A stretch of 64,000 bases of DNA from a virus: the IMG/VR virus record IMGVR_UViG_3300027806_000035, positions 1 through 64,000 of that record; one strand, 5' to 3'. This document shows, one piece after another, positions 1-64,000 of this stretch. A program made the position numbers and the translations under genes. Each line of letters starts with the position of its first letter. Position 1 is the first letter of the stretch. Under the pieces are notes generated by a model. It was not told the DNA's origin. It saw nothing but the letters and a program-made list of their open reading frames with translations, and searched no databases.

Positions 1-462
1 GATAGTGAACAGCTTATGAATGCAATTATCAGGATCAAGCAGCGCATTGATCTGGGCATCGTTTAGCCCGACCTGCTTCGCTTGAATGACGATTTTCGCT
101 TTAGCAACATTGTGCAGCGAAACACGCCAGGTAACTTCGCGCTTAATCAGCTTGTAGAACGAGTTGTAGACATTGATCTTTCGGCTCAGCTGGTTGAGCT
201 TGGATTCAATGTGCTCCCTATCCTGACTGCTAGCATGTGCAGCTTTTTGCAGCTCGATCGTGAACTCGTTGACAGCCTTGAACATGGACTGCCGATCACA
301 ATAAATTTCGTGATACAGCGTTCGCAGATCGTCAACATGGATGGTCGCCAGCTCGGTCACATAAACAGTGCGACCAAGCGCTTCGCTCTGAATGCGAAAT
401 GCGTGAGGCTTGCGATTTTCTGGATTGTCGTCGTGATGAATGGCTTTGCTGGATGTTTGCAT
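1..462 (-). CDS. Hypothetical phage protein, 3'-truncated by window edge
   Basis: Open minus-strand frame MQTSSKAIHH... from ATG 462, 4 nt after the dNMP kinase stop, running off the window; not in the ORF track. Confidence 0.6.
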   Translation of the reverse strand, partial: MQTSSKAIHHDDNPENRKPHAFRIQSEALGRTVYVTELATIHVDDLRTLYHEIYCDRQSMFKAVNEFTIELQKAAHASSQDREHIESKLNQLSRKINVYNSFYKLIKREVTWRVSLHNVAKAKIVIQAKQVGLNDAQINALLDPDNCIHKLFTI

Positions 463-466
463 GTAA

Positions 467-1018
467 TCAGCTAATGATTTGTTTTACGGATTCGTACAGA
501 TCGTCAAGCGTGCCATTGTTGTCAATGACGTGATCCCAGTCAGCAAAAGAAGATAGCTCTACGTCCGACTGGTGGGTATCGCTCAGGGAGCTGCGATCAT
601 TTTCGCGATGAACATGAACAAGTAAAAACTTCTTACTCATGAGCAATGCGGCTTCATTGCGAAACCGCATGTCGTCAACAACGATCGGATACTTGCTTGA
701 ATGGCGGTCAAACTTTTGTTCAAACGCATCCAGCCAAGTTGTTTCCTTGACAAGACTGCGGCCCCATTCTGTGCCAAGCGTGCGGGCAAGATGCCTGTAG
801 CTTTTGCCAACGCCAGGGATGGGCGTTTCTTTTGCTTCGTAGCAATAGTGCTCAATGTCCTCAATGTTGAGGCCGTGGTGCATCAAGAAAGTTTCCACCA
901 TCTCAAGCAAAGGAGATGCGAAACTCAGGGCCTGATAGCCATGGCAATGAACAAGGTAGTGGGCAATAGTTGATTTACCCTGTTGCGGCGTTGAACTCCA
1001 GAGAGCGATGTGCTTCAT
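467..1018 (-). CDS. Deoxynucleoside monophosphate kinase (T4 gp1-like)
   Basis: P-loop (QQGKST), SFASPL, R..ARTLGTEWGR, DDMRFRNE, H.S and IDNNGTLDDL motifs typical of phage dNMP kinases. Confidence 0.85.
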   Translation of the reverse strand: MKHIALWSSTPQQGKSTIAHYLVHCHGYQALSFASPLLEMVETFLMHHGLNIEDIEHYCYEAKETPIPGVGKSYRHLARTLGTEWGRSLVKETTWLDAFEQKFDRHSSKYPIVVDDMRFRNEAALLMSKKFLLVHVHRENDRSSLSDTHQSDVELSSFADWDHVIDNNGTLDDLYESVKQIIS

Positions 1019-1137
1019 TTGATAATCTTTGATGTGTAGTAGACCAGCAAAATGACTGCACAGACGACAGCAGCGGCTAAACCGGCAACTATTGTGGCCA
1101 GCAGTGAGATTTGTGCTACCTGAATGGCATTTTCCAT
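1015..1137 (-). CDS. Small hydrophobic (single-TM) protein, 40 aa
   Basis: MENAIQVAQISLLATIVAGLAAAVVCAVILLVYYTSKIIK; ATGA overlap with the kinase start. Confidence 0.5.
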   Translation of the reverse strand: MENAIQVAQISLLATIVAGLAAAVVCAVILLVYYTSKIIK

Positions 1138-1147
1138 ATCCGGCTGT

Positions 1148-1234
1148 CTAAGGTAGATGTATGCAAACAATAAGGAACACAAAAATGGTTACTACCAGCA
1201 ATAAGATCATTGCCACGCTGACAGGATCAGCCAT
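1148..1234 (-). CDS. Small hydrophobic peptide, 28 aa
   Basis: MADPVSVAMILLLVVTIFVFLIVCIHLP; TGATG overlap with the upstream stop. Confidence 0.4.
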   Translation of the reverse strand: MADPVSVAMILLLVVTIFVFLIVCIHLP

Positions 1235-1515
1235 CAACCCAGCTCCCGAAACGGGCTTGAATGGCCGCCCAGGAGATCGACTGCCTCCAGCTCCCGGAAG
1301 TACCGGCGGCGGGCTTGGTGGGCCAGCTGGGCGCGGCTCAGGGCCTCCAGGTGAAAGGGGTTCGCGTCTTGAATGGTCGCCGGAGCCGGACCGCTCCTCT
1401 CGGCCAGCGCATCAGCCTCTTTTTCAAGAATCAGAGCCTCTGCGCCATACAAGTGAGCGCGAGCCGTGATGCAGTTACGCAGCTTGACTGACAGTTGATA
1501 ATCCATTTGGTTCAA
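1234..1515 (-). CDS. Hypothetical protein
   Basis: Tiles the minus-strand operon. Confidence 0.5.
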   Translation of the reverse strand: MNQMDYQLSVKLRNCITARAHLYGAEALILEKEADALAERSGPAPATIQDANPFHLEALSRAQLAHQARRRYFRELEAVDLLGGHSSPFRELG

Positions 1516-2110
1516 TTCGTTTCCAGTGATAACCAGCGCATGTTCCGCCGACTTTCATCGCTGAATGGATGCCCTGAGACGTTGCAAAAACATCCCTGGC
1601 GGCGGCGGTGACGCTTTCGTAGATGCGACCGCTTTCGACGGCCTGAACCATCTTACCAGATCCACGGGGTTTCGGGAAGTTCTGGGCGATGAAATCCGCA
1701 AGATCCTCGTCCTCCAGGAGCATAAAAAGCCTCTGGCGATCAATTCCACCGAACACGCTTGGACGATTGCGGGCAAGGGCAACGACATCAGCACGCCTGA
1801 AATAGCGCCTTGACTTGCTGCCCGCATTTTTGTAGGACTCAATCAGCCCTTTCTCTGCCCATCGCTGCGGAACGTCAATGCTGGTGCCCAAGGTACTTGC
1901 AATGTACGAAGCGGCTATCCAGTCGCCCTCGGCCTTGCGTGAAACCTTGCGCCTGCCCATCGCACTTGCGATAGACTGCCTAGTGCGCTCTGTATAGCCA
2001 TTCTTCTTTGCCCATCTGTTGTAGGCGCTGAAGATCATGGTTGGCAAAACATTGCCTGCAATAGACTCAAGGGCAGCTTTTTCTTCTGGCGACCAGAACA
2101 CTTTTTTCAT
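1475..2110 (-). CDS. Multi-domain DNA-binding protein (Myb-like N-term, excisionase-like HTH, C-terminal NUMOD1-like domain)
   Basis: WSPEEKAAL; IASTLG..VPQRW..GLI..RRYFRRADV; GRIYESVTAAAR..GYHW; ATGA overlap at start. Confidence 0.6.
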   Translation of the reverse strand: MKKVFWSPEEKAALESIAGNVLPTMIFSAYNRWAKKNGYTERTRQSIASAMGRRKVSRKAEGDWIAASYIASTLGTSIDVPQRWAEKGLIESYKNAGSKSRRYFRRADVVALARNRPSVFGGIDRQRLFMLLEDEDLADFIAQNFPKPRGSGKMVQAVESGRIYESVTAAARDVFATSQGIHSAMKVGGTCAGYHWKRIEPNGLSTVSQAA

Positions 2111-2499
2111 GGAATCCTCCATGCGTGACTGGAGATGCCGGGATGCGAAAGTTCACGGGTTCCGTGCAGTTGCTTGAGAGCCCTGCTTACCCTGTGACGC
2201 CAGGTTTCACGACCTGCATTGTTGATAGGCTTGAGATCGCCGGAATTCAAGTCAACGCCGCCATCGGCAACCCAAGAAAATACATCCTTTGATCGAAAGA
2301 TCGTTCCGCTTGGAAACCTTTTAATCCATTGACGAAGGATTGATTTCCAAGCGGCTACATCCTTGGCCTCACTCAAAACTGCTGCTCCTCCTGTTGGGAT
2401 TCGCTTTTGACATGCTGCAGTAGATACTGCGCCCATCCGATGTGAGTTGAGATGGCGTGCTTTCCAGGAGGGGAATTTGGAAAGCTTTGTTTCCACCAC
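2107..2499 (-). CDS. Hypothetical protein, possible winged helix (Mrr N-terminal-like)
   Basis: DL..N.GRETWRHRVSRALKQL; start may be 2436. Confidence 0.45.
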   Translation of the reverse strand: MVETKLSKFPSWKARHLNSHRMGAVSTAACQKRIPTGGAAVLSEAKDVAAWKSILRQWIKRFPSGTIFRSKDVFSWVADGGVDLNSGDLKPINNAGRETWRHRVSRALKQLHGTRELSHPGISSHAWRIP

Positions 2500-2530
2500 T
2501 CACGGAAAAGAACTTCAAGCTCGGATTCGT

Positions 2531-2998
2531 TCATTGGTCCTTTGGAATCAATGTAAAGTTAGAGCAATAGGAGGCAAATGTCAAGCCCTCCTCAACCGGA
2601 TCCCTGTGCCCCAGGTCGCACGGGTCTTGCCTGATACCCCTGTAATGAGTGCATTTCCTGCAGGTTTTCCTGCCTGTTTTGGTTTTGCTTTTGAATCTTG
2701 GTATCTCAGGGTGGATGTTCGCGTGCATTTCACCACGGCGTATTCTGCCAATAGCGGATGCACTGCATCCATGCTTATCAGCGAGAACATACTGAGGGGA
2801 CGTATCAGTCAGGATGTCAAGGATTACCTCGTCAGACAGCCTTACCTCTGGTGCTGCACCTTTGGGTGCAATTCCATTCAGCTCGGTCCATGCAAAGTCG
2901 CAGCTCCTGCATCGGAAGCGACGACGAACATCGCCTGACTGATTCCTGCGTGTTTCAGTGACATAAGCAACGCCATTGCAGTTTTCACAAACGGCCAT
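2531..2998 (-). CDS. Zinc-ribbon (NrdR N-terminal-like) plus HTH protein, putative transcription regulator
   Basis: CENC..V.ETR..VRRRFRCRSC; LADKHGCSASAIGRIRRG HTH; C-terminal Cys cluster. Confidence 0.6.
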   Translation of the reverse strand: MAVCENCNGVAYVTETRRNQSGDVRRRFRCRSCDFAWTELNGIAPKGAAPEVRLSDEVILDILTDTSPQYVLADKHGCSASAIGRIRRGEMHANIHPEIPRFKSKTKTGRKTCRKCTHYRGIRQDPCDLGHRDPVEEGLTFASYCSNFTLIPKDQ

Positions 2999-3008
2999 CT
3001 TTAGCGTC

Positions 3009-3236
3009 CTACACCAGAAGTGGTAGTTGTTTGAACGGCAGCGGCTGCCAATGGGTTAGCGGAGATTTGGTAGGTATAAAAGATCCATTCCACTCTCCTC
3101 TACCACGTCTCCATTTACCAGGCGCGTAATCAGTCCTGATCTGTTTTGGCCAGTTGCAGATGATTACCTCTTCCGCATTTGCGCCGATGAAAAATTGACC
3201 GTCTCTTGGTGCTGTTTTAATTGGTTGCCAGGTCAT
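3009..3236 (-). CDS. DUF551-like small phage protein
   Basis: WQPIKTAPRDG ... THWQPLP. Confidence 0.7.
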   Translation of the reverse strand: MTWQPIKTAPRDGQFFIGANAEEVIICNWPKQIRTDYAPGKWRRGRGEWNGSFIPTKSPLTHWQPLPFKQLPLLV

Positions 3237-3514
3237 CAGTCTCCTCCACTAAGGCTGGGGTGAAACACGAGAGCACCTTGCACGCTGTTACGCGGGCCTC
3301 TAGGGCGTGCAATTAGTTCAAAACGTCCCATCGGCAATTCATGGAGTCCGTTCCTGTCGGCAAAGATGGAGACAGCGGCAGCCTGAAACCCGCGTGGAAG
3401 CGTGATACAGGGATACCCAGTTTCTTCTCTAATTCTGTCTTGGCGGTTGAGGTCCTCATAGATTGATTCGACAAGTTTCTTGTATTCGTCGGGATAGAGG
3501 GGTAGTTCAGCCAT
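3236..3514 (-). CDS. Hypothetical protein
   Basis: Tiles operon; CCAACCAA leader before ATG 3514. Confidence 0.55.
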   Translation of the reverse strand: MAELPLYPDEYKKLVESIYEDLNRQDRIREETGYPCITLPRGFQAAAVSIFADRNGLHELPMGRFELIARPRGPRNSVQGALVFHPSLSGGD

Positions 3515-4121
3515 TTGGTTGGTCACTTTCAATACCGAATTGGTGAGAGTTGAGCAAATCCCTTAAGCCCTTCAAGAGGGCTATGTCTTCTTTCTCAAGA
3601 GCGTGCTCATTTTCAATCATGTAGACAATGATGCGAATCAACTCTGCTGGACTTGCATTGCTTTTGACAAGATTGGCTCGCCTACTGATAACTCTGACAT
3701 TATCGGGGGTATATCCACGCTGATTGTTAATCCTGTCCAGACTAGCAGAGCTTGAATTAAGGCTACTATTGCGGGGGCCGGTGCCAGTTCCATCGGTAAT
3801 TTTGATGCCACGAATGGGGCAAACTTCAGGAATCACAATGTCATCAACCGTTAGCGTGAACTCAAGGCCAAACTTGTTGGCTCGTTGCCTTGCTGCGTAC
3901 AAGAGTTTCAGTCGCGGATCAATTCTCTTATACCGCTCAATTGCACACTTCGGGCACATGGAAACTATTGACGTTCCTAGAATGGTCTTTCTTTTGTTTT
4001 TCGCTGGATAAAAGTCAACAACTGGCAAGAGTTGCTTGCAATCTGAGCAAGGTGCCAACAGAGGGCATGGCGTATCTATTTTTGTTGTCCAACCAGACGG
4101 GAATGTTCGCACGTTGTTCAT
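3507..4121 (-). CDS. HNH (homing) endonuclease with N-terminal Zn finger
   Basis: CSDC..CPKC; CPIRG; SLDRINNQRGYTPDNVRVISRRANLVKSN; lower GC than flanks. Confidence 0.8.
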   Translation of the reverse strand: MNNVRTFPSGWTTKIDTPCPLLAPCSDCKQLLPVVDFYPAKNKRKTILGTSIVSMCPKCAIERYKRIDPRLKLLYAARQRANKFGLEFTLTVDDIVIPEVCPIRGIKITDGTGTGPRNSSLNSSSASLDRINNQRGYTPDNVRVISRRANLVKSNASPAELIRIIVYMIENEHALEKEDIALLKGLRDLLNSHQFGIESDQPNG

Positions 4122-4417
4122 GTTTCACCGTTGGGGTAAACGTTCTCACTTGTGGATTGGTCGCCCCGCTCTGCCCGCTCTGCCTCAGCGGCGAGCAGGG
4201 CGCGGAGGCGTTGGCGTTCATCTTGCTTAATGGACGAAGTTGAATAGCATCCTCGTGGAAGATTGTCGGTTATCGGAGTTTCCTCCGGCACCAGCCAGTC
4301 ACGCAGGGCGCGGATCAGCATGGCAATCAACTTGCGCCGCAAAAGGCCGTGAATGACCATGTATGCGTCGCAGCTTTCAATCACCTCCCACAGCGGCGGG
4401 CGGTTGGTGTCGCTCAT
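4118..4417 (-). CDS. Hypothetical protein
   Basis: MSDTNRPPLWEV... overlaps neighbours in operon fashion. Confidence 0.55.
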   Translation of the reverse strand: MSDTNRPPLWEVIESCDAYMVIHGLLRRKLIAMLIRALRDWLVPEETPITDNLPRGCYSTSSIKQDERQRLRALLAAEAERAERGDQSTSENVYPNGET

Positions 4418-4913
4418 GGCTGGGACCCCCCCCCGCAGGCAGGGGCAGGGCGTGGGCGGGGAGCACAAAGCCATCGGACAGCGGCTCAGGGCGAACCAGC
4501 CACCAGCGGAGTGGTGGACCGTCAAGCGTCGACATGCACCAGCACCGGCCATCGCCATCGCACCACCCCTCGCGCTCCCAGGGCCGCTCGCTCACCGATA
4601 CCGGCTGCAGCGCCAGGCGGGTGAGGATGTCAGCGGCGCGCCTAAGCAGGCCAGCCCAGAGCGGCGAGCACTCGCTGGAGTACACGCGCAACTTGTCCAC
4701 CAACTCCCCCACCTCCCCTTCAGCAACCGGCGGGGGAGCGGAGACGGGCACCGTGGACGCATTTAGTACATCAGGATGATGCCCAACAAGCAGCGCCAGG
4801 GAGTCCAGCTCTTCGTTGCCGAACGTGTTGCCCAGGATGATTTCGCACATGCGGCGAACGAGCGCGGCTTCCCCCACCCCTCGCTGTGTTGCTGCCTCGA
4901 TCGGTTCTTTCAT
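4377..4913 (-). CDS. Hypothetical mosaic phage protein
   Basis: PVSVSERPWEREGWCD..GRCW..LPAHALPLP C-terminal module. Confidence 0.55.
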   Translation of the reverse strand: MKEPIEAATQRGVGEAALVRRMCEIILGNTFGNEELDSLALLVGHHPDVLNASTVPVSAPPPVAEGEVGELVDKLRVYSSECSPLWAGLLRRAADILTRLALQPVSVSERPWEREGWCDGDGRCWCMSTLDGPPLRWWLVRPEPLSDGFVLPAHALPLPAGGGPSHERHQPPAAVGGD

Positions 4914-5443
4914 TAGTCAATCCAGTGATTTTCAAGACGATGAATAATGGCGTTCAAGTGAGCCTCATACGGATCTTCAAATGTACCGACGTGAATCTTT
5001 TTTCCGGTTCGTGGATGCTTATATTGTGCCCTGGTCTTTCTTCCAGATGGAGGTGCAGGCGAAATAAAGCGCCAAGGCATGGATCCCCTAGTTGATCTAT
5101 TTTTCATGTTTGTTGAGCGGCTGGCCCATCTTAGATTTCCTATTAAATTATTGCTTGGATTCCTATCTATGTGATCCACCTCGCTACATCCTGGCGGTAG
5201 CATGATTCCGTTCATCACGAGAACCAGCTGGTGACAAGAATACTGAACTCCGAAAAGCTCAATCCTGTAGTACCCCTGAAAATTTCTCCATCCAGCCGGT
5301 CGGCCTACATTGGAATTTGGCTTGTTACGGTTTGACTTTTTCCAGCGAAGTCCACTTGGAACGGCTGGATCAAGCTCAAGGCAATCCTGCAGCAGCTCCA
5401 AGGGAGGAATTTTCTTCTTGATGCAGCTGTGTTCAGTCTTCAT
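4913..5443 (-). CDS. HNH homing endonuclease (HNH_3 plus AP2-like C-terminal domain)
   Basis: GLRWK..GRPAG..GYYRI; EVDHIDRNPSNNLIGNLRWA..N; KKIHVGTFEDPYEA; GGAG SD before ATG 5443. Confidence 0.85.
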   Translation of the reverse strand: MKTEHSCIKKKIPPLELLQDCLELDPAVPSGLRWKKSNRNKPNSNVGRPAGWRNFQGYYRIELFGVQYSCHQLVLVMNGIMLPPGCSEVDHIDRNPSNNLIGNLRWASRSTNMKNRSTRGSMPWRFISPAPPSGRKTRAQYKHPRTGKKIHVGTFEDPYEAHLNAIIHRLENHWID

Positions 5444-6167
5444 TTTTTTCTCCACTAGAAGTGGCGGCCGGTAGCGCGGGCTGGTGGCCGTAGCGGGCGA
5501 GTTCCTTGCGGACGTAATCCAGCGCATTGCCAAAATCGCTGTCGTACATAAACCGTTCGCCTTGATAGCCAACGGTTTGATATTTGTCCCATGAACGCTC
5601 AACAAGCGCATCCCATTCGTCATCCGTCACCCCCTCCCCCTGCGGCTCGGCCAGGGCGGCGCGGGCCTTGTCCGCCAGAACGGAGCGGTACAGGTGCTGC
5701 TCGTAGTCAGCCAGCAGCTCAGCGCACAGCGCTCTCCAGTCAGTCATCAGTCGTCTCCGTGGCGCCGGGGCGGGGCGGTCCCATCGGGCGAGGGCGGCGA
5801 GGGCGAGATCTACGGCATGGCGGTTGAGGATGGTGCGCATCGCGCCCATGGCGCGACGGCTGACAGTGCCGGCCTGAAACCCCAGGGCACGTGCCGCAGC
5901 GGCCAGGTCATCGTGCATCTGTTGGGGCATCAGCCCCATGATGTCATCATCGCTAGGCTCCCCAGCGACGGAGGCCGGTTCCCTGCCCTCGGGCACAGCC
6001 GGTCCATCGCCTGCAGCCAGGGCAGCGCGGGCGCGGTCCGCTACGCCAAAGTCAATCTCTACGGCTTCGCTGAGCGACACCAGATCGCCCTTCCAGTCGT
6101 ACTGCCACGGCAGCTCATCCCATGCTTCCAGTAGCTCAGCGCATAGAGCTTTCCAGTCAGTGCTCAT
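5433..6167 (-). CDS. Fused TDW[KR]ALCAEL-module protein (internal start possible at 5747)
   Basis: Two tandem modules, MSTDWKALCAELL and MTDWRALCAELL. Confidence 0.6.
   Translation of the reverse strand: MSTDWKALCAELLEAWDELPWQYDWKGDLVSLSEAVEIDFGVADRARAALAAGDGPAVPEGREPASVAGEPSDDDIMGLMPQQMHDDLAAAARALGFQAGTVSRRAMGAMRTILNRHAVDLALAALARWDRPAPAPRRRLMTDWRALCAELLADYEQHLYRSVLADKARAALAEPQGEGVTDDEWDALVERSWDKYQTVGYQGERFMYDSDFGNALDYVRKELARYGHQPALPAATSSGEKNED
5731..5762. repeat. 32-bp direct repeat, copy 1 (identical copy 6530-6561, variant 6148-6182)
   Basis: gctctccagtcagtcatcagtcgtctccgtgg read at both positions. Confidence 0.9.
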
Positions 6168-6546
6168 TGGTCGTCTCCGTGGTGATGGTGGTGATGGTGA
6201 TTAGGGCGGGGCGACGATTCCAAGCGTTTATGGCCGACTGCCGAAACGGTTGCCAGTAACTATCAGGCAGCTCCTCCTCTGGTTCTGGGGCGCGATCACC
6301 AAAAACACAGGCGCTGCAACTGGAGCAGCGAACAAACCACAGCAGTCTGTGATCTTCCAGATTGGCCCGGCTTCCACAGAATGGGCAGGGCAAAAGGGTT
6401 GACTGCGGCATAGGCCCCTCCCCCTGCGGCTCAGCCAGGGCGGCGCGGGCGCGGTAGAGCAGGGAGCGATCGTGCATCGGGCTGGCTGTTTTGTAGCCAT
6501 GCAGCTCATTGGTCAGCTCAGTACACAGTGCTCTCCAGTCAGTCAT
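6157..6546 (-). CDS. MTDWRALC-module protein fused to a Lar (restriction alleviation)-like Zn domain
   Basis: LLPCPFCGS..VRCSSC..AINAWNRR. Confidence 0.7.
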   Translation of the reverse strand: MTDWRALCTELTNELHGYKTASPMHDRSLLYRARAALAEPQGEGPMPQSTLLPCPFCGSRANLEDHRLLWFVRCSSCSACVFGDRAPEPEEELPDSYWQPFRQSAINAWNRRPALITITTITTETTNEH

Positions 6547-6760
6547 CAGTCGTCTCCGTGGTGTTGGTGGGGTCGGCGGACAGCTCGGGGGTAGTGTTCT
6601 CGACATAGGCTGTGGGCCGCCGCTCGCCACTGGTGTCCCACCACCAGTCACCCCAGAAGGTCCAGCTACTGCACGTTCGGCGGGTGTCAGAGTTGACCCA
6701 GGCAAAGCGGCCAATGTTGCCATTTCCGTGGCGGTCCAGATAGATAGGCGAGATGGCCAT
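6539..6760 (-). CDS. Hypothetical Trp-rich protein
   Basis: ATGACTGA overlap with next gene; ends TTETTDD, like the TTETTNEH end of its neighbour. Confidence 0.5.
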   Translation of the reverse strand: MAISPIYLDRHGNGNIGRFAWVNSDTRRTCSSWTFWGDWWWDTSGERRPTAYVENTTPELSADPTNTTETTDD

Positions 6761-6795
6761 AGCTGTAGAAGATGATCGGTCTTATGGAGTGGCGG

Positions 6796-7164
6796 TCAGT
6801 CAGGCAGCGCCTCAAGGGCGTGGCGGATCGCATTGGTCTGAGCGCCGTTCCTGGGAACTGCATCGCCAGCCTGAATAGCGGCCAGCGCTTCAAGCGCCTG
6901 CTCCTTCAGGCTTTGCGGCTTCGGGCGGCGGGCGGCGCGGAGGTGGCCAATTCGGGTTTCAAATAGGCCGTTGTTGCGCAGCCACTCACAGCACGCTTCC
7001 AGCTCCTGATCGGCGCCCCAGCGGGCGGCTTGGGTGGCGATGTGCTCATCCCGTGCATCATCAATGTCGCAAGGGCACGGATTTTCGTCATCAGGGAATG
7101 AATTGAGCGCTTCGTCTCTCCATTTCTCCACCAGCTCAGGAGGTGGGGTGACTGGATGTTCCAT
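6796..7164 (-). CDS. Hypothetical cyanophage-type protein
   Basis: HPVTPPPELV..ARWGADQELEACCEWL..LRAARRPKP. Confidence 0.6.
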   Translation of the reverse strand: MEHPVTPPPELVEKWRDEALNSFPDDENPCPCDIDDARDEHIATQAARWGADQELEACCEWLRNNGLFETRIGHLRAARRPKPQSLKEQALEALAAIQAGDAVPRNGAQTNAIRHALEALPD

Positions 7165-7181
7165 GGTGTTAGTGGTTTGCT

Positions 7182-7775
7182 TTACTGCTGGATGGCGAGA
7201 ACACCCTGCAGAAACTCGCGAGCCTGCTCGTCGCCCTCAAAGAAGTGACTGTGCGCTTCTGCGCCGAGCAGGTACAAGCCAGCAACTTCCGTGCCCAGCG
7301 CGGACTCAAGAAGTCGGCCGGGTTCACCGGCTAGATGCACGGCCCATCCGGCCATGCAATGCGTGGTTTCACATGAATGCCAGGCAGTCATCTTGAGCGC
7401 ATTTGGCTTTAGCGCTGCTCGGGCAACCGCCTGCAATCGCTCCGAGGCATCGGCCGCAACAGGGAGGCCAACGGCATCCTCCAGGTAGGCACCCCTCAGG
7501 TCGGCATCCCTCAGGTCGGCACCGCTCAGGTCGGCATCCCTCAGGTCGGCATCCCTCAGGTCGGCACGCCTCAGGTCGGCACGCCTCAGGTCGGCACCGC
7601 TCAGGTAGGCACCCCTCAGGTCGGCACGCCTCAGGTCGGCACCGCTCAGGTCGGCATCCCTCAGGTCGGCATCCCTCAGGTCGGCATCCCTCAGAATTAG
7701 CCGCTGGCCAGCGGCGTCGCCACTCAGCCACTTCTGATGGCTCGCGAGTTGTTCGGGTGTTGGCAGTGATGTCAT
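7182..7775 (-). CDS. Pentapeptide repeat protein
   Basis: About 14 tandem A[DY]L[RS]x repeats; C-terminal TTHCMAGW domain. Confidence 0.9.
7490..7695. repeat. 15-bp tandem repeat encoding pentapeptides
   Basis: (tcaggtcggcatccc)n with variants. Confidence 0.9.
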
Positions 7776-7814
7776 GGATGGATTGCACAGGTGAGTTCAG
7801 TGTTGCCAGCGACT

Positions 7815-8504
7815 TCAGGTGATAGCCCACGAAGTAGCCGCCGTGATCACGCCGGACCCAAGCGACACGCCATCAAGCACGAACGCCGTATCATCACCGC
7901 AATAAACAATGGTCGATCCATTGGATTGCGCGTAGCGATAGCTAGCACCGTGCGTAAGTTTCACCCTGTCCTCCGCAACAGAGAAGTCCATAATTCTCGC
8001 GTAATCATTCGGACCGCCACCGACATAGCACCCAACTACATCGAAAACATCATTTCCACGACCGCCCCAGAGCTTGTCGATTTCTCCGCTGCCGATCCCG
8101 CCAACCAGCGTGTCATTGCCCGCGCCGCCCTGGAGCAGATCGTTTCCGGCGCCGCCACGCAGCAGGTCGTCGTCAGCGCCTCCCCCGAGGCTGTCATTGC
8201 CTGCTCCGCCGATCAGGGTGTCCCGGCCTGCCAGGCCGCAGAGCAGGTCATCTCCCTGGCCTCCTACGAGGCTGTCGTTGCCATCGCCGCCGATCAGCGT
8301 GTCATTGCCCAGGCCGCCGAGCAGCGTGTCGTTGCCGGCGCCGCCGTCAAGGCTGTCGTTGCCAGCGCCACCATCAAGGCAGTCACTGCCGGCATCTCCA
8401 AGAACAGTGTCATTGCCACCGAGGCTTGAGATTGCGTCGCTGACGCTTGTGCCAACAATGCTGTCGGCAAATTCGGTGATGGGAAAACGGGGAACCGAGG
8501 TCAT
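7815..8504 (-). CDS. RTX / hemolysin-type calcium-binding repeat protein
   Basis: About 12 GGxGNDxLx nonapeptides, then a D.ARIMDF..D.V.L C-terminal segment. Confidence 0.9.
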   Translation of the reverse strand: MTSVPRFPITEFADSIVGTSVSDAISSLGGNDTVLGDAGSDCLDGGAGNDSLDGGAGNDTLLGGLGNDTLIGGDGNDSLVGGQGDDLLCGLAGRDTLIGGAGNDSLGGGADDDLLRGGAGNDLLQGGAGNDTLVGGIGSGEIDKLWGGRGNDVFDVVGCYVGGGPNDYARIMDFSVAEDRVKLTHGASYRYAQSNGSTIVYCGDDTAFVLDGVSLGSGVITAATSWAIT

Positions 8505-8662
8505 GGGATTTGCGTTGGTTGGATTGAGGGAACGGGGTGGAGCAGGCCGATGAGGAGCGAGAACTGATAGCCGCCCGCAAGCCCGATCATATCACGGAAT
8601 GGGAGGGCGGGCCATAGCAGCGCCATCGCTTACTGAATTTGGATCGCCGGAATCGCCGGAAC

Positions 8663-9412
8663 CTACCTGCCAAGGAAAACCGACTCAGTTGAAACCTTCC
8701 TAAAGGCTCGCAAAAAAGATCCAACAGAAGATCGGAATGCGTGCCCTTGTGGGTTTCGACCAATTACACGGTATCCACCGTAAATGACAACGTAGATTCC
8801 TACCTCCGGTTTACTCCTAGATCGCCAAACCGATCCGGTTTCAATGCCTGGACTGAACTGTGGCTTTGGTGCAAGACTGACTACATCACTTACAGCCCTG
8901 TGAGCGCGAAGCTTATCACCAAGACCCTCCCAGGCTTCATCATTCAGGTACTTGCAGCAAGCCTCTCGCTCAACCTGTCGTTCACGCTGCTCCAAGGCTG
9001 CCAGTCCATCAAAAGCAAGTTTCTCTGCTTGGTCATAGGTCAGAGTTCCATCGTCCTCTTGGTAGCGATAGGTTCGATCGCCCATGCGAGCGCGCAAGCT
9101 GTAGAGCGCCTCTATTGCCGCGTGATTGGCGGCAAGTCGAGCAATTTCGTAAGCTGCAGCTTCTGGCTTTTCTTTGGTGCCAAACAGTTGCTCGAACCAT
9201 TCGCCAACAAGCTCAAAAAGCTCTTCCCTCAGGAAATGCGGCGTAGCTTCATGACATGAGCCAGACGAAGTAGTCGAAGACTGTCCAGACAAAGGAAAAG
9301 CTTCCTGGGATCTCCCAGATGTCGCGTTCGTGGATTGTTCCGTCATTGTTGAATAGCTGAATTTCAAACCGACCCTGGTTGTGCCAGTAAAGGCGGCCAA
9401 TGCGACCGCCAC
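8663..9412 (-). CDS. Hypothetical protein (start uncertain)
   Basis: EREACCKYL..LRAHR motif resembles the 6796-7164 protein; 5' part overlaps the next ORF. Confidence 0.5.
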   Translation of the reverse strand: MAVALAAFTGTTRVGLKFSYSTMTEQSTNATSGRSQEAFPLSGQSSTTSSGSCHEATPHFLREELFELVGEWFEQLFGTKEKPEAAAYEIARLAANHAAIEALYSLRARMGDRTYRYQEDDGTLTYDQAEKLAFDGLAALEQRERQVEREACCKYLNDEAWEGLGDKLRAHRAVSDVVSLAPKPQFSPGIETGSVWRSRSKPEVGIYVVIYGGYRVIGRNPQGHAFRSSVGSFLRAFRKVSTESVFLGR

Positions 9413-9506
9413 TACTTGTCACATGGATGAAGTTGTTGTCTTCCGGCTCATAGAGAGCATTCGGATCATCAAGCGAGAGATTTTCAAGTGGATCTTTCCA
9501 CATCAC
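9249..9506 (-). CDS. Hypothetical protein
   Basis: GTGA overlap with upstream ORF. Confidence 0.45.
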   Translation of the reverse strand: MMWKDPLENLSLDDPNALYEPEDNNFIHVTSSGGRIGRLYWHNQGRFEIQLFNNDGTIHERDIWEIPGSFSFVWTVFDYFVWLMS

Positions 9507-9871
9507 TTCAGCTTTTCAACTTGAGGTTGAAGCATCATCAGCAGCTTTTCATTGTTCAAGGCGACCGATGCAAGGGAAAGCCCAGAGAGAAGGGTCAGTG
9601 CGATAGCAGCCCATAGACCGAGTGACGGATCTGCTTGGCTGCGATTTCTTGCAGCAATAGACTGCCACCGAACATCACGCTGATACTGCTGTCCCCTATC
9701 CCAGCGATCATGCCTGCCCAGGTGATGCTCCTTTCTCGCGCTCAAGATCTGGCGTGATGTCAGAAACCCCAGTGATGATGGTATTTGGGTGCCTGAACGT
9801 GAAGGATTCGACTGACCGCTCTTCTGTCCATCCGGTAGGGGATACCCACTCGGTTTCGTGTTTGATCGCAT
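9503..9871 (-). CDS. Hypothetical protein with C-terminal TM helix (5' half competes with ORF 9708-9914)
   Basis: CAACCAAC-GAGGG leader; LGLWAAIALTLLSGLSLASVAL. Confidence 0.4.
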   Translation of the reverse strand: MRSNTKPSGYPLPDGQKSGQSNPSRSGTQIPSSLGFLTSRQILSARKEHHLGRHDRWDRGQQYQRDVRWQSIAARNRSQADPSLGLWAAIALTLLSGLSLASVALNNEKLLMMLQPQVEKLK

Positions 9872-9930
9872 GGCCCTCGTTGGTTGTTGTGTAAGAAATC
9901 AGTAGAACTGGCATCTTGTTAGGTCGGCGA

Positions 9931-10365
9931 CTATCCGACTATAGATGGATTGCGCTCAGCTGCCGTCAGCGCCTCCGCTCCGTCTGGATACTGATTGACG
10001 GAATCTTGTTGAGCTGGCCTTGGAAACTTGGCGATGAAGCCAACGTCATCTGGAATGTAACGAGCGCCGAAGTACCCAGCCACATGATTCCAAAAGCTCT
10101 TGCTGGTTTCTTCGTAGCGAACGAACTCTTGACCTGGATACGCCGGCTTGACTTCGTATGGGCCGTCGATGTCGCAATCAATGTCAGGCTCGGCAATCCA
10201 CAGGGCAACCGCGAAACCATCTTTGATAACTGCCACGGCAGTAACGGCTTCGTCAAAGCAGCTGCGAACTTGACGAATGAATTCAGCCAGTGAACTGACT
10301 TCTTCTTTTGTGTTGATCGACTGGTAGGGGCCGTAGGGCTTGTGGGAAAGGATTTCAATAGTCAT
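9931..10365 (-). CDS. Hypothetical protein
   Basis: GAGG SD, ATG start, tiles operon. Confidence 0.6.
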   Translation of the reverse strand: MTIEILSHKPYGPYQSINTKEEVSSLAEFIRQVRSCFDEAVTAVAVIKDGFAVALWIAEPDIDCDIDGPYEVKPAYPGQEFVRYEETSKSFWNHVAGYFGARYIPDDVGFIAKFPRPAQQDSVNQYPDGAEALTAAERNPSIVG

Positions 10366-10374
10366 CGCAATTCC

Positions 10375-10560
10375 TCAGGTGGCGGATTGGACAGACTGCT
10401 CTTTGCTGGCGTACTTCTGCACAATGTCAGGAAAGGCGGAACACAGGCGCCGGTAGTTGCCGGGATCGGCGGCAACCATTGCGTCGGCGAGCCTGGAGAC
10501 AAAGTTGCCGCCATAGCGACGCATGTTGTCAACCAGGGGGAATTTTGCGGGGGCTTGCAT
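10375..10560 (-). CDS. Small phage protein
   Basis: MRRYGGNFVSRLADA..ADP.N..RL..AFPDI..Y. Confidence 0.65.
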   Translation of the reverse strand: MQAPAKFPLVDNMRRYGGNFVSRLADAMVAADPGNYRRLCSAFPDIVQKYASKEQSVQSAT

Positions 10561-10631
10561 TTGTAGAATCGTTGGTTGGTGGGGCTGCTGGGTTGCAGCT
10601 GATGGAATCTTACAGGTAGGCGGCCATGCCG

Positions 10632-11135
10632 TCAATACTCGACCCATTCAACGACGGGGCGGGTCTTGCAAACTGCCAGCTCGGCCAGTTCCATGTAGGG
10701 GATCGGGACGACGGTTCCATTCTTCGCATCCGTCTTTGTGACAAGAAAGCAGTGCTTGTCGCGATAGGGGTCGTGGAAGCGCCTCCAGGGCGTGCTGCCC
10801 TGAAACTTGCTGGCTTCACCCATCCACCGGGCCACCAGCACCTGAACCGGGGCCAGGCTGGCAAGGCACCCGGAGGTCCACTTGGGACGGTCCGAGAGGC
10901 GGCAGTAGGCCGGGCTGAGGTAGCTGCCCATCTGGGTGACGATCCAGTAGGCCGTGTGGCCCACGGGGAGGGTGCGGAGCTTGTCGCGGTCGTGAATCGC
11001 CACGTCGGTCCAGTTGTGCTGGATGATCGGCTCCGCGATCAGCATCATCTGCTCATGGAGGGTCCGAGCAACGGGCTGCTGCCGCTCCATCGAGTGATGG
11101 CTGATGAGGTTTGTGACGGCTGGTTGGGATGCCAT
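10632..11135 (-). CDS. Hypothetical protein
   Basis: Downstream of a TAGGAT -10-like box. Confidence 0.55.
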   Translation of the reverse strand: MASQPAVTNLISHHSMERQQPVARTLHEQMMLIAEPIIQHNWTDVAIHDRDKLRTLPVGHTAYWIVTQMGSYLSPAYCRLSDRPKWTSGCLASLAPVQVLVARWMGEASKFQGSTPWRRFHDPYRDKHCFLVTKTDAKNGTVVPIPYMELAELAVCKTRPVVEWVEY

Positions 11136-11218
11136 GGCGTTCTGCGGGAACTTGCAGATCCTACCGCGCAGCCGACCTGCAAGCCGGTGTCAGGCGATAC
11201 CGTTGCAAATCGTCATCC

Positions 11219-11758
11219 CTACAGCTCCGGGATCGGCGGAAGATCAAGACAGGGGTACATTCGCTTGTCAGATAAACGATTCCAGTTAGTTAGCACGTTG
11301 CCAAGTGGCTCAAATGGCTCAGTCATAATGTGCCCCATTTTCGAGTAAGGGCAGATCCAGTCAGCTACGCGATTGTCAACAAAGATACGTGGATACTCAT
11401 GTTTAGTGCCGATCCAGATACAGCCAATATCAGTTGGTCGATGTCTTTGCAAGCAGCGAATGAAGGGATAGAACGCTCCCTCCAGTGCAAACTTTGGCGT
11501 GGTGAACATTCCACCCCAGCCAAGCTCGTCAATCTTCTTCAGGTTTTCAGTAAAGTATTCACCGTACAGAAACTCAAGCTTACAGAACCGTTGAGCAACC
11601 GAGTCGGATTCATAACAGTTCTTGAATTTAACAGTTAAAGATCTGTCAGGGCATAGAGCCTTTCTGCACAGGGCAATTCTGTTGATAGTTTGTGAAGAGG
11701 TAAACTGTGGCCATCCTGTTGCGGTGTATCGCTGGTGGTATTGAACTGCTCTTGCCAC
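11219..11758 (-). CDS. Hypothetical protein (start uncertain)
   Basis: Long ORF tiling the operon. Confidence 0.45.
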   Translation of the reverse strand: MARAVQYHQRYTATGWPQFTSSQTINRIALCRKALCPDRSLTVKFKNCYESDSVAQRFCKLEFLYGEYFTENLKKIDELGWGGMFTTPKFALEGAFYPFIRCLQRHRPTDIGCIWIGTKHEYPRIFVDNRVADWICPYSKMGHIMTEPFEPLGNVLTNWNRLSDKRMYPCLDLPPIPEL

Positions 11759-12237
11759 AGCTTCGGCTTCGTGAAAGGATTTAGCTCAGTGTACTCGTCT
11801 ATTTCCCGCTGGCCGTATGTGATGACGATCAACCTGAGTAGATAATGATTTAGCTCTTTCGTGTATCGCTGCGGCGGAAAGCTATCAAGCCATTTAAGTA
11901 TCAATTTTGACTTCGCGGCACAGTTTGCCCAGTATTTTCTTAGCGACACAGCCTGCTCTTGCCTGATAGGCGTCGCAATCATGCCAGATACTGGACAGAC
12001 GAACTCAAGCCTCCCTGGCGCACCGTATCCACGAACAGCGTAAAACTGATACCATTTCCACTTTGCACGTCTTGATGCCTTGTGAATCTGAATAGATAGC
12101 ATCATCCTGATGTTATAGAGCGCTCTGTACTTCCACTGCTGGGTGCCGACGTATGGCTTCGGCTTGGCCGGTTGATCCTTGGGGACGATCAGGATGCGGT
12201 ACGGGAACCTCGTCTTCCCCTTGAATGTTCGCGCCAA
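11635..12237 (-). CDS. Hypothetical basic protein
   Basis: 200-aa ORF divergent from 12274. Confidence 0.5.
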   Translation of the reverse strand: MARTFKGKTRFPYRILIVPKDQPAKPKPYVGTQQWKYRALYNIRMMLSIQIHKASRRAKWKWYQFYAVRGYGAPGRLEFVCPVSGMIATPIRQEQAVSLRKYWANCAAKSKLILKWLDSFPPQRYTKELNHYLLRLIVITYGQREIDEYTELNPFTKPKLWQEQFNTTSDTPQQDGHSLPLHKLSTELPCAERLYALTDL

Positions 12238-12273
12238 CTGACAAAAGGTTGATTGTGATGTAAGATAGCAGGC

Positions 12274-12480
12274 ATGGATCGCGCTTCTTACCGATTTCTA
12301 GTCCTCAGGGGGGATTCACTCCCTGCGGTTGGCTGCCTTGAGGGGTGGATAGGTGGAAATGCGTCCGCACTCCGGCACCTGGAATCCATGTATCCAGACT
12401 GGACTCAAATCACATTGAACAAGGTAAAAGATGTTTCCACTTGCAGACTCGGAACGCGAAGAGATCTCTGCAGCGTTTGA
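12274..12480 (+). CDS. Hypothetical protein
   Basis: Divergent ORF following TAAGAT. Confidence 0.4.
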   Translation: MDRASYRFLVLRGDSLPAVGCLEGWIGGNASALRHLESMYPDWTQITLNKVKDVSTCRLGTRRDLCSV

Positions 12481-12682
12481 CGAAGCTGAACGGAAGCTAG
12501 CAGAAGCGGCCCAGGCAGTTCAGGAACTTAATCAAGTCCTGAAAACCAAGGCCGCTTTTATTGGCAACGCGAGAATTAACAAGATCAGAAACGCCAGCAC
12601 TCCTGTTGGGGCTGGCGTTTTTGAGCTGTCAGTTCAGAGGTGCAAGATGCTCAAGTTTGGGGCTGCAAGAGCGCTGAAGTAG
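12431..12682 (+). CDS. Hypothetical coiled-coil protein
   Basis: Ends exactly head-on with the next minus-strand gene. Confidence 0.5.
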   Translation: MFPLADSEREEISAAFDEAERKLAEAAQAVQELNQVLKTKAAFIGNARINKIRNASTPVGAGVFELSVQRCKMLKFGAARALK

Positions 12683-13120
12683 TCAGACAAGATCAGAGAG
12701 GTCAGGGGGCTGGTAGTTCGGCCCCTTCAGGATCTTGCCATCTTCCCGATAGATGGGCTTTCCGTTTGAGTCGAGCTTGCTCATGTTTGAACGGAAAACG
12801 CGACACATCGCTTCTTCAAGGTCGATTCCCAAGAAAGCTGCCATCTGCTCGCATACAAAAGCAAGATCAGACAGCTCCTTAATAACGCACTCCTTGGCCT
12901 GGCGAACAGCGTTGATGTCGCTATCAGAGGATTCCCCACCCTCCGACAACTTCACCCACAGGTCAAGGGCTTCCTTGAACTCGTTGCCCTCTTCTTGAAT
13001 CAAGCCAAGCTGCATCCTGAGAACCGACAGCGATTCGGGCGGGATGCAAGCTACGCCGGCTTGAATTGTCTTTTGACCAAAAGCGCGCCGAAATTCAATA
13101 GCCTGTTGTGTACGATTCAT
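12683..13120 (-). CDS. All-alpha NTP pyrophosphohydrolase (MazG / PRA-PH / DR2231 dUTPase-like)
   Basis: LIQEE..E; KELSDL..V; V.RSNMSKL..GKPIYREDGKILKGPNY.PPDL. Confidence 0.9.
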   Translation of the reverse strand: MNRTQQAIEFRRAFGQKTIQAGVACIPPESLSVLRMQLGLIQEEGNEFKEALDLWVKLSEGGESSDSDINAVRQAKECVIKELSDLAFVCEQMAAFLGIDLEEAMCRVFRSNMSKLDSNGKPIYREDGKILKGPNYQPPDLSDLV

Positions 13121-13125
13121 GTTCG

Positions 13126-13347
13126 TCAGGCGAATCTTGCAGTAGTGATGCTGTTGCTGATGTGACGCCAGTGGTTGTCGAACGTATCAGCGAAGCGCAC
13201 GCCAGTTCGCCACCACAGACGAATCACCGACCTGCGCTCACTCCTGGGCATCTTGCTCCAGCTTGCTGCAAGATAGGCAGCCTCAGCCCTTTGAAGATCC
13301 GAAAGGCTTGGTCGTGCAGCATTACTGCTTGCATCAGTTTCTGACAT
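13126..13347 (-). CDS. Hypothetical protein
   Basis: Tiles operon. Confidence 0.45.
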   Translation of the reverse strand: MSETDASSNAARPSLSDLQRAEAAYLAASWSKMPRSERRSVIRLWWRTGVRFADTFDNHWRHISNSITTARFA

Positions 13348-13355
13348 TTTCAGGT

Positions 13356-13386
13356 AAAAAAATGGCCCCGGTTTCCCGAGGCCGTT
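13356..13386 (-). terminator. Rho-independent terminator
   Basis: GGCCTCGG-GAAA-CCGGGGCC followed by a T7 run. Confidence 0.8.
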
Positions 13387-13403
13387 GACTCAGTGGAAGT
13401 GGA

Positions 13404-13976
13404 TCAGAGATCCAGATCGCTCTCGCCATCCAGGTCGTCGCTCAGGTCGGCTTCAACCTGATCAGAGGCTTCCTTGACGCCAGCGGTGATCACGATCTGA
13501 CCGGGCGATGCTTCGATCTTGACGTAGGAATCAACGTCCTCGCCGAAGGGGAAGCCGGCGATCGTGGTGTGACGGCCGCCAACCACAATGTTGCCGGTCT
13601 TGCCGATCTTCACAACCGGGCTGCGGTTGGTGCGGCGATACGGACGCGAGGGGGGAGCCAGCTTGATGCCGGTCTGAGCTTCAAGCGAAGCCTTCAGGAA
13701 TTCGTTGAGGTCCGCCTGGGTAACACGGACTTCGACATCACCAGTGGCATTGTCGGTGATTTCGGTGTAGAAGCCGCAGGCCTTGGCGACAGCATCAATC
13801 TGGCTGCCTTCCATCTCGGCCATCTTCTGCTTGATTTCAGCAGACGACAGCGGAGTGCCCTTGGTACGGGTGGTGGCCTTCTGGTTTTCGGCGGGAGCTT
13901 CGGACATTTGTTGGGTAGTGGAACTATCGGTGGTGGTTTCAGCCGACTCGGCGGCGGCTGCTTTTCGGCGGGGCAA
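13404..13976 (-). CDS. Cyanobacterial AbrB-like (cyAbrB) transcription regulator
   Basis: PL...IK.K..VAKACGFY..FLKA.LEA.GI.L..GNIVVG..T pattern of cyAbrB. Confidence 0.7.
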   Translation of the reverse strand: MPRRKAAAAESAETTTDSSTTQQMSEAPAENQKATTRTKGTPLSSAEIKQKMAEMEGSQIDAVAKACGFYTEITDNATGDVEVRVTQADLNEFLKASLEAQTGIKLAPPSRPYRRTNRSPVVKIGKTGNIVVGGRHTTIAGFPFGEDVDSYVKIEASPGQIVITAGVKEASDQVEADLSDDLDGESDLDL

Positions 13977-14041
13977 CGTGAAAAGCCGTTGACGACCAAG
14001 AAATCATACCTTGCAGGAGCGGAACGCGCAAGCCCAGGCGC

Positions 14042-14485
14042 TCACCTTTTTTGAGGAGGCCACCACGGCAGCAGATACAGGTACGTCCGCTGCTGGTCTG
14101 TTGGAGCCGGCTGCCACCATGTCACAGCTCCCGGCAGGCGTGAACAACGGTCGTCCACCAGAACGCCAGCCTTGACAGCTGCATCGAGCACGGCACCTGA
14201 CAAATTGTCAACATCGCTGCGCCCGTGGCCATGAAACTCGATGCCGACCAGGGCATGATCCAGCGGCTCGCGCCCCTGCCATTGCTGCTGGAGGCTGGCC
14301 TGGGAGGCCGCCAGCCAGGCCCTGTACTTCGGTGAGGTGAACGATCGGCCCTGCCCCTGCCGTGGCCGCTCCTTGGGCTGCAGGGGGCCATCCAGAGAGA
14401 GGGTGAGCCAGTCAGGCCCATTCGGGCCGGGCTGCAGCATCATCATCATCAGCGCCTGAATCCCCTGCCCTGGCGGCACGCGCAT
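14042..14485 (-). CDS. rusA: RusA-family Holliday junction resolvase
   Basis: PKERPR; DVDNLSGAVLDA; GVLVDD. Confidence 0.85.
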   Translation of the reverse strand: MRVPPGQGIQALMMMMLQPGPNGPDWLTLSLDGPLQPKERPRQGQGRSFTSPKYRAWLAASQASLQQQWQGREPLDHALVGIEFHGHGRSDVDNLSGAVLDAAVKAGVLVDDRCSRLPGAVTWWQPAPTDQQRTYLYLLPWWPPQKR

Positions 14486-15170
14486 TGGCGCAATGACTCA
14501 AAAGGTTCAACGCAAGAATCCTAGACTTAGCCGGACCGAAACGCTCAAACAAGATCTTGCCAGCTTCCTCAAGCTGCAAGTTAGTCGGATTCTTGAATAG
14601 CTTGATCGGCTTGAGAGCTTGCTTCTTTTCCGCATAACCCTCAGCGTAATAGCATTCCTGTATGTTTTTATACTTTCTTCCTGGGCCTACATCAGCAAGC
14701 AGTGACGGCTGCATCTGGTATAGATACTTAATAGTGCGATAGTCAATAATCTTATCGTACTTTCTTTTTCTTCTATCTTTCGCAACAGATGCAATCAAGC
14801 GCCTGAACTCAAAAAACTCTGGCGGAAAGTCGAATGACTTGTCTTCTTTCCTGAGCCAATCAATAAACTTATAGGCATACTTATTTTTTGATCTTTCTTT
14901 CAGTGCTGACTTTGTTACAGCAATGATAAATTGATTTAGATTCTTGACGCCAAGACCGTAGTAAACACTATGGATAAAGTCTTTAATGCCCTTAAGCTTG
15001 ATTTCCTTGTTGCGAAGCGTTGTGTATCCATGATGAACATTGGCTTCAACGATTCGCAGCATTGCCGCAAAAAAAGGCTCCGAATCTTGACCGGCCATAA
15101 CCGTGCCAAGGTGGAGCCTTGCATCTTCTACAAGCAGAGCACCGTAATACGGATCATTTCTGCTCAGCAT
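14412..15170 (-). CDS. Hypothetical basic, AT-rich protein
   Basis: 252-aa ORF tiling the operon. Confidence 0.55.
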   Translation of the reverse strand: MLSRNDPYYGALLVEDARLHLGTVMAGQDSEPFFAAMLRIVEANVHHGYTTLRNKEIKLKGIKDFIHSVYYGLGVKNLNQFIIAVTKSALKERSKNKYAYKFIDWLRKEDKSFDFPPEFFEFRRLIASVAKDRRKRKYDKIIDYRTIKYLYQMQPSLLADVGPGRKYKNIQECYYAEGYAEKKQALKPIKLFKNPTNLQLEEAGKILFERFGPAKSRILALNLLSHCANARAARAGDSGADDDDAAARPEWA

Positions 15171-15204
15171 GTCTCGCTACCGATTCAACAGCAGCTTACA
15201 TGGA

Positions 15205-15600
15205 TCAGAAGGGAATCTCTTCCTCTTCGGGTTCGGGGCGGCTTCCCTTGCTGCCAGACGGAGCGGAACCTTTCGGCTTGTCGCCACCAATGAAGGTGAA
15301 TTGCGAACAGTTAAGAGTCATGGAAGAATTTTTCTTGCCATCCTTCTCCCATTCATCAAGGCCAAGCTCTCCTTGAACAAGGATTGCACTGCCCTTCTTG
15401 ACGTGATCTCCGATGGTTTGAGCACGCTTGCCCCACACTTCAACGCGAAGCCACAGAGGAGCAGGCTTCGGGCCGTTCTTTTTGCCATAGCGATCAACAG
15501 CAAGGCTGAATTTCGCCACTGCTGATCCGCCATCAAGGAAGCGCAGTTCAGGGTCGTTTCCGACGCGACCACTGAAAGTACAGGAATTAAAAGAAGCCAT
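15205..15600 (-). CDS. ssb: Single-stranded DNA-binding protein
   Basis: N..GRVGNDPELR..KFSLAV..WGK.A..KG..V.G.L; acidic EEEIPF tail. Confidence 0.95.
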   Translation of the reverse strand: MASFNSCTFSGRVGNDPELRFLDGGSAVAKFSLAVDRYGKKNGPKPAPLWLRVEVWGKRAQTIGDHVKKGSAILVQGELGLDEWEKDGKKNSSMTLNCSQFTFIGGDKPKGSAPSGSKGSRPEPEEEEIPF

Positions 15601-15618
15601 GCGGTAGGGGCTGGTTGG

Positions 15619-16020
15619 TCAAAGTGACAATTCATTATCGTCGGCCATGGGGCCTTTGTCAATAGGCTCCTCCAAGCTGTAAGCCTTCGACAGATCAACG
15701 TTGAAGCTGGGTGCAGCTCCAAGCTTTGGCGGAAGCGTAAAGAAAGCGTCCCGCAGGTAGATGTGACAGCACTTGATTCCGTCCTTTCTGGTTCTTGGCA
15801 TGATGCGGCTGATGGAGCCGCTCATTGTCATGTACTCGTTTGCGCGAACGAATTCAAGGATTATGCTGATCTTTCGGCCGTAGAAACGCCCCTGAGCGTA
15901 GTGAACTTCGCGATTGCCAAGAGAAACCTTCAAGACAATATCAACATATCTGCCATATTCGCCGTCTTTTCCCTCTGGGTCTTCAACGACGTAGCCATCA
16001 AAAGTCGCTGTTACTGGCAT
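15619..16020 (-). CDS. Second, divergent SSB-like OB-fold protein
   Basis: T.DGYV..DPE..G; FYG.K; M.GSI; acidic DDNELSL tail. Confidence 0.55.
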   Translation of the reverse strand: MPVTATFDGYVVEDPEGKDGEYGRYVDIVLKVSLGNREVHYAQGRFYGRKISIILEFVRANEYMTMSGSISRIMPRTRKDGIKCCHIYLRDAFFTLPPKLGAAPSFNVDLSKAYSLEEPIDKGPMADDNELSL

Positions 16021-16792
16021 CTTGTAGTGGTTGAATGAGTTTGCGCGGGAATGAAGAGTCTTCAAGTTCTTGGTAGATCTTGAAGCGCTCAATGAATTCG
16101 TCGGCAAATTGACGAATTTTCTCAATCGGCTCAATGAAAAGCGTTGGCTCGCACCAGTCGTAGCAAGAACAGATGACGATCTGCTCGATTGGCGGATAAT
16201 TGCCGGTTTCCTTTGCGGCAATGTTATGAGCAAGAGCGTAAGCGCTCATTTGAATGAAGCCTTCGTGATAGCGGCTCCTGGGCTTGCGCTTTTTTTCAAC
16301 GCCTTCCTCAAGATGCGATCTTGAAGTTTTCCAGTCCCATACGGTGTATTTCTGGTTCCACCAAAGCCTGAGGTCAGGCTTGCCAGCAAAACCATAAGGA
16401 CAGAACAGCTCCTCCTCAATGATCAGGTTTGATTCAGCGAGCCCTGGCCAAAGTGGACAGTTGCCGTCGTTTGACTCCTTGATCTCCTTGAGCAAGGGTT
16501 CAAGGTAGTGCATGTAAGCGCCGATATTGTGATGCGTCAGCTCTTCCATGGAAGGTGACTCGTCACTGTGCCTTACGTGCTCACCCGTCAGATACCCTTC
16601 TGCCATGTAGTGGATGATGGTTCCACGACGGCAGGCTTTCTCAAGAATCTCTTGGTGGTTGGGCTCTCTTTCCTGCCAGATTGCAAGTCCTTTTGCCTTG
16701 GCAGGATGGAAGATGGGCATTGTTTTGCCAAGGATCGTGGAAATCCTTGCATACTCAAGCCCATCCCTTTCGTAAAACTCGTGATCAGACAT
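15998..16792 (-). CDS. PD-(D/E)XK exonuclease (recombination)
   Basis: RISTILG; RGTIIH; E..L..FAGKPDL..DWKTS; Q.SAY. Confidence 0.85.
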   Translation of the reverse strand: MSDHEFYERDGLEYARISTILGKTMPIFHPAKAKGLAIWQEREPNHQEILEKACRRGTIIHYMAEGYLTGEHVRHSDESPSMEELTHHNIGAYMHYLEPLLKEIKESNDGNCPLWPGLAESNLIIEEELFCPYGFAGKPDLRLWWNQKYTVWDWKTSRSHLEEGVEKKRKPRSRYHEGFIQMSAYALAHNIAAKETGNYPPIEQIVICSCYDWCEPTLFIEPIEKIRQFADEFIERFKIYQELEDSSFPRKLIQPLQDASNSDF

Positions 16793-17558
16793 TGAGCGCG
16801 TCCTTCGCAGCCGACTGGAGATCAGAAATAGAAGGAGCTTGAACGTCCTCGCCTACCTCAATGATCTGTTCACCCTTGCTGTTTTGGCCGGCATTGAGCT
16901 TCGCAGCGTATTCAGGCGTGAGATTGGCAATAAGTTTCGACCTGATCCCAGGCTTGACATCTTCCCACTTCCTGATCCCAAGGATTGCCCTCAGGGCAAG
17001 AGCACCAGTCCTGTTGATGCCAGCAGACTCAAGCTTGTCGGTAAGCGTGGAAACAAACTCAGCGTTGACGCGATCAATGTCAGAGACTTGAACGGCGTTG
17101 GGTGGCGCATCCTCAACAGAGCGCTGATCCTTGTCGTACAGGGCAAGGCCGAACGGATTGCCGAATGTCATGGCAGCACGTTTCAGTGCATCGGTTGCCG
17201 CCTCCTTGATTGCAGATTCATGGGCCAGGCCAAGATCGGCGTCAATGCCGTGACCAGCGCCGACGCCTTCGCGGCTAACGCCAAGAACAGTCAGCTTGAT
17301 GCGGGCGATGTAGGAAACACCCCAGCCATCGCGTTGATCGCGACCAATCTTGCGAGCCTTTTCGCTGACGGCGCGAATCTCAACAAGATCCTGATGCCAA
17401 GCATCAAAGCCGAAGATACGATTGAGTTCGCGGATAACCCACCAACCTTCAATGTACGAAAGGTTGCGACCGCTCTGCTGACGCTGCTTGACGACCTGTG
17501 ACGACAGTGCTCCTTTTAGCTCGTCGTTCTGGGCGTCCGTAAAAATTGCCGATTTCAT
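16785..17558 (-). CDS. Rad52/Rad22-family (Sak-like) single-strand annealing protein
   Basis: LSYIEGWWVI.E.NRIFGFD.W; REGVG.G; E.A.KEA.TDALKRA..FGN.FGL.LYD. Confidence 0.92.
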   Translation of the reverse strand: MKSAIFTDAQNDELKGALSSQVVKQRQQSGRNLSYIEGWWVIRELNRIFGFDAWHQDLVEIRAVSEKARKIGRDQRDGWGVSYIARIKLTVLGVSREGVGAGHGIDADLGLAHESAIKEAATDALKRAAMTFGNPFGLALYDKDQRSVEDAPPNAVQVSDIDRVNAEFVSTLTDKLESAGINRTGALALRAILGIRKWEDVKPGIRSKLIANLTPEYAAKLNAGQNSKGEQIIEVGEDVQAPSISDLQSAAKDALNV

Positions 17559-17597
17559 TGGCTTGATGGCTGGGGCTTACACCTCCGTCATACTACC

Positions 17598-17930
17598 ATG
17601 TCCAGCAGCCGAAAAGCAACAGTGTCAACAGCTGGCGGAAGCAATCTAAATCGGATACTCAGGACAACGGCAAATCTGCTGTTTGAGCGGGGCGAGGATC
17701 CTGCAAGCGTCATGAATCTGCTGCAGGGCTTCGTCGCTCCGGCCATGATTCGCAAGTGGCATCAGCGGTATCAGGAGACACACGGCCTGACTGGCGCAGA
17801 TACAAGCAAGAGGGCTGTCAGGAGAATGCCAATGCCTCCGATCGACTTCAATGCCATTGAGCTGAAATCGCTTGAGCAACTGCTGGAACCGGAAATCATT
17901 GAGGAGGACGAGGAGGAGCCGAACTGGTAG
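17598..17930 (+). CDS. Hypothetical protein (possible HTH)
   Basis: Divergent from the annealase; acidic tail. Confidence 0.55.
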   Translation: MSSSRKATVSTAGGSNLNRILRTTANLLFERGEDPASVMNLLQGFVAPAMIRKWHQRYQETHGLTGADTSKRAVRRMPMPPIDFNAIELKSLEQLLEPEIIEEDEEEPNW

Positions 17931-17945
17931 CAGCAGGCACCGCAG

Positions 17946-18152
17946 CTAGCGTGGATGGGCCAGGGCGGGATGGCCACAAGCCAGTCGGCGCCTACATTCT
18001 TCGGTTGATTCGACGTGGAAAATTCTGTGAAGATTCCAGAGCAGGTTTGTGCAGTTCTTGCAGACATCGCCAAGATTCGCCGAACGGTTCTTGAAAATGC
18101 TCCGCAGTGTCTTCCACTTTTGGCGCCGATGATTGTTGACGCGGAAGACCAT
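17946..18152 (-). CDS. Hypothetical protein
   Basis: Abuts the upstream stop. Confidence 0.4.
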   Translation of the reverse strand: MVFRVNNHRRQKWKTLRSIFKNRSANLGDVCKNCTNLLWNLHRIFHVESTEECRRRLACGHPALAHPR

Positions 18153-18419
18153 CTACTGGCCATTCGGCAGGGCTGACTTCTTCTTGTTCTGAGTTCTATT
18201 TTTGTTCTTGGAACTGGCTTTCTGTTTCTGGATCTCTTGCATCTGGGCCTTGATCCTCTCAGTCTCGGCCCTGTTTTTTTGGTCACGAACTGACTTAAGA
18301 GCCTCCTGATAGCCAGGGGCTTCAAGCTCAGGGCGTTCGGCAAAGATTGCCGACCAGTCCGGGCAGGTCGATTTGTTGAGTTCAGCCATCAATTCTGCGC
18401 AAGGTTTCGTCAAAAACAA
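18153..18419 (-). CDS. Hypothetical protein
   Basis: DWSAIF..RPELEAPGY motif; basic tail. Confidence 0.55.
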   Translation of the reverse strand: MFLTKPCAELMAELNKSTCPDWSAIFAERPELEAPGYQEALKSVRDQKNRAETERIKAQMQEIQKQKASSKNKNRTQNKKKSALPNGQ

Positions 18420-19857
18420 TCGAGCTTTGCAGGTCTATCGCACACTGCAGGATCCCACAGGTTCCATGGCGGTTCTTGGCAACACTGATCGCCAGTTCGT
18501 AGGGATCCTTCTGGGGATCATAGTAACAGGGCCTCAGCAGGAACATAACAATGTCGGCATCCTCTTCAATGCGACCCGAGGCGCGAAGATCAGATAGCGT
18601 TGGCATCTTGTCATTCCTACTTTCAACACCCCTGTTGACTTGGCTCAGCAGAAAGATGTCAATGCCAGTCCTGACAGCAAGCTGCTTGAGAGCCCTGGTT
18701 ACATGGCCGATGTTTGACGCTTCGGTGTTGTTTGCGTCGCCAGAGCAACCTTCAATCAACTGAAGATAATCAACGAATACAGCCGACAACTTTGGCCTTG
18801 TCTTTGCTAGCAGCGCAACCTTGGTTGAGATAGTGTTGATACTTTCCGCTGAGTCATAGATGTGAAATCTTTTAACGAACGGAGAATCGCGATAGCCCTC
18901 AAGCCTTTGGCGCTGATCGGCCGTGTAACTCCTGAGTCTCAGGTTATTTGATCGGATTGGATTTGTAAGGTTTTTGGACATACTTAAGTTCATGTAGTCA
19001 TAGCACGAAATAGCCTTATACTGAATCTGCCTTCTTGACATTTCAAGGCTAAAGAAAGCAACATCGCCGTGCGAATCGGCAAGCTGTGTTGCAAGAGAGA
19101 TAGCAATCGTACTTTTTCCCATTGCAGGCCTTGCTGCAACGACGATCAATCTGCCAGAATAGGGCGAGTTCCTGGATGCAATGCCACCTTGTATGGCATC
19201 GTCGAGAACCCGTAGGCCAGTGCTAATTGCAACGTTCTCCGGCAGGGGAGAAAGAAGTTCATCAACAGATGAATTCCAGTCGTCAGCCTTTTTTGTAGAT
19301 ACAGAAAGATTGCTCCATGTCTCCTGCTGGGCTTCAATAAGCTTTGGAACCTTGTCAAGAATTATTGATACGTCTGGCTGATCGTTAAAAATATCCAGCA
19401 TCTGTTCTGAGCTGGAAATCATTTCTCGCCTGACCAGCTTGATGCGCCAGACAGGGAGAATTGACTCAAGGCTTTCGATTGAATAAAAGATAGACGGAGA
19501 AGATGTTACAGACTCTACGAACTCACACTCTTGATCGTGTCCGCGCAGCCTCAGCATCTGAATAGCCATCATGCCGATGCTACCAGGAAGCAGAAATTGC
19601 GACTTAGAAGTACCAGAGAAGACTCTTTTAACAACGAAGAAGATCGCCTTTCTGTGAGGCTGAGAGAACCAGTTCTCATCAAGAACTGTGAAGATCCTCA
19701 TTAACGCCTGAACATCGTCCTCCTTTGCGTCACCTTCAAGCAGAAAACAGATTGTTGACAGGAATGAGATCTCAAATTCATCGGTATCCCAGGTCTTAAT
19801 TCCAGAGAGGAGATCTTCAAGGGTTTTTTGAGGTTGAGCATTGGTCCCTTTCGTCAT
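18382..19857 (-). CDS. dnaB: DnaB-family replicative helicase
   Basis: AARPAMGKS, FSLEM, DYLQL, SQVNR, LSDLRASGRIEEDAD, KNRHG. Confidence 0.95.
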   Translation of the reverse strand: MTKGTNAQPQKTLEDLLSGIKTWDTDEFEISFLSTICFLLEGDAKEDDVQALMRIFTVLDENWFSQPHRKAIFFVVKRVFSGTSKSQFLLPGSIGMMAIQMLRLRGHDQECEFVESVTSSPSIFYSIESLESILPVWRIKLVRREMISSSEQMLDIFNDQPDVSIILDKVPKLIEAQQETWSNLSVSTKKADDWNSSVDELLSPLPENVAISTGLRVLDDAIQGGIASRNSPYSGRLIVVAARPAMGKSTIAISLATQLADSHGDVAFFSLEMSRRQIQYKAISCYDYMNLSMSKNLTNPIRSNNLRLRSYTADQRQRLEGYRDSPFVKRFHIYDSAESINTISTKVALLAKTRPKLSAVFVDYLQLIEGCSGDANNTEASNIGHVTRALKQLAVRTGIDIFLLSQVNRGVESRNDKMPTLSDLRASGRIEEDADIVMFLLRPCYYDPQKDPYELAISVAKNRHGTCGILQCAIDLQSSIVFDETLRRIDG

Positions 19858-20558
19858 CTCAGCGTATAGTTGATGGCGGACATGGCTGGCTTACCAGATT
19901 TGGCTGGCTGTTTGTCTTGGACGAGTTTGTTGATATAACCCTTGAAACCATTAAATCCTAGTGACTGCCATGTTGCTTCACTCGCAAGCTCGCAGAAATC
20001 GCCAAGAACATCACATTCCTTTGCGTATAGAAGTGCTGTCATCGAACGACTGCTGATCTCCCTCGCGAGCTTCGGGTGGGCCTTGGCCCGCTGATCCAGC
20101 CACTTCTCCAGGGCCTCCCTGTGGGGCTCCAGCCAGTCCGACAGCCGAAGCCGCGCCGATGCAGCGGAACGACCGCGCTTGCGCTCCTGTGGGGCCGCTG
20201 GGGCCGCTGGGGCCGCCGGGGTAAGCATGGAGAGGTGCTGCTGCTTAAGATCATCCAGCTCGTCAAAGAAGTGATAATGCTTTGAGTCGCCTTGGATAAA
20301 GATCTTCAGGTAGCCAGCTGTAACCAATTCCTTGAGAGCGTCGCTAACAGAAGGTGGGCTATCCCTGCTAGCGGAAAGCAGCCATTCCTTGCTGAAAAGC
20401 TCACCGCCAGAAAGGCAAACTGCGAGGGCGCCCTTGGCCGCAAGGCTCAGGCGAGGATCGTGCAGTGCATTGTTTGAAATGAGCGTAAAATTGCGCTTTA
20501 CCGGACGCGCTGAAAACAGCGGCCCGCTGAATTGCTTGCCAGTAGCGTCATCTACCAT
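19854..20558 (-). CDS. Replication initiator (N-terminal wHTH)
   Basis: NFTLISN..L.D.RLS..AKG.L..LKEL...GYL; directly upstream of dnaB. Confidence 0.75.
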   Translation of the reverse strand: MVDDATGKQFSGPLFSARPVKRNFTLISNNALHDPRLSLAAKGALAVCLSGGELFSKEWLLSASRDSPPSVSDALKELVTAGYLKIFIQGDSKHYHFFDELDDLKQQHLSMLTPAAPAAPAAPQERKRGRSAASARLRLSDWLEPHREALEKWLDQRAKAHPKLAREISSRSMTALLYAKECDVLGDFCELASEATWQSLGFNGFKGYINKLVQDKQPAKSGKPAMSAINYTLR

Positions 20559-20588
20559 GTAGAGTTCCCACGTTGGTTGGGCAGGGCC

Positions 20589-20792
20589 TCAGCGAATCTC
20601 GCTGGGGTCTTTTTTCTCGGCCGATTGATTTTTAACTGAATCGTCGCTTGTTGGCTCTTGGCGCCTCAGTCCATTCAGCCAGCTCATAAATGCAAGGGAG
20701 CAGGCGTGCGAGAAGCTGATACCACGTCTTTCCGCCTCTGATGCCATGGAGTTGTAGAGCCTGTCTGGAATGTAAATGTTTCTTTTTGCCAT
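20589..20792 (-). CDS. Ribbon-helix-helix (CopG-like) regulator
   Basis: KRNIYIPDRLY..M..EAERRGISFS. Confidence 0.65.
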   Translation of the reverse strand: MAKRNIYIPDRLYNSMASEAERRGISFSHACSLAFMSWLNGLRRQEPTSDDSVKNQSAEKKDPSEIR

Positions 20793-20957
20793 GGGCTGCG
20801 GAGCCGGATGCTTGCAAAAAGGTAGCACCACTTCCCCGGCCCGTCAACCCCGTCCCAGAAAAGAGGACGCTTGCCTCACCCTGCATCTAAAGCCATGAAT
20901 TTCTTGCATGTATCAGCGCGGCCTGCAATAATGGCACCGCACCAACCAGCAAGTGCC

Positions 20958-21248
20958 ATGGAGCCAGTTAAGCCAAGTCCCAAAAAGCTAGCACCGAAAC
21001 GATTCCTGGAAGGCAAGCCAACGGTCCAGACAACTGAGTTCAGCGTTGGCGATGCAGTCTATGCACGCTACCACGGTGACAGGGTTTTGCGTATCGCTGG
21101 AATTGCCAAGGTAGATGCACCATTTCCACACTATCTATGCGAAGTTGATGGAGATGTGTATCTTGTTCCCAAGCTGCATCTGTCAACTAGAAGCCTTCTA
21201 TCAGAAGTGAGCGGTGGAAACCGCCGTCAACTCCAACTCCCCGTTTAA
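20958..21248 (+). CDS. Hypothetical SH3-like small protein (start uncertain)
   Basis: FSVGDAVY..PHYLC; stop 1 nt before the dcd ATG. Confidence 0.55.
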   Translation: MEPVKPSPKKLAPKRFLEGKPTVQTTEFSVGDAVYARYHGDRVLRIAGIAKVDAPFPHYLCEVDGDVYLVPKLHLSTRSLLSEVSGGNRRQLQLPV

Positions 21249-21249
21249 C

Positions 21250-21855
21250 ATGCTTAAGAACGATCGCTGGATCAAGGAGCAGGCCGCCGTTGGCATGATC
21301 TCCCCGTTTGAACCAAGTCTAGTACGCAAGGTTGAGACAGCGCTGGACGGAGCAACTGTAAATCGAAGCGTTCTTAGCTACGGGTGCTCCTCGTATGGCT
21401 ACGACATTCGACTTGCGGCAAGCGAGTTCATGGTATTTCACAGAATTCCAGGCTCGGTAGTAAATCCAAAGCGATTCGACCCATTGAATCTTGAGCAAGC
21501 AAGTCTTCATTCGGATGAAGACGGGATGTTTTACATTCTTCCAGGGCATTCTTACGGGCTTGGTGTTGCCGTGGAGAAACTAGAAGTCCCGAGCAACATC
21601 ACTGTTATATGTCTCGGGAAGAGTACGTATGCAAGATTAGGCATCATTGCCAATACAACGCCCGCAGAGGCAGCCTGGAAAGGGCATCTGACACTTGAGT
21701 TCAGCAACTCAAGCAGTGCCGACTGCCGTATTTACGTGAACGAGGGTATCTGTCAGCTTCTCTTTTTTGAAGGTGAGCCCTGCGATACAACCTACGAGGA
21801 CAGGAACGGAAAGTACCAAAATCAGCCACGGAGGATTGTCACGGCAAGGGTTTAG
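21250..21855 (+). CDS. dcd: dCTP deaminase
   Basis: ND.WI..MI.PF; SYG.SSYGYDIRL; GKSTYAR.G; TP.E..W.G.LTLEFSN; KYQNQ. Confidence 0.95.
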   Translation: MLKNDRWIKEQAAVGMISPFEPSLVRKVETALDGATVNRSVLSYGCSSYGYDIRLAASEFMVFHRIPGSVVNPKRFDPLNLEQASLHSDEDGMFYILPGHSYGLGVAVEKLEVPSNITVICLGKSTYARLGIIANTTPAEAAWKGHLTLEFSNSSSADCRIYVNEGICQLLFFEGEPCDTTYEDRNGKYQNQPRRIVTARV

Positions 21856-21934
21856 TGTTAAGGCAGCTTGAAGATTGACGGCAAGGGGTGTGGCTAAGTA
21901 GGCTTCGGTCGCTGTCCACCCCTTTTCTGCTGCT

Positions 21935-22654
21935 ATGGATCCACGGTTCCGGGTTTCACTGATCACGCGAACGCCGGAGCCAAACCGGGCGATCTGGTGC
22001 GGAATGCACCAAGATTATTCGGAGGGATTTGTAGCAGGTGAGGAATGGCCTGATGAACCAAGGGCTGGCGAAATCATCATCAAGCGCTTGCTAGCAGGAG
22101 AAAGAGGGCACTACGGACCACTGGAGCACGCTCAAATTGTCTTGAATGTTGGCTGGTTCCCGCATTCAGTGATGCAACAGGCGAGAACTCACAGAATCGG
22201 AGTCTCGTTTGATGTTCAGAGTATGCGTTATACGGGTGACAGAATCTGCAAAGCAGCCAACGAAGAACTTGCCATTGAAGAAGTTTTTTACCTAAGGCCC
22301 GCTGGATACTATTCAGATAGAAATGGAAAAAAGTATCACTACACAGAGAGCCGGAGAAACAAAGATCTGGCGCTCTGCAAAGAAGCCGCCAACAGGTATT
22401 ACGAGTTAATTCTTGACGGATTTGCAGAAGAGCACGCACGCGGCATTTTACCATTTGATTATCGCCAACATTTTGTAGTTAGTTTTACGCTCAGAGCTTT
22501 CTTGCACTTTTTGGATCTTCGCGCCAAGTTGGATGCACAGCTTGAGATTCGGCAACTTTGCGATCTGATGTGGCCACATCTTGAAAAATGGTCGCCAGAA
22601 ATCGCAGCTTGGTATAAGGCCACCCGCTACGGCAAAGCGAGGCTTGCGCCATGA
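21935..22654 (+). CDS. thyX: Flavin-dependent thymidylate synthase
   Basis: GHYGPLEH; QARTHR..SFDVQS.RY; EEHAR; LR...AQLEI. Confidence 0.95.
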   Translation: MDPRFRVSLITRTPEPNRAIWCGMHQDYSEGFVAGEEWPDEPRAGEIIIKRLLAGERGHYGPLEHAQIVLNVGWFPHSVMQQARTHRIGVSFDVQSMRYTGDRICKAANEELAIEEVFYLRPAGYYSDRNGKKYHYTESRRNKDLALCKEAANRYYELILDGFAEEHARGILPFDYRQHFVVSFTLRAFLHFLDLRAKLDAQLEIRQLCDLMWPHLEKWSPEIAAWYKATRYGKARLAP

Positions 22655-23589
22655 CATGCGAGGACTACTTGAAGGACATTGGCAGAGTGCCACTGTTGAC
22701 AAGCGAAGAAGAGATCGTGCTTGGTAATAGAGTCCAAGCAATGATCAGAATGCTTGAATCGCACGGGATTGGCTATCAGCTATCGGCGAGCAATATTGAC
22801 GAGGCATTGCAGCAGCTCAACCAAGACGAAAAACGGCTTGTAAGACTTGGAATCAAGGCAAGAAATCGCATGGTTTCAGCCAATATGAGACTCGTCGTTG
22901 CGATAGCCAAAAAGTACGTCAACAAGCAAGTCCACATGACAATGCAGGACTTGATTCAAGAAGGTGCTATCGGCCTTACGAGAGCTGCTGAGAAGTTTGA
23001 TCCAGCAAGGGGTTATAAATTTTCGACGTATGCGTATCTATGGATAAAGCAAGGAATGACAAGGGGGTGTGAGGCCCAAGAGGGCATCATCAAGCTCCCG
23101 GCTCACTTGCAGCGTCTGATACGCAGGGCCGGTGAAATGAGAATTCGGCTTGCAGCGAAGCTCGGAAGAGAGCCGAGCTTCAAGGAGCTTTCCGATCAGA
23201 TGGGAGAAGCTGATCACGAAAAGCTCAGAAGCATCATCTCGATGCACTTCCTCATGTCACCTGCGATCCTGTGGATTGACAGGTGGGTGGAGACAGGGGA
23301 TCGGTCATTCTTCACGCTATCAGATCTGGCTGGTGACGGCTACGCAGAAGCCAAAAGCGAAGAGGAGGATACTAGTAAGCTGAACTTTATCATGCTTGCG
23401 ATTCAAGCACTTGAGCCGATTGACAGGGAGCTTGTCACAAAGAGGCATGGAATTGGCTGCGAGCCAACCAATTTCAAGGAGTTATCCGAAGCAACGGGCC
23501 TGACAGTACAGGTGGCAAAGGAAAGGTATCAAAAGGCTACAGCAAAGATACGGTATATCGTTACAACTTTCACCGCGCCTGATGGCTGA
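22651..23589 (+). CDS. Phage-encoded sigma70 (RpoD / group-2-like) factor
   Basis: YLKDIGRVPLLT.EEE; N.RLVVAIAKKY; DLIQEG.IGL.RA.EKFDP.RGYKFSTYA. Confidence 0.92.
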   Translation: MTCEDYLKDIGRVPLLTSEEEIVLGNRVQAMIRMLESHGIGYQLSASNIDEALQQLNQDEKRLVRLGIKARNRMVSANMRLVVAIAKKYVNKQVHMTMQDLIQEGAIGLTRAAEKFDPARGYKFSTYAYLWIKQGMTRGCEAQEGIIKLPAHLQRLIRRAGEMRIRLAAKLGREPSFKELSDQMGEADHEKLRSIISMHFLMSPAILWIDRWVETGDRSFFTLSDLAGDGYAEAKSEEEDTSKLNFIMLAIQALEPIDRELVTKRHGIGCEPTNFKELSEATGLTVQVAKERYQKATAKIRYIVTTFTAPDG

Positions 23590-23834
23590 ATGGTTGCCAC
23601 CGTCCCGTCACGGTGGACTTTTTACCAGGGCCGACTCTCAAGGAAAAACGGGCTGGACCTTGAGCCTGGAAAGTGGAAGGACGCACCGGACGTTTCCAGC
23701 ATCGTCGTGCCACGAAGGCAAAATAGCACAAAACCCGGAAGCGGCTGCACACCTCCGGGCTTTGGCGGGGCTTCCTACAGGGCTGATTCCTGCAGATGCT
23801 ACGAACATCCTAGCGCAATTTCCTGATCACCGAA

Positions 23835-24170
23835 TCATGATGATGGGTCCGCGTCATAGCGATGAAGCTCAGCAAGCATAAGGCTAAATCTAGTCTCAAT
23901 TGCATAGTGGCCAACGAATACTTTGCAGTTTGGATGGGCACCGCGAAGCGTCATTGTCTGCCAGTCAAAAGTAGGCAGACCCGCGTGAGACTCAATTTTG
24001 ATGCCAAGATTCCCATAACCAAGTTTTTCAACAAGATGCTCAATGTCCGACTCCTCTCTTGCGGAGGCGCAGATAATGTAAACTGCGCGGCCATCAAGTG
24101 CTGCAGACCCAGCATTTTTGACCATTCTGGTCGTGCGACCAGTACGCCTCAAATCAGCAAGACGGTTCAT
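23835..24170 (-). CDS. Hypothetical protein with degenerate P-loop-like N-terminus
   Basis: RRTGRTTRMV. Confidence 0.5.
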   Translation of the reverse strand: MNRLADLRRTGRTTRMVKNAGSAALDGRAVYIICASAREESDIEHLVEKLGYGNLGIKIESHAGLPTFDWQTMTLRGAHPNCKVFVGHYAIETRFSLMLAELHRYDADPSS

Positions 24171-24271
24171 ATAAGTAGAGTTGAGGTTTGCGGCCCGCAA
24201 GGCGGGACAATCACAATATACCACAAAACCCAAGACTCGCACAAGAGGCAAGCCTTGGGCCTTGCAGGGTT

Positions 24272-25018
24272 TCATGCTGGCTGCCCGTGATCGCCTCCGT
24301 TCAAGCGCGAGCTATTGGCCAGTTGACCACTTGATTTTAACCGTTCCAACAGTGCTGTTCCATCCCACTCCTCGATCCATGTCTCAGGCTTGTATTTGCC
24401 ATCCACCCAAAGCATTTGCAACTCTTCAGGAGTGTAATTATCAAAAAGTAGAACGGCTGAAAATCGCTCCCTATCTTTTTCTGGGGCTTCGTTGACAAGG
24501 GTAGAGATGGATTCAGTGAATATGCCACCTCTCCGCACAAGCACTTCTTGAGTGTGCAAGCGCCACTTGTTGCAGAGTTCGGCAGCTCTTTTTGACGAAA
24601 TGAGCGGAGCCGGGGAAGACCTATAGCGGCAGGGCACCTCACTGAATCCAGTGTAGCATTTCCAGAAATCTACAGCATCCCAAATTCCATTGTCATCGCA
24701 TTCTATTGGTCTTGCTTTTTCGATAAGTGATCGCAGGTTGATGTCGCTGATTTTCGTGAGATCTTTTTGCCATGCCAATCTACGATTCAATTCATCAAGC
24801 TGGAAGAAAGCTTTTTGGCGAAGCTCGCCAGCCTTGCCCTGCTCAAGAACTGACAGATTGCCATAGGAAATCGTTTCAAAACCGGCCTCCCTGGCCCACT
24901 TGCAGGCTGTGTACTGAGTCCAGCCATTGGAAAGTCGCCAGTTGAGCATCATCTTGCCAAAGGCCTTACGGCACTCCAGCTGGCGATCCAGTAACTCTTG
25001 GTAGTACGGTTGAAACAC
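24272..25018 (-). CDS. XRE-like HTH protein
   Basis: FGKMM..WR..NGWTQ..ISYGNLS.LEQG. Confidence 0.65.
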   Translation of the reverse strand: MFQPYYQELLDRQLECRKAFGKMMLNWRLSNGWTQYTACKWAREAGFETISYGNLSVLEQGKAGELRQKAFFQLDELNRRLAWQKDLTKISDINLRSLIEKARPIECDDNGIWDAVDFWKCYTGFSEVPCRYRSSPAPLISSKRAAELCNKWRLHTQEVLVRRGGIFTESISTLVNEAPEKDRERFSAVLLFDNYTPEELQMLWVDGKYKPETWIEEWDGTALLERLKSSGQLANSSRLNGGDHGQPA

Positions 25019-25092
25019 GATTGCAGTTGTTGGTTGGAAGCCCTCATAGCGAGGGCAGCCCGCATTCTATCACGGATGGCGACCTACAAGCG

Positions 25093-26793
25093 CTAGCGCT
25101 GCTGCTCTACACCAAGCCGCTGATCCTGCAGGAAATCTGGCGGGTCATCATCCGCTGCCCATTCAGCCACCATTTTCATTAGCTCCCCATGCGTGAAATA
25201 TCTTTTATCTGTTGGCATCTTAAATGTATTTTCAAAGATATCCCGACTTTCTTGCAGTTTTTGCTCAAAAAATCTTGCAGGTTCCTCTGCCGTCCTCCGC
25301 TCCTGCTGGGGGGTTCCAGGGTTCCGGTGCTCACACCCCTTATGAGGGGGGGTATGGTGAACCAGTAGATCCCAGTAATGCCAGTGCTTCTGGATGGTGG
25401 CCCAGCCCATGCCGAGGAGCTTCCTGACCTGGTTCTTGCTCAGGCCTGCGGCTGTGTCCTTCATCTTGCAGAACAGGTCGCGCAGGCGTTCACGGCTTGC
25501 ATTGAAAAGCCTTTCATTGCGGTTGCTATCTGCACTAACTTTGGCTTTTGCCGTTTTTCCATTTGCGTTCCAACCTCTTCTAAACGAGCAATTGGCCCAG
25601 CTTTTGCACCAACTGGTCAGGTTTTCTTTTGTTTCGTCGGATGCGTATTGATCGAATCCAGGTGACTCAAGTGCAAGCTGCTCAACAATGGCTGCAAGTT
25701 TCTCGGGTGTTTGGGGCTTGTAGCGCAACCTTGCTTGTGTTGTAAGCGCTCCAAGGTTATCATTACTTTGGCTGGGGCCAGTCCACGCAATGTTGCCCGA
25801 CGAGCGCTTGAATTCAGAAATCCCGTTGGACACTTTGCTGCACCGCTTGCTTTGCTTTCGCAAGCTATCTGCCTGAGATACCAGTTTCTTAAAGTTCAAG
25901 CAGCTTTGCGCCTCTTCTACAGCACTTTTCAGTTGCTGCAAGATCAGGACGGGATGGGTGATCGTTCGGTCGCCAACCACCAGGGCTGAGCCCTCTTGGC
26001 CGGGGAGGCGGAAACCGTTGCTCAGAGGGCGCTCAGAGGGGCTTCCGGCATGGAAGGGCATCTCGCTGGGGAACAGCTCGGCCTGGCCCGCTCCCGTGGC
26101 GATTCCGGCCCTCTGGAGAAGCGCACGGCCGATCCAGTGAGCCCGGAAGGCATGGACCCACTCCGGCAGCGCGATGTAGACGTGCAGCCCACCGGAATTG
26201 CTGCTGATAACAAAGTCAACCTTGCAGCCACAGTCTTCTGCAACCTCTTGCAGTCTCAGTAGTTCTTTGCTTTTGCCGAGTGGGTGCCAGTATTTGCTTG
26301 GCTTTTCGGGTTTATTGTCAATGTCAACGACGATAAGCCTTACTTGCCGCTCATGCCTGACTCCAATGATCTCCGCGTCATCAGAGGCGGCTCGGAATGC
26401 AATCTGAGAAAATGACAAGGGATGCCATCCAGACAGCCAGCTGGCGTCAGGCTTCCTGTAAATATAGTTTAGACAGCTTGTGTTGAAGGCCGAGCTAAGC
26501 AGCTTTTCATATTCGCGCTTCAGCTCTTTATCAGTTACTCTAAATTTAAGACCGTCTTCATCTTCGGCGTCAGCGGCGAGCGAATAGCTCTGCTCAAAGC
26601 TTTCCTCGCGGGGATCCCCGAGTCGCAGCCATTCCTCGGGCCACTCTGGGGGAGATTCTTGCCAGTCGTCCTGGGAACCCATTAAAGTGGGTGCGAGCGT
26701 GTTGGTGACGCTCATCCGGTCCGTAAAAAGCGATTCGCGTCGCTTGGACCGAAAGGGGGGATTCAGGAGGCTTGTCCTGGTCCCCCACCCCAT
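25093..26793 (-). CDS. AEP-superfamily primase-polymerase / replicase
   Basis: hhhDhD (LIVVDID), S.SGG.H.Y (SNSGGLHVY), RLPG; C-terminal HTH-like segment; start may be about 26715. Confidence 0.75.
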   Translation of the reverse strand: MGWGTRTSLLNPPFRSKRRESLFTDRMSVTNTLAPTLMGSQDDWQESPPEWPEEWLRLGDPREESFEQSYSLAADAEDEDGLKFRVTDKELKREYEKLLSSAFNTSCLNYIYRKPDASWLSGWHPLSFSQIAFRAASDDAEIIGVRHERQVRLIVVDIDNKPEKPSKYWHPLGKSKELLRLQEVAEDCGCKVDFVISSNSGGLHVYIALPEWVHAFRAHWIGRALLQRAGIATGAGQAELFPSEMPFHAGSPSERPLSNGFRLPGQEGSALVVGDRTITHPVLILQQLKSAVEEAQSCLNFKKLVSQADSLRKQSKRCSKVSNGISEFKRSSGNIAWTGPSQSNDNLGALTTQARLRYKPQTPEKLAAIVEQLALESPGFDQYASDETKENLTSWCKSWANCSFRRGWNANGKTAKAKVSADSNRNERLFNASRERLRDLFCKMKDTAAGLSKNQVRKLLGMGWATIQKHWHYWDLLVHHTPPHKGCEHRNPGTPQQERRTAEEPARFFEQKLQESRDIFENTFKMPTDKRYFTHGELMKMVAEWAADDDPPDFLQDQRLGVEQQR

Positions 26794-26870
26794 TCAGGGC
26801 AGCTGGTAGCCAGTCTATCGCAGTGACGCAGGAACTGCAAGTACACTGCCAAATACCCCGCCAGCCATAA

Positions 26871-27218
26871 ATGCCACGCAAGCCGAACCTTGCTGTAACC
26901 GAGCTGCCGGCCAACTACAAGGCGCCTCCTAGACCAGTACGGAAATTCAATCCGACAAGAGCGAAGCTCAACCGCTTTCTTGAAGTTAGGTGGTCAAGCG
27001 GCGCCGTTCCAATCAGGATTTCCGAGGTTCAGTCTGCGCTTGAAATACCGATCGCATCTTGGCCAAAGTATAAACACGAGGTTGAGCGTTGGCTTACGGT
27101 TGTCGGCTGGAGAAATTGCACAAGAAAAATGGGTAGCGATAAGCCTTCTCTCCGGGGCTGGTGGCCGCCGCTCAAGCCGGTGAAGAGGATCGACGACTGG
27201 AGCGAGTACGACGATTGA
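26871..27218 (+). CDS. Hypothetical protein
   Basis: Divergent from the primase, downstream of TACACT. Confidence 0.55.
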   Translation: MPRKPNLAVTELPANYKAPPRPVRKFNPTRAKLNRFLEVRWSSGAVPIRISEVQSALEIPIASWPKYKHEVERWLTVVGWRNCTRKMGSDKPSLRGWWPPLKPVKRIDDWSEYDD

Positions 27219-27364
27219 TCCAGTCGCCTGGTAGGCTCTCTTGGCGCTCTTGGACGGGCGGGACGGCGGCCCAGGATACAGCCCCCACAGGCTCCTGGGT
27301 TTAGCCCCTCAACAGGCAGCCAGCCAAGACGCAACGCCCAACAGAGCGCGAGACTTGCAAGGTC

Positions 27365-27670
27365 TTACGGCCTTTTGTCCTGCTTGACGTAGCGGCCATG
27401 CTCGTCACGAAGCAGTCCGCCTTCTTCTTTCCCTTTGAGTGCCGGGTTGTAGGTGTTGTAGCCTGCAAGGTAGCCACCGCCAACTCCGGCACCAAGACCC
27501 ATCATTGGCAGTGCTGACAGATAGCACCTGTCGATTGCATCAGTGCCTTTTGCTGAAATGCGGCAATCAACAAGATATACCGCGCCCATGACAACTGCAA
27601 GGCTTGATGCAGTGCTGATGATCTTTGCACCACTACCGAAAATAGCCGCAGCAACACCTGGAATGTTCAT
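27365..27670 (-). CDS. Membrane protein, putative holin
   Basis: Two hydrophobic segments, charged C-terminus, at the end of the late operon. Confidence 0.45.
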   Translation of the reverse strand: MNIPGVAAAIFGSGAKIISTASSLAVVMGAVYLVDCRISAKGTDAIDRCYLSALPMMGLGAGVGGGYLAGYNTYNPALKGKEEGGLLRDEHGRYVKQDKRP

Positions 27671-27969
27671 CTTAGCTCAAGTTTAATAAGACGGCGATCG
27701 TGTTCGTTGACCTGTTCTCTCAGTTCATTGAACTGCTGCCCAAATGCGGCTTGGTTCTGAATAATAAGGTTGATTTGCTCCTTCATCTTTTGCAGCTCAT
27801 TCGGAAGTGAAATGACAAGCCATGTCATTCCAGTTGCCGTACCTAAGATCGCGGCTGCAAGAACTGCTGCGGCAGTTGCTTCAAGGACTTGCACCTTGCT
27901 GAATCTGCGAGGCTCGGCCGCGCTCGTTTGTTCTGGCTCCACGGGCGATACCGGTTCCCTCATTGGCAC
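27667..27969 (-). CDS. TM plus coiled-coil protein (lysis accessory / holin-like)
   Basis: AAVLAAAILGTATGMTWLVISL followed by heptads. Confidence 0.5.
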   Translation of the reverse strand: MPMREPVSPVEPEQTSAAEPRRFSKVQVLEATAAAVLAAAILGTATGMTWLVISLPNELQKMKEQINLIIQNQAAFGQQFNELREQVNEHDRRLIKLELR

Positions 27970-27984
27970 TCTAGGCCGCCCGTT

Positions 27985-28434
27985 TTATGGCTTTTCCGGC
28001 CAGCCAATCTCCCATGGGAAGCCGGGCTGAGATGTAATGTCCCTCAGTGCTTGGCGATATTCAGCCCAAGCATCCTTGTCGCAGGTTGCATCCCAGATCT
28101 GAGTCCAATCACTTGACGCAAGTTCAGCATTTCGCTCGCTTCTCACTTCGGCAGCCTTTGCTTCCGTCCTCGCGGAAACTTCCTCGCTACTTGCGTCCTC
28201 AATATCCCATTGCTGAACCCAGATCCCATCTACCAAGACGGCAGTTCTGCTGATGGCGTTTTGCCAGTAATCAATAAGAGGCTGCGCAACGGGAAGGGCT
28301 TCTTCGTAACCTTCCGGGGCTTCAAACGGAATCGGGAAGCTCGTTTCAGGAAAGCGAGCAATGATCTGCCGCTCGTAAAGCGGAAATTCTGCAACCTCTT
28401 CACCTTCAAGACGGAGAAAGATTCTGGCTGTCAT
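27985..28434 (-). CDS. Tail fibre assembly chaperone-like protein
   Basis: R.ERN..L..SDWTQ..D..AW..YRQALRDI..QPGFP..I.WP.KP. Confidence 0.85.
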   Translation of the reverse strand: MTARIFLRLEGEEVAEFPLYERQIIARFPETSFPIPFEAPEGYEEALPVAQPLIDYWQNAISRTAVLVDGIWVQQWDIEDASSEEVSARTEAKAAEVRSERNAELASSDWTQIWDATCDKDAWAEYRQALRDITSQPGFPWEIGWPEKP

Positions 28435-28474
28435 TGCTCACTGAAATGCTTAAGCAAAGCATAGCTCAAGTGAG

Positions 28475-29146
28475 CTAGAGGGCGATCCTCCGAAACGCTC
28501 TAACTGATCCCGTGTTTCCGCTTGGCGAGACAGCTGGCGACTCTCCATTGGAAAAGCTCAGTCTATGCGTATTGTTGAAAAGGCTATCGTAAGTAGAGGT
28601 CCAGTGCCCGTTTGCCATAAAAGCCTGCGCATTGCCAGACTGAAAAAGTGTCAATGCGGTCTGAGATGGCGTTCCAGAGGAGTAATTTGAATTTGATAAT
28701 GGGACTGAATACTGGTTGACGCCGTAGAAGGTTGAGTTCGTTTGCGTGGTCGGCTTGAGATTTCGATACGCTATCCCAAGTTCACTCAGGGACGGCAAAT
28801 ACCAATCCGTAAATCCTCCTATACTCAGCCCAATGCAAAACTGAGCAGCAAGAAATGTAGAGATGCCAATCTCAATCATCCTGTCCGTGTTCAGCCTTCC
28901 ATCGTAAACGCTTGTAATTGTTGGCTGCGAATTACCATTGCTGGAATTGCTGTAGGCTGTCGTAAGCGTATAACCACTGCCGCTTGCGCCTGTTTCAGCC
29001 GGAGCAATGATCAGGGCATGTGTTGCAATGCCATTCGCGCTGTGGCTTATGTATCCGGCGAAATAGCCACCACCAGTAGCCTCACCAAGCGTAAAGCTTG
29101 CCGGTGACCTGGACGAAGCAAAAAGGCGAAATGTATTTGGATCCAT
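28475..29146 (-). CDS. DUF1566 / C-type-lectin-fold tail adhesin
   Basis: GGYFAG; AAQFC..L.IGG.TDWYLPS..EL; W[TS]ST; VRAFRR. Confidence 0.75.
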   Translation of the reverse strand: MDPNTFRLFASSRSPASFTLGEATGGGYFAGYISHSANGIATHALIIAPAETGASGSGYTLTTAYSNSSNGNSQPTITSVYDGRLNTDRMIEIGISTFLAAQFCIGLSIGGFTDWYLPSLSELGIAYRNLKPTTQTNSTFYGVNQYSVPLSNSNYSSGTPSQTALTLFQSGNAQAFMANGHWTSTYDSLFNNTHRLSFSNGESPAVSPSGNTGSVRAFRRIAL

Positions 29147-29151
29147 GTTGA

Positions 29152-31635
29152 TCAGTTTGCGTAGTTGACGAGGGAAGACGCTCTCCAGCGAGTGCCGCCA
29201 TCATCAGTGATAAACATGAAGAGATGAGTCTTCCCAGTTGTCAAAGATGGAGCTGTTCCATTTGGCCACTCAACACCGCTAAACCAAGTAATTGAGCCGC
29301 TTGTGTGCGTGATCTCAAGGGTAAAGCTATATGCTCTACTGGCTGGAACATTGCTAACGGTGAAAGTAACCGAGGAGGAAATCGTTTTCGCAAAATAGTT
29401 ACCAGCCGAACAGTCAATGTTTAGTGATGGGACGGCGACTGGAACCTGCGCATAGGTGCCGTTAACGTCAAGATCTGTATTGGCCGCTGCACTTGCTTGG
29501 CCAATGGCAACCGATCCACTTGTTGAAATGTTGCCAGTAGTGCTGATGTTGCCGTAGGTGATAGCTGCACCGCTGACCTTGCCAGGGGTTGTGATGTCAC
29601 CAAGCTTGCTCTGGTCGATTGAGCCAGCCAACATAGTGTTGGTAACTGTCCCCGTATCAGCGCTTGTGATGATGGTTCCACTGACGTTGGGAGCCGTCAA
29701 CGTCCTCGAAGCCGAAAGCGACGCCGGAACGATCTCAAGCACGAACGAGCCCGTGCCACCGCCGCGACCACGAAGCAGAATGCCGTCCTGTGTTGCAGCC
29801 TGCCTGAAGGTCTGACCGGTTACGTTCGTGAAGGTATTGGCGCCAGTGAGCGCATTGTTACCGCCAGTGCTAATGCTATCCGTGATTCCATATCCAGAAA
29901 GCGTTGTCGGCTTGCTTGTAATATTTTCAAAGGCATAACCAGTGCAATAGACAAGGTTGCCGGATTGCGGTGTTCCGAGAACTGGGGACAGCAGCGTCGG
30001 GCTGTTGCTGAGCACCACGCTGCCGATCCCTGTGCTGGTCGTGACGCCCGTGCCGCCGTTGGCCACAGCCAAGGTTCCAGCGAGCGTCACAGCGCCCGTG
30101 GAGGCCGCTGACGGCGTGAGGCCGGTCGTTCCACCCGAGAAGCTGCTGACGCCGGCTGTGGTCGTCGGAGGGACCGTCCAGGTGCCGTCAGCCCGCAGGA
30201 AGTTCGTGGTTCCGCCGCCGCTCGCGGGCGCCAGCCCAGCAATGCTGTTGCTGAACAGTGGAATCTCGGCATCTGATCCGGTGCTGCTTTCAATCGTTCT
30301 GTTGTATCCAGACCATGTAAGATTGGTCGGAACGTTGACTTGTGCTCCAGTCTCAATTCCGTTGAGCTTCACCTTGTCAGCGCCGCTCATGCTGCCAGCG
30401 GCACTGGTTGTTGCAGCACTGATTGAAACAGACGGAGTTGATCCGCTGCTGACAGAAATTGGCGCAACGCCACTGATGCTGGTGATCGCAACAGAGCTTG
30501 AGAATGAAATAACTCCTGTATTCGAGTCGTAAGTCAGATCGCCGCTAGCGCTGATTGCATTGCGAGCACGCGCTTGCGTAAAGTACAGATTCGTCGTTCC
30601 TTCCGTGATCGCATCCGAATTAGTCGGAATCGCGGAACTCGGTAGCAGGCTGGTTGGAATCTTCCCGCCAGAATCCAGCCTCGCAAGGCCGTTGGCGACG
30701 TTCATCGAAAGGGAGATGTTTCTTGCGAAAGTCCAGTCACCATTGCCATCCTTCGTGGCAACTCCGCTAACAGAGAAGGGCTGACCGGACTCTGATGTTA
30801 CGTTTGTAATATAACGGCTGCCAGCAAATTCCTTGACGGCGAATTGAGTTGGCGCAGTATTTGCATCGACCTGACCAGTAGACGCAACAAGTGACGTATT
30901 GTTGCTGATCTCCCGAAGCTGTGCTCCAACGGTTGTGACACCGTTATCGCGGCTAAGGGGACCGACCGTGTAAAGCGTGGAAGATCCAGAGCCGCTACCG
31001 CTTGAACTGCCGCTGACAATCAGCGTTCCGGTTGAGCCGTTGACACGTCCAACCCTGGCGACAATTTGCTTGTAGCCACCGGGCTCAGAACTCGTCAGGC
31101 CACCGCTTTGACCAACGTACAGAGCTTGATTTGCTTGCCAGCCAGGAAAAACGGTGTTGTATCCGGTGATTTGTCCAACAAGAATTCCATTACCTTCGGC
31201 ATTGACAGAGAGGGAATCTGCAATAAGTCCAATTGCCGGACCTTTTGCAGTGTCTGAGGCCATTGCCTTCTTGACCTCGACTGCCTCGCCACCGCTGGCA
31301 GTTCCGCTGATGTAGAAGGGGGTTCCCTTGGCAAGAGTTTCTGTATCTGTATTCTTGACCTTGATATAAAGCGAGCCGGAAACATCCGCTTCAATCTGAC
31401 CGGCTTCAAGCAGCCCAGTGATGGTCAGATTCTGGAAGGTTGGGCTGGCCGAGAAGTCAAACAGATATTCAAGATTGGCGAAAGTCGTTACACCGTCACC
31501 AATCTTGATCCATCTTGACTGGTCAGTCTTGATTTCAATCGCAATTTCACCAGCTGCAACCACAAATGGATTTACAGCGGCCCACTCAGCAGTTGTGCCA
31601 ACAAGATGACGAGTCCGCGCCAGCTGCTCAGTCAT
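29152..31635 (-). CDS. Tail fibre protein
   Basis: Mtd-N-like start (TAEWAAVNP..AGEI..KIGDG); EGTTNLYFT.ARAR; GGTG repeats; C-terminal ITW..V.WP.G.AP.L. Confidence 0.85.
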   Translation of the reverse strand: MTEQLARTRHLVGTTAEWAAVNPFVVAAGEIAIEIKTDQSRWIKIGDGVTTFANLEYLFDFSASPTFQNLTITGLLEAGQIEADVSGSLYIKVKNTDTETLAKGTPFYISGTASGGEAVEVKKAMASDTAKGPAIGLIADSLSVNAEGNGILVGQITGYNTVFPGWQANQALYVGQSGGLTSSEPGGYKQIVARVGRVNGSTGTLIVSGSSSGSGSGSSTLYTVGPLSRDNGVTTVGAQLREISNNTSLVASTGQVDANTAPTQFAVKEFAGSRYITNVTSESGQPFSVSGVATKDGNGDWTFARNISLSMNVANGLARLDSGGKIPTSLLPSSAIPTNSDAITEGTTNLYFTQARARNAISASGDLTYDSNTGVISFSSSVAITSISGVAPISVSSGSTPSVSISAATTSAAGSMSGADKVKLNGIETGAQVNVPTNLTWSGYNRTIESSTGSDAEIPLFSNSIAGLAPASGGGTTNFLRADGTWTVPPTTTAGVSSFSGGTTGLTPSAASTGAVTLAGTLAVANGGTGVTTSTGIGSVVLSNSPTLLSPVLGTPQSGNLVYCTGYAFENITSKPTTLSGYGITDSISTGGNNALTGANTFTNVTGQTFRQAATQDGILLRGRGGGTGSFVLEIVPASLSASRTLTAPNVSGTIITSADTGTVTNTMLAGSIDQSKLGDITTPGKVSGAAITYGNISTTGNISTSGSVAIGQASAAANTDLDVNGTYAQVPVAVPSLNIDCSAGNYFAKTISSSVTFTVSNVPASRAYSFTLEITHTSGSITWFSGVEWPNGTAPSLTTGKTHLFMFITDDGGTRWRASSLVNYAN

Positions 31636-31696
31636 TGATTCTAACGTCTTAGACGTACTACTGCTTCAAGGCAACTGTAGCCAAGACGCTCAATGG

Positions 31697-32965
31697 CTAC
31701 TGCTGGAACACACCGACGTAGACGGTTCCTTTGTCGCAAAGGGGAAGAATTCTGTCCCTGCAATCAATGTTGTGGACGCGGATGCAGCCAAGTGTCGGGT
31801 GCAGTGTTTGACGTTCTGCCCATGCTCCAGGCCATCCACATGCACTCCCGCCGCCGTGCGTCATAATCCCAGCTCTGCCATTAACAGCTTCCTGATTTTC
31901 AAGCTCAATCATGTCGAATGAATACCAGCCATACGACTGAGCGGTATCTGATTGAGGGGGATTCGGATTAGTCTCGTAATCTCGGTAGATCTGACCGATC
32001 TTGTAAAGTCCCGGAGGTGTATCGCCACCGGTTCTCTTCCAGTCAGAGTGCTGGCCGCTTGCAAGGCAGGGAATCTTCCACAATAGATTGCCTTCGTGGT
32101 CGTATGCCTCCATGTCACGATCGCGATCATTGACAAGCAGGTAGCTGTCTCCAGGTTTGACGGGAGCAGCAATCTTGGGGCCGGTCAGACCTTCTTCCTC
32201 TTTGCCGCGAGGGTCAAGTCCTGCGGGTTTCGGCTTTTCTTCTTGAACGCCAGAAGGAATAGCTCGCGTTGCTTTTTCAAAGTAAGCTTCGCGTTCATCG
32301 AGCCCATTAGCTGGATCTCTACCATTCACTTTTGCGCTGACTTGCCTGCAGCTTGCGCCATTGTCAACAAAGGAATTGATGGCATTGAGATGCCACCAAA
32401 AACCAGCTGACGTGAACGGATACGTATTGGCAACATACTGGCAGCCAAGCATCACATCCTTGTCGCCAAGGAAGTCTGAAAGACGCTGATAGTTGTATCT
32501 GCCAGTGAGCTGCAATGCGCCGGCTCCCTTGAACCTTGGTCCATCGCCAACCTGGGTGTTGCCCAGATCCTTGCGCCCCTCGTAAGCGTCGCCAGACGCA
32601 AGCTCCATCATCCAGCGCAGGCCGCCGGATTCATGCGCCACCTGGGCCAAGAAGTGGCGGATCCTGGCCGGCGTGTTGATCGAGAACCGCTGCAGGCAGG
32701 CGTTCAGGTCATCGACCTGGGTCTGGCTCGGCATCCGGCCGAACACAACGGCTGCCTGGTGGATCGAAACCAGCTCCTTGCCGGTTGGCGCGTCCTGCTC
32801 GTCCCAGGCGCCGCTCCAGATCTCGTAGAGCTTCCCGTCCCGGTCAAGGGCGGCAGGCTCCACGGCGACCAGGCGGACCAAGGCTTCCTTGACGAAATCG
32901 CGATGGCGACGAAGCTCGGAATTCAGGTTGTCGGCAAAATCGGCAGGAACTGGTTGATTGCTCAT
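31697..32965 (-). CDS. Endolysin: GH19 (chitinase-like muramidase) fused to a YkuD / L,D-transpeptidase-like domain
   Basis: HFLAQVAHESGG, YEGR.DLGN..GDG.RFKG.G.LQLTGR.NY; then DTPPGLY..GIMTHGG..TLGCIR. Confidence 0.85.
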   Translation of the reverse strand: MSNQPVPADFADNLNSELRRHRDFVKEALVRLVAVEPAALDRDGKLYEIWSGAWDEQDAPTGKELVSIHQAAVVFGRMPSQTQVDDLNACLQRFSINTPARIRHFLAQVAHESGGLRWMMELASGDAYEGRKDLGNTQVGDGPRFKGAGALQLTGRYNYQRLSDFLGDKDVMLGCQYVANTYPFTSAGFWWHLNAINSFVDNGASCRQVSAKVNGRDPANGLDEREAYFEKATRAIPSGVQEEKPKPAGLDPRGKEEEGLTGPKIAAPVKPGDSYLLVNDRDRDMEAYDHEGNLLWKIPCLASGQHSDWKRTGGDTPPGLYKIGQIYRDYETNPNPPQSDTAQSYGWYSFDMIELENQEAVNGRAGIMTHGGGSACGWPGAWAERQTLHPTLGCIRVHNIDCRDRILPLCDKGTVYVGVFQQ

Positions 32966-32984
32966 TGCTTGGTATGGGAGTGAT

Positions 32985-35900
32985 TCAAACCTTCACGACA
33001 ACGATCATGCCATGAGCTTCGTGCTCGTTGATCAGCGAGCTTGCGGATGGCGATCCAGCAGGGGCGAACTGCTTGTAGAGATAGTAGATGTTGTGCAGCC
33101 CTGGCGGCATTGCTTTCGCCCACTGCGAACCAGAGGTTGTATCAACGGTTCTGTTTTCTCCATAGAAAGCGTCGGCAGCTGGCGACGATTGACTGTTGAC
33201 ACCTGGCGCAACGTAAGCAATCACGTTGTTTACGTCAGTGGTTGGGTTGTTGTAAATATCAAGAAATGCCGTCACGAGCGTATTGGATGCCTGCACCCAG
33301 CTAATTCTTGGAGCAACGGGATAGACAGACGAAGGAGCGACGGACCAGTTAAGGCTTGGGACGTTCCAAGAATTCCCAAAGAAGTAAACAGCCCGAGCGT
33401 CGTACAGGTTGTAGAAGTTGGCTAAGTAGATGCGGGGGAAGTTGGCACTCCCAGATCCCTGAATCGTTCCGCCAAGGTCAATCGTGCTAGTTCCGGCCGA
33501 GGTAGTGCGAAGCACGCCAACAAAGCGTCTGGACGGATCACCATTTTTCACGATCACGCCGTCTCTGTCGCCCCTGGTTGGCATGACGGTATCACTTGGC
33601 CATGCCGTATAGTCAACTGCGAGTGTTGGACTTTGGGTGCTTCCAGCGTTATACAGGTAAATGTCGTAATTCCTGTTTGCAATGTTTGCTGGTGCAAAGC
33701 CGTTTCCAGCGTTGCCGGTCAGAAGGCTGAAGGCCTGCAGTCCAGAGAATCTGACAACCTGCCAACGCAGTGTTGCAGTGCTGTAAAGAGCAATCTCATT
33801 GCCGTTAAAAGGATGGACGTAGAGAGTTGTCGAATTCAGCTGGTTCTCCCCTGGCGTGCTTGAAGAAGATGAGAGGCTGAGTCGCAGGTTGACAACAGAC
33901 TTGACCGCATCACCAAGAGTTTCAATTAGTGTTGCAGGGGTGATGGCAAGATCATTACGCACAAACTCTTGAGCCTCAAGGCTGGTCGCAATCTCAATCG
34001 CACCCCTCTGAGAAGTGCTTGCGGCTGGAAGTTCTGGCAGGACGCCGCCAAATCCATTTACACCTCCCCAGTTGGGTGAACCACTGATCGTCGCATTGCC
34101 AAGATTCAGTCCGTTGTTGACGGTGAGTGTATTGACGGCAAGTTGATCAAAGAAAGTTGGGAATGCAATTTCGTCAATCGGAACATTGGAGTCGCCGATC
34201 GCCTCAAAGGAGATCTCATTGCCAGTGGCGAGATCCTGCAGGCCCTGCGGAGTTACAAGCAGCCCCTCTTCGTTGAAGCCACTTGCGTACACCCGACCAC
34301 CATCTTGATTGGTGAAGTAATAGGTGAACTTGTTGACAGCGCTCAGTTCAAGTTGGTACTCGGGCAGTGCCTTTGTGTAATTCAGCGTGCCGGCCCATTC
34401 CCAAGCATGGCCGAACAGGCGAATGTTCGACGGGCGGCGGAACTCAACAGGCCAGTTGCTCCAGCTCGTTGCAGCACCAGATGGAGCGGCAATGCCATCA
34501 AGAGCTGCATTTGGATTGCGCTCACGGGTGGCGGCAACCTTCGGTAGCAAGATTGTGTGAGCGTTTGACGAGCTGAAGCCAAGGCTCATCAGGAACGAAT
34601 GAATACCGAGATAGTCGGTGGCGGATCTGTACTGAGCCTGAATCAGCGAATCAGACGACCAAACAGTTGTGAGGTTATAGCCGCAATTGATCGTGCCATC
34701 GTTGGCATCGGTGTCGTTGTCAAAGATGACAGCAGGCTGACTGTTCTTCCAGTAATCCTCAGGGTTGTAGAGGGTGTCCATGTGGACATAGGCCTGTTCC
34801 CACTTTTCGAGAGAGAATGAGGTATCGGTGTTCTGAATCTTGCAGCTCCACTTCTTGCCCTGGTAGGAAACGCAGTCGCCGGGACGATACAGCTGTCCAG
34901 AGAGCCAGTTGCGAAGCGGATTGCTACGACGAAGCTCAACGGACGCTGAACGAGTCACGCCATTCTGTTCGGGAGCAACAGAGTTGCCGATAGCAACAGT
35001 GAGAATTGCGCTATCTGGAATGTTGCCAACGATACCACTGCTACCAGGGCTGGTCTGCAGGATGTAGTCACGAACTGGAGTCCGCGACAGGACATTGGTA
35101 TTGTTGACGCGCAGCGAATAGCGGCGTTCGTCAATCGAGCGCGTATCTTGCAGGCGGCGAACGTAGATCCTTGCGCCAGCCAGATCGGGCCAGCTCTGGC
35201 CAGTGCTCAGGCCTTGCGAGTTCAGAATCGCATCGCCAGGCTTGATGCCGTTCTGATCTTGAAAGACAGCGGTAACAGTGATGACATCGGGCTGCGCCGG
35301 ATTCCATGCAGTTCCGGTAAGACGAGCGCGATAGTCAAGTCCTCTTGCATTTTCAATCCAGATGAAGGAGTTGCCCTTCAGCGAGTATCCGTCACGCGCA
35401 AGTGATGCAGGGGTTCCTGGGCTGGAAATGCTGTCAGTCAGTGGAACTGTCAGCGTGATTGAGGTTGCGTTGTTTGCGACACCTTCGTCAACGACGCCAA
35501 GATAGATCTTGCGAACGTTGTTGCGCTTTTCTGTCAGATCGGTTGCAACACGGATTGATCCGACGTTCCAGTTCGAGTCACTGACAAATGCGGCATTCTT
35601 ATAGCCCTCGGCGATCGCAGCGCATCCGCCGAAGTTGCTGTTGCTATTTGTGATAGTGATTTCACCACCGGAATCAACCCAGTGGTGGACACCTTGGCCA
35701 ATCGCAAAAACGGAAACCTCTTGGATGATCGCATCGTTGATGCAGCGAATATGGAAGCTCCGGCGTGCCGGATTCATCCGCACATCATCGGGATCACTGT
35801 TGATCAGGTCGTTGTAGCCAGTGAAGTAGTTGCCCCACTGCGGACTCTGATTCGATGCGTATTTCTGCCAGCAGGACAGGTCGCGCTGCAGGCTGACGCC

Positions 35901-36926
35901 AGTGAACTGCGCCGTCACCATCGACTTAAAGCCGGAAGGCTTGGAGCCGTCAGCAAAAATGCCGCAGATACCGTAGTTGCTTCGGATTGAGCAGTTGAAG
36001 ATGTACGGAGAAGCGGAGAGAGTCGTATCAGTGTTGATTGTCTGAGCGCCAGACGCTGGCCTGGGGCCGACAATTTCGTATTCGGCCGTGCGCGTTACGG
36101 CAAGGCTGTTGTCAAGATTGCCGGTATTGTTGACGCCACCGAATGCCTGAACGATTTTGGCATAGAATTCATCAAGCTCAGCCTTACTTGCAAACTGAAA
36201 GCAGTCCAGTAGATGGTGCGAGGATGTGCTGCCGACTTGATCCATGAAGGTCATGCCGAAGTAGTATCCAGCGCCAGTCACCTTGAAGATGGCTCGGCGG
36301 TTGCTGCAGTCGGATGCCTCGTCAGCAGGCGCCGGAACCGAGCCAGGCCGAACGATCGTCTTGCGGAGGTCGATGTTGCACAGGCTCGCGCCACGGACCA
36401 GCAGGATGCCCCCGGTGCCGGAGGGGTTGAAAGCCTCCAGCTCCGCATCCGTGGGATCCTTGCCGTTCTCCCACTCGCTCACGGACGCAGCCCCGGCGCC
36501 ATTCAGGGCGTAGGAGACGCCAGGGGACAGGAAAATGCTGACGAGATCAGTATTTGCAAGAGGATTTTCGTAGTATGACTTGGCGGTGATGATACCGGCT
36601 TCAATAACAGCGCGGTTGATTGTCTTGAAGGGCCTTGCCGGTGTGTAACCGCATTCCAGGCGCTGAAGTTCAATGCGCTCAGTCGCTGATCCGCTTGTTG
36701 AGTAACTTCCGCTTACGAATCTATCACTGCCGATATATGGATTGACGTACAGGACATAGGGTGCGGACAGCGGATCACTGATGACAGCGCCAGAGCCAAT
36801 TTCAGCGCCGCCGCTCAGCTGGCGAACAGCATCGGTGATCGCTGCAACCTGAGCGCGAACAGTGCCTTGCGAGCTGTTGATGTTGTCGAAAGAGCCGACC
36901 TGGCCACTGCGGACAATCTTGGTCAC
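32985..36926 (-). CDS. Large tail spike / fibre protein (beta-helix, CBM5/12-like module)
   Basis: LYVNP..G.D..PFKTI.RA; W..G.LY.PGD.VSYQGK.W; AS.SQRG.IEIAT. Confidence 0.7.
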   Translation of the reverse strand: MTKIVRSGQVGSFDNINSSQGTVRAQVAAITDAVRQLSGGAEIGSGAVISDPLSAPYVLYVNPYIGSDRFVSGSYSTSGSATERIELQRLECGYTPARPFKTINRAVIEAGIITAKSYYENPLANTDLVSIFLSPGVSYALNGAGAASVSEWENGKDPTDAELEAFNPSGTGGILLVRGASLCNIDLRKTIVRPGSVPAPADEASDCSNRRAIFKVTGAGYYFGMTFMDQVGSTSSHHLLDCFQFASKAELDEFYAKIVQAFGGVNNTGNLDNSLAVTRTAEYEIVGPRPASGAQTINTDTTLSASPYIFNCSIRSNYGICGIFADGSKPSGFKSMVTAQFTGVSLQRDLSCWQKYASNQSPQWGNYFTGYNDLINSDPDDVRMNPARRSFHIRCINDAIIQEVSVFAIGQGVHHWVDSGGEITITNSNSNFGGCAAIAEGYKNAAFVSDSNWNVGSIRVATDLTEKRNNVRKIYLGVVDEGVANNATSITLTVPLTDSISSPGTPASLARDGYSLKGNSFIWIENARGLDYRARLTGTAWNPAQPDVITVTAVFQDQNGIKPGDAILNSQGLSTGQSWPDLAGARIYVRRLQDTRSIDERRYSLRVNNTNVLSRTPVRDYILQTSPGSSGIVGNIPDSAILTVAIGNSVAPEQNGVTRSASVELRRSNPLRNWLSGQLYRPGDCVSYQGKKWSCKIQNTDTSFSLEKWEQAYVHMDTLYNPEDYWKNSQPAVIFDNDTDANDGTINCGYNLTTVWSSDSLIQAQYRSATDYLGIHSFLMSLGFSSSNAHTILLPKVAATRERNPNAALDGIAAPSGAATSWSNWPVEFRRPSNIRLFGHAWEWAGTLNYTKALPEYQLELSAVNKFTYYFTNQDGGRVYASGFNEEGLLVTPQGLQDLATGNEISFEAIGDSNVPIDEIAFPTFFDQLAVNTLTVNNGLNLGNATISGSPNWGGVNGFGGVLPELPAASTSQRGAIEIATSLEAQEFVRNDLAITPATLIETLGDAVKSVVNLRLSLSSSSSTPGENQLNSTTLYVHPFNGNEIALYSTATLRWQVVRFSGLQAFSLLTGNAGNGFAPANIANRNYDIYLYNAGSTQSPTLAVDYTAWPSDTVMPTRGDRDGVIVKNGDPSRRFVGVLRTTSAGTSTIDLGGTIQGSGSANFPRIYLANFYNLYDARAVYFFGNSWNVPSLNWSVAPSSVYPVAPRISWVQASNTLVTAFLDIYNNPTTDVNNVIAYVAPGVNSQSSPAADAFYGENRTVDTTSGSQWAKAMPPGLHNIYYLYKQFAPAGSPSASSLINEHEAHGMIVVVKV

Positions 36927-36985
36927 AGCACAAGCGCGTCAATACGCACAGTGTAGATGCGCTGAGATTGAGCCAGTTGGCAAGT

Positions 36986-38146
36986 CTAGGAGAAGGGGCC
37001 GATCAATGGCTTGATGCCAATTCCATCTTTATCCTTGACGACGACGAACTGAGAAGAGTAGTTGATCGCTTCGTCTACGGAAGCTCCGATTTCACCGGGG
37101 CCAAGCAGAATGTCGGCTTCAATCCATACGGCATCCTCTTTCTCGCAACCAACGGATCGCTGATCCTGAACGCGAAGGCGGACTCTTGCCTTTGATCCAG
37201 TTTCGGTCATCAACATCAACCTGATGAAGCCTCTTGCATCAAAACTGCCAGAGCCTGGATTGCTGACAGGTATGAATCCATTGAAGCTTCCAGATCCCCT
37301 GACCACATCTTTGACGCTATCACCAAAGTCTTCGCCAATAGCAGTCGTGTCGAGAACTGTTGGATCGGTTTGCAGCGTCCATTCGCGGCAGCCAACAAGA
37401 ATCGACCAGCCACGCTGCTCCGGGTCATCGGCAACGCTTGTCATTTCTTCCGGTAGGTCGATATAAGCGCTTGCCCCCTGCTCTCGTTGAGGCATTTCCT
37501 CAAACAGAAACTCTCCAAGAGCTTCAAACGCAATTTGGTAGTCGGTTGACGAGCTGTAGGGAGCAATCAGCAGATTTTTGTAGTCAACATTTGAGAAAGT
37601 GATTAACTGGTCTGGACTTCTATTGATCGCTCCGTTTTCAGAGGTATAAAAAGTAATGCGATCAAGCTGATCACGATTGACGTAGGCTTCAATCACCCGG
37701 TCAAAACCTGTCGTCAGCTGCGTTTCCCAAAAACCGGCGGAAATCGTGTAAGCGAAGAAGTCGTCAGCGGGATCCTGAAGCGTGCCAGGAACAATGAAGT
37801 CATCGGCTGGATCACCAGGTGTCCCTGGATTGACCATCAGCGGTGCAACGTCTGACTTCCAGAAAATCGTGTTTCCGCTTCCCCTGTGAGCGGTTTCAGG
37901 CCCCTGTGCCCAGCTACTGCCACCCCAAAATCTGTGCCCTTCTGGACACGGGGCGTATTGCTGGCTGGAGGTTCTTACAGGAAAGCCGAGGTACGAATAG
38001 ATCAGGACTCTCTGGCCGGTCCAGAAAGCCTTGTCTTGGCAGAAGATCGCATTGGATCCAGCCCTGCTGGACTGCGGGAAAACGGTGGGCTCAGGCCATT
38101 CCCGGCTGAGCTGCACATAGCCGCCGTAGCCAAGAATGACAGACAT
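36986..38146 (-). CDS. Minor tail protein with C-terminal tail-tube-like domain
   Basis: REWTL..LDTTAIGEDF..GSGSF resembles RDWSL..IDVTTIG of the major tail protein. Confidence 0.6.
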   Translation of the reverse strand: MSVILGYGGYVQLSREWPEPTVFPQSSRAGSNAIFCQDKAFWTGQRVLIYSYLGFPVRTSSQQYAPCPEGHRFWGGSSWAQGPETAHRGSGNTIFWKSDVAPLMVNPGTPGDPADDFIVPGTLQDPADDFFAYTISAGFWETQLTTGFDRVIEAYVNRDQLDRITFYTSENGAINRSPDQLITFSNVDYKNLLIAPYSSSTDYQIAFEALGEFLFEEMPQREQGASAYIDLPEEMTSVADDPEQRGWSILVGCREWTLQTDPTVLDTTAIGEDFGDSVKDVVRGSGSFNGFIPVSNPGSGSFDARGFIRLMLMTETGSKARVRLRVQDQRSVGCEKEDAVWIEADILLGPGEIGASVDEAINYSSQFVVVKDKDGIGIKPLIGPFS

Positions 38147-38547
38147 CAGAAGGAACCGGTGATAGGACCGCTGAACTGAATCGAGATGCTGATGCGCAGC
38201 AGATCACCAACAGAAACAGATGCACCGCGAGAGGTGATGATTGCCGTTCCTTCACGCGAGCCGTTGCTGGTATTCTTGATCCACTCAATCTTCAGCGTAC
38301 CATCGGTCGTGTTGTTTTGATCAATGGCGTTGATCAGTCCTGCAGCAACCGAATCAGATGGATCGTAAAACAGTGTACCAGAAAACGTGTTATTCCTCAG
38401 CTTGCTGCTGACGTATGTTCGATCGCTGGCACCAAGCGCCGTAGTTTCAAGTGCGGGCTTCTCGGTTGGCTGTTCAGCAGAAATGAAGCTGCCGACATGC
38501 TGGCCGTTCCAGTAGACGTATGCGTCTGCGCCGGTTGCAATGCCCAT
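38146..38547 (-). CDS. Short tail-tube-like protein
   Basis: LETTALG..RTYV..SGTLFYD..ISIQFSG. Confidence 0.65.
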   Translation of the reverse strand: MGIATGADAYVYWNGQHVGSFISAEQPTEKPALETTALGASDRTYVSSKLRNNTFSGTLFYDPSDSVAAGLINAIDQNNTTDGTLKIEWIKNTSNGSREGTAIITSRGASVSVGDLLRISISIQFSGPITGSF

Positions 38548-38601
38548 TGGACTTGAATACTTTGCCTCATTCTACCGCCCTTGGTCAAAGCTGGCTAACA
38601 G

Positions 38602-38838
38602 CTAGTTGAGCCCCCTTGGCCATATCTGGCCAGTTGTTGGAACTGAGCCACCTCCTCCACCGCCACCGCTACCGGAGATTTCAATGTTCATAAAGTAGGT
38701 TGGCCCCGTTCCATCTTGCTGAAAGCGTTTGTAGTTTACACGCACTGTTCCTTCAGTGCTTCCGCTAACAAGTGACACACTTGAAGCTGAAAGCGAAGTC
38801 GTAGCCTGATTCGGTGGATCCTGGTTAAATATCGCCAT
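38602..38838 (-). CDS. Hypothetical virion protein
   Basis: TGATG overlap; Gly linker and P..GQIWPRG end. Confidence 0.55.
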   Translation of the reverse strand: MAIFNQDPPNQATTSLSASSVSLVSGSTEGTVRVNYKRFQQDGTGPTYFMNIEISGSGGGGGGGSVPTTGQIWPRGLN

Positions 38839-39857
38839 CAGATAATCCTTGCCCCAAAAGCCATGGAGGCCGACGTGTTGGCGCCACTACCGTTCAGCCT
38901 GAGAAGAATTTCCCATTCTTCAACTCCAGCTGTTACCACGAAGGTATCGCCAATCCCAAGTGTGTTATTCACGTATGTTGGAATAATCCCAAAATCTGAT
39001 GGGAGCTGTGAATTGTTCATGTAAAAAGAGTAGGGGACTCCGGTTACAATCGGATTGTAGTTGCTTGTGTAAGCCGGATTTCCAGAAGCTACCGCATTTG
39101 GTATGAGCAGGGAAAACGCTGTAGAGTTTCCACCTGCGTAAGTCATGGGAATTGGCAGGCTGCTTACATAGTTTGTTGATCTTCCTGGGATTGAGTAGCT
39201 TGACACGCACGTACTGAAATCAGCCCCAGAGCTAGTCGTTCCAGCAATAATTGATCCAGCTCCATAAGATCTTCTCAATGTAAACAATGAATTGAATGAG
39301 AGTGTTTGACTTGCGTTTGAGGTGGAGATTACTGGAGTAATGAAATGCGAGAAAAACGTTTTATCAAGATCCATCCAGCTAGCCACCTGATGGCTTGGAT
39401 GTGAGATAGTAAATACAATATTTTGCGTTGTGCTTTGCTTGAGCACAAAGTAAGAATGCGTATTATTTACCTGAGATGTGTAACGCAAAAGTTCTGCGTT
39501 AGTTGCAGTGGACATGCTGCCAGAGTGCATCTGCCTTCCAGATGGAGAGCTGGTAGTATTCGAGAAAAAATCAAGCCATAGGGTTCCAGTCGGAACATTT
39601 GTTGAAGTATTCCATCCAGTTGTAACTTGAAACCAAAACCCAGCAGTTGTAAACTGGAACCAGTAGAAGCAGTCTCCGTAAACCTTTCCGGCTGAGTATG
39701 TAATTCTGAGAACTCTGTTTAGAGTGCTGCCAGACGTAAAGGCTGAGTGCCAGTCCGACATCAAACCAGCATCAATAAAGGCAGACCTGAACGCATCTGC
39801 AAGCTGTGTTGCAGTCCAAGTGGCCGTAAGTGAATAGGTCTGCTTGGTGACTGGCAT
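38838..39857 (-). CDS. Putative tail/virion protein (S/T-rich, AT-rich)
   Basis: 339-aa ORF in the tail operon. Confidence 0.6.
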   Translation of the reverse strand: MPVTKQTYSLTATWTATQLADAFRSAFIDAGLMSDWHSAFTSGSTLNRVLRITYSAGKVYGDCFYWFQFTTAGFWFQVTTGWNTSTNVPTGTLWLDFFSNTTSSPSGRQMHSGSMSTATNAELLRYTSQVNNTHSYFVLKQSTTQNIVFTISHPSHQVASWMDLDKTFFSHFITPVISTSNASQTLSFNSLFTLRRSYGAGSIIAGTTSSGADFSTCVSSYSIPGRSTNYVSSLPIPMTYAGGNSTAFSLLIPNAVASGNPAYTSNYNPIVTGVPYSFYMNNSQLPSDFGIIPTYVNNTLGIGDTFVVTAGVEEWEILLRLNGSGANTSASMAFGARII

Positions 39858-39859
39858 GA

Positions 39860-41230
39860 TCAGCTGTTGAAGGAAAGAATTGAGAACTGAAGGGCCAGCG
39901 CCCTGGTCACTGTATCAGTATTCTGAACCCTGAGGTACACAAGGCCAGCTGTCGGCTGAACGAGTGGGACTGGCGAGAGTCGGATGGTTTGTGGTGTCGC
40001 CGTGGTTACAAGTTCTGCGTAATACTCGCTACCAGCTAACGGCAGTGTGCCGCCTGGATTTGTTCTTGCATCAGCGGCGCGTGCAGCACTGGTCCCGTAC
40101 ACTCTAATCCAAGCTGGAGTGGATGCAGTAAGGCTCAGCAGCTGAAACAGGCTGTTGCTTGACAGCGTGAAGTCTGCGCTGGCGCCAGCTGCAAGCGATC
40201 CTGTCGTATGCGTAAGCGTACCCGCTGAAACACCGGTTCCAGGCGGCTGAGCCCACGTACCATCGGCCCTCAGATAGTTTGATGTTCCGCCACCGCTTGC
40301 GGGTGCAAGACCGGCATCGCCACTGGAAACAAGTGGGAGTGTCGCATCATTGCCGGTGCTGCTCTGAAGTAGCCTGATTGACGGTGTATATGACAGATCA
40401 GTAGAAGATTGCGGAGGCGCCGCCCATGTGCCATCTGCTCTCAGGAAATTGGTAGTGCCACCACCAGAAGACGGTGCAAGGCCGGGGTCAGCGCTAGATA
40501 CAAGCGGCAGCGTAACATCATCGCCAGTGCTACTTGCAAGCAGCCTTGTTGACGGCGTATAGGCAAGGTTTGTTGGAACATTCGGCTGTGCGCCAACTTC
40601 AATGTTGTCCAGCTTCAACTTATCGTTCTTCGACATCCCGCCATCGGCCGTCTGGGTGGCCATGGGCAGGGAGAGCACCGGATTGGTGCCCCCGGTCGAG
40701 CTGAGGGGTGCTTCGGCGCTGACGCTGGTGACGTACTGGGTCGGCTGGACCGTGCCGCCTCCAGGGCCTCCTGGCGTTGGCAGAGGGGCCGGCAGGATCG
40801 GCGTGGTCGATGAACCGGTGGAGTCCGGCATGAGCCGAGCCGCCAGCTCCATCGACATATTTGATACTTCTGCGCCACCCTCCACGCGATTGATACGTGG
40901 TGGGGAGTCTTCAATAAAGTACCAGAGAAGCCCAGGATAGGCCGAGCCATCAAGAAACAGCCTCAGGTCATCACCAGCACCACGAAAAAAGCTTTCGTAA
41001 AAGGCAATCGGCGCAAGTCCCCTTGAGTTGATGCAGGTGAGCAGCACCTGGGCGCACAGATAGTTCGAGATATTCCTGAATTCAACTGTAAGCCTGCCAT
41101 CGTATTGACGATTGCCAAACTTGCGTCTTGACGAAACGCCGCCAAGACTTGTATCGGACCCCACCGGAAAGCGCGGGGCCACAAAATCCATTGACGAAGG
41201 GGTGATGTCTGGGAACTGTACGAAGTTCAT
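39860..41230 (-). CDS. Distal-tail-like protein with fibre-repeat extension
   Basis: FP.ITPSS..F..G..L.VEF.NI N-domain; two GGGT.N[FY]LRADGTW repeats. Confidence 0.6.
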   Translation of the reverse strand: MNFVQFPDITPSSMDFVAPRFPVGSDTSLGGVSSRRKFGNRQYDGRLTVEFRNISNYLCAQVLLTCINSRGLAPIAFYESFFRGAGDDLRLFLDGSAYPGLLWYFIEDSPPRINRVEGGAEVSNMSMELAARLMPDSTGSSTTPILPAPLPTPGGPGGGTVQPTQYVTSVSAEAPLSSTGGTNPVLSLPMATQTADGGMSKNDKLKLDNIEVGAQPNVPTNLAYTPSTRLLASSTGDDVTLPLVSSADPGLAPSSGGGTTNFLRADGTWAAPPQSSTDLSYTPSIRLLQSSTGNDATLPLVSSGDAGLAPASGGGTSNYLRADGTWAQPPGTGVSAGTLTHTTGSLAAGASADFTLSSNSLFQLLSLTASTPAWIRVYGTSAARAADARTNPGGTLPLAGSEYYAELVTTATPQTIRLSPVPLVQPTAGLVYLRVQNTDTVTRALALQFSILSFNS

Positions 41231-44200
41231 TTTTCAATCACCCAGTTTTCGTCAGTGGACAGCCCTCCCCAATTCTGGGACAAGATCAGCCTGCCATTTT
41301 CATCAGTCGGAGTCTCAATGGCATTTGCGATGAATCCGCTGTTTTCGGCCGGATCAATGTCCAGAATTCTGTAGGTCTTGTAGTCGGAGCCGGATTCCTT
41401 GATCACGAAAATGATGCCAGATGGTGAAGCCGTGCCATCTTCGTTGATCGTCAACTCAGATTCCGTGACCTCGCTTTCAAGGATGCCATCCCAGATCATC
41501 GCCTGATAAGTTCCAGGCTCAATGTCGGTGACGGAAATCACAAGGCCATCGCTCTTAACGATGCCAGTCTTGTATTCATTGAAGAATGTCACTTCAACAG
41601 GGACTTGCACATAGTCGCCTGGCTTGATTGGTGCGAGCAGCGAGTCCTGCGTCAACTCCATTGTAATGCCATGTGTTGAAAGCCTGCGAATACGGGCCTT
41701 CATCTTCAGATAGTCAATCAGGTGCTTCTCGTTTGTCGCAAAATCTGATAGATCAAACGACTGGATCGGATCATCCTCCGACGAAAGCGCACCAGCTTCG
41801 CGCAACAGAATCTCGCGCTCAACAGGGAAGATCCCAGGATTCGTGATCGTGCTCAGTTTCCGCTCTTCCCGCCAGCGACCAGAAACCTTGATCGACCTAC
41901 GAGACTCTTCGTCAATCGCCGAGAATGAGAAGCTGCGCATTTGCAGCAGGCCGAATACACCCTTGATGTCAACGGGTGCGTTCCAGTTGGTTCGGTCACC
42001 CTCCACGTACGGGAACATGGGACGCAGCACGTAACGCCCATCAATCTCCATGAAATACAGCAGGTGCTCTTCCGCTTTCTTGGCTACCCATTCCTTGATA
42101 TTCGTCGGGAGATAGACGAGATCACAGAAATACCTGTTGTCGTAGCACCACTGAGCTGATTCACGGAAGCTATCAATGTCAATCTGCTCATCGCTGACCT
42201 GATCGCCGGTTCCGTAGACCGGATTGGTGAACAGCTCAAGAGCGATGTCGGGGAACAGGTGCGTCGGCCCCGGCGTCATGTCATTCAGGAGTCTGCGAGC
42301 CTCTGGATAGCCAGCGTTCGCATAGCCAGAGAGCTGCCCCAGCTGCTGGAATGTGTTTCCAGGGAGGAGGTTCAGGCCGACAATGCCCATGTCCGGGTAG
42401 AGCGGCAGCGTCTCGTTCTGAACGATCTCGGTCACGGAGACGATTTCATGCTCCGGTCCGCCCTCAGCCGTTGAAGAAACCTCAGGGAATACGAATGTTT
42501 CAGCTAGCGCGCCAAATTCATCGACGAACTGCACGCCATCAGTGTATCCATAGCCAAGGTTCCCGTATCCCTGCGCCTGGTCCTTGTGGACGGCTGGCAG
42601 CCGGAACGGATCATCGCCATCGTTGACAACGCCAACGTCACTGCCGTTACCCTCTTTTCCATAAACCTGCAGCACAACTGATTCGTGCGCTCTGGTGATC
42701 AGATTTCCATTCGCCTGCCGCTTATCTTCGATCAGGACGTAGGCGCCAGAAGCGTTACCAGATCTGATCTCCCAGCCAGAAAGCGGCTCAAACTCAATTT
42801 CCCACTGTTCAACGGTTGGGAACTGGAGTCTGACCGTATTGAACTGACTTTGTTGATTGATTCCACGAATGCAATAGCACTCGGGAAAGGTGATCCATTC
42901 TCCAGTGCTGCTGCTTGGTCTGACGCGAATCCTGAAGAACGAGTACCGCATCTGAGCGGTCGTTACCGTTCCAGACGTATAGTTGAATTGCTTGAGCGTT
43001 GATCCCTTGGAGATCGTGTCGCCCCTGTAGTCAAGACATGCCTTGTTATCTGCAGCTCCGTAGGAAATAGTGTCCCTGAAGTTGCACAGATTGTTGATCC
43101 TGATGCCAAGAGTGCTCCTGATGATGATTTCAATCAGGCGCGTCGGCCTTGTGGTCGTGATTGTTGCAATTGAAACCCTGAACAGGTGCGGGAAATTTGT
43201 TGCCGTGTAGCGGTCAATGTTGCTGCCAACGTTCGCATTGACACGGAGGTCGGAAATAGTCGTCAGATCAATGACGCCGGGTCTGACAACGGTGAACGTG
43301 GCTTCAATGCTTTGACCTGGGCGCGGATCTTGTGAGCCAGGATCAGAGAAGTTTGCCTCGCTAGTGAAGACCTCGCCTTCGGGGCTGCGCCCGGTGCATA
43401 CGACAAGAGCCGTGCCGAACTTGTAAAGAGAGCCGATCTGAATTGCGTCGTCCCACTGCTCTTGCTTTCCGGCGATGGCGGAAGCGATGTCAGCGGCTGG
43501 CTCGCTGTAAAGCTCACCCTTATTTAGCGTTGCTTGAACCGTTTCCCTTGAATCAGCGGTTGATTCAACAACGTAAATAGTTGAGGCTGAACTGTAATTG
43601 CCGGAGAATGTCTGGTTGATGAAGTCGACATCGTAGTTTGCTTCAACGTCGGTTTCCTGTTGAACGTTGACGCGGTAGTAAGTTGACGGCTCTTCGTCAT
43701 CGTCAACTGCCCCATTCACGAATGTAATCTTGAATCTTGAATACAGCAGCGCCTTCTTCTGATCGTTCGTCAGCCCGGAAGCGTTGTACTGAAGTCGCGT
43801 ACTGAGTGTTACGCGCTTGCCGGACTGCTGGGTGACGGTGACGATTGGATTCGGTACGACCTGATCACCCGAGTCAAGCCATTGGATACCAGCTTCAAGA
43901 GCCGAGAGGCTTCCACTGAAAGCGGTGGATCTAAGTCCAGTGGTTGAATTGGTTGATCTGTATTCATTTACGGTTGTCCCACTCCCACCAATTCGCTCAA
44001 CCTCAACATTGACATCCCATGCTTGAGCATTGAACGCTTTGCTGAAGTCAGTTTCAACATCGCTGCTCTTGTCAAGAACGTATGTCAGTGTGTTGCCGAT
44101 CGCGCTTGCGTCGCCAGAGATGAAACCAGATCGAGTTGAGTAGACTGCGCGTGTTTTGTCACGTTGCGCCGCTGCTACATCATCAATCTGACAAACAACC

Positions 44201-45084
44201 TTAGCATCGCCATCATCACCCTTTGGAATGAGTTGAGCTTGGTACTGAGCCCTGATGACAGGATTTATACGATAAGCGAGATTGTTGCCGATTGGAGAAT
44301 AAACGCCAAAAGCAGCATTTGAACTGGGTCTGACGACAGAACAGAAGTCACCAGCCCATGCTCTGTCAATAGAGCGAGCTGCAAAAACATCGTCGCCACC
44401 CTGATTCTCAGCATTCCCCGGATCCAGATTTGCAAGTCTGCCGGCAATTCTGTCCTCAGACGTGATTCTGCCGCCATCCGGCCTGAAGTAGATGACGTAC
44501 GAGGATCCTAATTCTGTTCCTGGTCCAATGTTATACGCATTCAGAAGATTATTGCCCAGAGCAAAACCATTAGGGTCAAGTTCAGCAATTCCGCCATCGC
44601 CAGCAAGGAAAACAGCACGGAGTAGTTGCTGACCATTGCTTGTTTGCAGCTGACTCCACAGTAGATCCATGTTGACGCGGATGCCACCGTAGGTTTCGCC
44701 GTCAATCACCTCCTTCAGAGCGAAAACCATCGGCATCGGCTGGCCGATCGCTGCCGGCTGCTGCAGCGAATCGAAGCCCTCCCGAGGGGCGTAGCGGCGC
44801 ACATCGCTGACCGTCTTGCCCAGGCGCTCGCTGCTCTGGATCCGGGCTGGCTCCACCTCCCCAGGCCGGAAGAACTGGGCGATGATCGTCAGCCCCACGG
44901 AGATCGCCGAGGCGACCAGGGAGATCACAGCCAGCGTTCCCAGGGGCTCGCCGGCCACAACGGCTGGTCGAGGCCCTTTGGCAGCCCTCTTGGCAGCCTC
45001 TGCGTAGAACCGCTTCACCTCCTCCGGCCGGATCCCCAAGATGCGACCGAGGCGATAGTGCATCGGCAGGAGATGAGGCTTCAC
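41227..45084 (-). CDS. Central tail fibre / baseplate hub (lambda J-like)
   Basis: About 1285 aa; LQQPA.IG.P.P.VF..GG.RVN..LLWSQ; GTG start overlaps upstream stop. Confidence 0.75.
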   Translation of the reverse strand: MKPHLLPMHYRLGRILGIRPEEVKRFYAEAAKRAAKGPRPAVVAGEPLGTLAVISLVASAISVGLTIIAQFFRPGEVEPARIQSSERLGKTVSDVRRYAPREGFDSLQQPAAIGQPMPMVFALKEVIDGETYGGIRVNMDLLWSQLQTSNGQQLLRAVFLAGDGGIAELDPNGFALGNNLLNAYNIGPGTELGSSYVIYFRPDGGRITSEDRIAGRLANLDPGNAENQGGDDVFAARSIDRAWAGDFCSVVRPSSNAAFGVYSPIGNNLAYRINPVIRAQYQAQLIPKGDDGDAKVVCQIDDVAAAQRDKTRAVYSTRSGFISGDASAIGNTLTYVLDKSSDVETDFSKAFNAQAWDVNVEVERIGGSGTTVNEYRSTNSTTGLRSTAFSGSLSALEAGIQWLDSGDQVVPNPIVTVTQQSGKRVTLSTRLQYNASGLTNDQKKALLYSRFKITFVNGAVDDDEEPSTYYRVNVQQETDVEANYDVDFINQTFSGNYSSASTIYVVESTADSRETVQATLNKGELYSEPAADIASAIAGKQEQWDDAIQIGSLYKFGTALVVCTGRSPEGEVFTSEANFSDPGSQDPRPGQSIEATFTVVRPGVIDLTTISDLRVNANVGSNIDRYTATNFPHLFRVSIATITTTRPTRLIEIIIRSTLGIRINNLCNFRDTISYGAADNKACLDYRGDTISKGSTLKQFNYTSGTVTTAQMRYSFFRIRVRPSSSTGEWITFPECYCIRGINQQSQFNTVRLQFPTVEQWEIEFEPLSGWEIRSGNASGAYVLIEDKRQANGNLITRAHESVVLQVYGKEGNGSDVGVVNDGDDPFRLPAVHKDQAQGYGNLGYGYTDGVQFVDEFGALAETFVFPEVSSTAEGGPEHEIVSVTEIVQNETLPLYPDMGIVGLNLLPGNTFQQLGQLSGYANAGYPEARRLLNDMTPGPTHLFPDIALELFTNPVYGTGDQVSDEQIDIDSFRESAQWCYDNRYFCDLVYLPTNIKEWVAKKAEEHLLYFMEIDGRYVLRPMFPYVEGDRTNWNAPVDIKGVFGLLQMRSFSFSAIDEESRRSIKVSGRWREERKLSTITNPGIFPVEREILLREAGALSSEDDPIQSFDLSDFATNEKHLIDYLKMKARIRRLSTHGITMELTQDSLLAPIKPGDYVQVPVEVTFFNEYKTGIVKSDGLVISVTDIEPGTYQAMIWDGILESEVTESELTINEDGTASPSGIIFVIKESGSDYKTYRILDIDPAENSGFIANAIETPTDENGRLILSQNWGGLSTDENWVIEK

Positions 45085-45488
45085 TTTACAAAACGGCGAA
45101 AGTTGAACTTTGGCAGTCCGGGAGTTGTAAGAGGAAGCCAAACAACACCTTTCCTTGTGTGAATTGTAACGACACCAAGATTGCCGCTATTTTCAAGTAC
45201 CGTAGAGATCCCGAGCTTTGGGTGTCCGCCGGCTCCCCTGTTCCGCGTCATTGCTACACAGCCCTGCTCAACAACATCAGTTGGACAGGTGTGATGATTC
45301 CAAGCCGTCTCCAGTGAACCCCAGAGTCCAGCAGCGGCCATGTCCATCCAACGAGGATCAATCTCTGGCCTGTAGATTCCGGCTTCATCGAGAAGGGTGA
45401 AACAGAGGAGCAAGCAATCTGCGGCTTTTCCTTCTTTCGGGTCAGCCCAGAACTCATGCTTCAGTCCAAGATACTGATGAAGGCTCAT
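45081..45488 (-). CDS. NlpC/P60-like tail tip assembly protein
   Basis: YLGL.H..ADP..G.AADC; position between the L-like and J-like genes. Confidence 0.7.
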   Translation of the reverse strand: MSLHQYLGLKHEFWADPKEGKAADCLLLCFTLLDEAGIYRPEIDPRWMDMAAAGLWGSLETAWNHHTCPTDVVEQGCVAMTRNRGAGGHPKLGISTVLENSGNLGVVTIHTRKGVVWLPLTTPGLPKFNFRRFVK

Positions 45489-45973
45489 ACGGAAATGGTT
45501 CCAGATGTTGGCAGCGCTCCCACAAGCGACTGTGAAAGCGGTCTACCACCAACTGTAGCGTTGACAGTATCAAGTGGACTGGCAAGCTGAAGAACAGATT
45601 GACCCGGCCTGCCCATCTCAACCGCACCCTCAACCCTGCAGGACCACAGCATCTTGGTCAGCTGCGTAAGTTCTTGATCGGTTTCAGTGTCAATCTCTAC
45701 TGAAGTTACCTCAACCAGCCACTTACTGGAGTCCGCTTGCCAGAAGATGTTTTGGACAAGGGTGTTGGCTGGACATACGATCGCACCCCTGCTGCGTTCT
45801 CCGCCCTGCTTGCCGCCACCACCAGAAACGCCAAGAGGGGCAAAGTCGTAATCAACTCCACCGTAAGTGCGCGTTTCGTTAATGAAATAGTTTTGGTACG
45901 CATAGGGGAGGTAGCCCCCTCCCCCGCGTTCCTTGAAGCGGATGTAGCTGACAATTGCGAATTCCCCTTTCAC
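45485..45973 (-). CDS. Minor tail protein (lambda L-like)
   Basis: YQNYF..Y.FAP..L.L.SPLD.V..VGALP.SG. Confidence 0.7.
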   Translation of the reverse strand: MKGEFAIVSYIRFKERGGGGYLPYAYQNYFINETRTYGGVDYDFAPLGVSGGGGKQGGERSRGAIVCPANTLVQNIFWQADSSKWLVEVTSVEIDTETDQELTQLTKMLWSCRVEGAVEMGRPGQSVLQLASPLDTVNATVGGRPLSQSLVGALPTSGTISV

Positions 45974-45977
45974 TGAA

Positions 45978-46010
45978 TCAGAGCCCCAGGCGCTTACGTG
46001 TCTTCATGCT
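45978..46010 (-). repeat. Displaced copy of tape-measure 3' end (SMKTRKRLGL-stop) = predicted TnpB guide
   Basis: AGC ATG AAG ACA CGT AAG CGC CTG GGG CTC TGA directly after the right-end TCAA; same peptide as 47348-47380. Confidence 0.9.
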
Positions 46011-46170
46011 TTGACTTCCAGCCACCATACAGATGGTAGCCTCCTTCTACGCTGTGCATGGGAATGCCTCAGCGATCGGGTGGGTTGACGCTTCACAGCC
46101 TGCCGCCACCGAAAGGGTGGACTGATGCACGGCTCCACGCCCGTTTTGACTCTCCGCCAGTCCGGCGGCG
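45991..46170 (-). ncRNA. Predicted omegaRNA (reRNA): scaffold overlapping tnpB 3' end plus guide
   Basis: AAACGGGCGTGGAG..TGAAGCGTCAACC.., hairpin GCTACCAT-CTGT-ATGGTGGC, then GGAAGTCAA; boundaries approximate. Confidence 0.65.
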
Positions 46171-47255
46171 AGGATGTTCAAAGCAGCGTTGATGTCGCGG
46201 TCGTGAACCGTTCCGCAACTCGGGCACTGCCACTCCCGAATCGACAGCTCTTTCTTGCCGTCGTGATGGCCGCAAGCTGAGCAGACCTGACTGGTAGGGA
46301 GCCATCGGTTGATGACAACCACCTGCCTGCCATATTGCTCAGCCTTGGACTCCAGCAGAGCCCTGAACTGCCGCCAACCCGCATCGGCAATCGAGCGGGC
46401 CAGCTTCTTGTTCTTCAGCATCCCCGAAACGTTCAGGTCTTCCAGCACCACCGTTTGGTTTTCACGGATGATGCGGGTCGAGAGCTGATGCAGGAAGTCG
46501 AGGCGCCGATCAGCAGCCTTGGCGTGCAGCTTGGCTACCCTGCGTCTAGCGAAAGCCAGACGGTTAGAGCCCTTTTCCTTGTGCTTCAGGTTGCGCTGCA
46601 GCCGCCGCAGCCGCTTAAGCGCCGAGCGCAGAAACCTCGGCGGAGCAATCTTTTTGCCATCTGAGGTAACGGCGAGGGATGTCAAGCCCAAGTCTATGCC
46701 AATCACTTTGCCGTTTTTCGGCATTTGACTTGGCTCGACTTCTACAACAAAGCTTGCGAAATAACGTCCGCTGGAATCACGAATAATTGTGACACTGGTT
46801 GGCGATGACGGCAGTGAGCGACTCCAAATAATTGGCACTGAACCAATTTTTGCAAGAATCAAACGATTATTTTTTACGCGAAATGCATTGGATGTAAAAC
46901 GAGCTGACTGGGTGCCGCACTTTTTCTTGAAGCGCGGCGGGCCAACCCCACTGCCCCTGCGCTTTCCTTTTAGGCTATTCCACCAATTACGATAGGCTCT
47001 GTCAAGGTCGCGCACAGACTGCTGAAGTATCGTATTACTTGGTTCGGCAAGCCACTTTCTTTCAGGAGTCTGCTTCGCTTGAGTAATGCAAAGCTTGGCT
47101 AAAATTGGATAGGTAACTTTTTGACCAGCACTGTATAGCTCGCGGCTTTTGGCTAGAGCGTCATTCCATACAACGCGAGCGCAGCCAAAGGCCTTGCCGA
47201 TCGCACCTATTTGGTGCGGGTGTGGATACAGGCGAAACCGGTAGCGTCGCTTCAT
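46047..47255 (-). CDS. tnpB: RNA-guided endonuclease TnpB
   Basis: [10 protein letters not shown]; RuvC GIDLG / LEDL / DRDINAA intact; CSAC..CPSC zinc finger. Confidence 0.95.
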
Positions 47256-47260
47256 CAGTC

Positions 47261-47270
47261 AATTATACCA
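47261..47270 (-). promoter_or_regulatory. Extended -10 promoter for tnpB (probably leaderless)
   Basis: TGGTATAAT, 6 nt upstream of the tnpB ATG. Confidence 0.65.
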
Positions 47271-47347
47271 CGCGGGGCCACTCCTACCCACCCCCGGCTT
47301 CCCGTCGCCTTGGCGTATGGTCGCTTAATTGCCCGACAAGTATATAA

Positions 47348-50300
47348 CTACAGGCCGAGTCGTTTTCTGGTCTTCATGCTATCGGCAAGTTCACGAATCG
47401 TCTGGTTCCGGGCCACCTTAGCAGTACGGGCATTAGATGCCTCAAGCTGCTCGGGAGTGACGAAATCGTACTCGTTGACGCGAGTGGTTTCGTACTTGAT
47501 CGGAGGCAGTTCTTTCGGGCTGCTGGTGACACGCTCCAGTCGGTCGATCTCCCTGGTCGTTTCACTCCGCTGATACGGAACGGCCCGACCATAGTTGCCG
47601 GTGTAGATGGTGTCACTAGATTCACCATCACCGCTCTCCATGCTGCTCGCGGCGCGACGGGTATAGCGGCCGATCGAAGGGGCACTGCCGCCCTTGTCGT
47701 CAAGGCCGGGGACGTACAGCTCGTCGTTGGGAATGATCGTGCCTGGGCGGTCGGGAACCCACAGCTCAGGGCCGTTCTCGCCGATGATCGCCGGGTCGTA
47801 GGGATCAGGGCGACCGCCCGAGGCATAGCCAGGCAGGCCGAGGTTGCCGAGGTTGAGCATTTCGCCGGTAAAGCCGGGGAGCGACGACTTCGGCTTGCTG
47901 CCAAACAGACCTGACAGTCCACCGCCAGCGCCAAACATTCCAGTGATAGAGCTGATGGATCCGAAGATTGAAGCTGCACCCATCAGGGTGTTGTAAGCCC
48001 CGCCCTTGCGGATCATCTGAGCGCCGCCAACGCCCATCGCGATGCTGCTGATCGCTTGCAGGCCGATGCCAACTGTTTTCTGGAACTTGGTGACAGAATC
48101 TGACATCTGAGTGCCGAGATCCTGAACGCTATCTGTCGCTTGCGCGGCTGCCTGGCCAAGCTGACCCAGCGATTCGGCCGTCTGATTTCCAGCTGCAGTA
48201 GCGGGACCATAGGCAGCGCCAACAGCCTCGCGCATTGCATCGTAAGCCTCAAGCATTCTCCTAGCATTTTCCTCAGCATTGAACTGAGGAGCTGGCTGAA
48301 CCTGGGACACAACAGAGCCAATTTCGGAAAGAAGCTTGCTGGTGATCGCAGGGTTTAGGCCGGGCTCTCTGCCTGGGCCGTGGAAGAAGTTCTGCCCCTC
48401 GGCTCGCAGGAAGTCGCCCTGCATCATATTGCCGTACTGGCTAACGCCTTTGAAATACAAGCGGCCATTGATGTCCTTGATCGACTGCTCAAGAAGTGCG
48501 GGATCAAGAAGCTCGGCCTTGACCTTGTTGAACAGGTCGGCGCCGTAACGATTTGGATTGACGACTTGGGCGCGACTCAGGCCAAAATTTGGTGCATACT
48601 GGCCGGCTTGGGTTACGACATCCACCAGATTCGATGGATACTGACCGGAGCGTGAGCGGCTGAGGATGTTCGCGAAAACATCAGTTCTGCCCAGCGGATC
48701 GGATCCACCATATTCGCCAATTGCAGTATTGACTGCAGCCGCAATTTCTTCATCCGTAAGACGCAGCGCCTCCTTGATGCTTCTGCCGGTCATCGGCAGA
48801 TCAGGCCCGCCAACGCCCGTGAACTGTCCAGTTGCTCCACTGGACTGAGCGTCCCGATACCACTGACCGCTCTTGGGGGGCTCCGTTGCCGGCGACCTGC
48901 CGCCTGGACCTGGGACAATCCCGTTCGCGGGAGCCGTGGCCGGGGCCGGAGTGGCGCCGCGAGCCGCCGCAGCCGCAGTCTCAGCCTTTTTGACAAGTTC
49001 AATGGCAGCCTGAAGAATCTTGTCGGTATTGTCCTTGACAGCAGTAATTGGCTGAAGCAGGGGGTTCTGCTCAGGTTTGATGCCTAAGACATCGGAGAGA
49101 TTCTTGAACAGCTGATCCTGCAGGGGGCGCAGCGTAAACTCAAGGAGGACATCAAGAGTCCGATCTGCAACGCCTTCAGCGAAACGCTGAACAGATTCCA
49201 GCAGGTTCCCGCCTTTCAGCAGTTCTTTATTGAGCTGGATAAACGAGTCGGTCCAGCCACTTGCAATATCCCTAAGTCCATTAAGAACCTTGAGCTTGGC
49301 ATTCAAGTTGTCAAGCGCTTTTGCGTTTCTGAGGATTTCCTCCTCCTGTCTTGGGTTGATGCCAAGCCCGCCACGGCTGTTGATGATTTGCAGCCACTTA
49401 TCATATTCGCTGACAGGGAGCAGGAGCGCAGAAATCTCACCCCTCGCCTGAGTAATGGAGTTGCTGAGCTGGTCGTTTGACTGGGTGTAAAACTCAATTG
49501 TTGGCCGCAGCTTTTCAAACTCGACAGTAACTTTTTCCGCAGTGGCAATTAAGCCGAGCAGTTCGGGTGTCAGCTTGAAATCTGGCCGCCTTGCAAGAGA
49601 GCTGACAAGGCTTGTGTAAGAGCCTTGAATGACGCCGATGGCAATTGAGAAATCGTCTGCGACAAGGCCAAGTGCCTTCCTGGATCTAGTAAGAGAGTCG
49701 TCAAGCTCTTTGAATGGACCGGTGGCAAGATCGCTTATGCGACCAATAAATTCATTGAAGTTGCCAGCCTGACCAGAATTGACAAGTGAAGTTTCAAGGT
49801 CGAGCAGGGTCTTCTGAAGCTGATCCCCGCGTGCCACGGCCTGCGTTACGCCAGCAGTAGAAACACTCCGAGTGGAGACAGACGGAATCTCCCTGAGCTT
49901 TGGAGGAGCCTTTGTTGTCTCAATCGCTTTCAGGTTTTCGCCCGCGAGCTTCAGATTTTCTGTGATGTTGTCGAAGATTGTTTGATTTGCCGTGAGTACG
50001 TCTTGATAGACCTGCTTGCCAGGATTCTCCTTCGCATTGACCTTTGCGCTTTCAAGGAAGCTGCTCTGCCTTGCCTGCATGACAAGGAGTTCGTTCTTGA
50101 TAACCTCTGCCTTAAGCGAGGCAATTTTCTTTTCGGCTTCAAATGTATTCAGGGCCGCATCTTCGTTTCTGCGTGCAACGCTTCTGTTGATCTCCTGAAT
50201 TTTTTCGGCGGTGCTGATATTCAGGTCCGAAACCCTCTTGGCAACCTCGGCCTTGTACTTTTCAAGCTCAACCTGTTGGTTGCTAATCGCAATCTCAAAC

Positions 50301-53300
50301 TGCTTACGGCGTTGCTCGATCTGATCCTGGGCCGAAAGCTGAGCGCCAAGGTAGGTGGTTACAGCGTCCGCAAGGCTTTGCGCAAGCTCGTCGCCAGCCA
50401 GCTCATTGCGAACCTCAAGCGCAGCATTCTTAAACTGCTGCTCCCTGATCTGACCCTGCTTGACAAGGATCTCAAGCTCTTTCTGGGCGTTTTCTTGACG
50501 AAGCTGGGAGATCCTGTCTTCAACGCCACGGCGAATATCCTCGATCTGCTTTTCGTAGTCACGACGCAGCTCAAAGGACTGACGATCAAGATCTTCCTGC
50601 TCGCGCTTGATGGCGTTGGCTTGTTGCTTGAAGCCCTTCAGGATGTCCGCTCCTTCGTTCCGCTTATTGAATACTTCGAGATCGCGTTGAGCTGTGTCGC
50701 GGCGGGTTTCTGCGTCCCTGATCGCCTTGTCGCGTTGCTCCTGTGGCTTGAGCTGTGGCGCAGGAGTGGATCTTACAAGTCCAGCGGTGATTTCAGCCAA
50801 ATCTTTAGTCGGAATCCCAAGAATTGAACCAGCTCCACCGCCTCCAAGCGGGCGGCCAATCAACCTCTCAAGAAGTCCAGATCCCCTTGGTGCGCCTGCT
50901 TTTTCAGCGGCAGCCTGCAACTGCCTGTTTGCAGCCGCTCTAGCTTCTGGTGTGGCTGCAGCAAAGGCATTCTCAAATCTTTTTTCCGTCCCGCTTCTCT
51001 CCAGTCCTGATGCAATAGCATTCAAGATGTCAGTAAGCGGCCCAGCAACAAGAAGCTGGATCTGTACGCCAAGGTCGGCCATTGCACGCTTCAGGCGATC
51101 ACCAGCATCAGCGGCTTCACGAAGCTTCGTAGCTCCATCGACCCCGAGCTTGTTATTCAGTTCACCCTGGATAATCGAGTAGGCAGCGGTCTTATTCCCA
51201 GCCTCAATCAGATTGCCAATCAGCTTTTCCTGGCCACGGCTTGCAAGCAGGCCGGAATCCTTGATCTGCTCAAAGTTGCCGACCAGATCACGCAGCATGT
51301 TGCCGGTGTCCTGGGTCGCCTGCATCAGCATGTCCACCTGGGAGCCGATCGCCGTGCCAGCAAGCGACAGGCCGAAGCCCAGCGTGCCGCCGGCCAGGCC
51401 ACCGAAGAAGCCGCCCAGACCGCCACCAGCAGCGGCTCCGGCGCCCTGACCGAACAGGAGGGGGAAGGCGCCACCGATCAGGCCTTCCCCGACCGCCTGG
51501 CCGCCTCTCTGGCCGAACCTGCGGGTCAGGAAGTCAGCCCCGGTATCCCGGCGAGCAATCTGGTCGTCAACCTTGTTCAGAACTTTGGTCAGCTGATCAA
51601 AGCTCGCGTCCGTCATCTTCACGCCTTCGCGTGTTTCAGACAGCGCCTGAGACAGAAGCTGCAGCTGCTTGATGCTGGCGCCTGACATATCAGCCAGATC
51701 CTTCAGGCCAAGAAGCTGATCAGCATTGCCGCGAGCAGCATTTACGCGGCCCTCAAAGTCGCCAGGATCCGGTCCGGCAGGAGGGGCTGGAGGATTCGGC
51801 CCACGACCGCCGCCGCCAGCAGACCGAACAGCGGAAGAGGTGAAATTGGCAGCAGATTGAACGCTGAGCGCAAAGTCGCGAATCGGCTTTGTAGCGGAAT
51901 TCAGTGCTTGCTGCAATTTTTCAAGCGGGGATCCAATAGCGGCACCGGCTTCGCTACCAAGGGTCTGCGTCTTACCAAAAGCAAAGATTGACGAAAGCGG
52001 TGATCCAATGCCGCGCCCCTGAATCTGATTGGCGGAAAACAGGGGATTAGAAGGTGGAGCGCTCTGAAGAGTTGGTAGCTTACCGCGAATTCTTTGGTCG
52101 CGACTCATCAGAATACCAGGGTTCAGAATTGATGACTCGCCCGCTTGTCCGGCAACCGGAGACATGGGTGCCGTTACGAACCTGGCAGAGCTGAACTTGT
52201 TGGCACTCTTGACGAAGGCGTCATCAATCTGCTTTTCAAGAAGCCCCGGAAGGTTCCTGAAAATTCGCTCAAGCTTCATTTCCGGGAATACGTCCTGGAA
52301 CGTACCCCTTGCGCTCGACTCCCTCAGTATTTCGGTTGGGAAGTTCTGGAGCCCAACCGCATCAATTCGCCTTCTGTATTTAGCCGAATCAATTGTCAGG
52401 TCAGCAATGGATTGCGAAAGTGTTCCATAGTTAGCTCCAAGGCTCGGACGCTTCACCGCAAAATCAAACTGACCTGCGATTCCAGTCTGCGGATTTCTAG
52501 TAGGAAGGTTTAGGGAGGCAGTCGCTATGCCCTCTCTTGCCGTTTTAACGGCTTTCCCAACTGCATTCGCGCCAGCACCAAAGGCCTTGCTGAAGGCCGC
52601 TTCAATAGCAGAAGTACCCTGCTCAAGCCTGCTAGTAGTGGCATTGATGATGTCACTGATTAGCATAAGAATGAACTTGGGAGGGCTGTTCCTGCCAAAG
52701 ACCTTATTGATCGCTTTTGTTGCAGCAGACGCAAACTTGGTTGCCGCCGCAGCAGCGCTGGATGAACCGCCGGCAAGCTTGTCGGCAAAAGTGCTTACAA
52801 CGCTCGCGCCAGTTTCAGCGGCGCCAGAGACTGCGCCCTTGAGGCCGCCAGCACCAGTTCCTGTAGCTTTCCCGCCAACAGAAGCGTTGAACGCACCGAT
52901 GATGTTGCTCAGGGCTTGCTCGCCACTGCGACCGCCACGGAAGACCTTGGCGGCAGTGTCTGCACGTCCGAGATCACCAAGAATCGAGGTCAGGGTTCCG
53001 GTATCGCGCTGCTGCCCACGGCCAAGCCTTTTTGCAAGCTGCTCGGATGCTTTTGACTCAGCCTGCGCATTGGCCGCTCTTTGCTTCTCTAGCGCAAGCA
53101 GTTGCCTTGTTCCGTTTAGCTCTTCATCAAGAATATCCAGGCTCTTCGCGGAAATCTCAAACGTATCAGCCTTTGCGGCATTGAGTGTATTTTGGAGCTT
53201 GACAAGGGTGTCACCAATCTCAACGCCTTTTGCCTGCGCTCCGGCAAGTTTCTCCTGCAAAAGGAGGCCAGAGGCGAGGATGTTAGCGAGTCGCTTTGGC

Positions 53301-54748
53301 GCATCAATTGGTGAGACGTCAGTGGTTCGGATATTTGAAGGCCTGATTTGTCCAGCCTGGCCGGCTCCAGCCTTGGTGGACACTCCACTGGAAAGCTCCT
53401 CCACCTGAGCTAATGCACTTCTCCAGTTTATTCCCTTTGCTGCAAGTTTCTGCGCCTCAGTTACTGGCGTTGGCGTTCCACGTCTATTCAGGCGCTCAAG
53501 CGACATTCGCTGGCGGTCAATTTCAGCTGTCTGACGCTTCGAGGCCGTTAGATCCCTTTCGGCAAGCGAGGAAGTTGCCTTGTCAAGCTTTTGGCGAAGC
53601 TCAAGTTTTTGGTTTTGACTGAGAAATGCTTGGTCAACACGAGTCTCAAGAGCCGCAATTCGATCAAGCTGCAGTTCAATCTTATCATAGTATCCCTGCT
53701 TCTTGATGATTGATTTCGGATCATCAAGCCTGGAGGCAGGGCCAAGCTGCGGCTGAATCTTCATACTTTGGCCACGCAGGCCAAATCCGCTCATTTCCTC
53801 GCGAACAGATGCAATCCGCTCCTCAAGAGCCCGGTACTCATTGGAGATAACAGGAACAAGAGAGCGCAGTCTTTCTAGGTAGCCAAGGTATGAGTCCATT
53901 GCGGCCTCGCTTCTTGTCACCGTGTCACCCATTGCAAGCGCGGAAGCAATGAGCTTGCGGGAGCCGGCAAGATTGGCTTCTGATGTACCTTGACCAAAAT
54001 TTTGACGCTGAGCCTGAGGAGATAAACCAAAGGCGATAGCCCGAAAGCGTTGCTGTTCGGCTTCTGCGAGCTTCTTGTTCGCCCCCTCTACGGCAACACT
54101 GAATCTATTGAAATCGGCAGACGCAATTTTAACGTTATTTGCAACCAGCGAAAGAGCGGATGCCTGCTCTTTGAGCTGACTTATGCTTGCGTCAAGGCCT
54201 ACGTCTTTGCCAAGCCCGCCAGTTACGAGTTTCTTGCGGAGATCTCCAATGCGGAGATAGGCATCAGCAAGGCCCTGAAGCGCGTTTACGCTTGCCTGGT
54301 TTTTCATGGCAAGGCCAAGGGCTCTGTTAAGCCCGATCGCCCCGGTCTGGGCCTCCCTCTGCCTCTGTGTTAGCTGGGCTGTTTTGCTGTTGAGTTCATC
54401 AATAGCGCTGGCCGCGTCAAGAATATCTTGCTGTAACTTTTTATAGGTTTTTGTTTCTGGATTTTTCAGTCTTGACAGTCTTTGCTGCGCCTTTTCGATT
54501 TTATCAAAGTTTTTTTGAATTTCAGCTCCAGCCCCAGCAATACCCTTTCCAGCATCGTCCGAAATACGGTTAAGCGCAGTCATGCTTGACTGCAGCTTTT
54601 CCACATCACGCACAGCTCTTGACGCGGATACGTCCAGCGGGGAGCTATTTAGCCTATTAACAATGTCGTCAAGCTTGCTAACTCTTTCAATCAGCCTGTC
54701 AACAGCTGAGCGGCCAGTTACCAGAAGGTCAATTGAAGCGCCAGCCAT
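47348..54748 (-). CDS. Tape measure protein with SleB/Hydrolase_2-like peptidoglycan hydrolase domain
   Basis: 2466 aa, Ala/Gln-rich coiled coil, Gly-rich TM-like stretch, GE..V..I.SR..YP..VV.Q.GQY, GENGPEL.VP; lies between chaperone and tail-tip genes. Confidence 0.92.
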   Translation of the reverse strand: MAGASIDLLVTGRSAVDRLIERVSKLDDIVNRLNSSPLDVSASRAVRDVEKLQSSMTALNRISDDAGKGIAGAGAEIQKNFDKIEKAQQRLSRLKNPETKTYKKLQQDILDAASAIDELNSKTAQLTQRQREAQTGAIGLNRALGLAMKNQASVNALQGLADAYLRIGDLRKKLVTGGLGKDVGLDASISQLKEQASALSLVANNVKIASADFNRFSVAVEGANKKLAEAEQQRFRAIAFGLSPQAQRQNFGQGTSEANLAGSRKLIASALAMGDTVTRSEAAMDSYLGYLERLRSLVPVISNEYRALEERIASVREEMSGFGLRGQSMKIQPQLGPASRLDDPKSIIKKQGYYDKIELQLDRIAALETRVDQAFLSQNQKLELRQKLDKATSSLAERDLTASKRQTAEIDRQRMSLERLNRRGTPTPVTEAQKLAAKGINWRSALAQVEELSSGVSTKAGAGQAGQIRPSNIRTTDVSPIDAPKRLANILASGLLLQEKLAGAQAKGVEIGDTLVKLQNTLNAAKADTFEISAKSLDILDEELNGTRQLLALEKQRAANAQAESKASEQLAKRLGRGQQRDTGTLTSILGDLGRADTAAKVFRGGRSGEQALSNIIGAFNASVGGKATGTGAGGLKGAVSGAAETGASVVSTFADKLAGGSSSAAAAATKFASAATKAINKVFGRNSPPKFILMLISDIINATTSRLEQGTSAIEAAFSKAFGAGANAVGKAVKTAREGIATASLNLPTRNPQTGIAGQFDFAVKRPSLGANYGTLSQSIADLTIDSAKYRRRIDAVGLQNFPTEILRESSARGTFQDVFPEMKLERIFRNLPGLLEKQIDDAFVKSANKFSSARFVTAPMSPVAGQAGESSILNPGILMSRDQRIRGKLPTLQSAPPSNPLFSANQIQGRGIGSPLSSIFAFGKTQTLGSEAGAAIGSPLEKLQQALNSATKPIRDFALSVQSAANFTSSAVRSAGGGGRGPNPPAPPAGPDPGDFEGRVNAARGNADQLLGLKDLADMSGASIKQLQLLSQALSETREGVKMTDASFDQLTKVLNKVDDQIARRDTGADFLTRRFGQRGGQAVGEGLIGGAFPLLFGQGAGAAAGGGLGGFFGGLAGGTLGFGLSLAGTAIGSQVDMLMQATQDTGNMLRDLVGNFEQIKDSGLLASRGQEKLIGNLIEAGNKTAAYSIIQGELNNKLGVDGATKLREAADAGDRLKRAMADLGVQIQLLVAGPLTDILNAIASGLERSGTEKRFENAFAAATPEARAAANRQLQAAAEKAGAPRGSGLLERLIGRPLGGGGAGSILGIPTKDLAEITAGLVRSTPAPQLKPQEQRDKAIRDAETRRDTAQRDLEVFNKRNEGADILKGFKQQANAIKREQEDLDRQSFELRRDYEKQIEDIRRGVEDRISQLRQENAQKELEILVKQGQIREQQFKNAALEVRNELAGDELAQSLADAVTTYLGAQLSAQDQIEQRRKQFEIAISNQQVELEKYKAEVAKRVSDLNISTAEKIQEINRSVARRNEDAALNTFEAEKKIASLKAEVIKNELLVMQARQSSFLESAKVNAKENPGKQVYQDVLTANQTIFDNITENLKLAGENLKAIETTKAPPKLREIPSVSTRSVSTAGVTQAVARGDQLQKTLLDLETSLVNSGQAGNFNEFIGRISDLATGPFKELDDSLTRSRKALGLVADDFSIAIGVIQGSYTSLVSSLARRPDFKLTPELLGLIATAEKVTVEFEKLRPTIEFYTQSNDQLSNSITQARGEISALLLPVSEYDKWLQIINSRGGLGINPRQEEEILRNAKALDNLNAKLKVLNGLRDIASGWTDSFIQLNKELLKGGNLLESVQRFAEGVADRTLDVLLEFTLRPLQDQLFKNLSDVLGIKPEQNPLLQPITAVKDNTDKILQAAIELVKKAETAAAAARGATPAPATAPANGIVPGPGGRSPATEPPKSGQWYRDAQSSGATGQFTGVGGPDLPMTGRSIKEALRLTDEEIAAAVNTAIGEYGGSDPLGRTDVFANILSRSRSGQYPSNLVDVVTQAGQYAPNFGLSRAQVVNPNRYGADLFNKVKAELLDPALLEQSIKDINGRLYFKGVSQYGNMMQGDFLRAEGQNFFHGPGREPGLNPAITSKLLSEIGSVVSQVQPAPQFNAEENARRMLEAYDAMREAVGAAYGPATAAGNQTAESLGQLGQAAAQATDSVQDLGTQMSDSVTKFQKTVGIGLQAISSIAMGVGGAQMIRKGGAYNTLMGAASIFGSISSITGMFGAGGGLSGLFGSKPKSSLPGFTGEMLNLGNLGLPGYASGGRPDPYDPAIIGENGPELWVPDRPGTIIPNDELYVPGLDDKGGSAPSIGRYTRRAASSMESGDGESSDTIYTGNYGRAVPYQRSETTREIDRLERVTSSPKELPPIKYETTRVNEYDFVTPEQLEASNARTAKVARNQTIRELADSMKTRKRLGL

Positions 54749-54782
54749 TGAGCCAAAAACTCTTCTCTAGCCAGTATAGGCA

Positions 54783-55373
54783 CTATAAGCGAAAACCGAT
54801 TTCGACCCCTCTCCGAACATTGAAAGATAGCTGGCCGCCTCTTGTGTAGGTCTGGAACCAAAACTTCGGAGCAGTAATTGAAGCATTTGGATCTTCCCTT
54901 GTGTATCCAATGGCAATGTCAGGGCGAAGGCCAAAGTCTTGCATTCCACCTCCATCCTTGCGCCTGAATCCACGCTCAATCACCGGCTTAATGGGAGTGC
55001 CGATCGCAAAGAAAAGCCCCTCTTCTTCGTCAATTGCAATTCCAGCATAAGGAGATGAGTTCGTGATTTCAAATCTAATCATATCGCTGCCAACTTTTGA
55101 ATTCAGAACTCGCTCGTATCTGCTGAGAGGGAAGTTTCTTTTGTTGTACGAGTAGACGGATCCCTCCTTTCTTGGGGGGCTTGCGGCGCCGCCAGGGATC
55201 ACCACATCCCAAGCAGACGAAAAGCTGCCGCTCCACGCGGGACCGGCCTGCGCAAGTCCATTCGTCACCTCAACGGCGACCTGTTGCACCGCCTTTGCAA
55301 CTGCCTTATTGATCTGCCCCTGCAGATCCTTGGCAAGGCTGATGTTTTGTCCGCGCCTTCTTACTCTGGCCAT
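54783..55373 (-). CDS. HK97 gp10-like neck / tail-completion paralog
   Basis: V.NGL..AGP.WSG.F..AW; ITNSSPYA; TAP..WF..Y.RGG. Confidence 0.65.
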   Translation of the reverse strand: MARVRRRGQNISLAKDLQGQINKAVAKAVQQVAVEVTNGLAQAGPAWSGSFSSAWDVVIPGGAASPPRKEGSVYSYNKRNFPLSRYERVLNSKVGSDMIRFEITNSSPYAGIAIDEEEGLFFAIGTPIKPVIERGFRRKDGGGMQDFGLRPDIAIGYTREDPNASITAPKFWFQTYTRGGQLSFNVRRGVEIGFRL

Positions 55374-55393
55374 TTTTTATTTCAACTCTAGCC

Positions 55394-55422
55394 AAGAAAA
55401 AGGGGCCTACCGGCGGCCCCTC
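55394..55422 (-). terminator. Rho-independent terminator
   Basis: AGGGGCC...GGCCCCT then TTTTCTT. Confidence 0.75.
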
Positions 55423-55604
55423 TTCGCTTTACTTATCGCCTCTTCTTGATCTTCCTGTTTGATCTTGAAGTAAGCTGACCAGAGGATTAGTTCCTCTGGG
55501 GTCATCGTCGTATCGACTTCGCGGAGACTCTTGCCAAGAGTTTCTGCAACTACCAGTTTCAGGTAGGTCCAGCGGTCTTCGCGGAGTTCGTCTGCGATTT
55601 TTTT
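55407..55604 (-). CDS. gpT part of -1 frameshifted tail assembly chaperone (gpGT)
   Basis: After A AAA AAA the -1 frame reads IADELREDRWTYLKLVVAETLGKSLREVDTTMTPEELILWSAYFKIKQEDQEEAISKAKRGRR-stop. Confidence 0.85.
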   Translation of the reverse strand, partial: KKIADELREDRWTYLKLVVAETLGKSLREVDTTMTPEELILWSAYFKIKQEDQEEAISKAKRGRR

Positions 55605-55969
55605 GTCGAGGACTCAACCTCATCATCCTCACTGCCAAGGACAACAAGAATCAGCTTGTCAAGATCCTCAGCACGAATCGCGGTCTTCAGCTCGGGGATT
55701 TCCCCAGCTGCAAACATCGCGCTGCCATCAGCATTCTTGGCCTTGCTGACGAGCAGATAGATCAGCCAGTCGGAATCGTCATCCTTGGTCTTGGATGCAG
55801 CACGGGCATTGCGACGAGCCCGGTCACGCTCAGCTGCAACCAGCGGCGTGATATACATTTCAAGCTCGGTGAAGCCATCGCTGAGAGGAACGACCTTCTT
55901 GATTGGTTCAAGATTGGCGGCCTGCTTCAGCTTTTCAAGAGCTGTGCCGAAGCCAGTAGTGGAGGCCAT
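55559..55969 (-). CDS. Tail assembly chaperone (gpG-like)
   Basis: Follows the major tail gene; slippery A7 at 55598-55604. Confidence 0.85.
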   Translation of the reverse strand: MASTTGFGTALEKLKQAANLEPIKKVVPLSDGFTELEMYITPLVAAERDRARRNARAASKTKDDDSDWLIYLLVSKAKNADGSAMFAAGEIPELKTAIRAEDLDKLILVVLGSEDDEVESSTKKSQTNSAKTAGPT

Positions 55970-56002
55970 GTGAATAGACGGAGGCTTGAACAGGATAGCA
56001 AC

Positions 56003-56028
56003 AAAAAAGCCCCCGAACAAGCGGGGGC
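56003..56028 (-). terminator. Rho-independent terminator after major tail gene
   Basis: GCCCCCG-CTTGTT-CGGGGGC then T6. Confidence 0.8.
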
Positions 56029-56052
56029 AGGCGAGGCTCCAGCCGAACAGCA

Positions 56053-56805
56053 TCAGGTGCGGGTCAGGTCGAAGGTGACGTTGCCAGACGGACGGAAGTT
56101 GATGCTCACGCTCTGGGCATCATCCGGGTTCACGTTCAGGCTTGCGGAAGTCAGTACAACCTCAGTCGAGATCGAACGGCTCAGCGTTTCGGACAGCGTG
56201 CCACCCGAATACACGGCGTCAATGTAAAGCTTGACGGCGGTGCCGGTTTGACGACGCTGCAGCACATCGCTGATCAGACGGTTCGACATAGCCGAGTCGG
56301 CATCCGTGAAGTACACGGTGGTCGTGCCAGTAGCATCAGCAAAGCTGGTCACGTAAGTCCTGAAAGGAGCAAACTGACCATTCGGGACGCCGATGGTGGT
56401 TACGTCGATCTCAGCTCGCGTGATCTCCAGGCTCCAGTCCCGAACCTGGGCGATCGGGGCGAAGGCCTTGTAGACGATGGTGGCCAGCTGGCTGCCAAAG
56501 TTGGTCGGAGCAGCGGTTGCAGTAGCAGCCGTGCCGCCAACAGTGCTGGAAAGCGTCATGATCCCAGTTGCGGGATCATACGTCTTCACGAAGTAGTCGC
56601 CAGCCGCGATGGCATTGGTGACAGTCGCACCAACGGGATAGGTGAGGGTCACGGGGTCATCGACCTTGAAACCCAGGAAATCACCAACCGTGATATTGCT
56701 GCCGGTGGTGGGAAAAGCAGAGGCGCCGAGGCAGGCCTGGGTGTTTGCCGGCTTATACCAGAAAGCGCCCGAAGTGCCCGTCAGTACCGTGGTGTCACAG
56801 GACAT
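56053..56805 (-). CDS. Major tail (tube) protein
   Basis: VRDWSLEITRAEIDVTTIG..FRTY..FAD.TG; VNPDDAQ.V.INFRP; own terminator. Confidence 0.85.
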   Translation of the reverse strand: MSCDTTVLTGTSGAFWYKPANTQACLGASAFPTTGSNITVGDFLGFKVDDPVTLTYPVGATVTNAIAAGDYFVKTYDPATGIMTLSSTVGGTAATATAAPTNFGSQLATIVYKAFAPIAQVRDWSLEITRAEIDVTTIGVPNGQFAPFRTYVTSFADATGTTTVYFTDADSAMSNRLISDVLQRRQTGTAVKLYIDAVYSGGTLSETLSRSISTEVVLTSASLNVNPDDAQSVSINFRPSGNVTFDLTRT

Positions 56806-56911
56806 GGACTTTGAAGAAATGAACAGCAGTGCGGGCACTGCCCGATGTACCAATCCTAGCCACCACCTCGTTTCAGGCCGAATGAGAAGCCGTAGCCGGT
56901 AAGGTCAGTCC

Positions 56912-57343
56912 TTAGCCGAGATTGGTCGCATCCCAGGAAGCAGACATTCTCGCCATGAAATGCGGCTGCTCCTGATCCATGTAAAACATCGGACCGGAAA
57001 TATCGCGAACTCTCACAAAGGTTCCTGTCGCCGGCTTTTTTGTTGAGCCGAGATTCTTCAGGACGCAGGAAGCCGTTTCGGCAAGCTGTCTTGCACGCCT
57101 TCCGCCATTCCCCTTGCGCGTAAAAATGCGGATGATAATTGCACCGCGAGCGCGATCAAGGCTTTCTTCGAGAGCGGTTTCACTTGTTAGGCCAAATGTG
57201 ATGTTGACCATCACGTACTCGCCAGGGGGATCCGGCGACATGGCAATGAGGTTATCAAAGTAGATGCTGACAGGGGGAGTGAGCGCAGCAAATGCACTGT
57301 TGAGCGGGGTTTCAAGTGCTGCGCAGATTGCTTGGTAGTTCAA
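56912..57343 (-). CDS. Tail terminator-like protein
   Basis: YFDN..; RG.III.IFT.KG.G. Confidence 0.7.
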   Translation of the reverse strand: MNYQAICAALETPLNSAFAALTPPVSIYFDNLIAMSPDPPGEYVMVNITFGLTSETALEESLDRARGAIIIRIFTRKGNGGRRARQLAETASCVLKNLGSTKKPATGTFVRVRDISGPMFYMDQEQPHFMARMSASWDATNLG

Positions 57344-57975
57344 TTGACGACCACTCCACTGTCACCCTTTCTAAAGGCAAGTCTAACGACGCGCTTCACA
57401 TCGGCAGACATCTCACCGCCGCGAGCATAGTTTTCATACCAATCACGCTCTGCGGTTGACACATTTGTCCCCTGCGGGTCTGGCTTGACATCCCAACGGA
57501 ATGTAGGCCCTTTTTCCCTGATGCCATATACTGGTTTGAACTCAATTCCACCAACCGGCTTTTCGGGCGTCTTCGGCTTTATCCACCTGCCTTCAAGAAT
57601 ATCCATTGCATACAGCGCGTATGGCGAAGTATTCACAATTTCAAACACCGTCACTCTTTGCAAAGCCTTGACAGTTGTTTTCAGCTGTGGAACGTCTTGG
57701 ATTCTGTAGGGGTATCCCTTGGGTGATGGCTGATTCTTTGCGAAACCACCAAGCGCGTTGGCTCTCCAGCTATTACGGAAGTCTCCGCTATAGGCCGGAC
57801 CCTTGGCAGCGAGTCCATTCATGATCTCAGCAGCTGCCCTTCTCGCTGCGTTGTTAATATCTCTTTTGATCCTTTCTGGAACTTCCGACCATGGCTTGCC
57901 GCTGAGGGGATCTTTTTTGCCCCTCCTTGCGATTGTGCTTGGCCTGGGCTTACTCGGCCTTCTTGGGGTTGCCAT
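57340..57975 (-). CDS. HK97 gp10-like neck / tail-completion protein
   Basis: IMNGL..KGP.YSG.F..SW; IVNTSPYA; TAE.DW...Y.RGG. Confidence 0.7.
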   Translation of the reverse strand: MATPRRPSKPRPSTIARRGKKDPLSGKPWSEVPERIKRDINNAARRAAAEIMNGLAAKGPAYSGDFRNSWRANALGGFAKNQPSPKGYPYRIQDVPQLKTTVKALQRVTVFEIVNTSPYALYAMDILEGRWIKPKTPEKPVGGIEFKPVYGIREKGPTFRWDVKPDPQGTNVSTAERDWYENYARGGEMSADVKRVVRLAFRKGDSGVVVN

Positions 57976-58035
57976 GCCTGGGACTGCAACTCTTGCTTAA
58001 TTGTAGCCCAACAGGTAATCAAAGTGCCAAAAATG

Positions 58036-58344
58036 CTAAACGCGCTTCCAAGTGGCCGAATCGCTCCAGCTTCCAGCCTTGACGGCTCTGATCGGCTTGT
58101 TAGGTAGGCATCCCCTCGGCATCACAGTTGCAGGTCCATCCCACACCGAAATGCTGCCGATGATTTCAGCCGTTCGTCCGCTTGGCACTTGAACTACTGC
58201 TGGCTCACCGTTCGATCCGTAGACATCGCCAATGACGATCAGATCATTCAGAGCGAGAAGCTGAAGGATCGGCTTGCGGATCCAGCGGATGAAGCTCCTG
58301 TAACCTTCAGTCATCGTTGCGCCCTCCGGTGGCGTGATGGTCAT
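58036..58344 (-). CDS. Hypothetical protein ending in a copy of the upstream gene's N-terminal motif
   Basis: IRAVKAGSWSDSATW versus VRAVKSGNWSDPTVW. Confidence 0.4.
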   Translation of the reverse strand: MTITPPEGATMTEGYRSFIRWIRKPILQLLALNDLIVIGDVYGSNGEPAVVQVPSGRTAEIIGSISVWDGPATVMPRGCLPNKPIRAVKAGSWSDSATWKRV

Positions 58345-58386
58345 GGACCGGGTGCTGCAAGCACGCCGGTCCGACCAATCATACAC

Positions 58387-60432
58387 CTACGTCTCAAGAG
58401 CGTCTTGCACGATGTCGCCGACCTCCTGGGTGGTTGCACAGTTCGCAACGCGAGAAAGCTCTGGCGTCAATTCAGTTCGCACTTCATCTGCAATCTGGCC
58501 AGGAGTCGGCACTGTTGGCGCGTTCGTCAGGCTCGTAGCCGTATCAGTCAGCGTGACGCGGGCCAGGGTGTCAGACGGCTTCAGGCGGCTGCTCACCGTG
58601 GCGTCGATTCGCGATAGTTCCGTGCTCAGCTCGGCGCGGACCGCTGTGGCATTGTCGGCAGCGCTGGGGCCTGGGTTGGCCGTGAGCGTGCGGGTGGCCG
58701 CGCTCCAGGCCGTGGTGGCGATACTGGCGGCACTCGGCGGCGCCGTGTAGCCGGAAGAGGGCAGCCGGCTGCTGACGGTGGCATCCAGGTTGCCCAGCTC
58801 CGGGGCCAGCTCTGTGCGCACCTGAGCTGCAGTCAGGGTCGAGCGGGTGGCGAGGGCGCCGCCGGTCCGCTCCAGATCTGCACGGATGGCGGCCACCAAT
58901 GCCACTTGATCAATGTTCTGGTTGCCAATTGCACCAACAATTGCATTCAAAATTGCCTGACCGTCATTTTCGTTCAAGATTGACTGTTCAACTGCTGTTG
59001 CAATCGCTTGCCGTTCTCCGCTGGTGAGGGAGAAGCCGGTTCTATCAAGGGCGCTGTTGACAGCGGTGGCAATAGCAGAAGCGGTTGGGGGAGTCGTATA
59101 AGAAGAGGTTGCAAGCCTTGTTGAAATTGCAACGTCAAGACGCCCCAGTTCAGTGCTCAGCTCGGTGCGGACAGCCGTGGCGATCTCGGCCTCTGTCGGC
59201 ACATCCGGGGCGTTGGTGAGGGTGGTGACGGTATCGGCAAGGGTGACGCGGGCCAGGGTGCCACCAGGCGCGAGCCGGCTGCTGACGGCGTCGTCGATCC
59301 TGCCAAGCTCAGTTGCCAGCTCCGACCGCACGGCGGTTGCGGCCTCGGCGGCAGTGGGCAGGGCATCGAGCTGCGTGTCCAGGTTGGCGCTGGCCAGGCC
59401 TACGGCGGCGCGGATGCTGGCGCCATCAATGGCAGCAGTGCCGGTGGTGGCATCAACGGGCACGCCAAGCGCCACGGACCCGGCAGGGGGGACGGCGCAG
59501 GTGCCGGTCAGCTCACCAGCAGGGCCGTAGACCGTGCCGCTGCGGACGTTGCTGGTGGCTGGGTTGCCGCCTACAGAGTCGGCGGTGTAGAGACTGCGGA
59601 TGATTCCTGACCCACCTACCCTAACCTGATAGTAAGTAGAAGAAGGGCTGGCTATCCAGCCCCATCTTATTGCGTAAATCGGATTGATTCCATTTATTGA
59701 AGTCAAAAGCGGGCCGGTTACTAACACTTGAGCGGCACTGCTGGTGCTACTGACACCAGCAGCGCTGCCCGACGCCGTGATTGTGCCATTCACGGTAAGA
59801 CTTCCCGCCCCTGTTAAACCGATTCCGGCTGCGACACCGGCATTTACACTTCCAACTACTGAAATTGAACCAGTACCATTGCTAAAAATTGCACTTCCGA
59901 TAGCGGCAGTTACGGTGCCCGTAACATTAACAGTTCCTGAAGATGTGAGTCTAATCGCCTCGGCATTGGAAACAGCGGAAACATTGCCTGTGAAGTTAAA
60001 AGTTCCTGAAGAACTAACCCTGACGCCACCAGTGTCAGTGGTAGAGCCTAGAATATTGGGTACAATTGATCCGACCATGTTTAGGGTGCCGGTGCCGTTG
60101 AAAAGTATTCCGACAGCGCCTGCTGATGCTCCATTATGATTTCCATTAAGCTGAACTGACGTACCAGTATTGTTAGATACCGTTAAAACTGTTGCAGTGC
60201 TTGCGATAGTATTTGCCGTCAGCGTGATTCCATTGGCACTGATTAAAAACCCACCACCCGCCGTCACCCCCGTCGTACTCGCGTTGCTTATCTGCAGCAC
60301 CGTCGGGCTGACATCAATCGTCACCGTGAACGTATTGCTATACACATCATCCGCCGCAGTCGGCAACGCCCCGGTGTTCCACACCGTTGGGTCAGACCAG
60401 TTCCCAGATTTGACCGCCCGAACGATTGCCAT
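58387..60432 (-). CDS. Virion fibre / appendage protein (beta-solenoid plus helical repeats)
   Basis: G8-like start SGNWSD..VW; G/T/N-rich repeats; about 5 VR.EL..EL...D..[VI]S.RL repeats. Confidence 0.7.
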   Translation of the reverse strand: MAIVRAVKSGNWSDPTVWNTGALPTAADDVYSNTFTVTIDVSPTVLQISNASTTGVTAGGGFLISANGITLTANTIASTATVLTVSNNTGTSVQLNGNHNGASAGAVGILFNGTGTLNMVGSIVPNILGSTTDTGGVRVSSSGTFNFTGNVSAVSNAEAIRLTSSGTVNVTGTVTAAIGSAIFSNGTGSISVVGSVNAGVAAGIGLTGAGSLTVNGTITASGSAAGVSSTSSAAQVLVTGPLLTSINGINPIYAIRWGWIASPSSTYYQVRVGGSGIIRSLYTADSVGGNPATSNVRSGTVYGPAGELTGTCAVPPAGSVALGVPVDATTGTAAIDGASIRAAVGLASANLDTQLDALPTAAEAATAVRSELATELGRIDDAVSSRLAPGGTLARVTLADTVTTLTNAPDVPTEAEIATAVRTELSTELGRLDVAISTRLATSSYTTPPTASAIATAVNSALDRTGFSLTSGERQAIATAVEQSILNENDGQAILNAIVGAIGNQNIDQVALVAAIRADLERTGGALATRSTLTAAQVRTELAPELGNLDATVSSRLPSSGYTAPPSAASIATTAWSAATRTLTANPGPSAADNATAVRAELSTELSRIDATVSSRLKPSDTLARVTLTDTATSLTNAPTVPTPGQIADEVRTELTPELSRVANCATTQEVGDIVQDALET

Positions 60433-60435
60433 GAC

Positions 60436-60729
60436 TCACAGCCCCTTTGCATCAATGAACGCCTGAGCCGCTGCCTCCAGCGCCTGCAGGAATCCAGCCA
60501 CCGCTGGGTCGCTCGCAGCAGCCTCCACCGCATCGCCATAGACCACCGCCTGCGCTGCATCATCCAGGCGCTCCGGGCCATCCGGGCCCGCCCGGTAGGG
60601 CGTCAGCCGCACTGCAATGCTCACGCCCATCCCATCGGCGTGCCACATCGGAGACAGCGCCAGGTTTGCCGCCAGCCGGTCAAAGACCTTGCCGTCGCGC
60701 TCAACAGGTCGGTTGGTGTGGAGAGCCAT
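60436..60729 (-). CDS. Hypothetical virion-associated protein
   Basis: Tiles operon. Confidence 0.6.
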   Translation of the reverse strand: MALHTNRPVERDGKVFDRLAANLALSPMWHADGMGVSIAVRLTPYRAGPDGPERLDDAAQAVVYGDAVEAAASDPAVAGFLQALEAAAQAFIDAKGL

Positions 60730-60733
60730 CGGA

Positions 60734-61363
60734 TCAGGTGTAGGTGTGGCCTGCTCGGCCGGTCCAGGTGACGTTGACTGCCGTGCCCTTGCTGGTGCGG
60801 ACGCCAGCAGCGTTGTAGATGCTGCGGGTGATAGTCCAACCAACTGAAGATTCGGCCAGGCCATAAACACCGCGACCGACGTAAATAACGCCTTGGGTGT
60901 CTGTATCGACTCTGACCTCCTTCACTTCTCTGGCTCTTTCCGGCAGCTGAGTTGGATCACTTGTATCCACCACCATGATAGACCTGCCGATAACAGAGTG
61001 AAGTATTGGTTTTGAGCCTCTGTGCGTCAGCGGAGTGATTATCTTGGCTGTGATAATCAACTCAGCCTGAGCGTATTCAATGCAATCATCTGGCTTTGGA
61101 AAATAGTCGCCAAGATACGAAGCTGGAATCAGAAACTTTGTATCCGTGATTCTGATTTCACCATTCACGTCATCCGGCGCTACATTCAACGGAATGACAG
61201 ATGTAGTGACTCTCGTGTCTGCGACGACCGGTGTTTCAAAGGTTCCGGTAGCAGGATCGTACACCTGCTCGCTATTCGCAACCTTAATGTAAGTTGCCGA
61301 AACACCCCACTGATCAATCAGTGGAGTTGGAATGGATCCAAAAACGTCGTCAACGAGTGACAT
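60734..61363 (-). CDS. Head-closure / head-tail joining protein with fused C-terminal domain
   Basis: WG..ATYIK..YDP.TG..D.KFLI; C-terminal IYVG..W.I.R..W..RA..TY. Confidence 0.65.
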   Translation of the reverse strand: MSLVDDVFGSIPTPLIDQWGVSATYIKVANSEQVYDPATGTFETPVVADTRVTTSVIPLNVAPDDVNGEIRITDTKFLIPASYLGDYFPKPDDCIEYAQAELIITAKIITPLTHRGSKPILHSVIGRSIMVVDTSDPTQLPERAREVKEVRVDTDTQGVIYVGRGVYGLAESSVGWTITRSIYNAAGVRTSKGTAVNVTWTGRAGHTYT

Positions 61364-61365
61364 GA

Positions 61366-62022
61366 TCAGAGGCGGTTATTCCAAGAACCGCCATAAGGCC
61401 AAAGCTGGCCGTTGATCATGCGAACGCCACTTGGTTTCTGCCTGGTCACAAATCCCCTGTAGCCGATGCGGGCAGTAGATTCACGCCTGACCTTCGGCTG
61501 ATAGAAGTCCCCGCGAATCATGTACTTTGCAAAGATGTCCATTGAGTACGGGGGAATGAACAGAGCGCCCGTCTGTGCATTTCCGCTTTTGTCAAACTTA
61601 ACTCTCAGATCACTCCGGCCAAGCTCAACCTCTTCGTATTCACTGTTCTTTTGGCGTTTCGATCCGCCATCAGCATCCTGAATTCCGGTGTAACCGCCAT
61701 TGATACCAAGAAATGCTGCCATGTAGGCAACACCGACCTTGAAGTCAAGCGGCAGCTCATCAACCTGAGAGTAGTAATAGTCAGCAATCAAGAGGCGTGG
61801 CCATGCCAGGCTTTGCTCTTGTGTTGCAGGACGACCTTTCCATTGCAGAGGATTGATCGCCATCGTCGCGGTGATCAATGTCTTCTGCTTATTTGAATCT
61901 GATAGCGCCAGCCACTGCTGCACGCCATAGCTAGGTGCGAGATCTTGAAGCAGAGCCGTGGCCTCAGCCACCGACAGGTAGGAATTGGCGTCAGGCGCCC
62001 CCAGCGTCGAGACAAAGGCCAC
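61366..62022 (-). CDS. Head-tail adaptor (DnaT-like family)
   Basis: ANSYLSVAEA..W..K...LI.AT..WKG..QSLAWPR. Confidence 0.8.
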   Translation of the reverse strand: MAFVSTLGAPDANSYLSVAEATALLQDLAPSYGVQQWLALSDSNKQKTLITATMAINPLQWKGRPATQEQSLAWPRLLIADYYYSQVDELPLDFKVGVAYMAAFLGINGGYTGIQDADGGSKRQKNSEYEEVELGRSDLRVKFDKSGNAQTGALFIPPYSMDIFAKYMIRGDFYQPKVRRESTARIGYRGFVTRQKPSGVRMINGQLWPYGGSWNNRL

Positions 62023-62031
62023 GATTCATCC

Positions 62032-62211
62032 TCAGGCGGCAGGAGCAGGCTCGGGAGCAGGCGCCGGCTTGGGCTTCGGCTTCACGGTAGCGGCGGCCTT
62101 CGGGGCAGGCTCAGGGGCCTTCTCGGCGGCCTCTGCGGTCGCCTCTTCAGCCTGGGCCTCCTTGGCGGCCAGGGCGGCTTCACGCCGCATACGAAACGTT
62201 CCAGCACTCAT
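62032..62211 (-). CDS. Small Ala/Pro/Lys-rich protein after capsid gene, 59 aa
   Basis: MSAGTFRMRREAALAAKEAQAEE...PAPAA; missing from the ORF track. Confidence 0.65.
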   Translation of the reverse strand: MSAGTFRMRREAALAAKEAQAEEATAEAAEKAPEPAPKAAATVKPKPKPAPAPEPAPAA

Positions 62212-62230
62212 GATGAAAGTCCAGATAGAG

Positions 62231-62252
62231 AGAAGCCCCGGCGAACCGGGGC
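62231..62252 (-). terminator. Terminator / stabilising hairpin after major capsid gene
   Basis: GCCCCGG-TTCG-CCGGGGC then TTCTCTCT. Confidence 0.7.
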
Positions 62253-62273
62253 ATTTGCAGATCGGGAAAGCGA

Positions 62274-63257
62274 TCAGACGAAGCAGCGCATCCGGGTGAT
62301 ACGGATGTTGCGGTCGTCATCGAACACCTTGACCCAGTTGGCACCAGTTGCCAGTTCGGTGTTGCTGGGGGCAGCCTTCGCCGAAGTACCTTTCCAGCTG
62401 ATCCCGTTCGGGTGAACGAGGTAGTGGGTGCGGTTGATCAGGTAGTCGATGCCCAGGAACTTGTCGCGATCGGTTTCAACCGGATTCTTGGCGGGAGCAG
62501 TCGCGTAAGCGAAAGCACCAGGGCCGAAGAAGTAGGTGTCATGGACATCGGTGGAACCGGTGCCAGCACCAACGGCGACGGGCAGCTTGTCATCCACGAA
62601 CACCGGGCGACCCAGATAGGTGCCCTTCTCCAGAGCCTGCTCGGAGAGGCGGGTGTCCAGCTGCGAGGTGCTGGAAGACGGAACAATCAGGTCCATCTTC
62701 ATCAGAGCGTAATAGACCGGCGAACGCATCATGATGCCGGTCAGCTCGTCACCTGCATCACCCAGCTTGGCGATGCCGTCCACCATCAGGGACTGGGACA
62801 GCTGCGAGGAGGTGCCGCCGACAGCATGGCTGGTGGCCAGGGGACCGCCGGAAGCGAAAATGCCCTGCAGGATCGAAACGCAGGTCTTCTGCATGTCGCG
62901 GATCCAGTAGCGACCGGTGCTGCGGGCGATGGCCTGCATCGGGTCGGAACCGGACAGATCGGCAGCCAGGTCGGAAGACTTCCAGCTCTTGCGGCGCATG
63001 TTGCGCACACCGACCTGCAGATCACCTGCAATGTCGGTCGGGGCGGAAGCTTCGGTATCCGAGTCGATTTCGGAATCGCCGGACAGATCACCGAAGAAGG
63101 GGAGGTCGATGGTTTTGCCGCCCTTCTGAAATTCAGATTGGATGGCAGCGTTCGTGACCATCAGGCCGGAAGTAACCAGGGCATTCTTGTCCTGGATTTC
63201 TTCCTGCTGATAGTCAAGGAACAGCTCGGGGATAAGGGGAACACCTGCGAGAAGCAT
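62274..63257 (-). CDS. Major capsid protein
   Basis: IPELF..Y; GG.TI.LPFF.DL.G; G.DPM.AI..YW; E.DRD..G...L..R..Y..HP.G.SW; highly biased codon use. Confidence 0.9.
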   Translation of the reverse strand: MLLAGVPLIPELFLDYQQEEIQDKNALVTSGLMVTNAAIQSEFQKGGKTIDLPFFGDLSGDSEIDSDTEASAPTDIAGDLQVGVRNMRRKSWKSSDLAADLSGSDPMQAIARSTGRYWIRDMQKTCVSILQGIFASGGPLATSHAVGGTSSQLSQSLMVDGIAKLGDAGDELTGIMMRSPVYYALMKMDLIVPSSSTSQLDTRLSEQALEKGTYLGRPVFVDDKLPVAVGAGTGSTDVHDTYFFGPGAFAYATAPAKNPVETDRDKFLGIDYLINRTHYLVHPNGISWKGTSAKAAPSNTELATGANWVKVFDDDRNIRITRMRCFV

Positions 63258-63295
63258 TGTCCTAAAGCGGGTTTGTGGAAATTTGGTTCAGCTTC

Positions 63296-63345
63296 ACAGC
63301 ACTGCTGCCAGACCGCGTACGGTCGCTGCTGCGAGGCACTGCCTC
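63296..63345 (-). promoter_or_regulatory. Structured 5' leader of capsid gene (three hairpins)
   Basis: GAGGC-AGT-GCCTC; GACCG-TACG-CGGTC; GCAGC-AGT-GCTGT. Confidence 0.55.
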
Positions 63346-63363
63346 TCTTGCCAAATAATAGCC

Positions 63364-63390
63364 AAAGAAAAAGCCGGGGTTGCCCCCGGC
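63364..63390 (-). terminator. Rho-independent terminator
   Basis: GCCGGGG-GCAA-CCCCGGC then TTTTTCTTT. Confidence 0.8.
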
Positions 63391-63485
63391 CCATTTCCTC
63401 ATGACTTGACGAAGCTAAAAGACTTTTGCCCGTTGATCTGCTTTATCGGTAAACCAACAAGAAGCCTGGTAGCGCTCGATACAAG

Positions 63486-63773
63486 TCAGTTCAGTGTGTA
63501 ACCCTTGCCGGTCAGCACGGCTTTCTCGCCGGAGTCCAGGGCGGCCCAGCCAGCACAGCCGCTGGCGGTGATGACCTTGGTGCCGGTCACGGTGGGAGCA
63601 GCTGCAAAAAGCTCATTGAGCTGAGCTTCAGTGAAAGCGTCGGGGAGAATGAAAGTAAAGTTCTTCAGGCCACGGGCACAAAGAACGATGGCAGACAGAA
63701 CTTCATCAACAGCGGTGGCGGACTGAACGCCGCGCATGTTGACGTTGGTGCGATAGGCGCCACTGACAGTCAT
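63486..63773 (-). CDS. Hypothetical protein, possible capsid decoration
   Basis: Adjacent to the capsid gene; own -10 (TACCAT) and terminator. Confidence 0.55.
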   Translation of the reverse strand: MTVSGAYRTNVNMRGVQSATAVDEVLSAIVLCARGLKNFTFILPDAFTEAQLNELFAAAPTVTGTKVITASGCAGWAALDSGEKAVLTGKGYTLN

Positions 63774-63863
63774 TGGAAGTCGGGGAAAGTGTCTGCGGAC
63801 ATGGTAGACAGTCCCGAGATTCAGCCAGAATCAAGAAGAAGTCCTAGGTAAAGCCTAAGCAAA

Positions 63864-64000
63864 ATGGAAAGGAGAACCTGGGATACACCTGTGCGGGAAG
63901 GGTGGAATCCCATCATTCATCACATGCTTAAAGCTATTGACAGCCACAACCGAATGTACTTTCGGACAGGGGACAACTGGCACTTGTTGAAAGCGGAAGA
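63864..64000 (+). CDS. Hypothetical cyanophage-type protein, truncated by window edge
   Basis: MERRTWDTPVREGWNPIIHHMLKAID.. open to the end of the window. Confidence 0.55.
   Translation, partial: MERRTWDTPVREGWNPIIHHMLKAIDSHNRMYFRTGDNWHLLKAE

Follow-up and report, generated by a model that had tools for sequence, protein, structure and literature searches.

An uncultured freshwater cyanophage (record IMGVR_UViG_3300027806_000035, 86,446 bases) carries an intact tnpB gene ten codons before the end of a conserved tape-measure-like gene, and the arrangement of the surrounding sequence makes it probable that this insert descends from an IS605-family element of the host clade, the freshwater picocyanobacteria, and acts as a cassette for RNA-guided homing without TnpA ("home-and-rescue"). 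The window, by which we mean the whole stretch of DNA that was analysed, comprises 64,000 nt of this record. The cassette lies exactly 3' of the family TAM, and its parts follow one another in the order rescue patch, promoter, intact tnpB and omegaRNA/right end. Its layout, and partly also its footprint in phage populations, would be that of a natural drive in which the empty allele is cut, the cassette is copied in and the gene is rescued. The first-pass annotation had proposed an RNA-guided homing or phage-competition system, and this reading is supported by the sequence comparisons described below. The features of the locus are as follows.

47348..54748, minus strand: tape-measure-like gene (ORF, 2466 aa), with its last 10 codons coming from the cassette side of the junction
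47381..47385, minus strand: TAM position, CCGAT here and also in the empty relative L002
47370..47380, minus strand: 11-nt stretch AGCATGAAGAC, same as the guide start; proposed crossover/priming microhomology
47348..47369, minus strand: rescue patch of 22 nt for (T)RKRLGL-stop, none of whose 8 codons is spelled as in the native end
47256..47347, minus strand: left spacer, in which both the CAGTGGCTG.. box and the subterminal hairpin of an IS605 left end are missing
46047..47255, minus strand: tnpB, 402 aa, intact, with all three TnpB Pfam domains
46011..46245, minus strand: omegaRNA scaffold/right end, overlapping the tnpB 3' end and stopping with GGAAGTCAA at 46011
45978..46010, minus strand: displaced native gene end, the putative guide template, directly after the right-end boundary and matching the functional gene ends of relatives
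45485..45973, minus strand: next tail-module gene, 162 aa, with its GTG 4 nt past the displaced TGA

The duplicated gene end and the empty alleles of relatives

The tape-measure-like gene ends with GCC GAT / AGC ATG AAG ACC AGA AAA CGA CTC GGC CTG TAG (47380-47348). A second copy of the gene end, AGC ATG AAG ACA CGT AAG CGC CTG GGG CTC TGA (46010-45978, minus strand), stands right after GGAAGTCAA and is followed by TTCA and then by the next gene's GTG (45973). Translation of either copy gives SMKTRKRLGL-stop, as the first-pass annotation had described and as we confirmed to the base. They do not differ at nt 1-11, while 10 of the 22 positions from nt 12 to nt 33 differ (12, 13, 15, 18, 21, 24, 27, 30, 32 and 33), all of them synonymously and with 8/8 codons changed, the stop included. 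By hand calculation, a random stretch of 24 nt would encode TRKRLGL-stop with p ~4e-10, which excludes a chance origin of the second copy. The pattern of three identical codons followed by eight that are all different has p ~0.008 under random synonymous codon choice, also calculated by hand, and the switch at nt 11/12 is therefore read as a mosaic junction. The downstream copy also has the spacing of the gene end in empty relatives, with 4 nt between the displaced TGA and the GTG compared with 3-4 nt there.

The C-terminus of the disrupted gene, ..IRELADS[ML]KTRKR[LI]GL, hardly varies among about 30 homologues, the most distant of which are ~50% identical. The 2466-aa protein itself had no direct tape-measure match with PHROG or Pfam, so that the proposed tape-measure identity stands on gene order, size and homologues with PF10145 and PF20155 (PF01551 also occurs among them) but not on a direct HMM match. 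The suggestion that the next gene is L-like was not confirmed, as it had no Pfam match and its PHROG is of unknown function.

Eight element-free phage contigs (L002-L007, L022 and L023) read TAM-AGCATGAAGACACG[C/T]AAGCG...TGA directly before the next tail gene. In L022, the match to the guide copy is exact (33/33) behind CTGAT, and the gene ends of L002-L007 are identical to the displaced native end at 28-31 of 33 positions. Taking the guide as the first 16-20 nt of the displaced native end (46010-45991), 15-20 of 20 positions match behind the TAM in the eight empty alleles, and the flanks in the sampled relatives are 76-94% identical. Thus, TAM plus guide-type sequence constitutes the working gene end of these relatives, in agreement with the earlier predictions about the empty alleles and about where the guide points. 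An IMG/VR search with the tape-measure C-terminus led back to six of the empty relatives and to no further filled allele, with near-identical records possibly hidden. At the TAM position, the seven empty alleles other than L002 and a second cassette-bearing lineage have CTGAT. The family insertion motif is YTGAT at 18/18 sites and CGAT occurs at none, which suggests that CCGAT may be a dead TAM. Candidate natural escape variants are the CCGAT TAM and, in relatives, synonymous changes at guide positions 3-15.

The left side, the nuclease and its guide

Compared with the empty alleles, the cassette site is exactly 3' of (C/T)(T/C)GAT, and the 11-nt identity and the re-encoded gene end occupy the place where a left end should start. 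The family left end, TGAT followed by CAGTGGCTGTTCTGGGATACAAAC-CCCGTCC TTCA GGACGG, is present at 18 family sites, but the left spacer shows no similarity to it except at the -10. The DNA fold of 47380-47256 is no better than shuffles (z +1.6), giving no left-end hairpin, and the left 125-165 nt found no blastn-short match in the phage itself or in any of the fetched loci. A search for TnpA (PF01797) gave no match in the whole 86,446-base record with its positive controls detected; a divergent tnpA adjoins most host copies of this IS family. With neither TnpA nor a left-end hairpin, the cassette cannot be moved by TnpA. Alternative TnpA cleavage at an upstream donor TGAT was considered as the origin of the left boundary and rejected, given the missing hairpin and TnpA and a polymorphism inside the supposed unit.

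The source of the rescue patch was sought with a degenerate peptide-coding pattern in IMG/VR and JGI metagenome contigs, which matched guide-type alleles only. Because 6 of the 10 patch mismatches lie beyond guide position 20, where immunity would not require them, the patch seems to have come from a diverged homologue and not to have arisen by selection at single bases. As for the first 11 nt of the left copy, we think it best to regard them as priming homology that stems from the recipient and not as part of the recoded patch. Further along the spacer, an extended -10 (TGGTATAAT, 47270-47262) was read by eye; a consensus promoter scan missed the tnpB promoter, which has no -35. As this -10 is only 6 nt upstream of the tnpB ATG, the tnpB mRNA is likely leaderless.

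The encoded protein matches the Pfam domains HTH_OrfB_IS605, OrfB_IS605 and Cas12f1-like_TNB (E 1e-15 to 4e-31, all above cut-off), and its residues 4-377 align with ISDra2 TnpB (8bf8/8exa) at E 1.7e-75. The RuvC D-E-D triad is kept, with D in IGIDLGL, E in VVLEDLN and the third D, as is the CxxC..CxxC zinc finger, and in the alignment to 8bf8 residues matching D191 and the TEHL and HDRD motifs are present. A TnpB 99% identical to this one (P0001) has its 5 changes all in the last 21 residues. Distant blastn searches of the GenBank phage collection yielded short tnpB-internal matches only and no relative of the locus.

The omegaRNA scaffold shows a column identity of 95% over 23 aligned family copies with conserved stems, and the pairing in its terminal hairpin (46040-46021) is preserved through compensatory substitutions (ACCAT/ATGGT, CCGCCG/CGGCGG and CCGGCC/GGCCGG). 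The window and the 23 aligned copies have in common a right end of ...hairpin-GGAAGTCAA, whereas the flanks are unrelated directly past TCAA. This fixes the start of the guide at 46010 with AGCATGAAGACACGTAAGCG and agrees with the earlier assignment of the DNA just beyond the right end as the guide position. A metatranscriptome contig covers 45997-46245 with 0 differences, that is, the scaffold and 14 nt of guide; it shows neither RNA ends nor strand and could be DNA carry-over, and is thus a weak hint that the omegaRNA runs into the guide. Searching 45000-48500 against Rfam (E<=1) gave one chance lncRNA match and no omegaRNA, intron or other relevant RNA family, and a single-sequence RNA fold of scaffold plus guide was uninformative (z -0.67). 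The exact right-end 27-mer retrieved no further copy of this sub-type from IMG/VR and GTDB genomes, and the guide sequence had no match in five host-clade genomes.

Occurrence in lakes, spread and competing explanations

The cassette stretch was found in at least 10 public runs, each under its own study code, with 98-100% of words present, and Logan contigs of 78,768 and 12,785 nt from two runs span the whole stretch with 0 differences. In one cassette-bearing sample, an empty L003-like allele occurs at about a tenth of the depth. A second phage lineage (X11), represented by Logan contigs of one run, has the cassette at no more than 1% divergence in flanks that are 11-14% diverged, with separate contigs crossing the left and right junctions. 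Its cassette shows 6-10 differences in 949 nt, compared with 14-18 in the 129 nt of tape-measure sequence next to it, and its flank is 86% identical over 100 nt; the guide of this lineage falls outside the readable part. The same cassette in diverged flanks is direct evidence, at the level of sequence, of lateral spread at the tape-measure site. Letters of the recipient type continue to 47377 and are then of the donor type, which places the switch point between 47377 and 47369. This is just 3' of the TAM and inside the 11-nt identity, as break-induced copying predicts.

We propose that in a mixed infection TnpB-omegaRNA would cut the empty allele at the distance from the TAM that has been measured for ISDra2, 15-21 bp. 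The break would then be repaired from the cassette-bearing genome by the Rad52-type annealase, SSB and RusA of the phage or by host functions. These three genes had been listed by the first-pass annotation and were found; for the exonuclease listed with them, a search for YqaJ gave no match. At the left, a 3' end of retained recipient sequence, trimmed back to the 11-nt identity AGCATGAAGAC, would prime copying of the patch and the cassette, and the right end of the break would anneal in the native end and the next gene. TnpB is thereby expected to cut the native allele and to spare the recoded one, since pairing with the resident copy would halt after 11 nt (mismatches 12, 13, 15, 18); in this lineage, the CCGAT TAM would also protect it. 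The resident patch and the guide are identical at 16/20 positions, which might still permit binding. The patch would preserve the essential, near-invariant C-terminus, and the drive would cost the phage little. Rivals too diverged for repair partnership would simply be cut, and the outcome may thus be either copying (homing) or exclusion.

Exclusion could also be the main function. The cassette would then be a weapon of RNA-guided interference competition, akin to the jumbo-phage intron endonuclease, in which co-infecting relatives lose yield because TnpB-omegaRNA cuts their tape-measure end, copying being rare or incidental. The guide indeed has matches in rival phages but none in the host-clade genomes, empty rivals occur alongside the cassette in one sample, many pairings with flanks that are 76-94% identical may be too distant to be repaired efficiently, and a review (PMC13565253) cites such an outcome for homing endonucleases. 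However, the near-identical cassette in a second, diverged background, with its junction at the predicted break, means that copying happened at least once. We consider a mainly competitive role unlikely, although the two outcomes are not mutually exclusive. A different possibility is an inert relic, in which a host IS605 landed by TnpA, gained a gene end by illegitimate recombination, lost its left end by decay and its TnpB activity, and moves between lineages by ordinary phage recombination only. Relics that retain only tnpB are common, left end and TnpA are missing here, and the search for a source and mechanism of the patch found none. But the ORF is full length with all catalytic residues, compensatory changes have preserved the scaffold and its hairpin, and the guide copy is identical to live alleles of relatives though no longer coding. 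Moreover, the lateral-transfer junction falls within 4-11 nt of the TAM and not anywhere in the flanks, and an inactive nuclease gives no reason for maximal re-spelling of the resident copy. Taken with these observations, a relic seems rather improbable.

Two further explanations carry little weight. Phage TnpB derivatives that regulate transcription exist (10.1101/2023.11.30.569447) and the cassette is part of the late tail operon, with 37 nt between it and the next gene, so one could imagine a domesticated, non-cutting regulator (TldR-like) or an RNA-processing device acting on this operon, its guide pairing with the phage's own DNA by the next tail gene. Unlike TldR, however, the protein is full length with intact RuvC D-E-D triad and zinc finger; the resident guide-matching DNA is preceded by TCAA, which is no TAM, and the TAM-flanked resident copy is the mismatched one. 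Such a device is very improbable. An assembly artefact, in which sequence of two phage strains was fused or a host IS copy was built into the contig, is conceivable in that the omegaRNA region also occurs in the host IS copies as a multi-copy repeat and breaks some contigs (X11, 46177-46230). With the independent spanning contigs free of differences, the recovery from ten runs under their own study codes and the X11 contigs over both junctions, this explanation can hardly be credited, and the duplication, for which a chimera had been named as a possible refutation, is not an assembly chimera.

Relation to known systems and significance

Engineered Cleave-and-Rescue and Home-and-Rescue drives, synthetic Cas9 constructs in insects, which are diploid animals, direct an RNA-guided nuclease against an essential gene and carry a recoded, cut-resistant copy of the targeted part. 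The cassette would follow the same logic, but it is natural, TnpB-based and in a virus. A displaced gene 3' end with a functional substitute is likewise familiar from phages and ICEs with attP in tRNA genes. There, the duplicate is near-identical and is the recombination site of the integrase, whereas in the cassette the nucleotide sequences of the two copies differ strongly, and it is the displaced one that would programme the nuclease.

Closest in machinery is the ISDra2-type TnpB (cleavage rules, PMC8612924, Karvelis 2021; structures 8bf8/8exa/8h1j), with which the cassette shares its protein domains, including the catalytic triad and the zinc finger (E 1.7e-75), and the kind of TAM (TTGAT in ISDra2, YTGAT here). 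Its predicted guide would likewise be taken from the DNA past the right end, and its putative scaffold overlaps the tnpB 3' end. Single mismatches are tolerated by TnpB at strong TAMs (PMC11043419). Unlike an ISDra2-type element, the cassette is without TnpA and left end, leaving no peel-and-paste and no restorative role after excision. It also brings a replacement for the displaced gene end, and its predicted target is the orthologous site in other genomes, not the sister chromatid. A TnpA-independent TnpB gene drive of IS605 is known in multicopy plasmids (PMC11870625), where, as proposed here, IS-free copies of the same replicon are cut and inheritance is biased to IS-bearing copies. That system is experimental in E. 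coli, with a complete IS at neutral plasmid sites; the cassette would be a natural phage case, which lies in a virion gene that is conserved, carries a rescue patch and has lost the transposon ends.

Phage homing endonucleases of the T4 SegF/SegG/MobE type perform intronless homing and marker exclusion (PMC13565253). They resemble the cassette, whose activity is proposed, in that a nuclease gene lies between conserved phage genes with a conserved site in relatives as target, the carrier is immune via site differences and spread occurs by break repair in mixed infection. In contrast, recognition by the cassette would rely on a guide RNA and a 5-nt motif rather than on protein, the target sequence is stored beside the nuclease gene as putative guide template, and immunity would be due not to point polymorphisms but to the duplication of the gene end in another spelling. 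IStrons, which are IS605/IS607 elements fused to group I introns (PMC10690162), also place a TnpB element within a gene that must keep working; they restore it at the RNA level by splicing, whereas here a spare end is supplied at the DNA level and the Rfam search detected no intron.

It is known that TnpB keeps its transposon from being lost on excision and that it can spread IS copies in populations of plasmids (PMC11870625), and under the term transposon non-restorative homing a review names co-infecting phages as a theoretical target (PMC13565253); spread of TnpB between co-infecting phages has so far been proposed in theory only. In the literature searched, we found no published example of the rescue-patch layout and none of three features of this locus. 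Of the transposon, the nuclease, guide scaffold and right end remain but the machinery for transposition has gone; the insertion is inside a conserved essential gene; and a recoded rescue copy is built in, the design of engineered "cleave/home-and-rescue" drives. The system is tractable, with TAM, guide, target, predicted immune allele and natural escape variants all defined, and filled and empty alleles coexist in public lake metagenomes.

We lean, by a modest degree, towards the view that transposase-less TnpB cassettes with recoded rescue patches form a distinct, recurrent class of natural phage RNA-guided gene drives. Since the displaced gene end itself is the guide, they would come to lie in virion genes that are conserved and essential; they would pass horizontally between phages when break-induced copying takes place in mixed infections, and would influence mosaic boundaries and competition. 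If so, the spread at this locus would be readable from environmental time series, in filled and empty alleles, in TAM and seed escape variants and in cut-site junctions. The locus bears on how RNA-guided nucleases spread among viruses, on the origin of phage mosaic junctions and on how TnpB could leave transposons for other roles.

Two copies of the tape-measure gene end

The cassette described here lies within the 3' end of a tape-measure-like gene, ten codons before its stop, and its parts are arranged on the minus strand as follows.

Features of the cassette locus
47348..54748, minus strand: ORF of the tape-measure-like gene, 2466 aa
between the 2466-aa gene and tnpB, minus strand: spacer of 92 nt, read from the sequence
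47255..46047, minus strand: tnpB, 402 aa, with domains HTH_OrfB_IS605, OrfB_IS605 and Cas12f1-like_TNB
directly after tnpB, minus strand: 35 nt with terminal ...GGAAGTCAA, the right end of the element
46010-45978, minus strand: downstream copy of the gene end, AGC ATG AAG ACA CGT AAG CGC CTG GGG CTC TGA
after the downstream copy, minus strand: TTCA, then the GTG of the next gene (45973)

The 2466-aa gene ends ...GAA CTT GCC GAT, then AGC ATG AAG ACC AGA AAA CGA CTC GGC CTG TAG, and its last 33 nt and the downstream 33-mer both encode SMKTRKRLGL-stop. The two are identical in nt 1-11 (AGCATGAAGAC), while in the remaining 22 nt all eight codons differ through 10 changes, 10/10 of them synonymous, which confirms the first-pass annotation of this duplication down to its coordinates. 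By hand calculation, the chance of a random sequence encoding TRKRLGL-stop is ~4e-10, and three identical codons followed by eight of eight different ones have a probability of ~0.008 under random synonymous codons. The duplicate gene end is therefore genuine and not a chance match, and the copies part at nt 11/12 in what looks like a junction.

Eight related phage contigs without the element (L002-L007 from IMG/VR, L022 and L023 from JGI metagenomes), whose next gene is 77-94% identical to that of the window, carry the empty allele ...GAACTTGC[T/C]GAT AGCATGAAGACACG[C/T]AAGCG[T/C]CTGGGGCTCTGA, then 3-4 nt, then GTG, with the canonical CTGAT before the native gene end in seven of them. This arrangement, in which the native end directly precedes the next gene, indicates that the downstream copy in the window is the ancestral gene end, still used by relatives. 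Against the downstream (guide) copy the relatives have 28-31 matches in 33 nt, against the upstream copy (which ends in the patch, 47369-47348) only 20-23; in L022 the match to the guide copy is complete (33/33), and TGAT plus 20 nt is also exact. Both the ancestral status of the downstream copy and the existence of empty alleles with a target-adjacent motif (TAM) and a guide-type end before the next gene had been anticipated from the window. No other sequence with the patch spelling was found in the two collections scanned (IMG/VR and JGI metagenome contigs), and the guide had no match with up to three mismatches in five host-clade genomes. The stop codon and next base of the empty alleles (CTC TGA T; L002-L007, positions 3990-4000 of each) also form CTGAT, so that every relative has a second potential landing and cutting site of the IS family 33 nt downstream of the site in use.

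At the protein level, the C-terminus ..VTPEQLEASN.RTAK.ARNQTIRELADS[ML]KTRKR[LI]GL (47348-47480 in the window) is near-invariant among ~30 giant homologues (2,000-3,350 aa), the rest of which falls to ~50% identity. Tape-measure Pfam domains are present in some of these homologues sharing ..IRELADS[ML]KTRKR[LI]GL, which supports both the tape-measure identity and a need to keep the C-terminus. The last 33 nt of the gene are more conserved (28-31/33) than the flanking genes (76-94%), hinting at a functional C-terminal peptide and perhaps at a signal that couples translation of the next gene.

Origin and composition of the tnpB cassette

The virus record that contains the window has 86,446 bases (IMG/VR) and a single tnpB. 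Its product aligns with ISDra2 TnpB (structures 8bf8/8exa/8h1j) over residues 4-377 with an E value of 1.7e-75, and keeps both CxxC pairs as well as the three RuvC residues, Asp (IGIDLGL), Glu (VVLEDLN) and a second Asp. About 25 elements with ~80% identical TnpB came from freshwater Prochlorococcaceae genome bins and four other viral contigs, indicating that a multi-copy IS of the likely host clade gave rise to the cassette. The 23 aligned family copies all terminate in a hairpin followed by GGAAGTCAA and have unrelated flanks starting at the very next base, which places the right-end boundary at 46011, just before the downstream copy as previously proposed, and the start of the guide template at 46010. 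Conservation across the family reaches 95% in the final 240 nt, higher than for the entire gene; this stretch forms conserved stems, and its terminal hairpin is upheld by compensatory change (ACCAT/ATGGT in the window; CCGCCG/CGGCGG or CCGGCC/GGCCGG in other copies). The family left end consists of TGAT followed by CAGTGGCTGTTCTGGGATACAAAC and the hairpin CCCGTCC-TTCA-GGACGG. Because [C/T/G]TGAT precedes it at 18/18 distinct insertion sites and CGAT at 0/18, the TAM or target motif of the family is taken to be YTGAT, like the TTGAT of ISDra2 (PMC8612924).

The window cassette lacks the parts needed for transposition. No Y1 transposase was found in the whole record. In the 125 nt that separate the TAM from the start of tnpB, only the -10 region just before the ATG resembles the family left end, and the fold is no better than that of shuffled sequence (z +1.6). 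These absences indicate that TnpA cannot move the cassette, which is best described as a module of tnpB, omegaRNA and right end that has a spare gene end in place of its left end. Since TnpA and the left end were both tested for and both absent, membership in the mobile IS200/IS605 class was ruled out. The -10 region (TGGTATAAT) is located only 6 nt upstream of the tnpB ATG, which probably makes the mRNA leaderless, like that of the IS family.

Other members of the family differ in several respects. In some host copies (L036:1827-1970, minus strand, and likewise L041 and L045), tnpA is replaced between the left end and tnpB by a 47-aa ribbon-helix-helix gene (Pfam RHH_1, 20.7 bits against a cut-off of 20.5; NikA-like, E 3e-5), which resembles the Arc repressor described for IS605 elements (bioRxiv 10.64898/2026.09.24.754181). 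In another viral contig (L017:1400-1500), a tnpA-less copy with an intact left end is inserted directly after the stop codon of a gene whose own TGA contributes to the TTGAT target. Unlike the window cassette, which lies inside a gene, this copy sits harmlessly between genes. The omegaRNA and right end of the window (46042-46230) resemble host IS copies so closely that assemblies of short reads break in this stretch; host-type contigs from two public sequencing runs (X2 and X11) map onto this interval, where depth and variant calls represent a phage/host mixture. P0001, a 99% identical TnpB of the same protein cluster but from another contig, differs at five residues, all in the last 21 (382, 387, 390, 398, 401), which is the part overlapping the omegaRNA scaffold. 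It may have arisen by recombination with a host IS copy or by a merge during assembly.

The cassette in public sequencing runs

The 1.58-kb stretch with both junctions was present at 98-100% in ten public runs (2017 and 2019), each with its own study code and some possibly the source of the window, and two contigs (78,768 and 12,785 nt) cover it from end to end with no differences. This recurrence and the two spanning contigs rule out an assembly chimera, the artefact that the first-pass annotation had named. Run X2 yielded a contig of 151 nt, at about one tenth of the depth, that departs from the reference at 47373 and continues AACGCGTAAGCGTCTGGGGCTCTGATCGGT, indicating that an L003-type empty allele coexists in the sample.

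Run X11 (2024), which is not among the possible sources of the window DNA, contains a different lineage. One contig leads from the interior of tnpB (46432) through the spacer, patch and TAM into the tape-measure gene (47509), and a second spans the right junction. Among the differences listed, five fall in the tnpB part and none in the 22-nt patch or the spacer, whereas 14 fall in 47384-47474, one of them restoring CTGAT; the change at 47377 gives AGCCTG (Ser-Leu), as in an L005-type relative. With four further, unlisted differences allowed for, divergence amounts to 6-10 differences in 949 nt on the cassette side versus 14-18 in 129 nt of flank, and 100 nt of this flank are 86% identical to the window, as distant as separate lineages are from one another. 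A cassette nearly identical in two backgrounds more than 10% apart indicates horizontal movement. Recipient-type sequence gives way to donor-type sequence 4-11 nt past the TAM, inside the stretch of 11 identical nt.

A 249-nt contig from the metatranscriptome X15 equals 45997-46245 exactly, covering the scaffold and 14 nt of guide. Contigs do not show strand or ends and RNA libraries may contain DNA, so this is a hint of omegaRNA expression with the guide.

A proposed model of RNA-guided homing and immunity

In the proposed mechanism, TnpB-omegaRNA would recognise YTGAT and AGCATGAAGACACG... in an element-free genome sharing the cell and cut the empty allele 15-21 bp from the TAM, as measured for ISDra2 TnpB (PMC8612924). 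The left 3' end would retain recipient sequence, with its last 4-10 nt, mismatched to the donor, being trimmed, and the 11-nt identity would prime synthesis across the patch and cassette. The right end would anneal to the native end and next gene, both present in the donor after its right end. Three phage-encoded proteins could provide the recombination functions.

Recombination module (14144-17528)
14144-14386, minus strand: RusA
15292-15591, minus strand: SSB
17115-17528, minus strand: Rad52/Rad22-type annealase

These three had been named in the first-pass annotation together with an exonuclease; a search of the record for one of the YqaJ type found none. The model would explain three observed features: the first 11 nt are not re-spelled, recipient polymorphisms persist to the junction and the guide travels with the cassette.

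The resident gene would be protected by the patch, which breaks guide pairing at positions 12, 13, 15 and 18. Several mismatches make sense given that TnpB at a strong TAM tolerated single ones (PMC11043419). A second protection in the window lineage and the empty relative L002 would come from the TAM itself, which reads CCGAT, a variant used at none of the family's sites. The patch also carries six further mismatches to the guide beyond position 20. These and the unrelated 70-nt spacer suggest import of the patch from an unsampled, diverged homologue and not its evolution base by base.

TnpB is known to reinstall an excised IS (PMC8612924; 10.1101/2023.03.14.532601), TnpA-independent TnpB drive has been described in plasmids (PMC11870625), and a 2026 review considered co-infecting phages a theoretical target of 'non-restorative homing' (PMC13565253). 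A full-text literature search found no published phage TnpB cassette that carries the displaced part of a gene in recoded form. In function, the cassette comes closest to free-standing phage homing endonucleases (intronless homing), to IStrons, where the gene is rescued by splicing, and to engineered recoded-rescue drives. The empty alleles, the right-end boundary and the lateral spread lend in silico support to the initial interpretation of RNA-guided homing or phage competition, and the element is a derivative of IS200/IS605 whose most likely role is that of an RNA-guided cassette for homing or exclusion.

Follow-up and report, generated by a model that had tools for sequence, protein, structure and literature searches.

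TnpB is the ancestor of Cas12. In IS605 elements it acts as a nuclease of "restorative homing", and the left end of the element parts the TAM from the target, which leaves further self-protection unneeded.

The closest described nuclease is ISDra2 TnpB, which is encoded together with a right-end omega/reRNA in an element of the IS200/IS605 family (Karvelis 2021, PMC8612924; Nakagawa 2023, PMC10097598; PDB 8BF8, 8EXA, 8H1J). In the canonical ISDra2 element the TAM is followed by the left end instead of the target, and this arrangement provides self-immunity. A second related system is the intronless homing of free-standing phage endonucleases such as T4 SegF and SegB (reviewed in PMC13565253). 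The same 2026 review lists "non-restorative" homing between co-infecting phages merely as a category, and in the literature we found no paper on patch-type TnpB cassettes or on TAM loss at their resident sites.

The phage locus described here resembles ISDra2 TnpB in protein architecture and RuvC triad, in a guide RNA that is drawn from the tnpB 3′ end plus the right end, with the DNA beyond the right end as guide, and in a pentanucleotide TAM ending in TGAT directly 5′ of the target. Unlike ISDra2, the phage cassette has neither tnpA nor a left end, and what adjoins the TAM position is a copy of the target in recoded form. As this copy leaves an 11-nt seed in place, the TAM itself becomes the discriminator between self and non-self. 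The similarities to SegF and SegB are that the nuclease gene lies between conserved phage genes and would, judging from its sequence, cut the allele of co-infecting relatives, that base substitutions in the conserved gene shield the allele of the carrier itself, and that the cassette is near-identical across diverged flanks. It differs from them in recognizing its site by an RNA guide and a TAM instead of by protein, and in having two protections, of which one, a recoded block, moves along with the cassette and the other, a single TAM base, does not. As in CRISPR arrays of types I, II and V, the locus that templates the guide escapes cutting by missing the flanking docking motif. There, however, the absence of the motif is built into every repeat, whereas here it depends on a single polymorphic coding base and applies to one carrier haplotype but not to the other.

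Results

Organization of the locus

The window, i.e., the whole 64,000-nt stretch of DNA that was analysed, is part of an 86-kb IMG/VR virus record and derives from a freshwater (lake) cyanophage. All parts of the locus are encoded on the minus strand:

54748-47348, minus strand: tape-measure-like gene (2466 aa), the 3′ end of which is the target
47381-47385, minus strand: resident pentamer CCGAT at the TAM position; the -4 base at 47384 is C, the third base of an Ala codon GCC
47370-47380, minus strand: 11-nt perfect match to guide positions 1-11, covering the codons Ser-Met-Lys and the beginning of Thr
47348-47369, minus strand: recoded patch, consisting of the last tape-measure codons and the stop; it encodes the peptide of the displaced original but respells each remaining codon
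47256-47347, minus strand: cassette leader of 92 nt, without similarity to the left end of the host IS
47270-47262, minus strand: extended -10 element TGGTATAAT, 6 nt ahead of the ATG of tnpB, recognised from the sequence alone
46047-47255, minus strand: tnpB (402 aa), ISDra2-type, with intact RuvC triad D188/E272/D354
46011-46190 (5′ limit approximate), minus strand: omega-RNA scaffold; it shares sequence with the tnpB 3′ end and terminates with the right end GTCAA (46015-46011)
45991-46010, minus strand: guide (20 nt shown), the original 3′ end of the tape-measure gene in its displaced position; codons and stop of this original reach to 45978
45485-45973, minus strand: next phage (tail) gene (162 aa), used as right-hand anchor for finding cassette-free relatives

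The tape-measure gene ends with GCC (47386-47384) and GAT (47383-47381), encoding Ala-Asp, followed by AGCATGAAGAC (47380-47370) and the remaining codons of TRKRLGL-stop. The stretch AGCATGAAGAC is identical to the first 11 nt past the TnpB right end (46010-46000), and this 11-mer occurs exactly twice in the window, with 0.05 copies expected by chance and two matches in none of 100 shuffles. That the repeat is not a chance event follows from its coding content, as each copy encodes SMKTRKRLGL-stop. The observations of the sequence-only reading that the resident allele still matches the 11 TAM-proximal guide nucleotides, and that CCGAT (Ala-Asp) precedes this match, were thus confirmed in coordinates and sequence. 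Beyond the first 11 nt, the resident and the displaced copy spell every codon differently for the same peptide. Aligned to the guide's 20 nt, the resident site agrees with it at positions 1-11, 14, 16, 17, 19 and 20 and mismatches at positions 12, 13, 15 and 18. Altogether the patch gives the tape-measure gene back its final 10 codons, and the recoded gene tail amounts to 33 nt. Two distant relatives (L089 and L090) were considered as the source of the recoded patch but were ruled out by comparison of the tape-measure C-termini.

A scan with consensus promoters called no full -35/-10 promoter for tnpB. The extended -10 element lies so close to the tnpB ATG that the tnpB mRNA is probably leaderless. 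No Pfam family was matched by the 162-aa product of the gene downstream of the cassette.

The nuclease and its RNA are of the ISDra2 type

The phage TnpB matched the Pfam domains HTH_OrfB_IS605 (PF12323, 1.2e-15), OrfB_IS605 (PF01385, 3.9e-31) and Cas12f1-like_TNB (PF07282, 3.7e-26), and it is a close homologue of ISDra2 TnpB (8BF8/8EXA/8H1J; E value 1.7e-75). Its residues D188, E272 and D354 align opposite ISDra2 D191, E278 and D361, and all three are invariant in the family alignment. ISDra2 T123, the residue that senses the -4 T through its methyl group, aligns with a threonine, T121, in the phage protein. The TAM-contact residues K76 and F77, in contrast, align with N74 and T75, and the phage TnpB further departs from ISDra2 in accepting C as well as T at position -5. 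Given the replacement of K76 and F77, the intolerance of ISDra2 towards C at -4 is not simply transferable to the phage protein.

In more than 30 related copies the scaffold is common to all up to GTCAA, beyond which they are unrelated; this abrupt divergence fixes the right end and guide position 1 (46010). Four of the related copies were found on viral contigs and the rest in genomes of freshwater Prochlorococcaceae (picocyanobacteria), with TnpBs about 80% identical to the phage TnpB. The omega-RNA scaffold is predicted to fold with 49 base pairs, most of them invariant, and the terminal hairpin of the phage copy is fully compensated relative to the host copies. An Rfam scan of positions 44000-49000 matched no omega-RNA family, its sole match being a chance lncRNA. 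Judged by these comparisons, the nuclease and its RNA are an ordinary ISDra2-type TnpB and omega-RNA.

The surroundings of tnpB differ from those in the host. Host copies are complete IS605-type elements with a divergent Y1 tnpA and a hairpin-bearing left end. A Y1 (HUH) TnpA, found as PF01797 in the host copies, had no match in the 86-kb phage record, and the left-end motif of the host copies is absent from the window, where the 33-nt patch and the 92-nt unrelated leader take the place of the left end. With tnpA and the left end both absent, the cassette is not a complete IS200/IS605 transposon. By sequence it appears to behave instead like a free-standing homing-endonuclease cassette of phages, with RNA-guided recognition. 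A left-end boundary derived from comparing two copies (L010 and L011) was rejected, since their common upstream stretch turned out to be the divergent tnpA; the host copies place the actual left end another 480 nt or so upstream.

CCGAT very probably does not function as a TAM

To the left of 19 independent left-end junctions, taken from host IS and viral copies, the base C (10), T (8) or G (1) is followed by TGAT in every case (19/19). Seven cassette-free alleles of phage relatives (L002-L007 and L021) were available for comparison, in which the tape-measure gene runs uninterrupted from GCN GAT through the guide-matching codons to the next gene. CTGAT directly precedes the guide match in six of these seven. 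Since cassette-free alleles hold TGAT directly 5′ of the guide match, the TGAT at the phage site is derived from the target and not from the element. Taken together, the junctions and the empty alleles strongly support a YTGAT-like TAM for this family, with TGAT invariant, in agreement with the TGAT-like TAM that had been proposed from the window alone.

The resident CCGAT differs from CTGAT by a single synonymous T to C change at -4 (47384), and inspection of the Ala codon in the element-free relatives gave GCT in 6/7, L002 with GCC being the exception. For ISDra2 TnpB, a TCGAT TAM yielded <1% indels compared to 5-15% for TTGAT (PMC11536444). Structurally, T123 and F77 of ISDra2 contact the methyl group of the -4 T, and the mutation T123A abolishes cleavage (PMC10097598). 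By sequence and by analogy to ISDra2, CCGAT very probably does not serve the phage TnpB as a TAM, so that the idea of a TAM silently broken by exchanging GCT for GCC holds up well.

The effect of such a change depends on what would happen at the resident site beside an intact TAM. ISDra2 TnpB needs about 12 matched bases, and double mismatches within positions 1-12 abolish cleavage (PMC10097598). With its mismatches at positions 12 and 13, the resident site is thus probably uncuttable even next to a working TAM. Binding, on the other hand, has lower demands than cutting: with a 10-nt guide TnpB binds stably and does not cut (PMC13507860), and Ymu1 TnpB shows a long-lived binding state with an R-loop of ~7 bp, whereas mismatches within positions 1-4 abolish unwinding (bioRxiv 10.64898/2026.01.09.698545). 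Since a 10-nt guide and an R-loop of ~7 bp suffice for binding, an 11-nt seed behind CTGAT should be bound. By the same sequence comparison and analogy, the TnpB complex likely does not dock on the resident site behind CCGAT.

Cassette-free relatives are probable natural targets

The allele L021 carries CTGAT and matches all 20 guide positions, which would make it a perfect natural target; L004 and L006 carry CTGAT and match 19/20 positions. Alleles of this kind, which combine CTGAT with the guide match, are predicted targets of the phage TnpB. Changes in the seed are found in L003, L005 and L007. The allele L002, the closest cassette-free relative (93% amino acid identity over the last 250 tape-measure residues, ~90% nucleotide identity in the flanks), has GCC and hence CCGAT.

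L021 came from the one metagenome scan and was the only cassette-free allele added by it. A search with the tape-measure C-terminus gave no further close alleles. Pattern scans of IMG/VR for more carriers, using the junction, the right-end hairpin of the own type and the recoded patch, returned known cassette-free contigs or nothing among the records reported, from which near-identical ones may be missing, and a distant search of the GenBank phage collection gave tnpB-internal matches to actinophage transposases only and no relatives of the flanks.

A second carrier haplotype shows the cassette in a diverged phage

The phage is present in lake time-series metagenomes (runs X1-X16). A contig of 3036 nt from one of these public runs, X14, reaches from inside tnpB via the leader and the patch into the tape-measure gene. 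At the position of 47384 it has A on the plus strand, i.e., an Ala codon GCT and an intact CTGAT. It is also changed at seed position 4, where it carries the native Leu codon of the recipient lineage, as in L005. A contig from another run (X15) ends at 47389, short of 47384, and was left out of the TAM comparison.

Relative to the window, X14 shows 5 differences over the 945 positions of the cassette part (46432-47376), compared to 15 over 133 positions of the tape-measure sequence next to it (Fisher p = 1e-10). This corresponds to a divergence of 0.5% in the cassette and 11% in the flank, and p is still 6e-9 when all four unlisted differences are put in the cassette. The divergence switches at most 8 nt from the first recoded base, i.e., where the patch begins. 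To the right of the cassette, recipient-type sequence at most 35 nt from the right end is indicated by an indel of 1 nt at 45974-45976. X14 is contig data from one run, and the right junction is visible only through this 1-nt indel. A k-mer chimera does not account for the left join, because the flank variant and the recoded bases are no more than 7 nt apart.

A near-identical cassette next to a diverged flank indicates that cassette and patch were transferred together between phages with a divergence of 11-14%. Junctions adjoining the cassette this closely are what would be expected, from the sequence, for repair of a break made beside the TAM. The position of the switch at the patch start also assigns the TAM codon to the recipient flank and not to the cassette. 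As the TAM codon stays with the recipient, the TAM knockout is not built into the cassette, but arises or pre-exists in each recipient.

Discussion

A proposed TAM-escape allele at a phage homing site

Taking these observations together, we propose the following scenario. The transposase-less TnpB/omega-RNA cassette sits between the tape-measure gene and the next tail gene and uses the displaced codons as its guide. At the sole place where this guide still meets an 11-nt seed, the C at -4 removes the invariant T. The TnpB complex would then fail to dock on the resident site, forming no partial R-loop and causing neither a roadblock to late transcription nor residual cutting. The binding otherwise expected at the seed would engage the template strand of a late operon at a point upstream of both tnpB and the tail genes, and loss of the TAM would prevent it. 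Such a loss would add to the protection given by the distal recoding.

How far the change was selected is a separate matter. C at -4 is found in the window carrier and one cassette-free relative, and T in the X14 carrier and six cassette-free relatives; with C in 1/2 carriers compared to 1/7 empty alleles there is no association (Fisher p = 0.42). Moreover, the window phage departs from the consensus of at least six of the seven relatives at 3 of 32 nearby comparable third codon positions (~9%), from which the chance of one such change by drift is expected to be about 10% for each site. Some six synonymous changes in the TAM and seed would all look protective, so there is a fair chance of one of them arising by drift alone. 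Since L002 shares GCC, the C may be older than the cassette, or neutral. In the X14 carrier CTGAT is retained, hence a functional TAM adjacent to the patch is tolerated, at least in combination with the position-4 difference of X14. Codon bias as the cause of GCC was rejected, with 96 GCT and 87 GCC among the Ala codons of the tape-measure gene. The second layer of self-immunity suggested by the sequence-only reading therefore stands as far as the TAM is broken silently, but its selection is put in doubt by GCC in L002, GCT in X14, the missing association and the general rate of third-position departures.

Our preferred reading, to which we assign close to an even chance, is a facultative and probably beneficial TAM-escape allele that segregates at a TnpB homing site and is not required for carrying the cassette. 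A wider version of this reading, which we consider rather doubtful, places the target site in an arms race: docking-blocking variants would segregate both in carriers (C at -4 in the window, seed position 4 in X14) and in non-carriers as resistance alleles (CCGAT in L002; the seed changes in L003, L005 and L007), and the TAM knockout would be one of several escapes that were independently recruited and selected.

Alternative explanations

A serious competitor, although we would put it somewhat below an even chance, is that the C at -4 is a neutral synonymous polymorphism which breaks the TAM but was never selected, being inherited with the recipient background or having drifted in later, while the patch alone provides full self-immunity. 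The allele distribution described above, with GCC in the closest cassette-free relative, GCT in the second carrier and no association with carrier status, fits this explanation, and so do the 3/32 off-consensus third positions. It also agrees with the mismatches at positions 12 and 13 of the resident site, as double mismatches within positions 1-12 are sufficient to abolish ISDra2 cleavage (PMC10097598). On the other hand, if the recipient already carried CCGAT, TnpB would have been unable to cut it for homing, and entry of the cassette would have needed ordinary recombination or low-level cutting. In addition, stable binding is expected at an 11-nt seed that adjoins a working TAM, here in an essential late operon, and should come at some cost. 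The opposite extreme, an obligatory second layer in which each viable carrier must block docking on its resident site, either by the TAM as in the window or by the seed as in X14, seems improbable to us. Both known carrier haplotypes are indeed one docking-relevant base off the combination of CTGAT and an 11-nt match to the window guide (at -4 and at seed position 4, respectively), and mismatches in positions 1-4 abolish unwinding by Ymu1 TnpB (bioRxiv 10.64898/2026.01.09.698545). The position-4 base of X14, however, is the native Leu codon of the recipient lineage that is also seen in L005, and the pattern comprises two carrier haplotypes only.

A different role for the resident match was also raised in the sequence-only reading, namely that TnpB binds the site without cutting and thereby regulates itself. 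In this explanation CCGAT is still accepted, and TnpB on the uncut 11-nt seed would control transcription into tnpB and the downstream genes. Short matches do permit binding without cleavage (PMC13507860; bioRxiv 10.64898/2026.01.09.698545), the two TAM-contact residues that differ from ISDra2 could loosen the specificity at -4/-3, and from the sequence it is the template strand of the tape-measure operon to which the guide is complementary. Against it, T occupies -4 in all 19 left-end junctions and in 6/7 phage targets, and TCGAT is nearly inactive for ISDra2 (PMC11536444). The site further lies ~100 nt upstream of the -10 box, within the tape-measure ORF, so that the tnpB promoter would not be occluded, and the TAM state varies among carriers, as would not be expected of a conserved regulatory site. 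With a broken TAM at this distance from the -10 box, and in a state that is not shared among carriers, we regard autoregulation as unlikely.

Implications

If the T to C change at -4 was selected, the locus would be an example from nature of self-immunity that is based on a motif and arose in a pre-CRISPR system, and the base would provide a readable marker of the conflict between a gene-drive-like cassette and its phage targets. For a TnpB that is otherwise uncharacterised, the data supply a concrete TAM (YTGAT) and natural alleles that are candidate targets or escapes. Even if the change at -4 is neutral, X14 constitutes direct sequence evidence for precise movement of the cassette between diverged phages.

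Carrier haplotypes of the cassette

A second carrier haplotype was found on a contig of the public sequencing run X14, which covers window positions 46432-47509. The cassette and its recoded patch are ~99.5% identical to those of the window, whereas the neighbouring tape-measure sequence has diverged by ~11%, and the switch in identity falls at most 8 nt from the first recoded base. At the level of sequence, this comparison constitutes direct evidence for a precise transfer of the cassette between diverged phages.

The window's own carrier haplotype is present exactly and at full length in ten runs, which date from 2017 and 2019, carry ten different study codes and are all possible sources of the window's DNA itself. 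Several of these ten carry the label 'fungus metagenome'. Freshwater and bioreactor runs of 2023-2024 contain the haplotype in part only.

A third cassette haplotype lies on a 25,962-nt contig and encodes P0001, a TnpB protein 99% identical to that of the window. The only amino-acid differences, five in number, fall within residues 382-401, where the coding sequence and the omega-RNA overlap; at 390, 398 and 401, P0001 has the residue of the host insertion sequence (IS) copies. This pattern suggests either recombination or divergence limited to the RNA scaffold. In the last hairpin of the window's omega-RNA, the phage stem differs wholly from that of all host copies, yet is fully complementary, and the 8-bp stem and 4-nt loop are kept.

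46019-46042, minus strand: final omega-RNA hairpin, just before the right end

Predicted response of cassette-free alleles

From the docking motif and guide matches, the window's guide is predicted to fail on four of the seven cassette-free phage alleles, a sample too small to tell escape from ordinary divergence.

L002:2951-2996: predicted resistance via CCGAT in place of the YTGAT-type motif
L003, same place as L002:2951-2996: predicted resistance via guide mismatches at 9 and 12
L005, same place: predicted resistance via guide mismatches at 4, 9, 12 and 15
L007, same place: predicted resistance via guide mismatches at 3, 4 and 6

The remaining three (L021, L004 and L006) look cuttable.

The tape-measure C-terminus

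The tape-measure protein ends in ...TRKRLGL-stop in the window's phage versus ...TRRRLAI-stop in the distant tape-measure genes L089 (L089:2400-2450) and L090, at 33% identity. Conservation of a short basic tail out to distant relatives may be the reason that the cassette must restore this C-terminus.

The putative tnpB promoter and host IS copies

47253-47270, minus strand: extended -10 element (TGGTATAAT), only 6 nt upstream of the tnpB ATG

The proximity of this element to the ATG, together with a comparable arrangement in the host copies, suggests that the tnpB mRNA is leaderless.

Many host IS copies carry a divergent tnpA with an in-frame TAG (L024:720-1200, other host loci and G002:C68:181293-181656). 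Y1_Tnp matches in host tnpA fall into separate frames of ~83 amino acids, one of which is given with an internal '1 TAG'; the TAG-bearing genes could be pseudogenes or subject to read-through of some form. Three host copies (L036, L041 and L045) retain the left end and docking motif upstream of tnpB, but the space from the left end to tnpB holds a different and unrelated gene where tnpA would otherwise lie.
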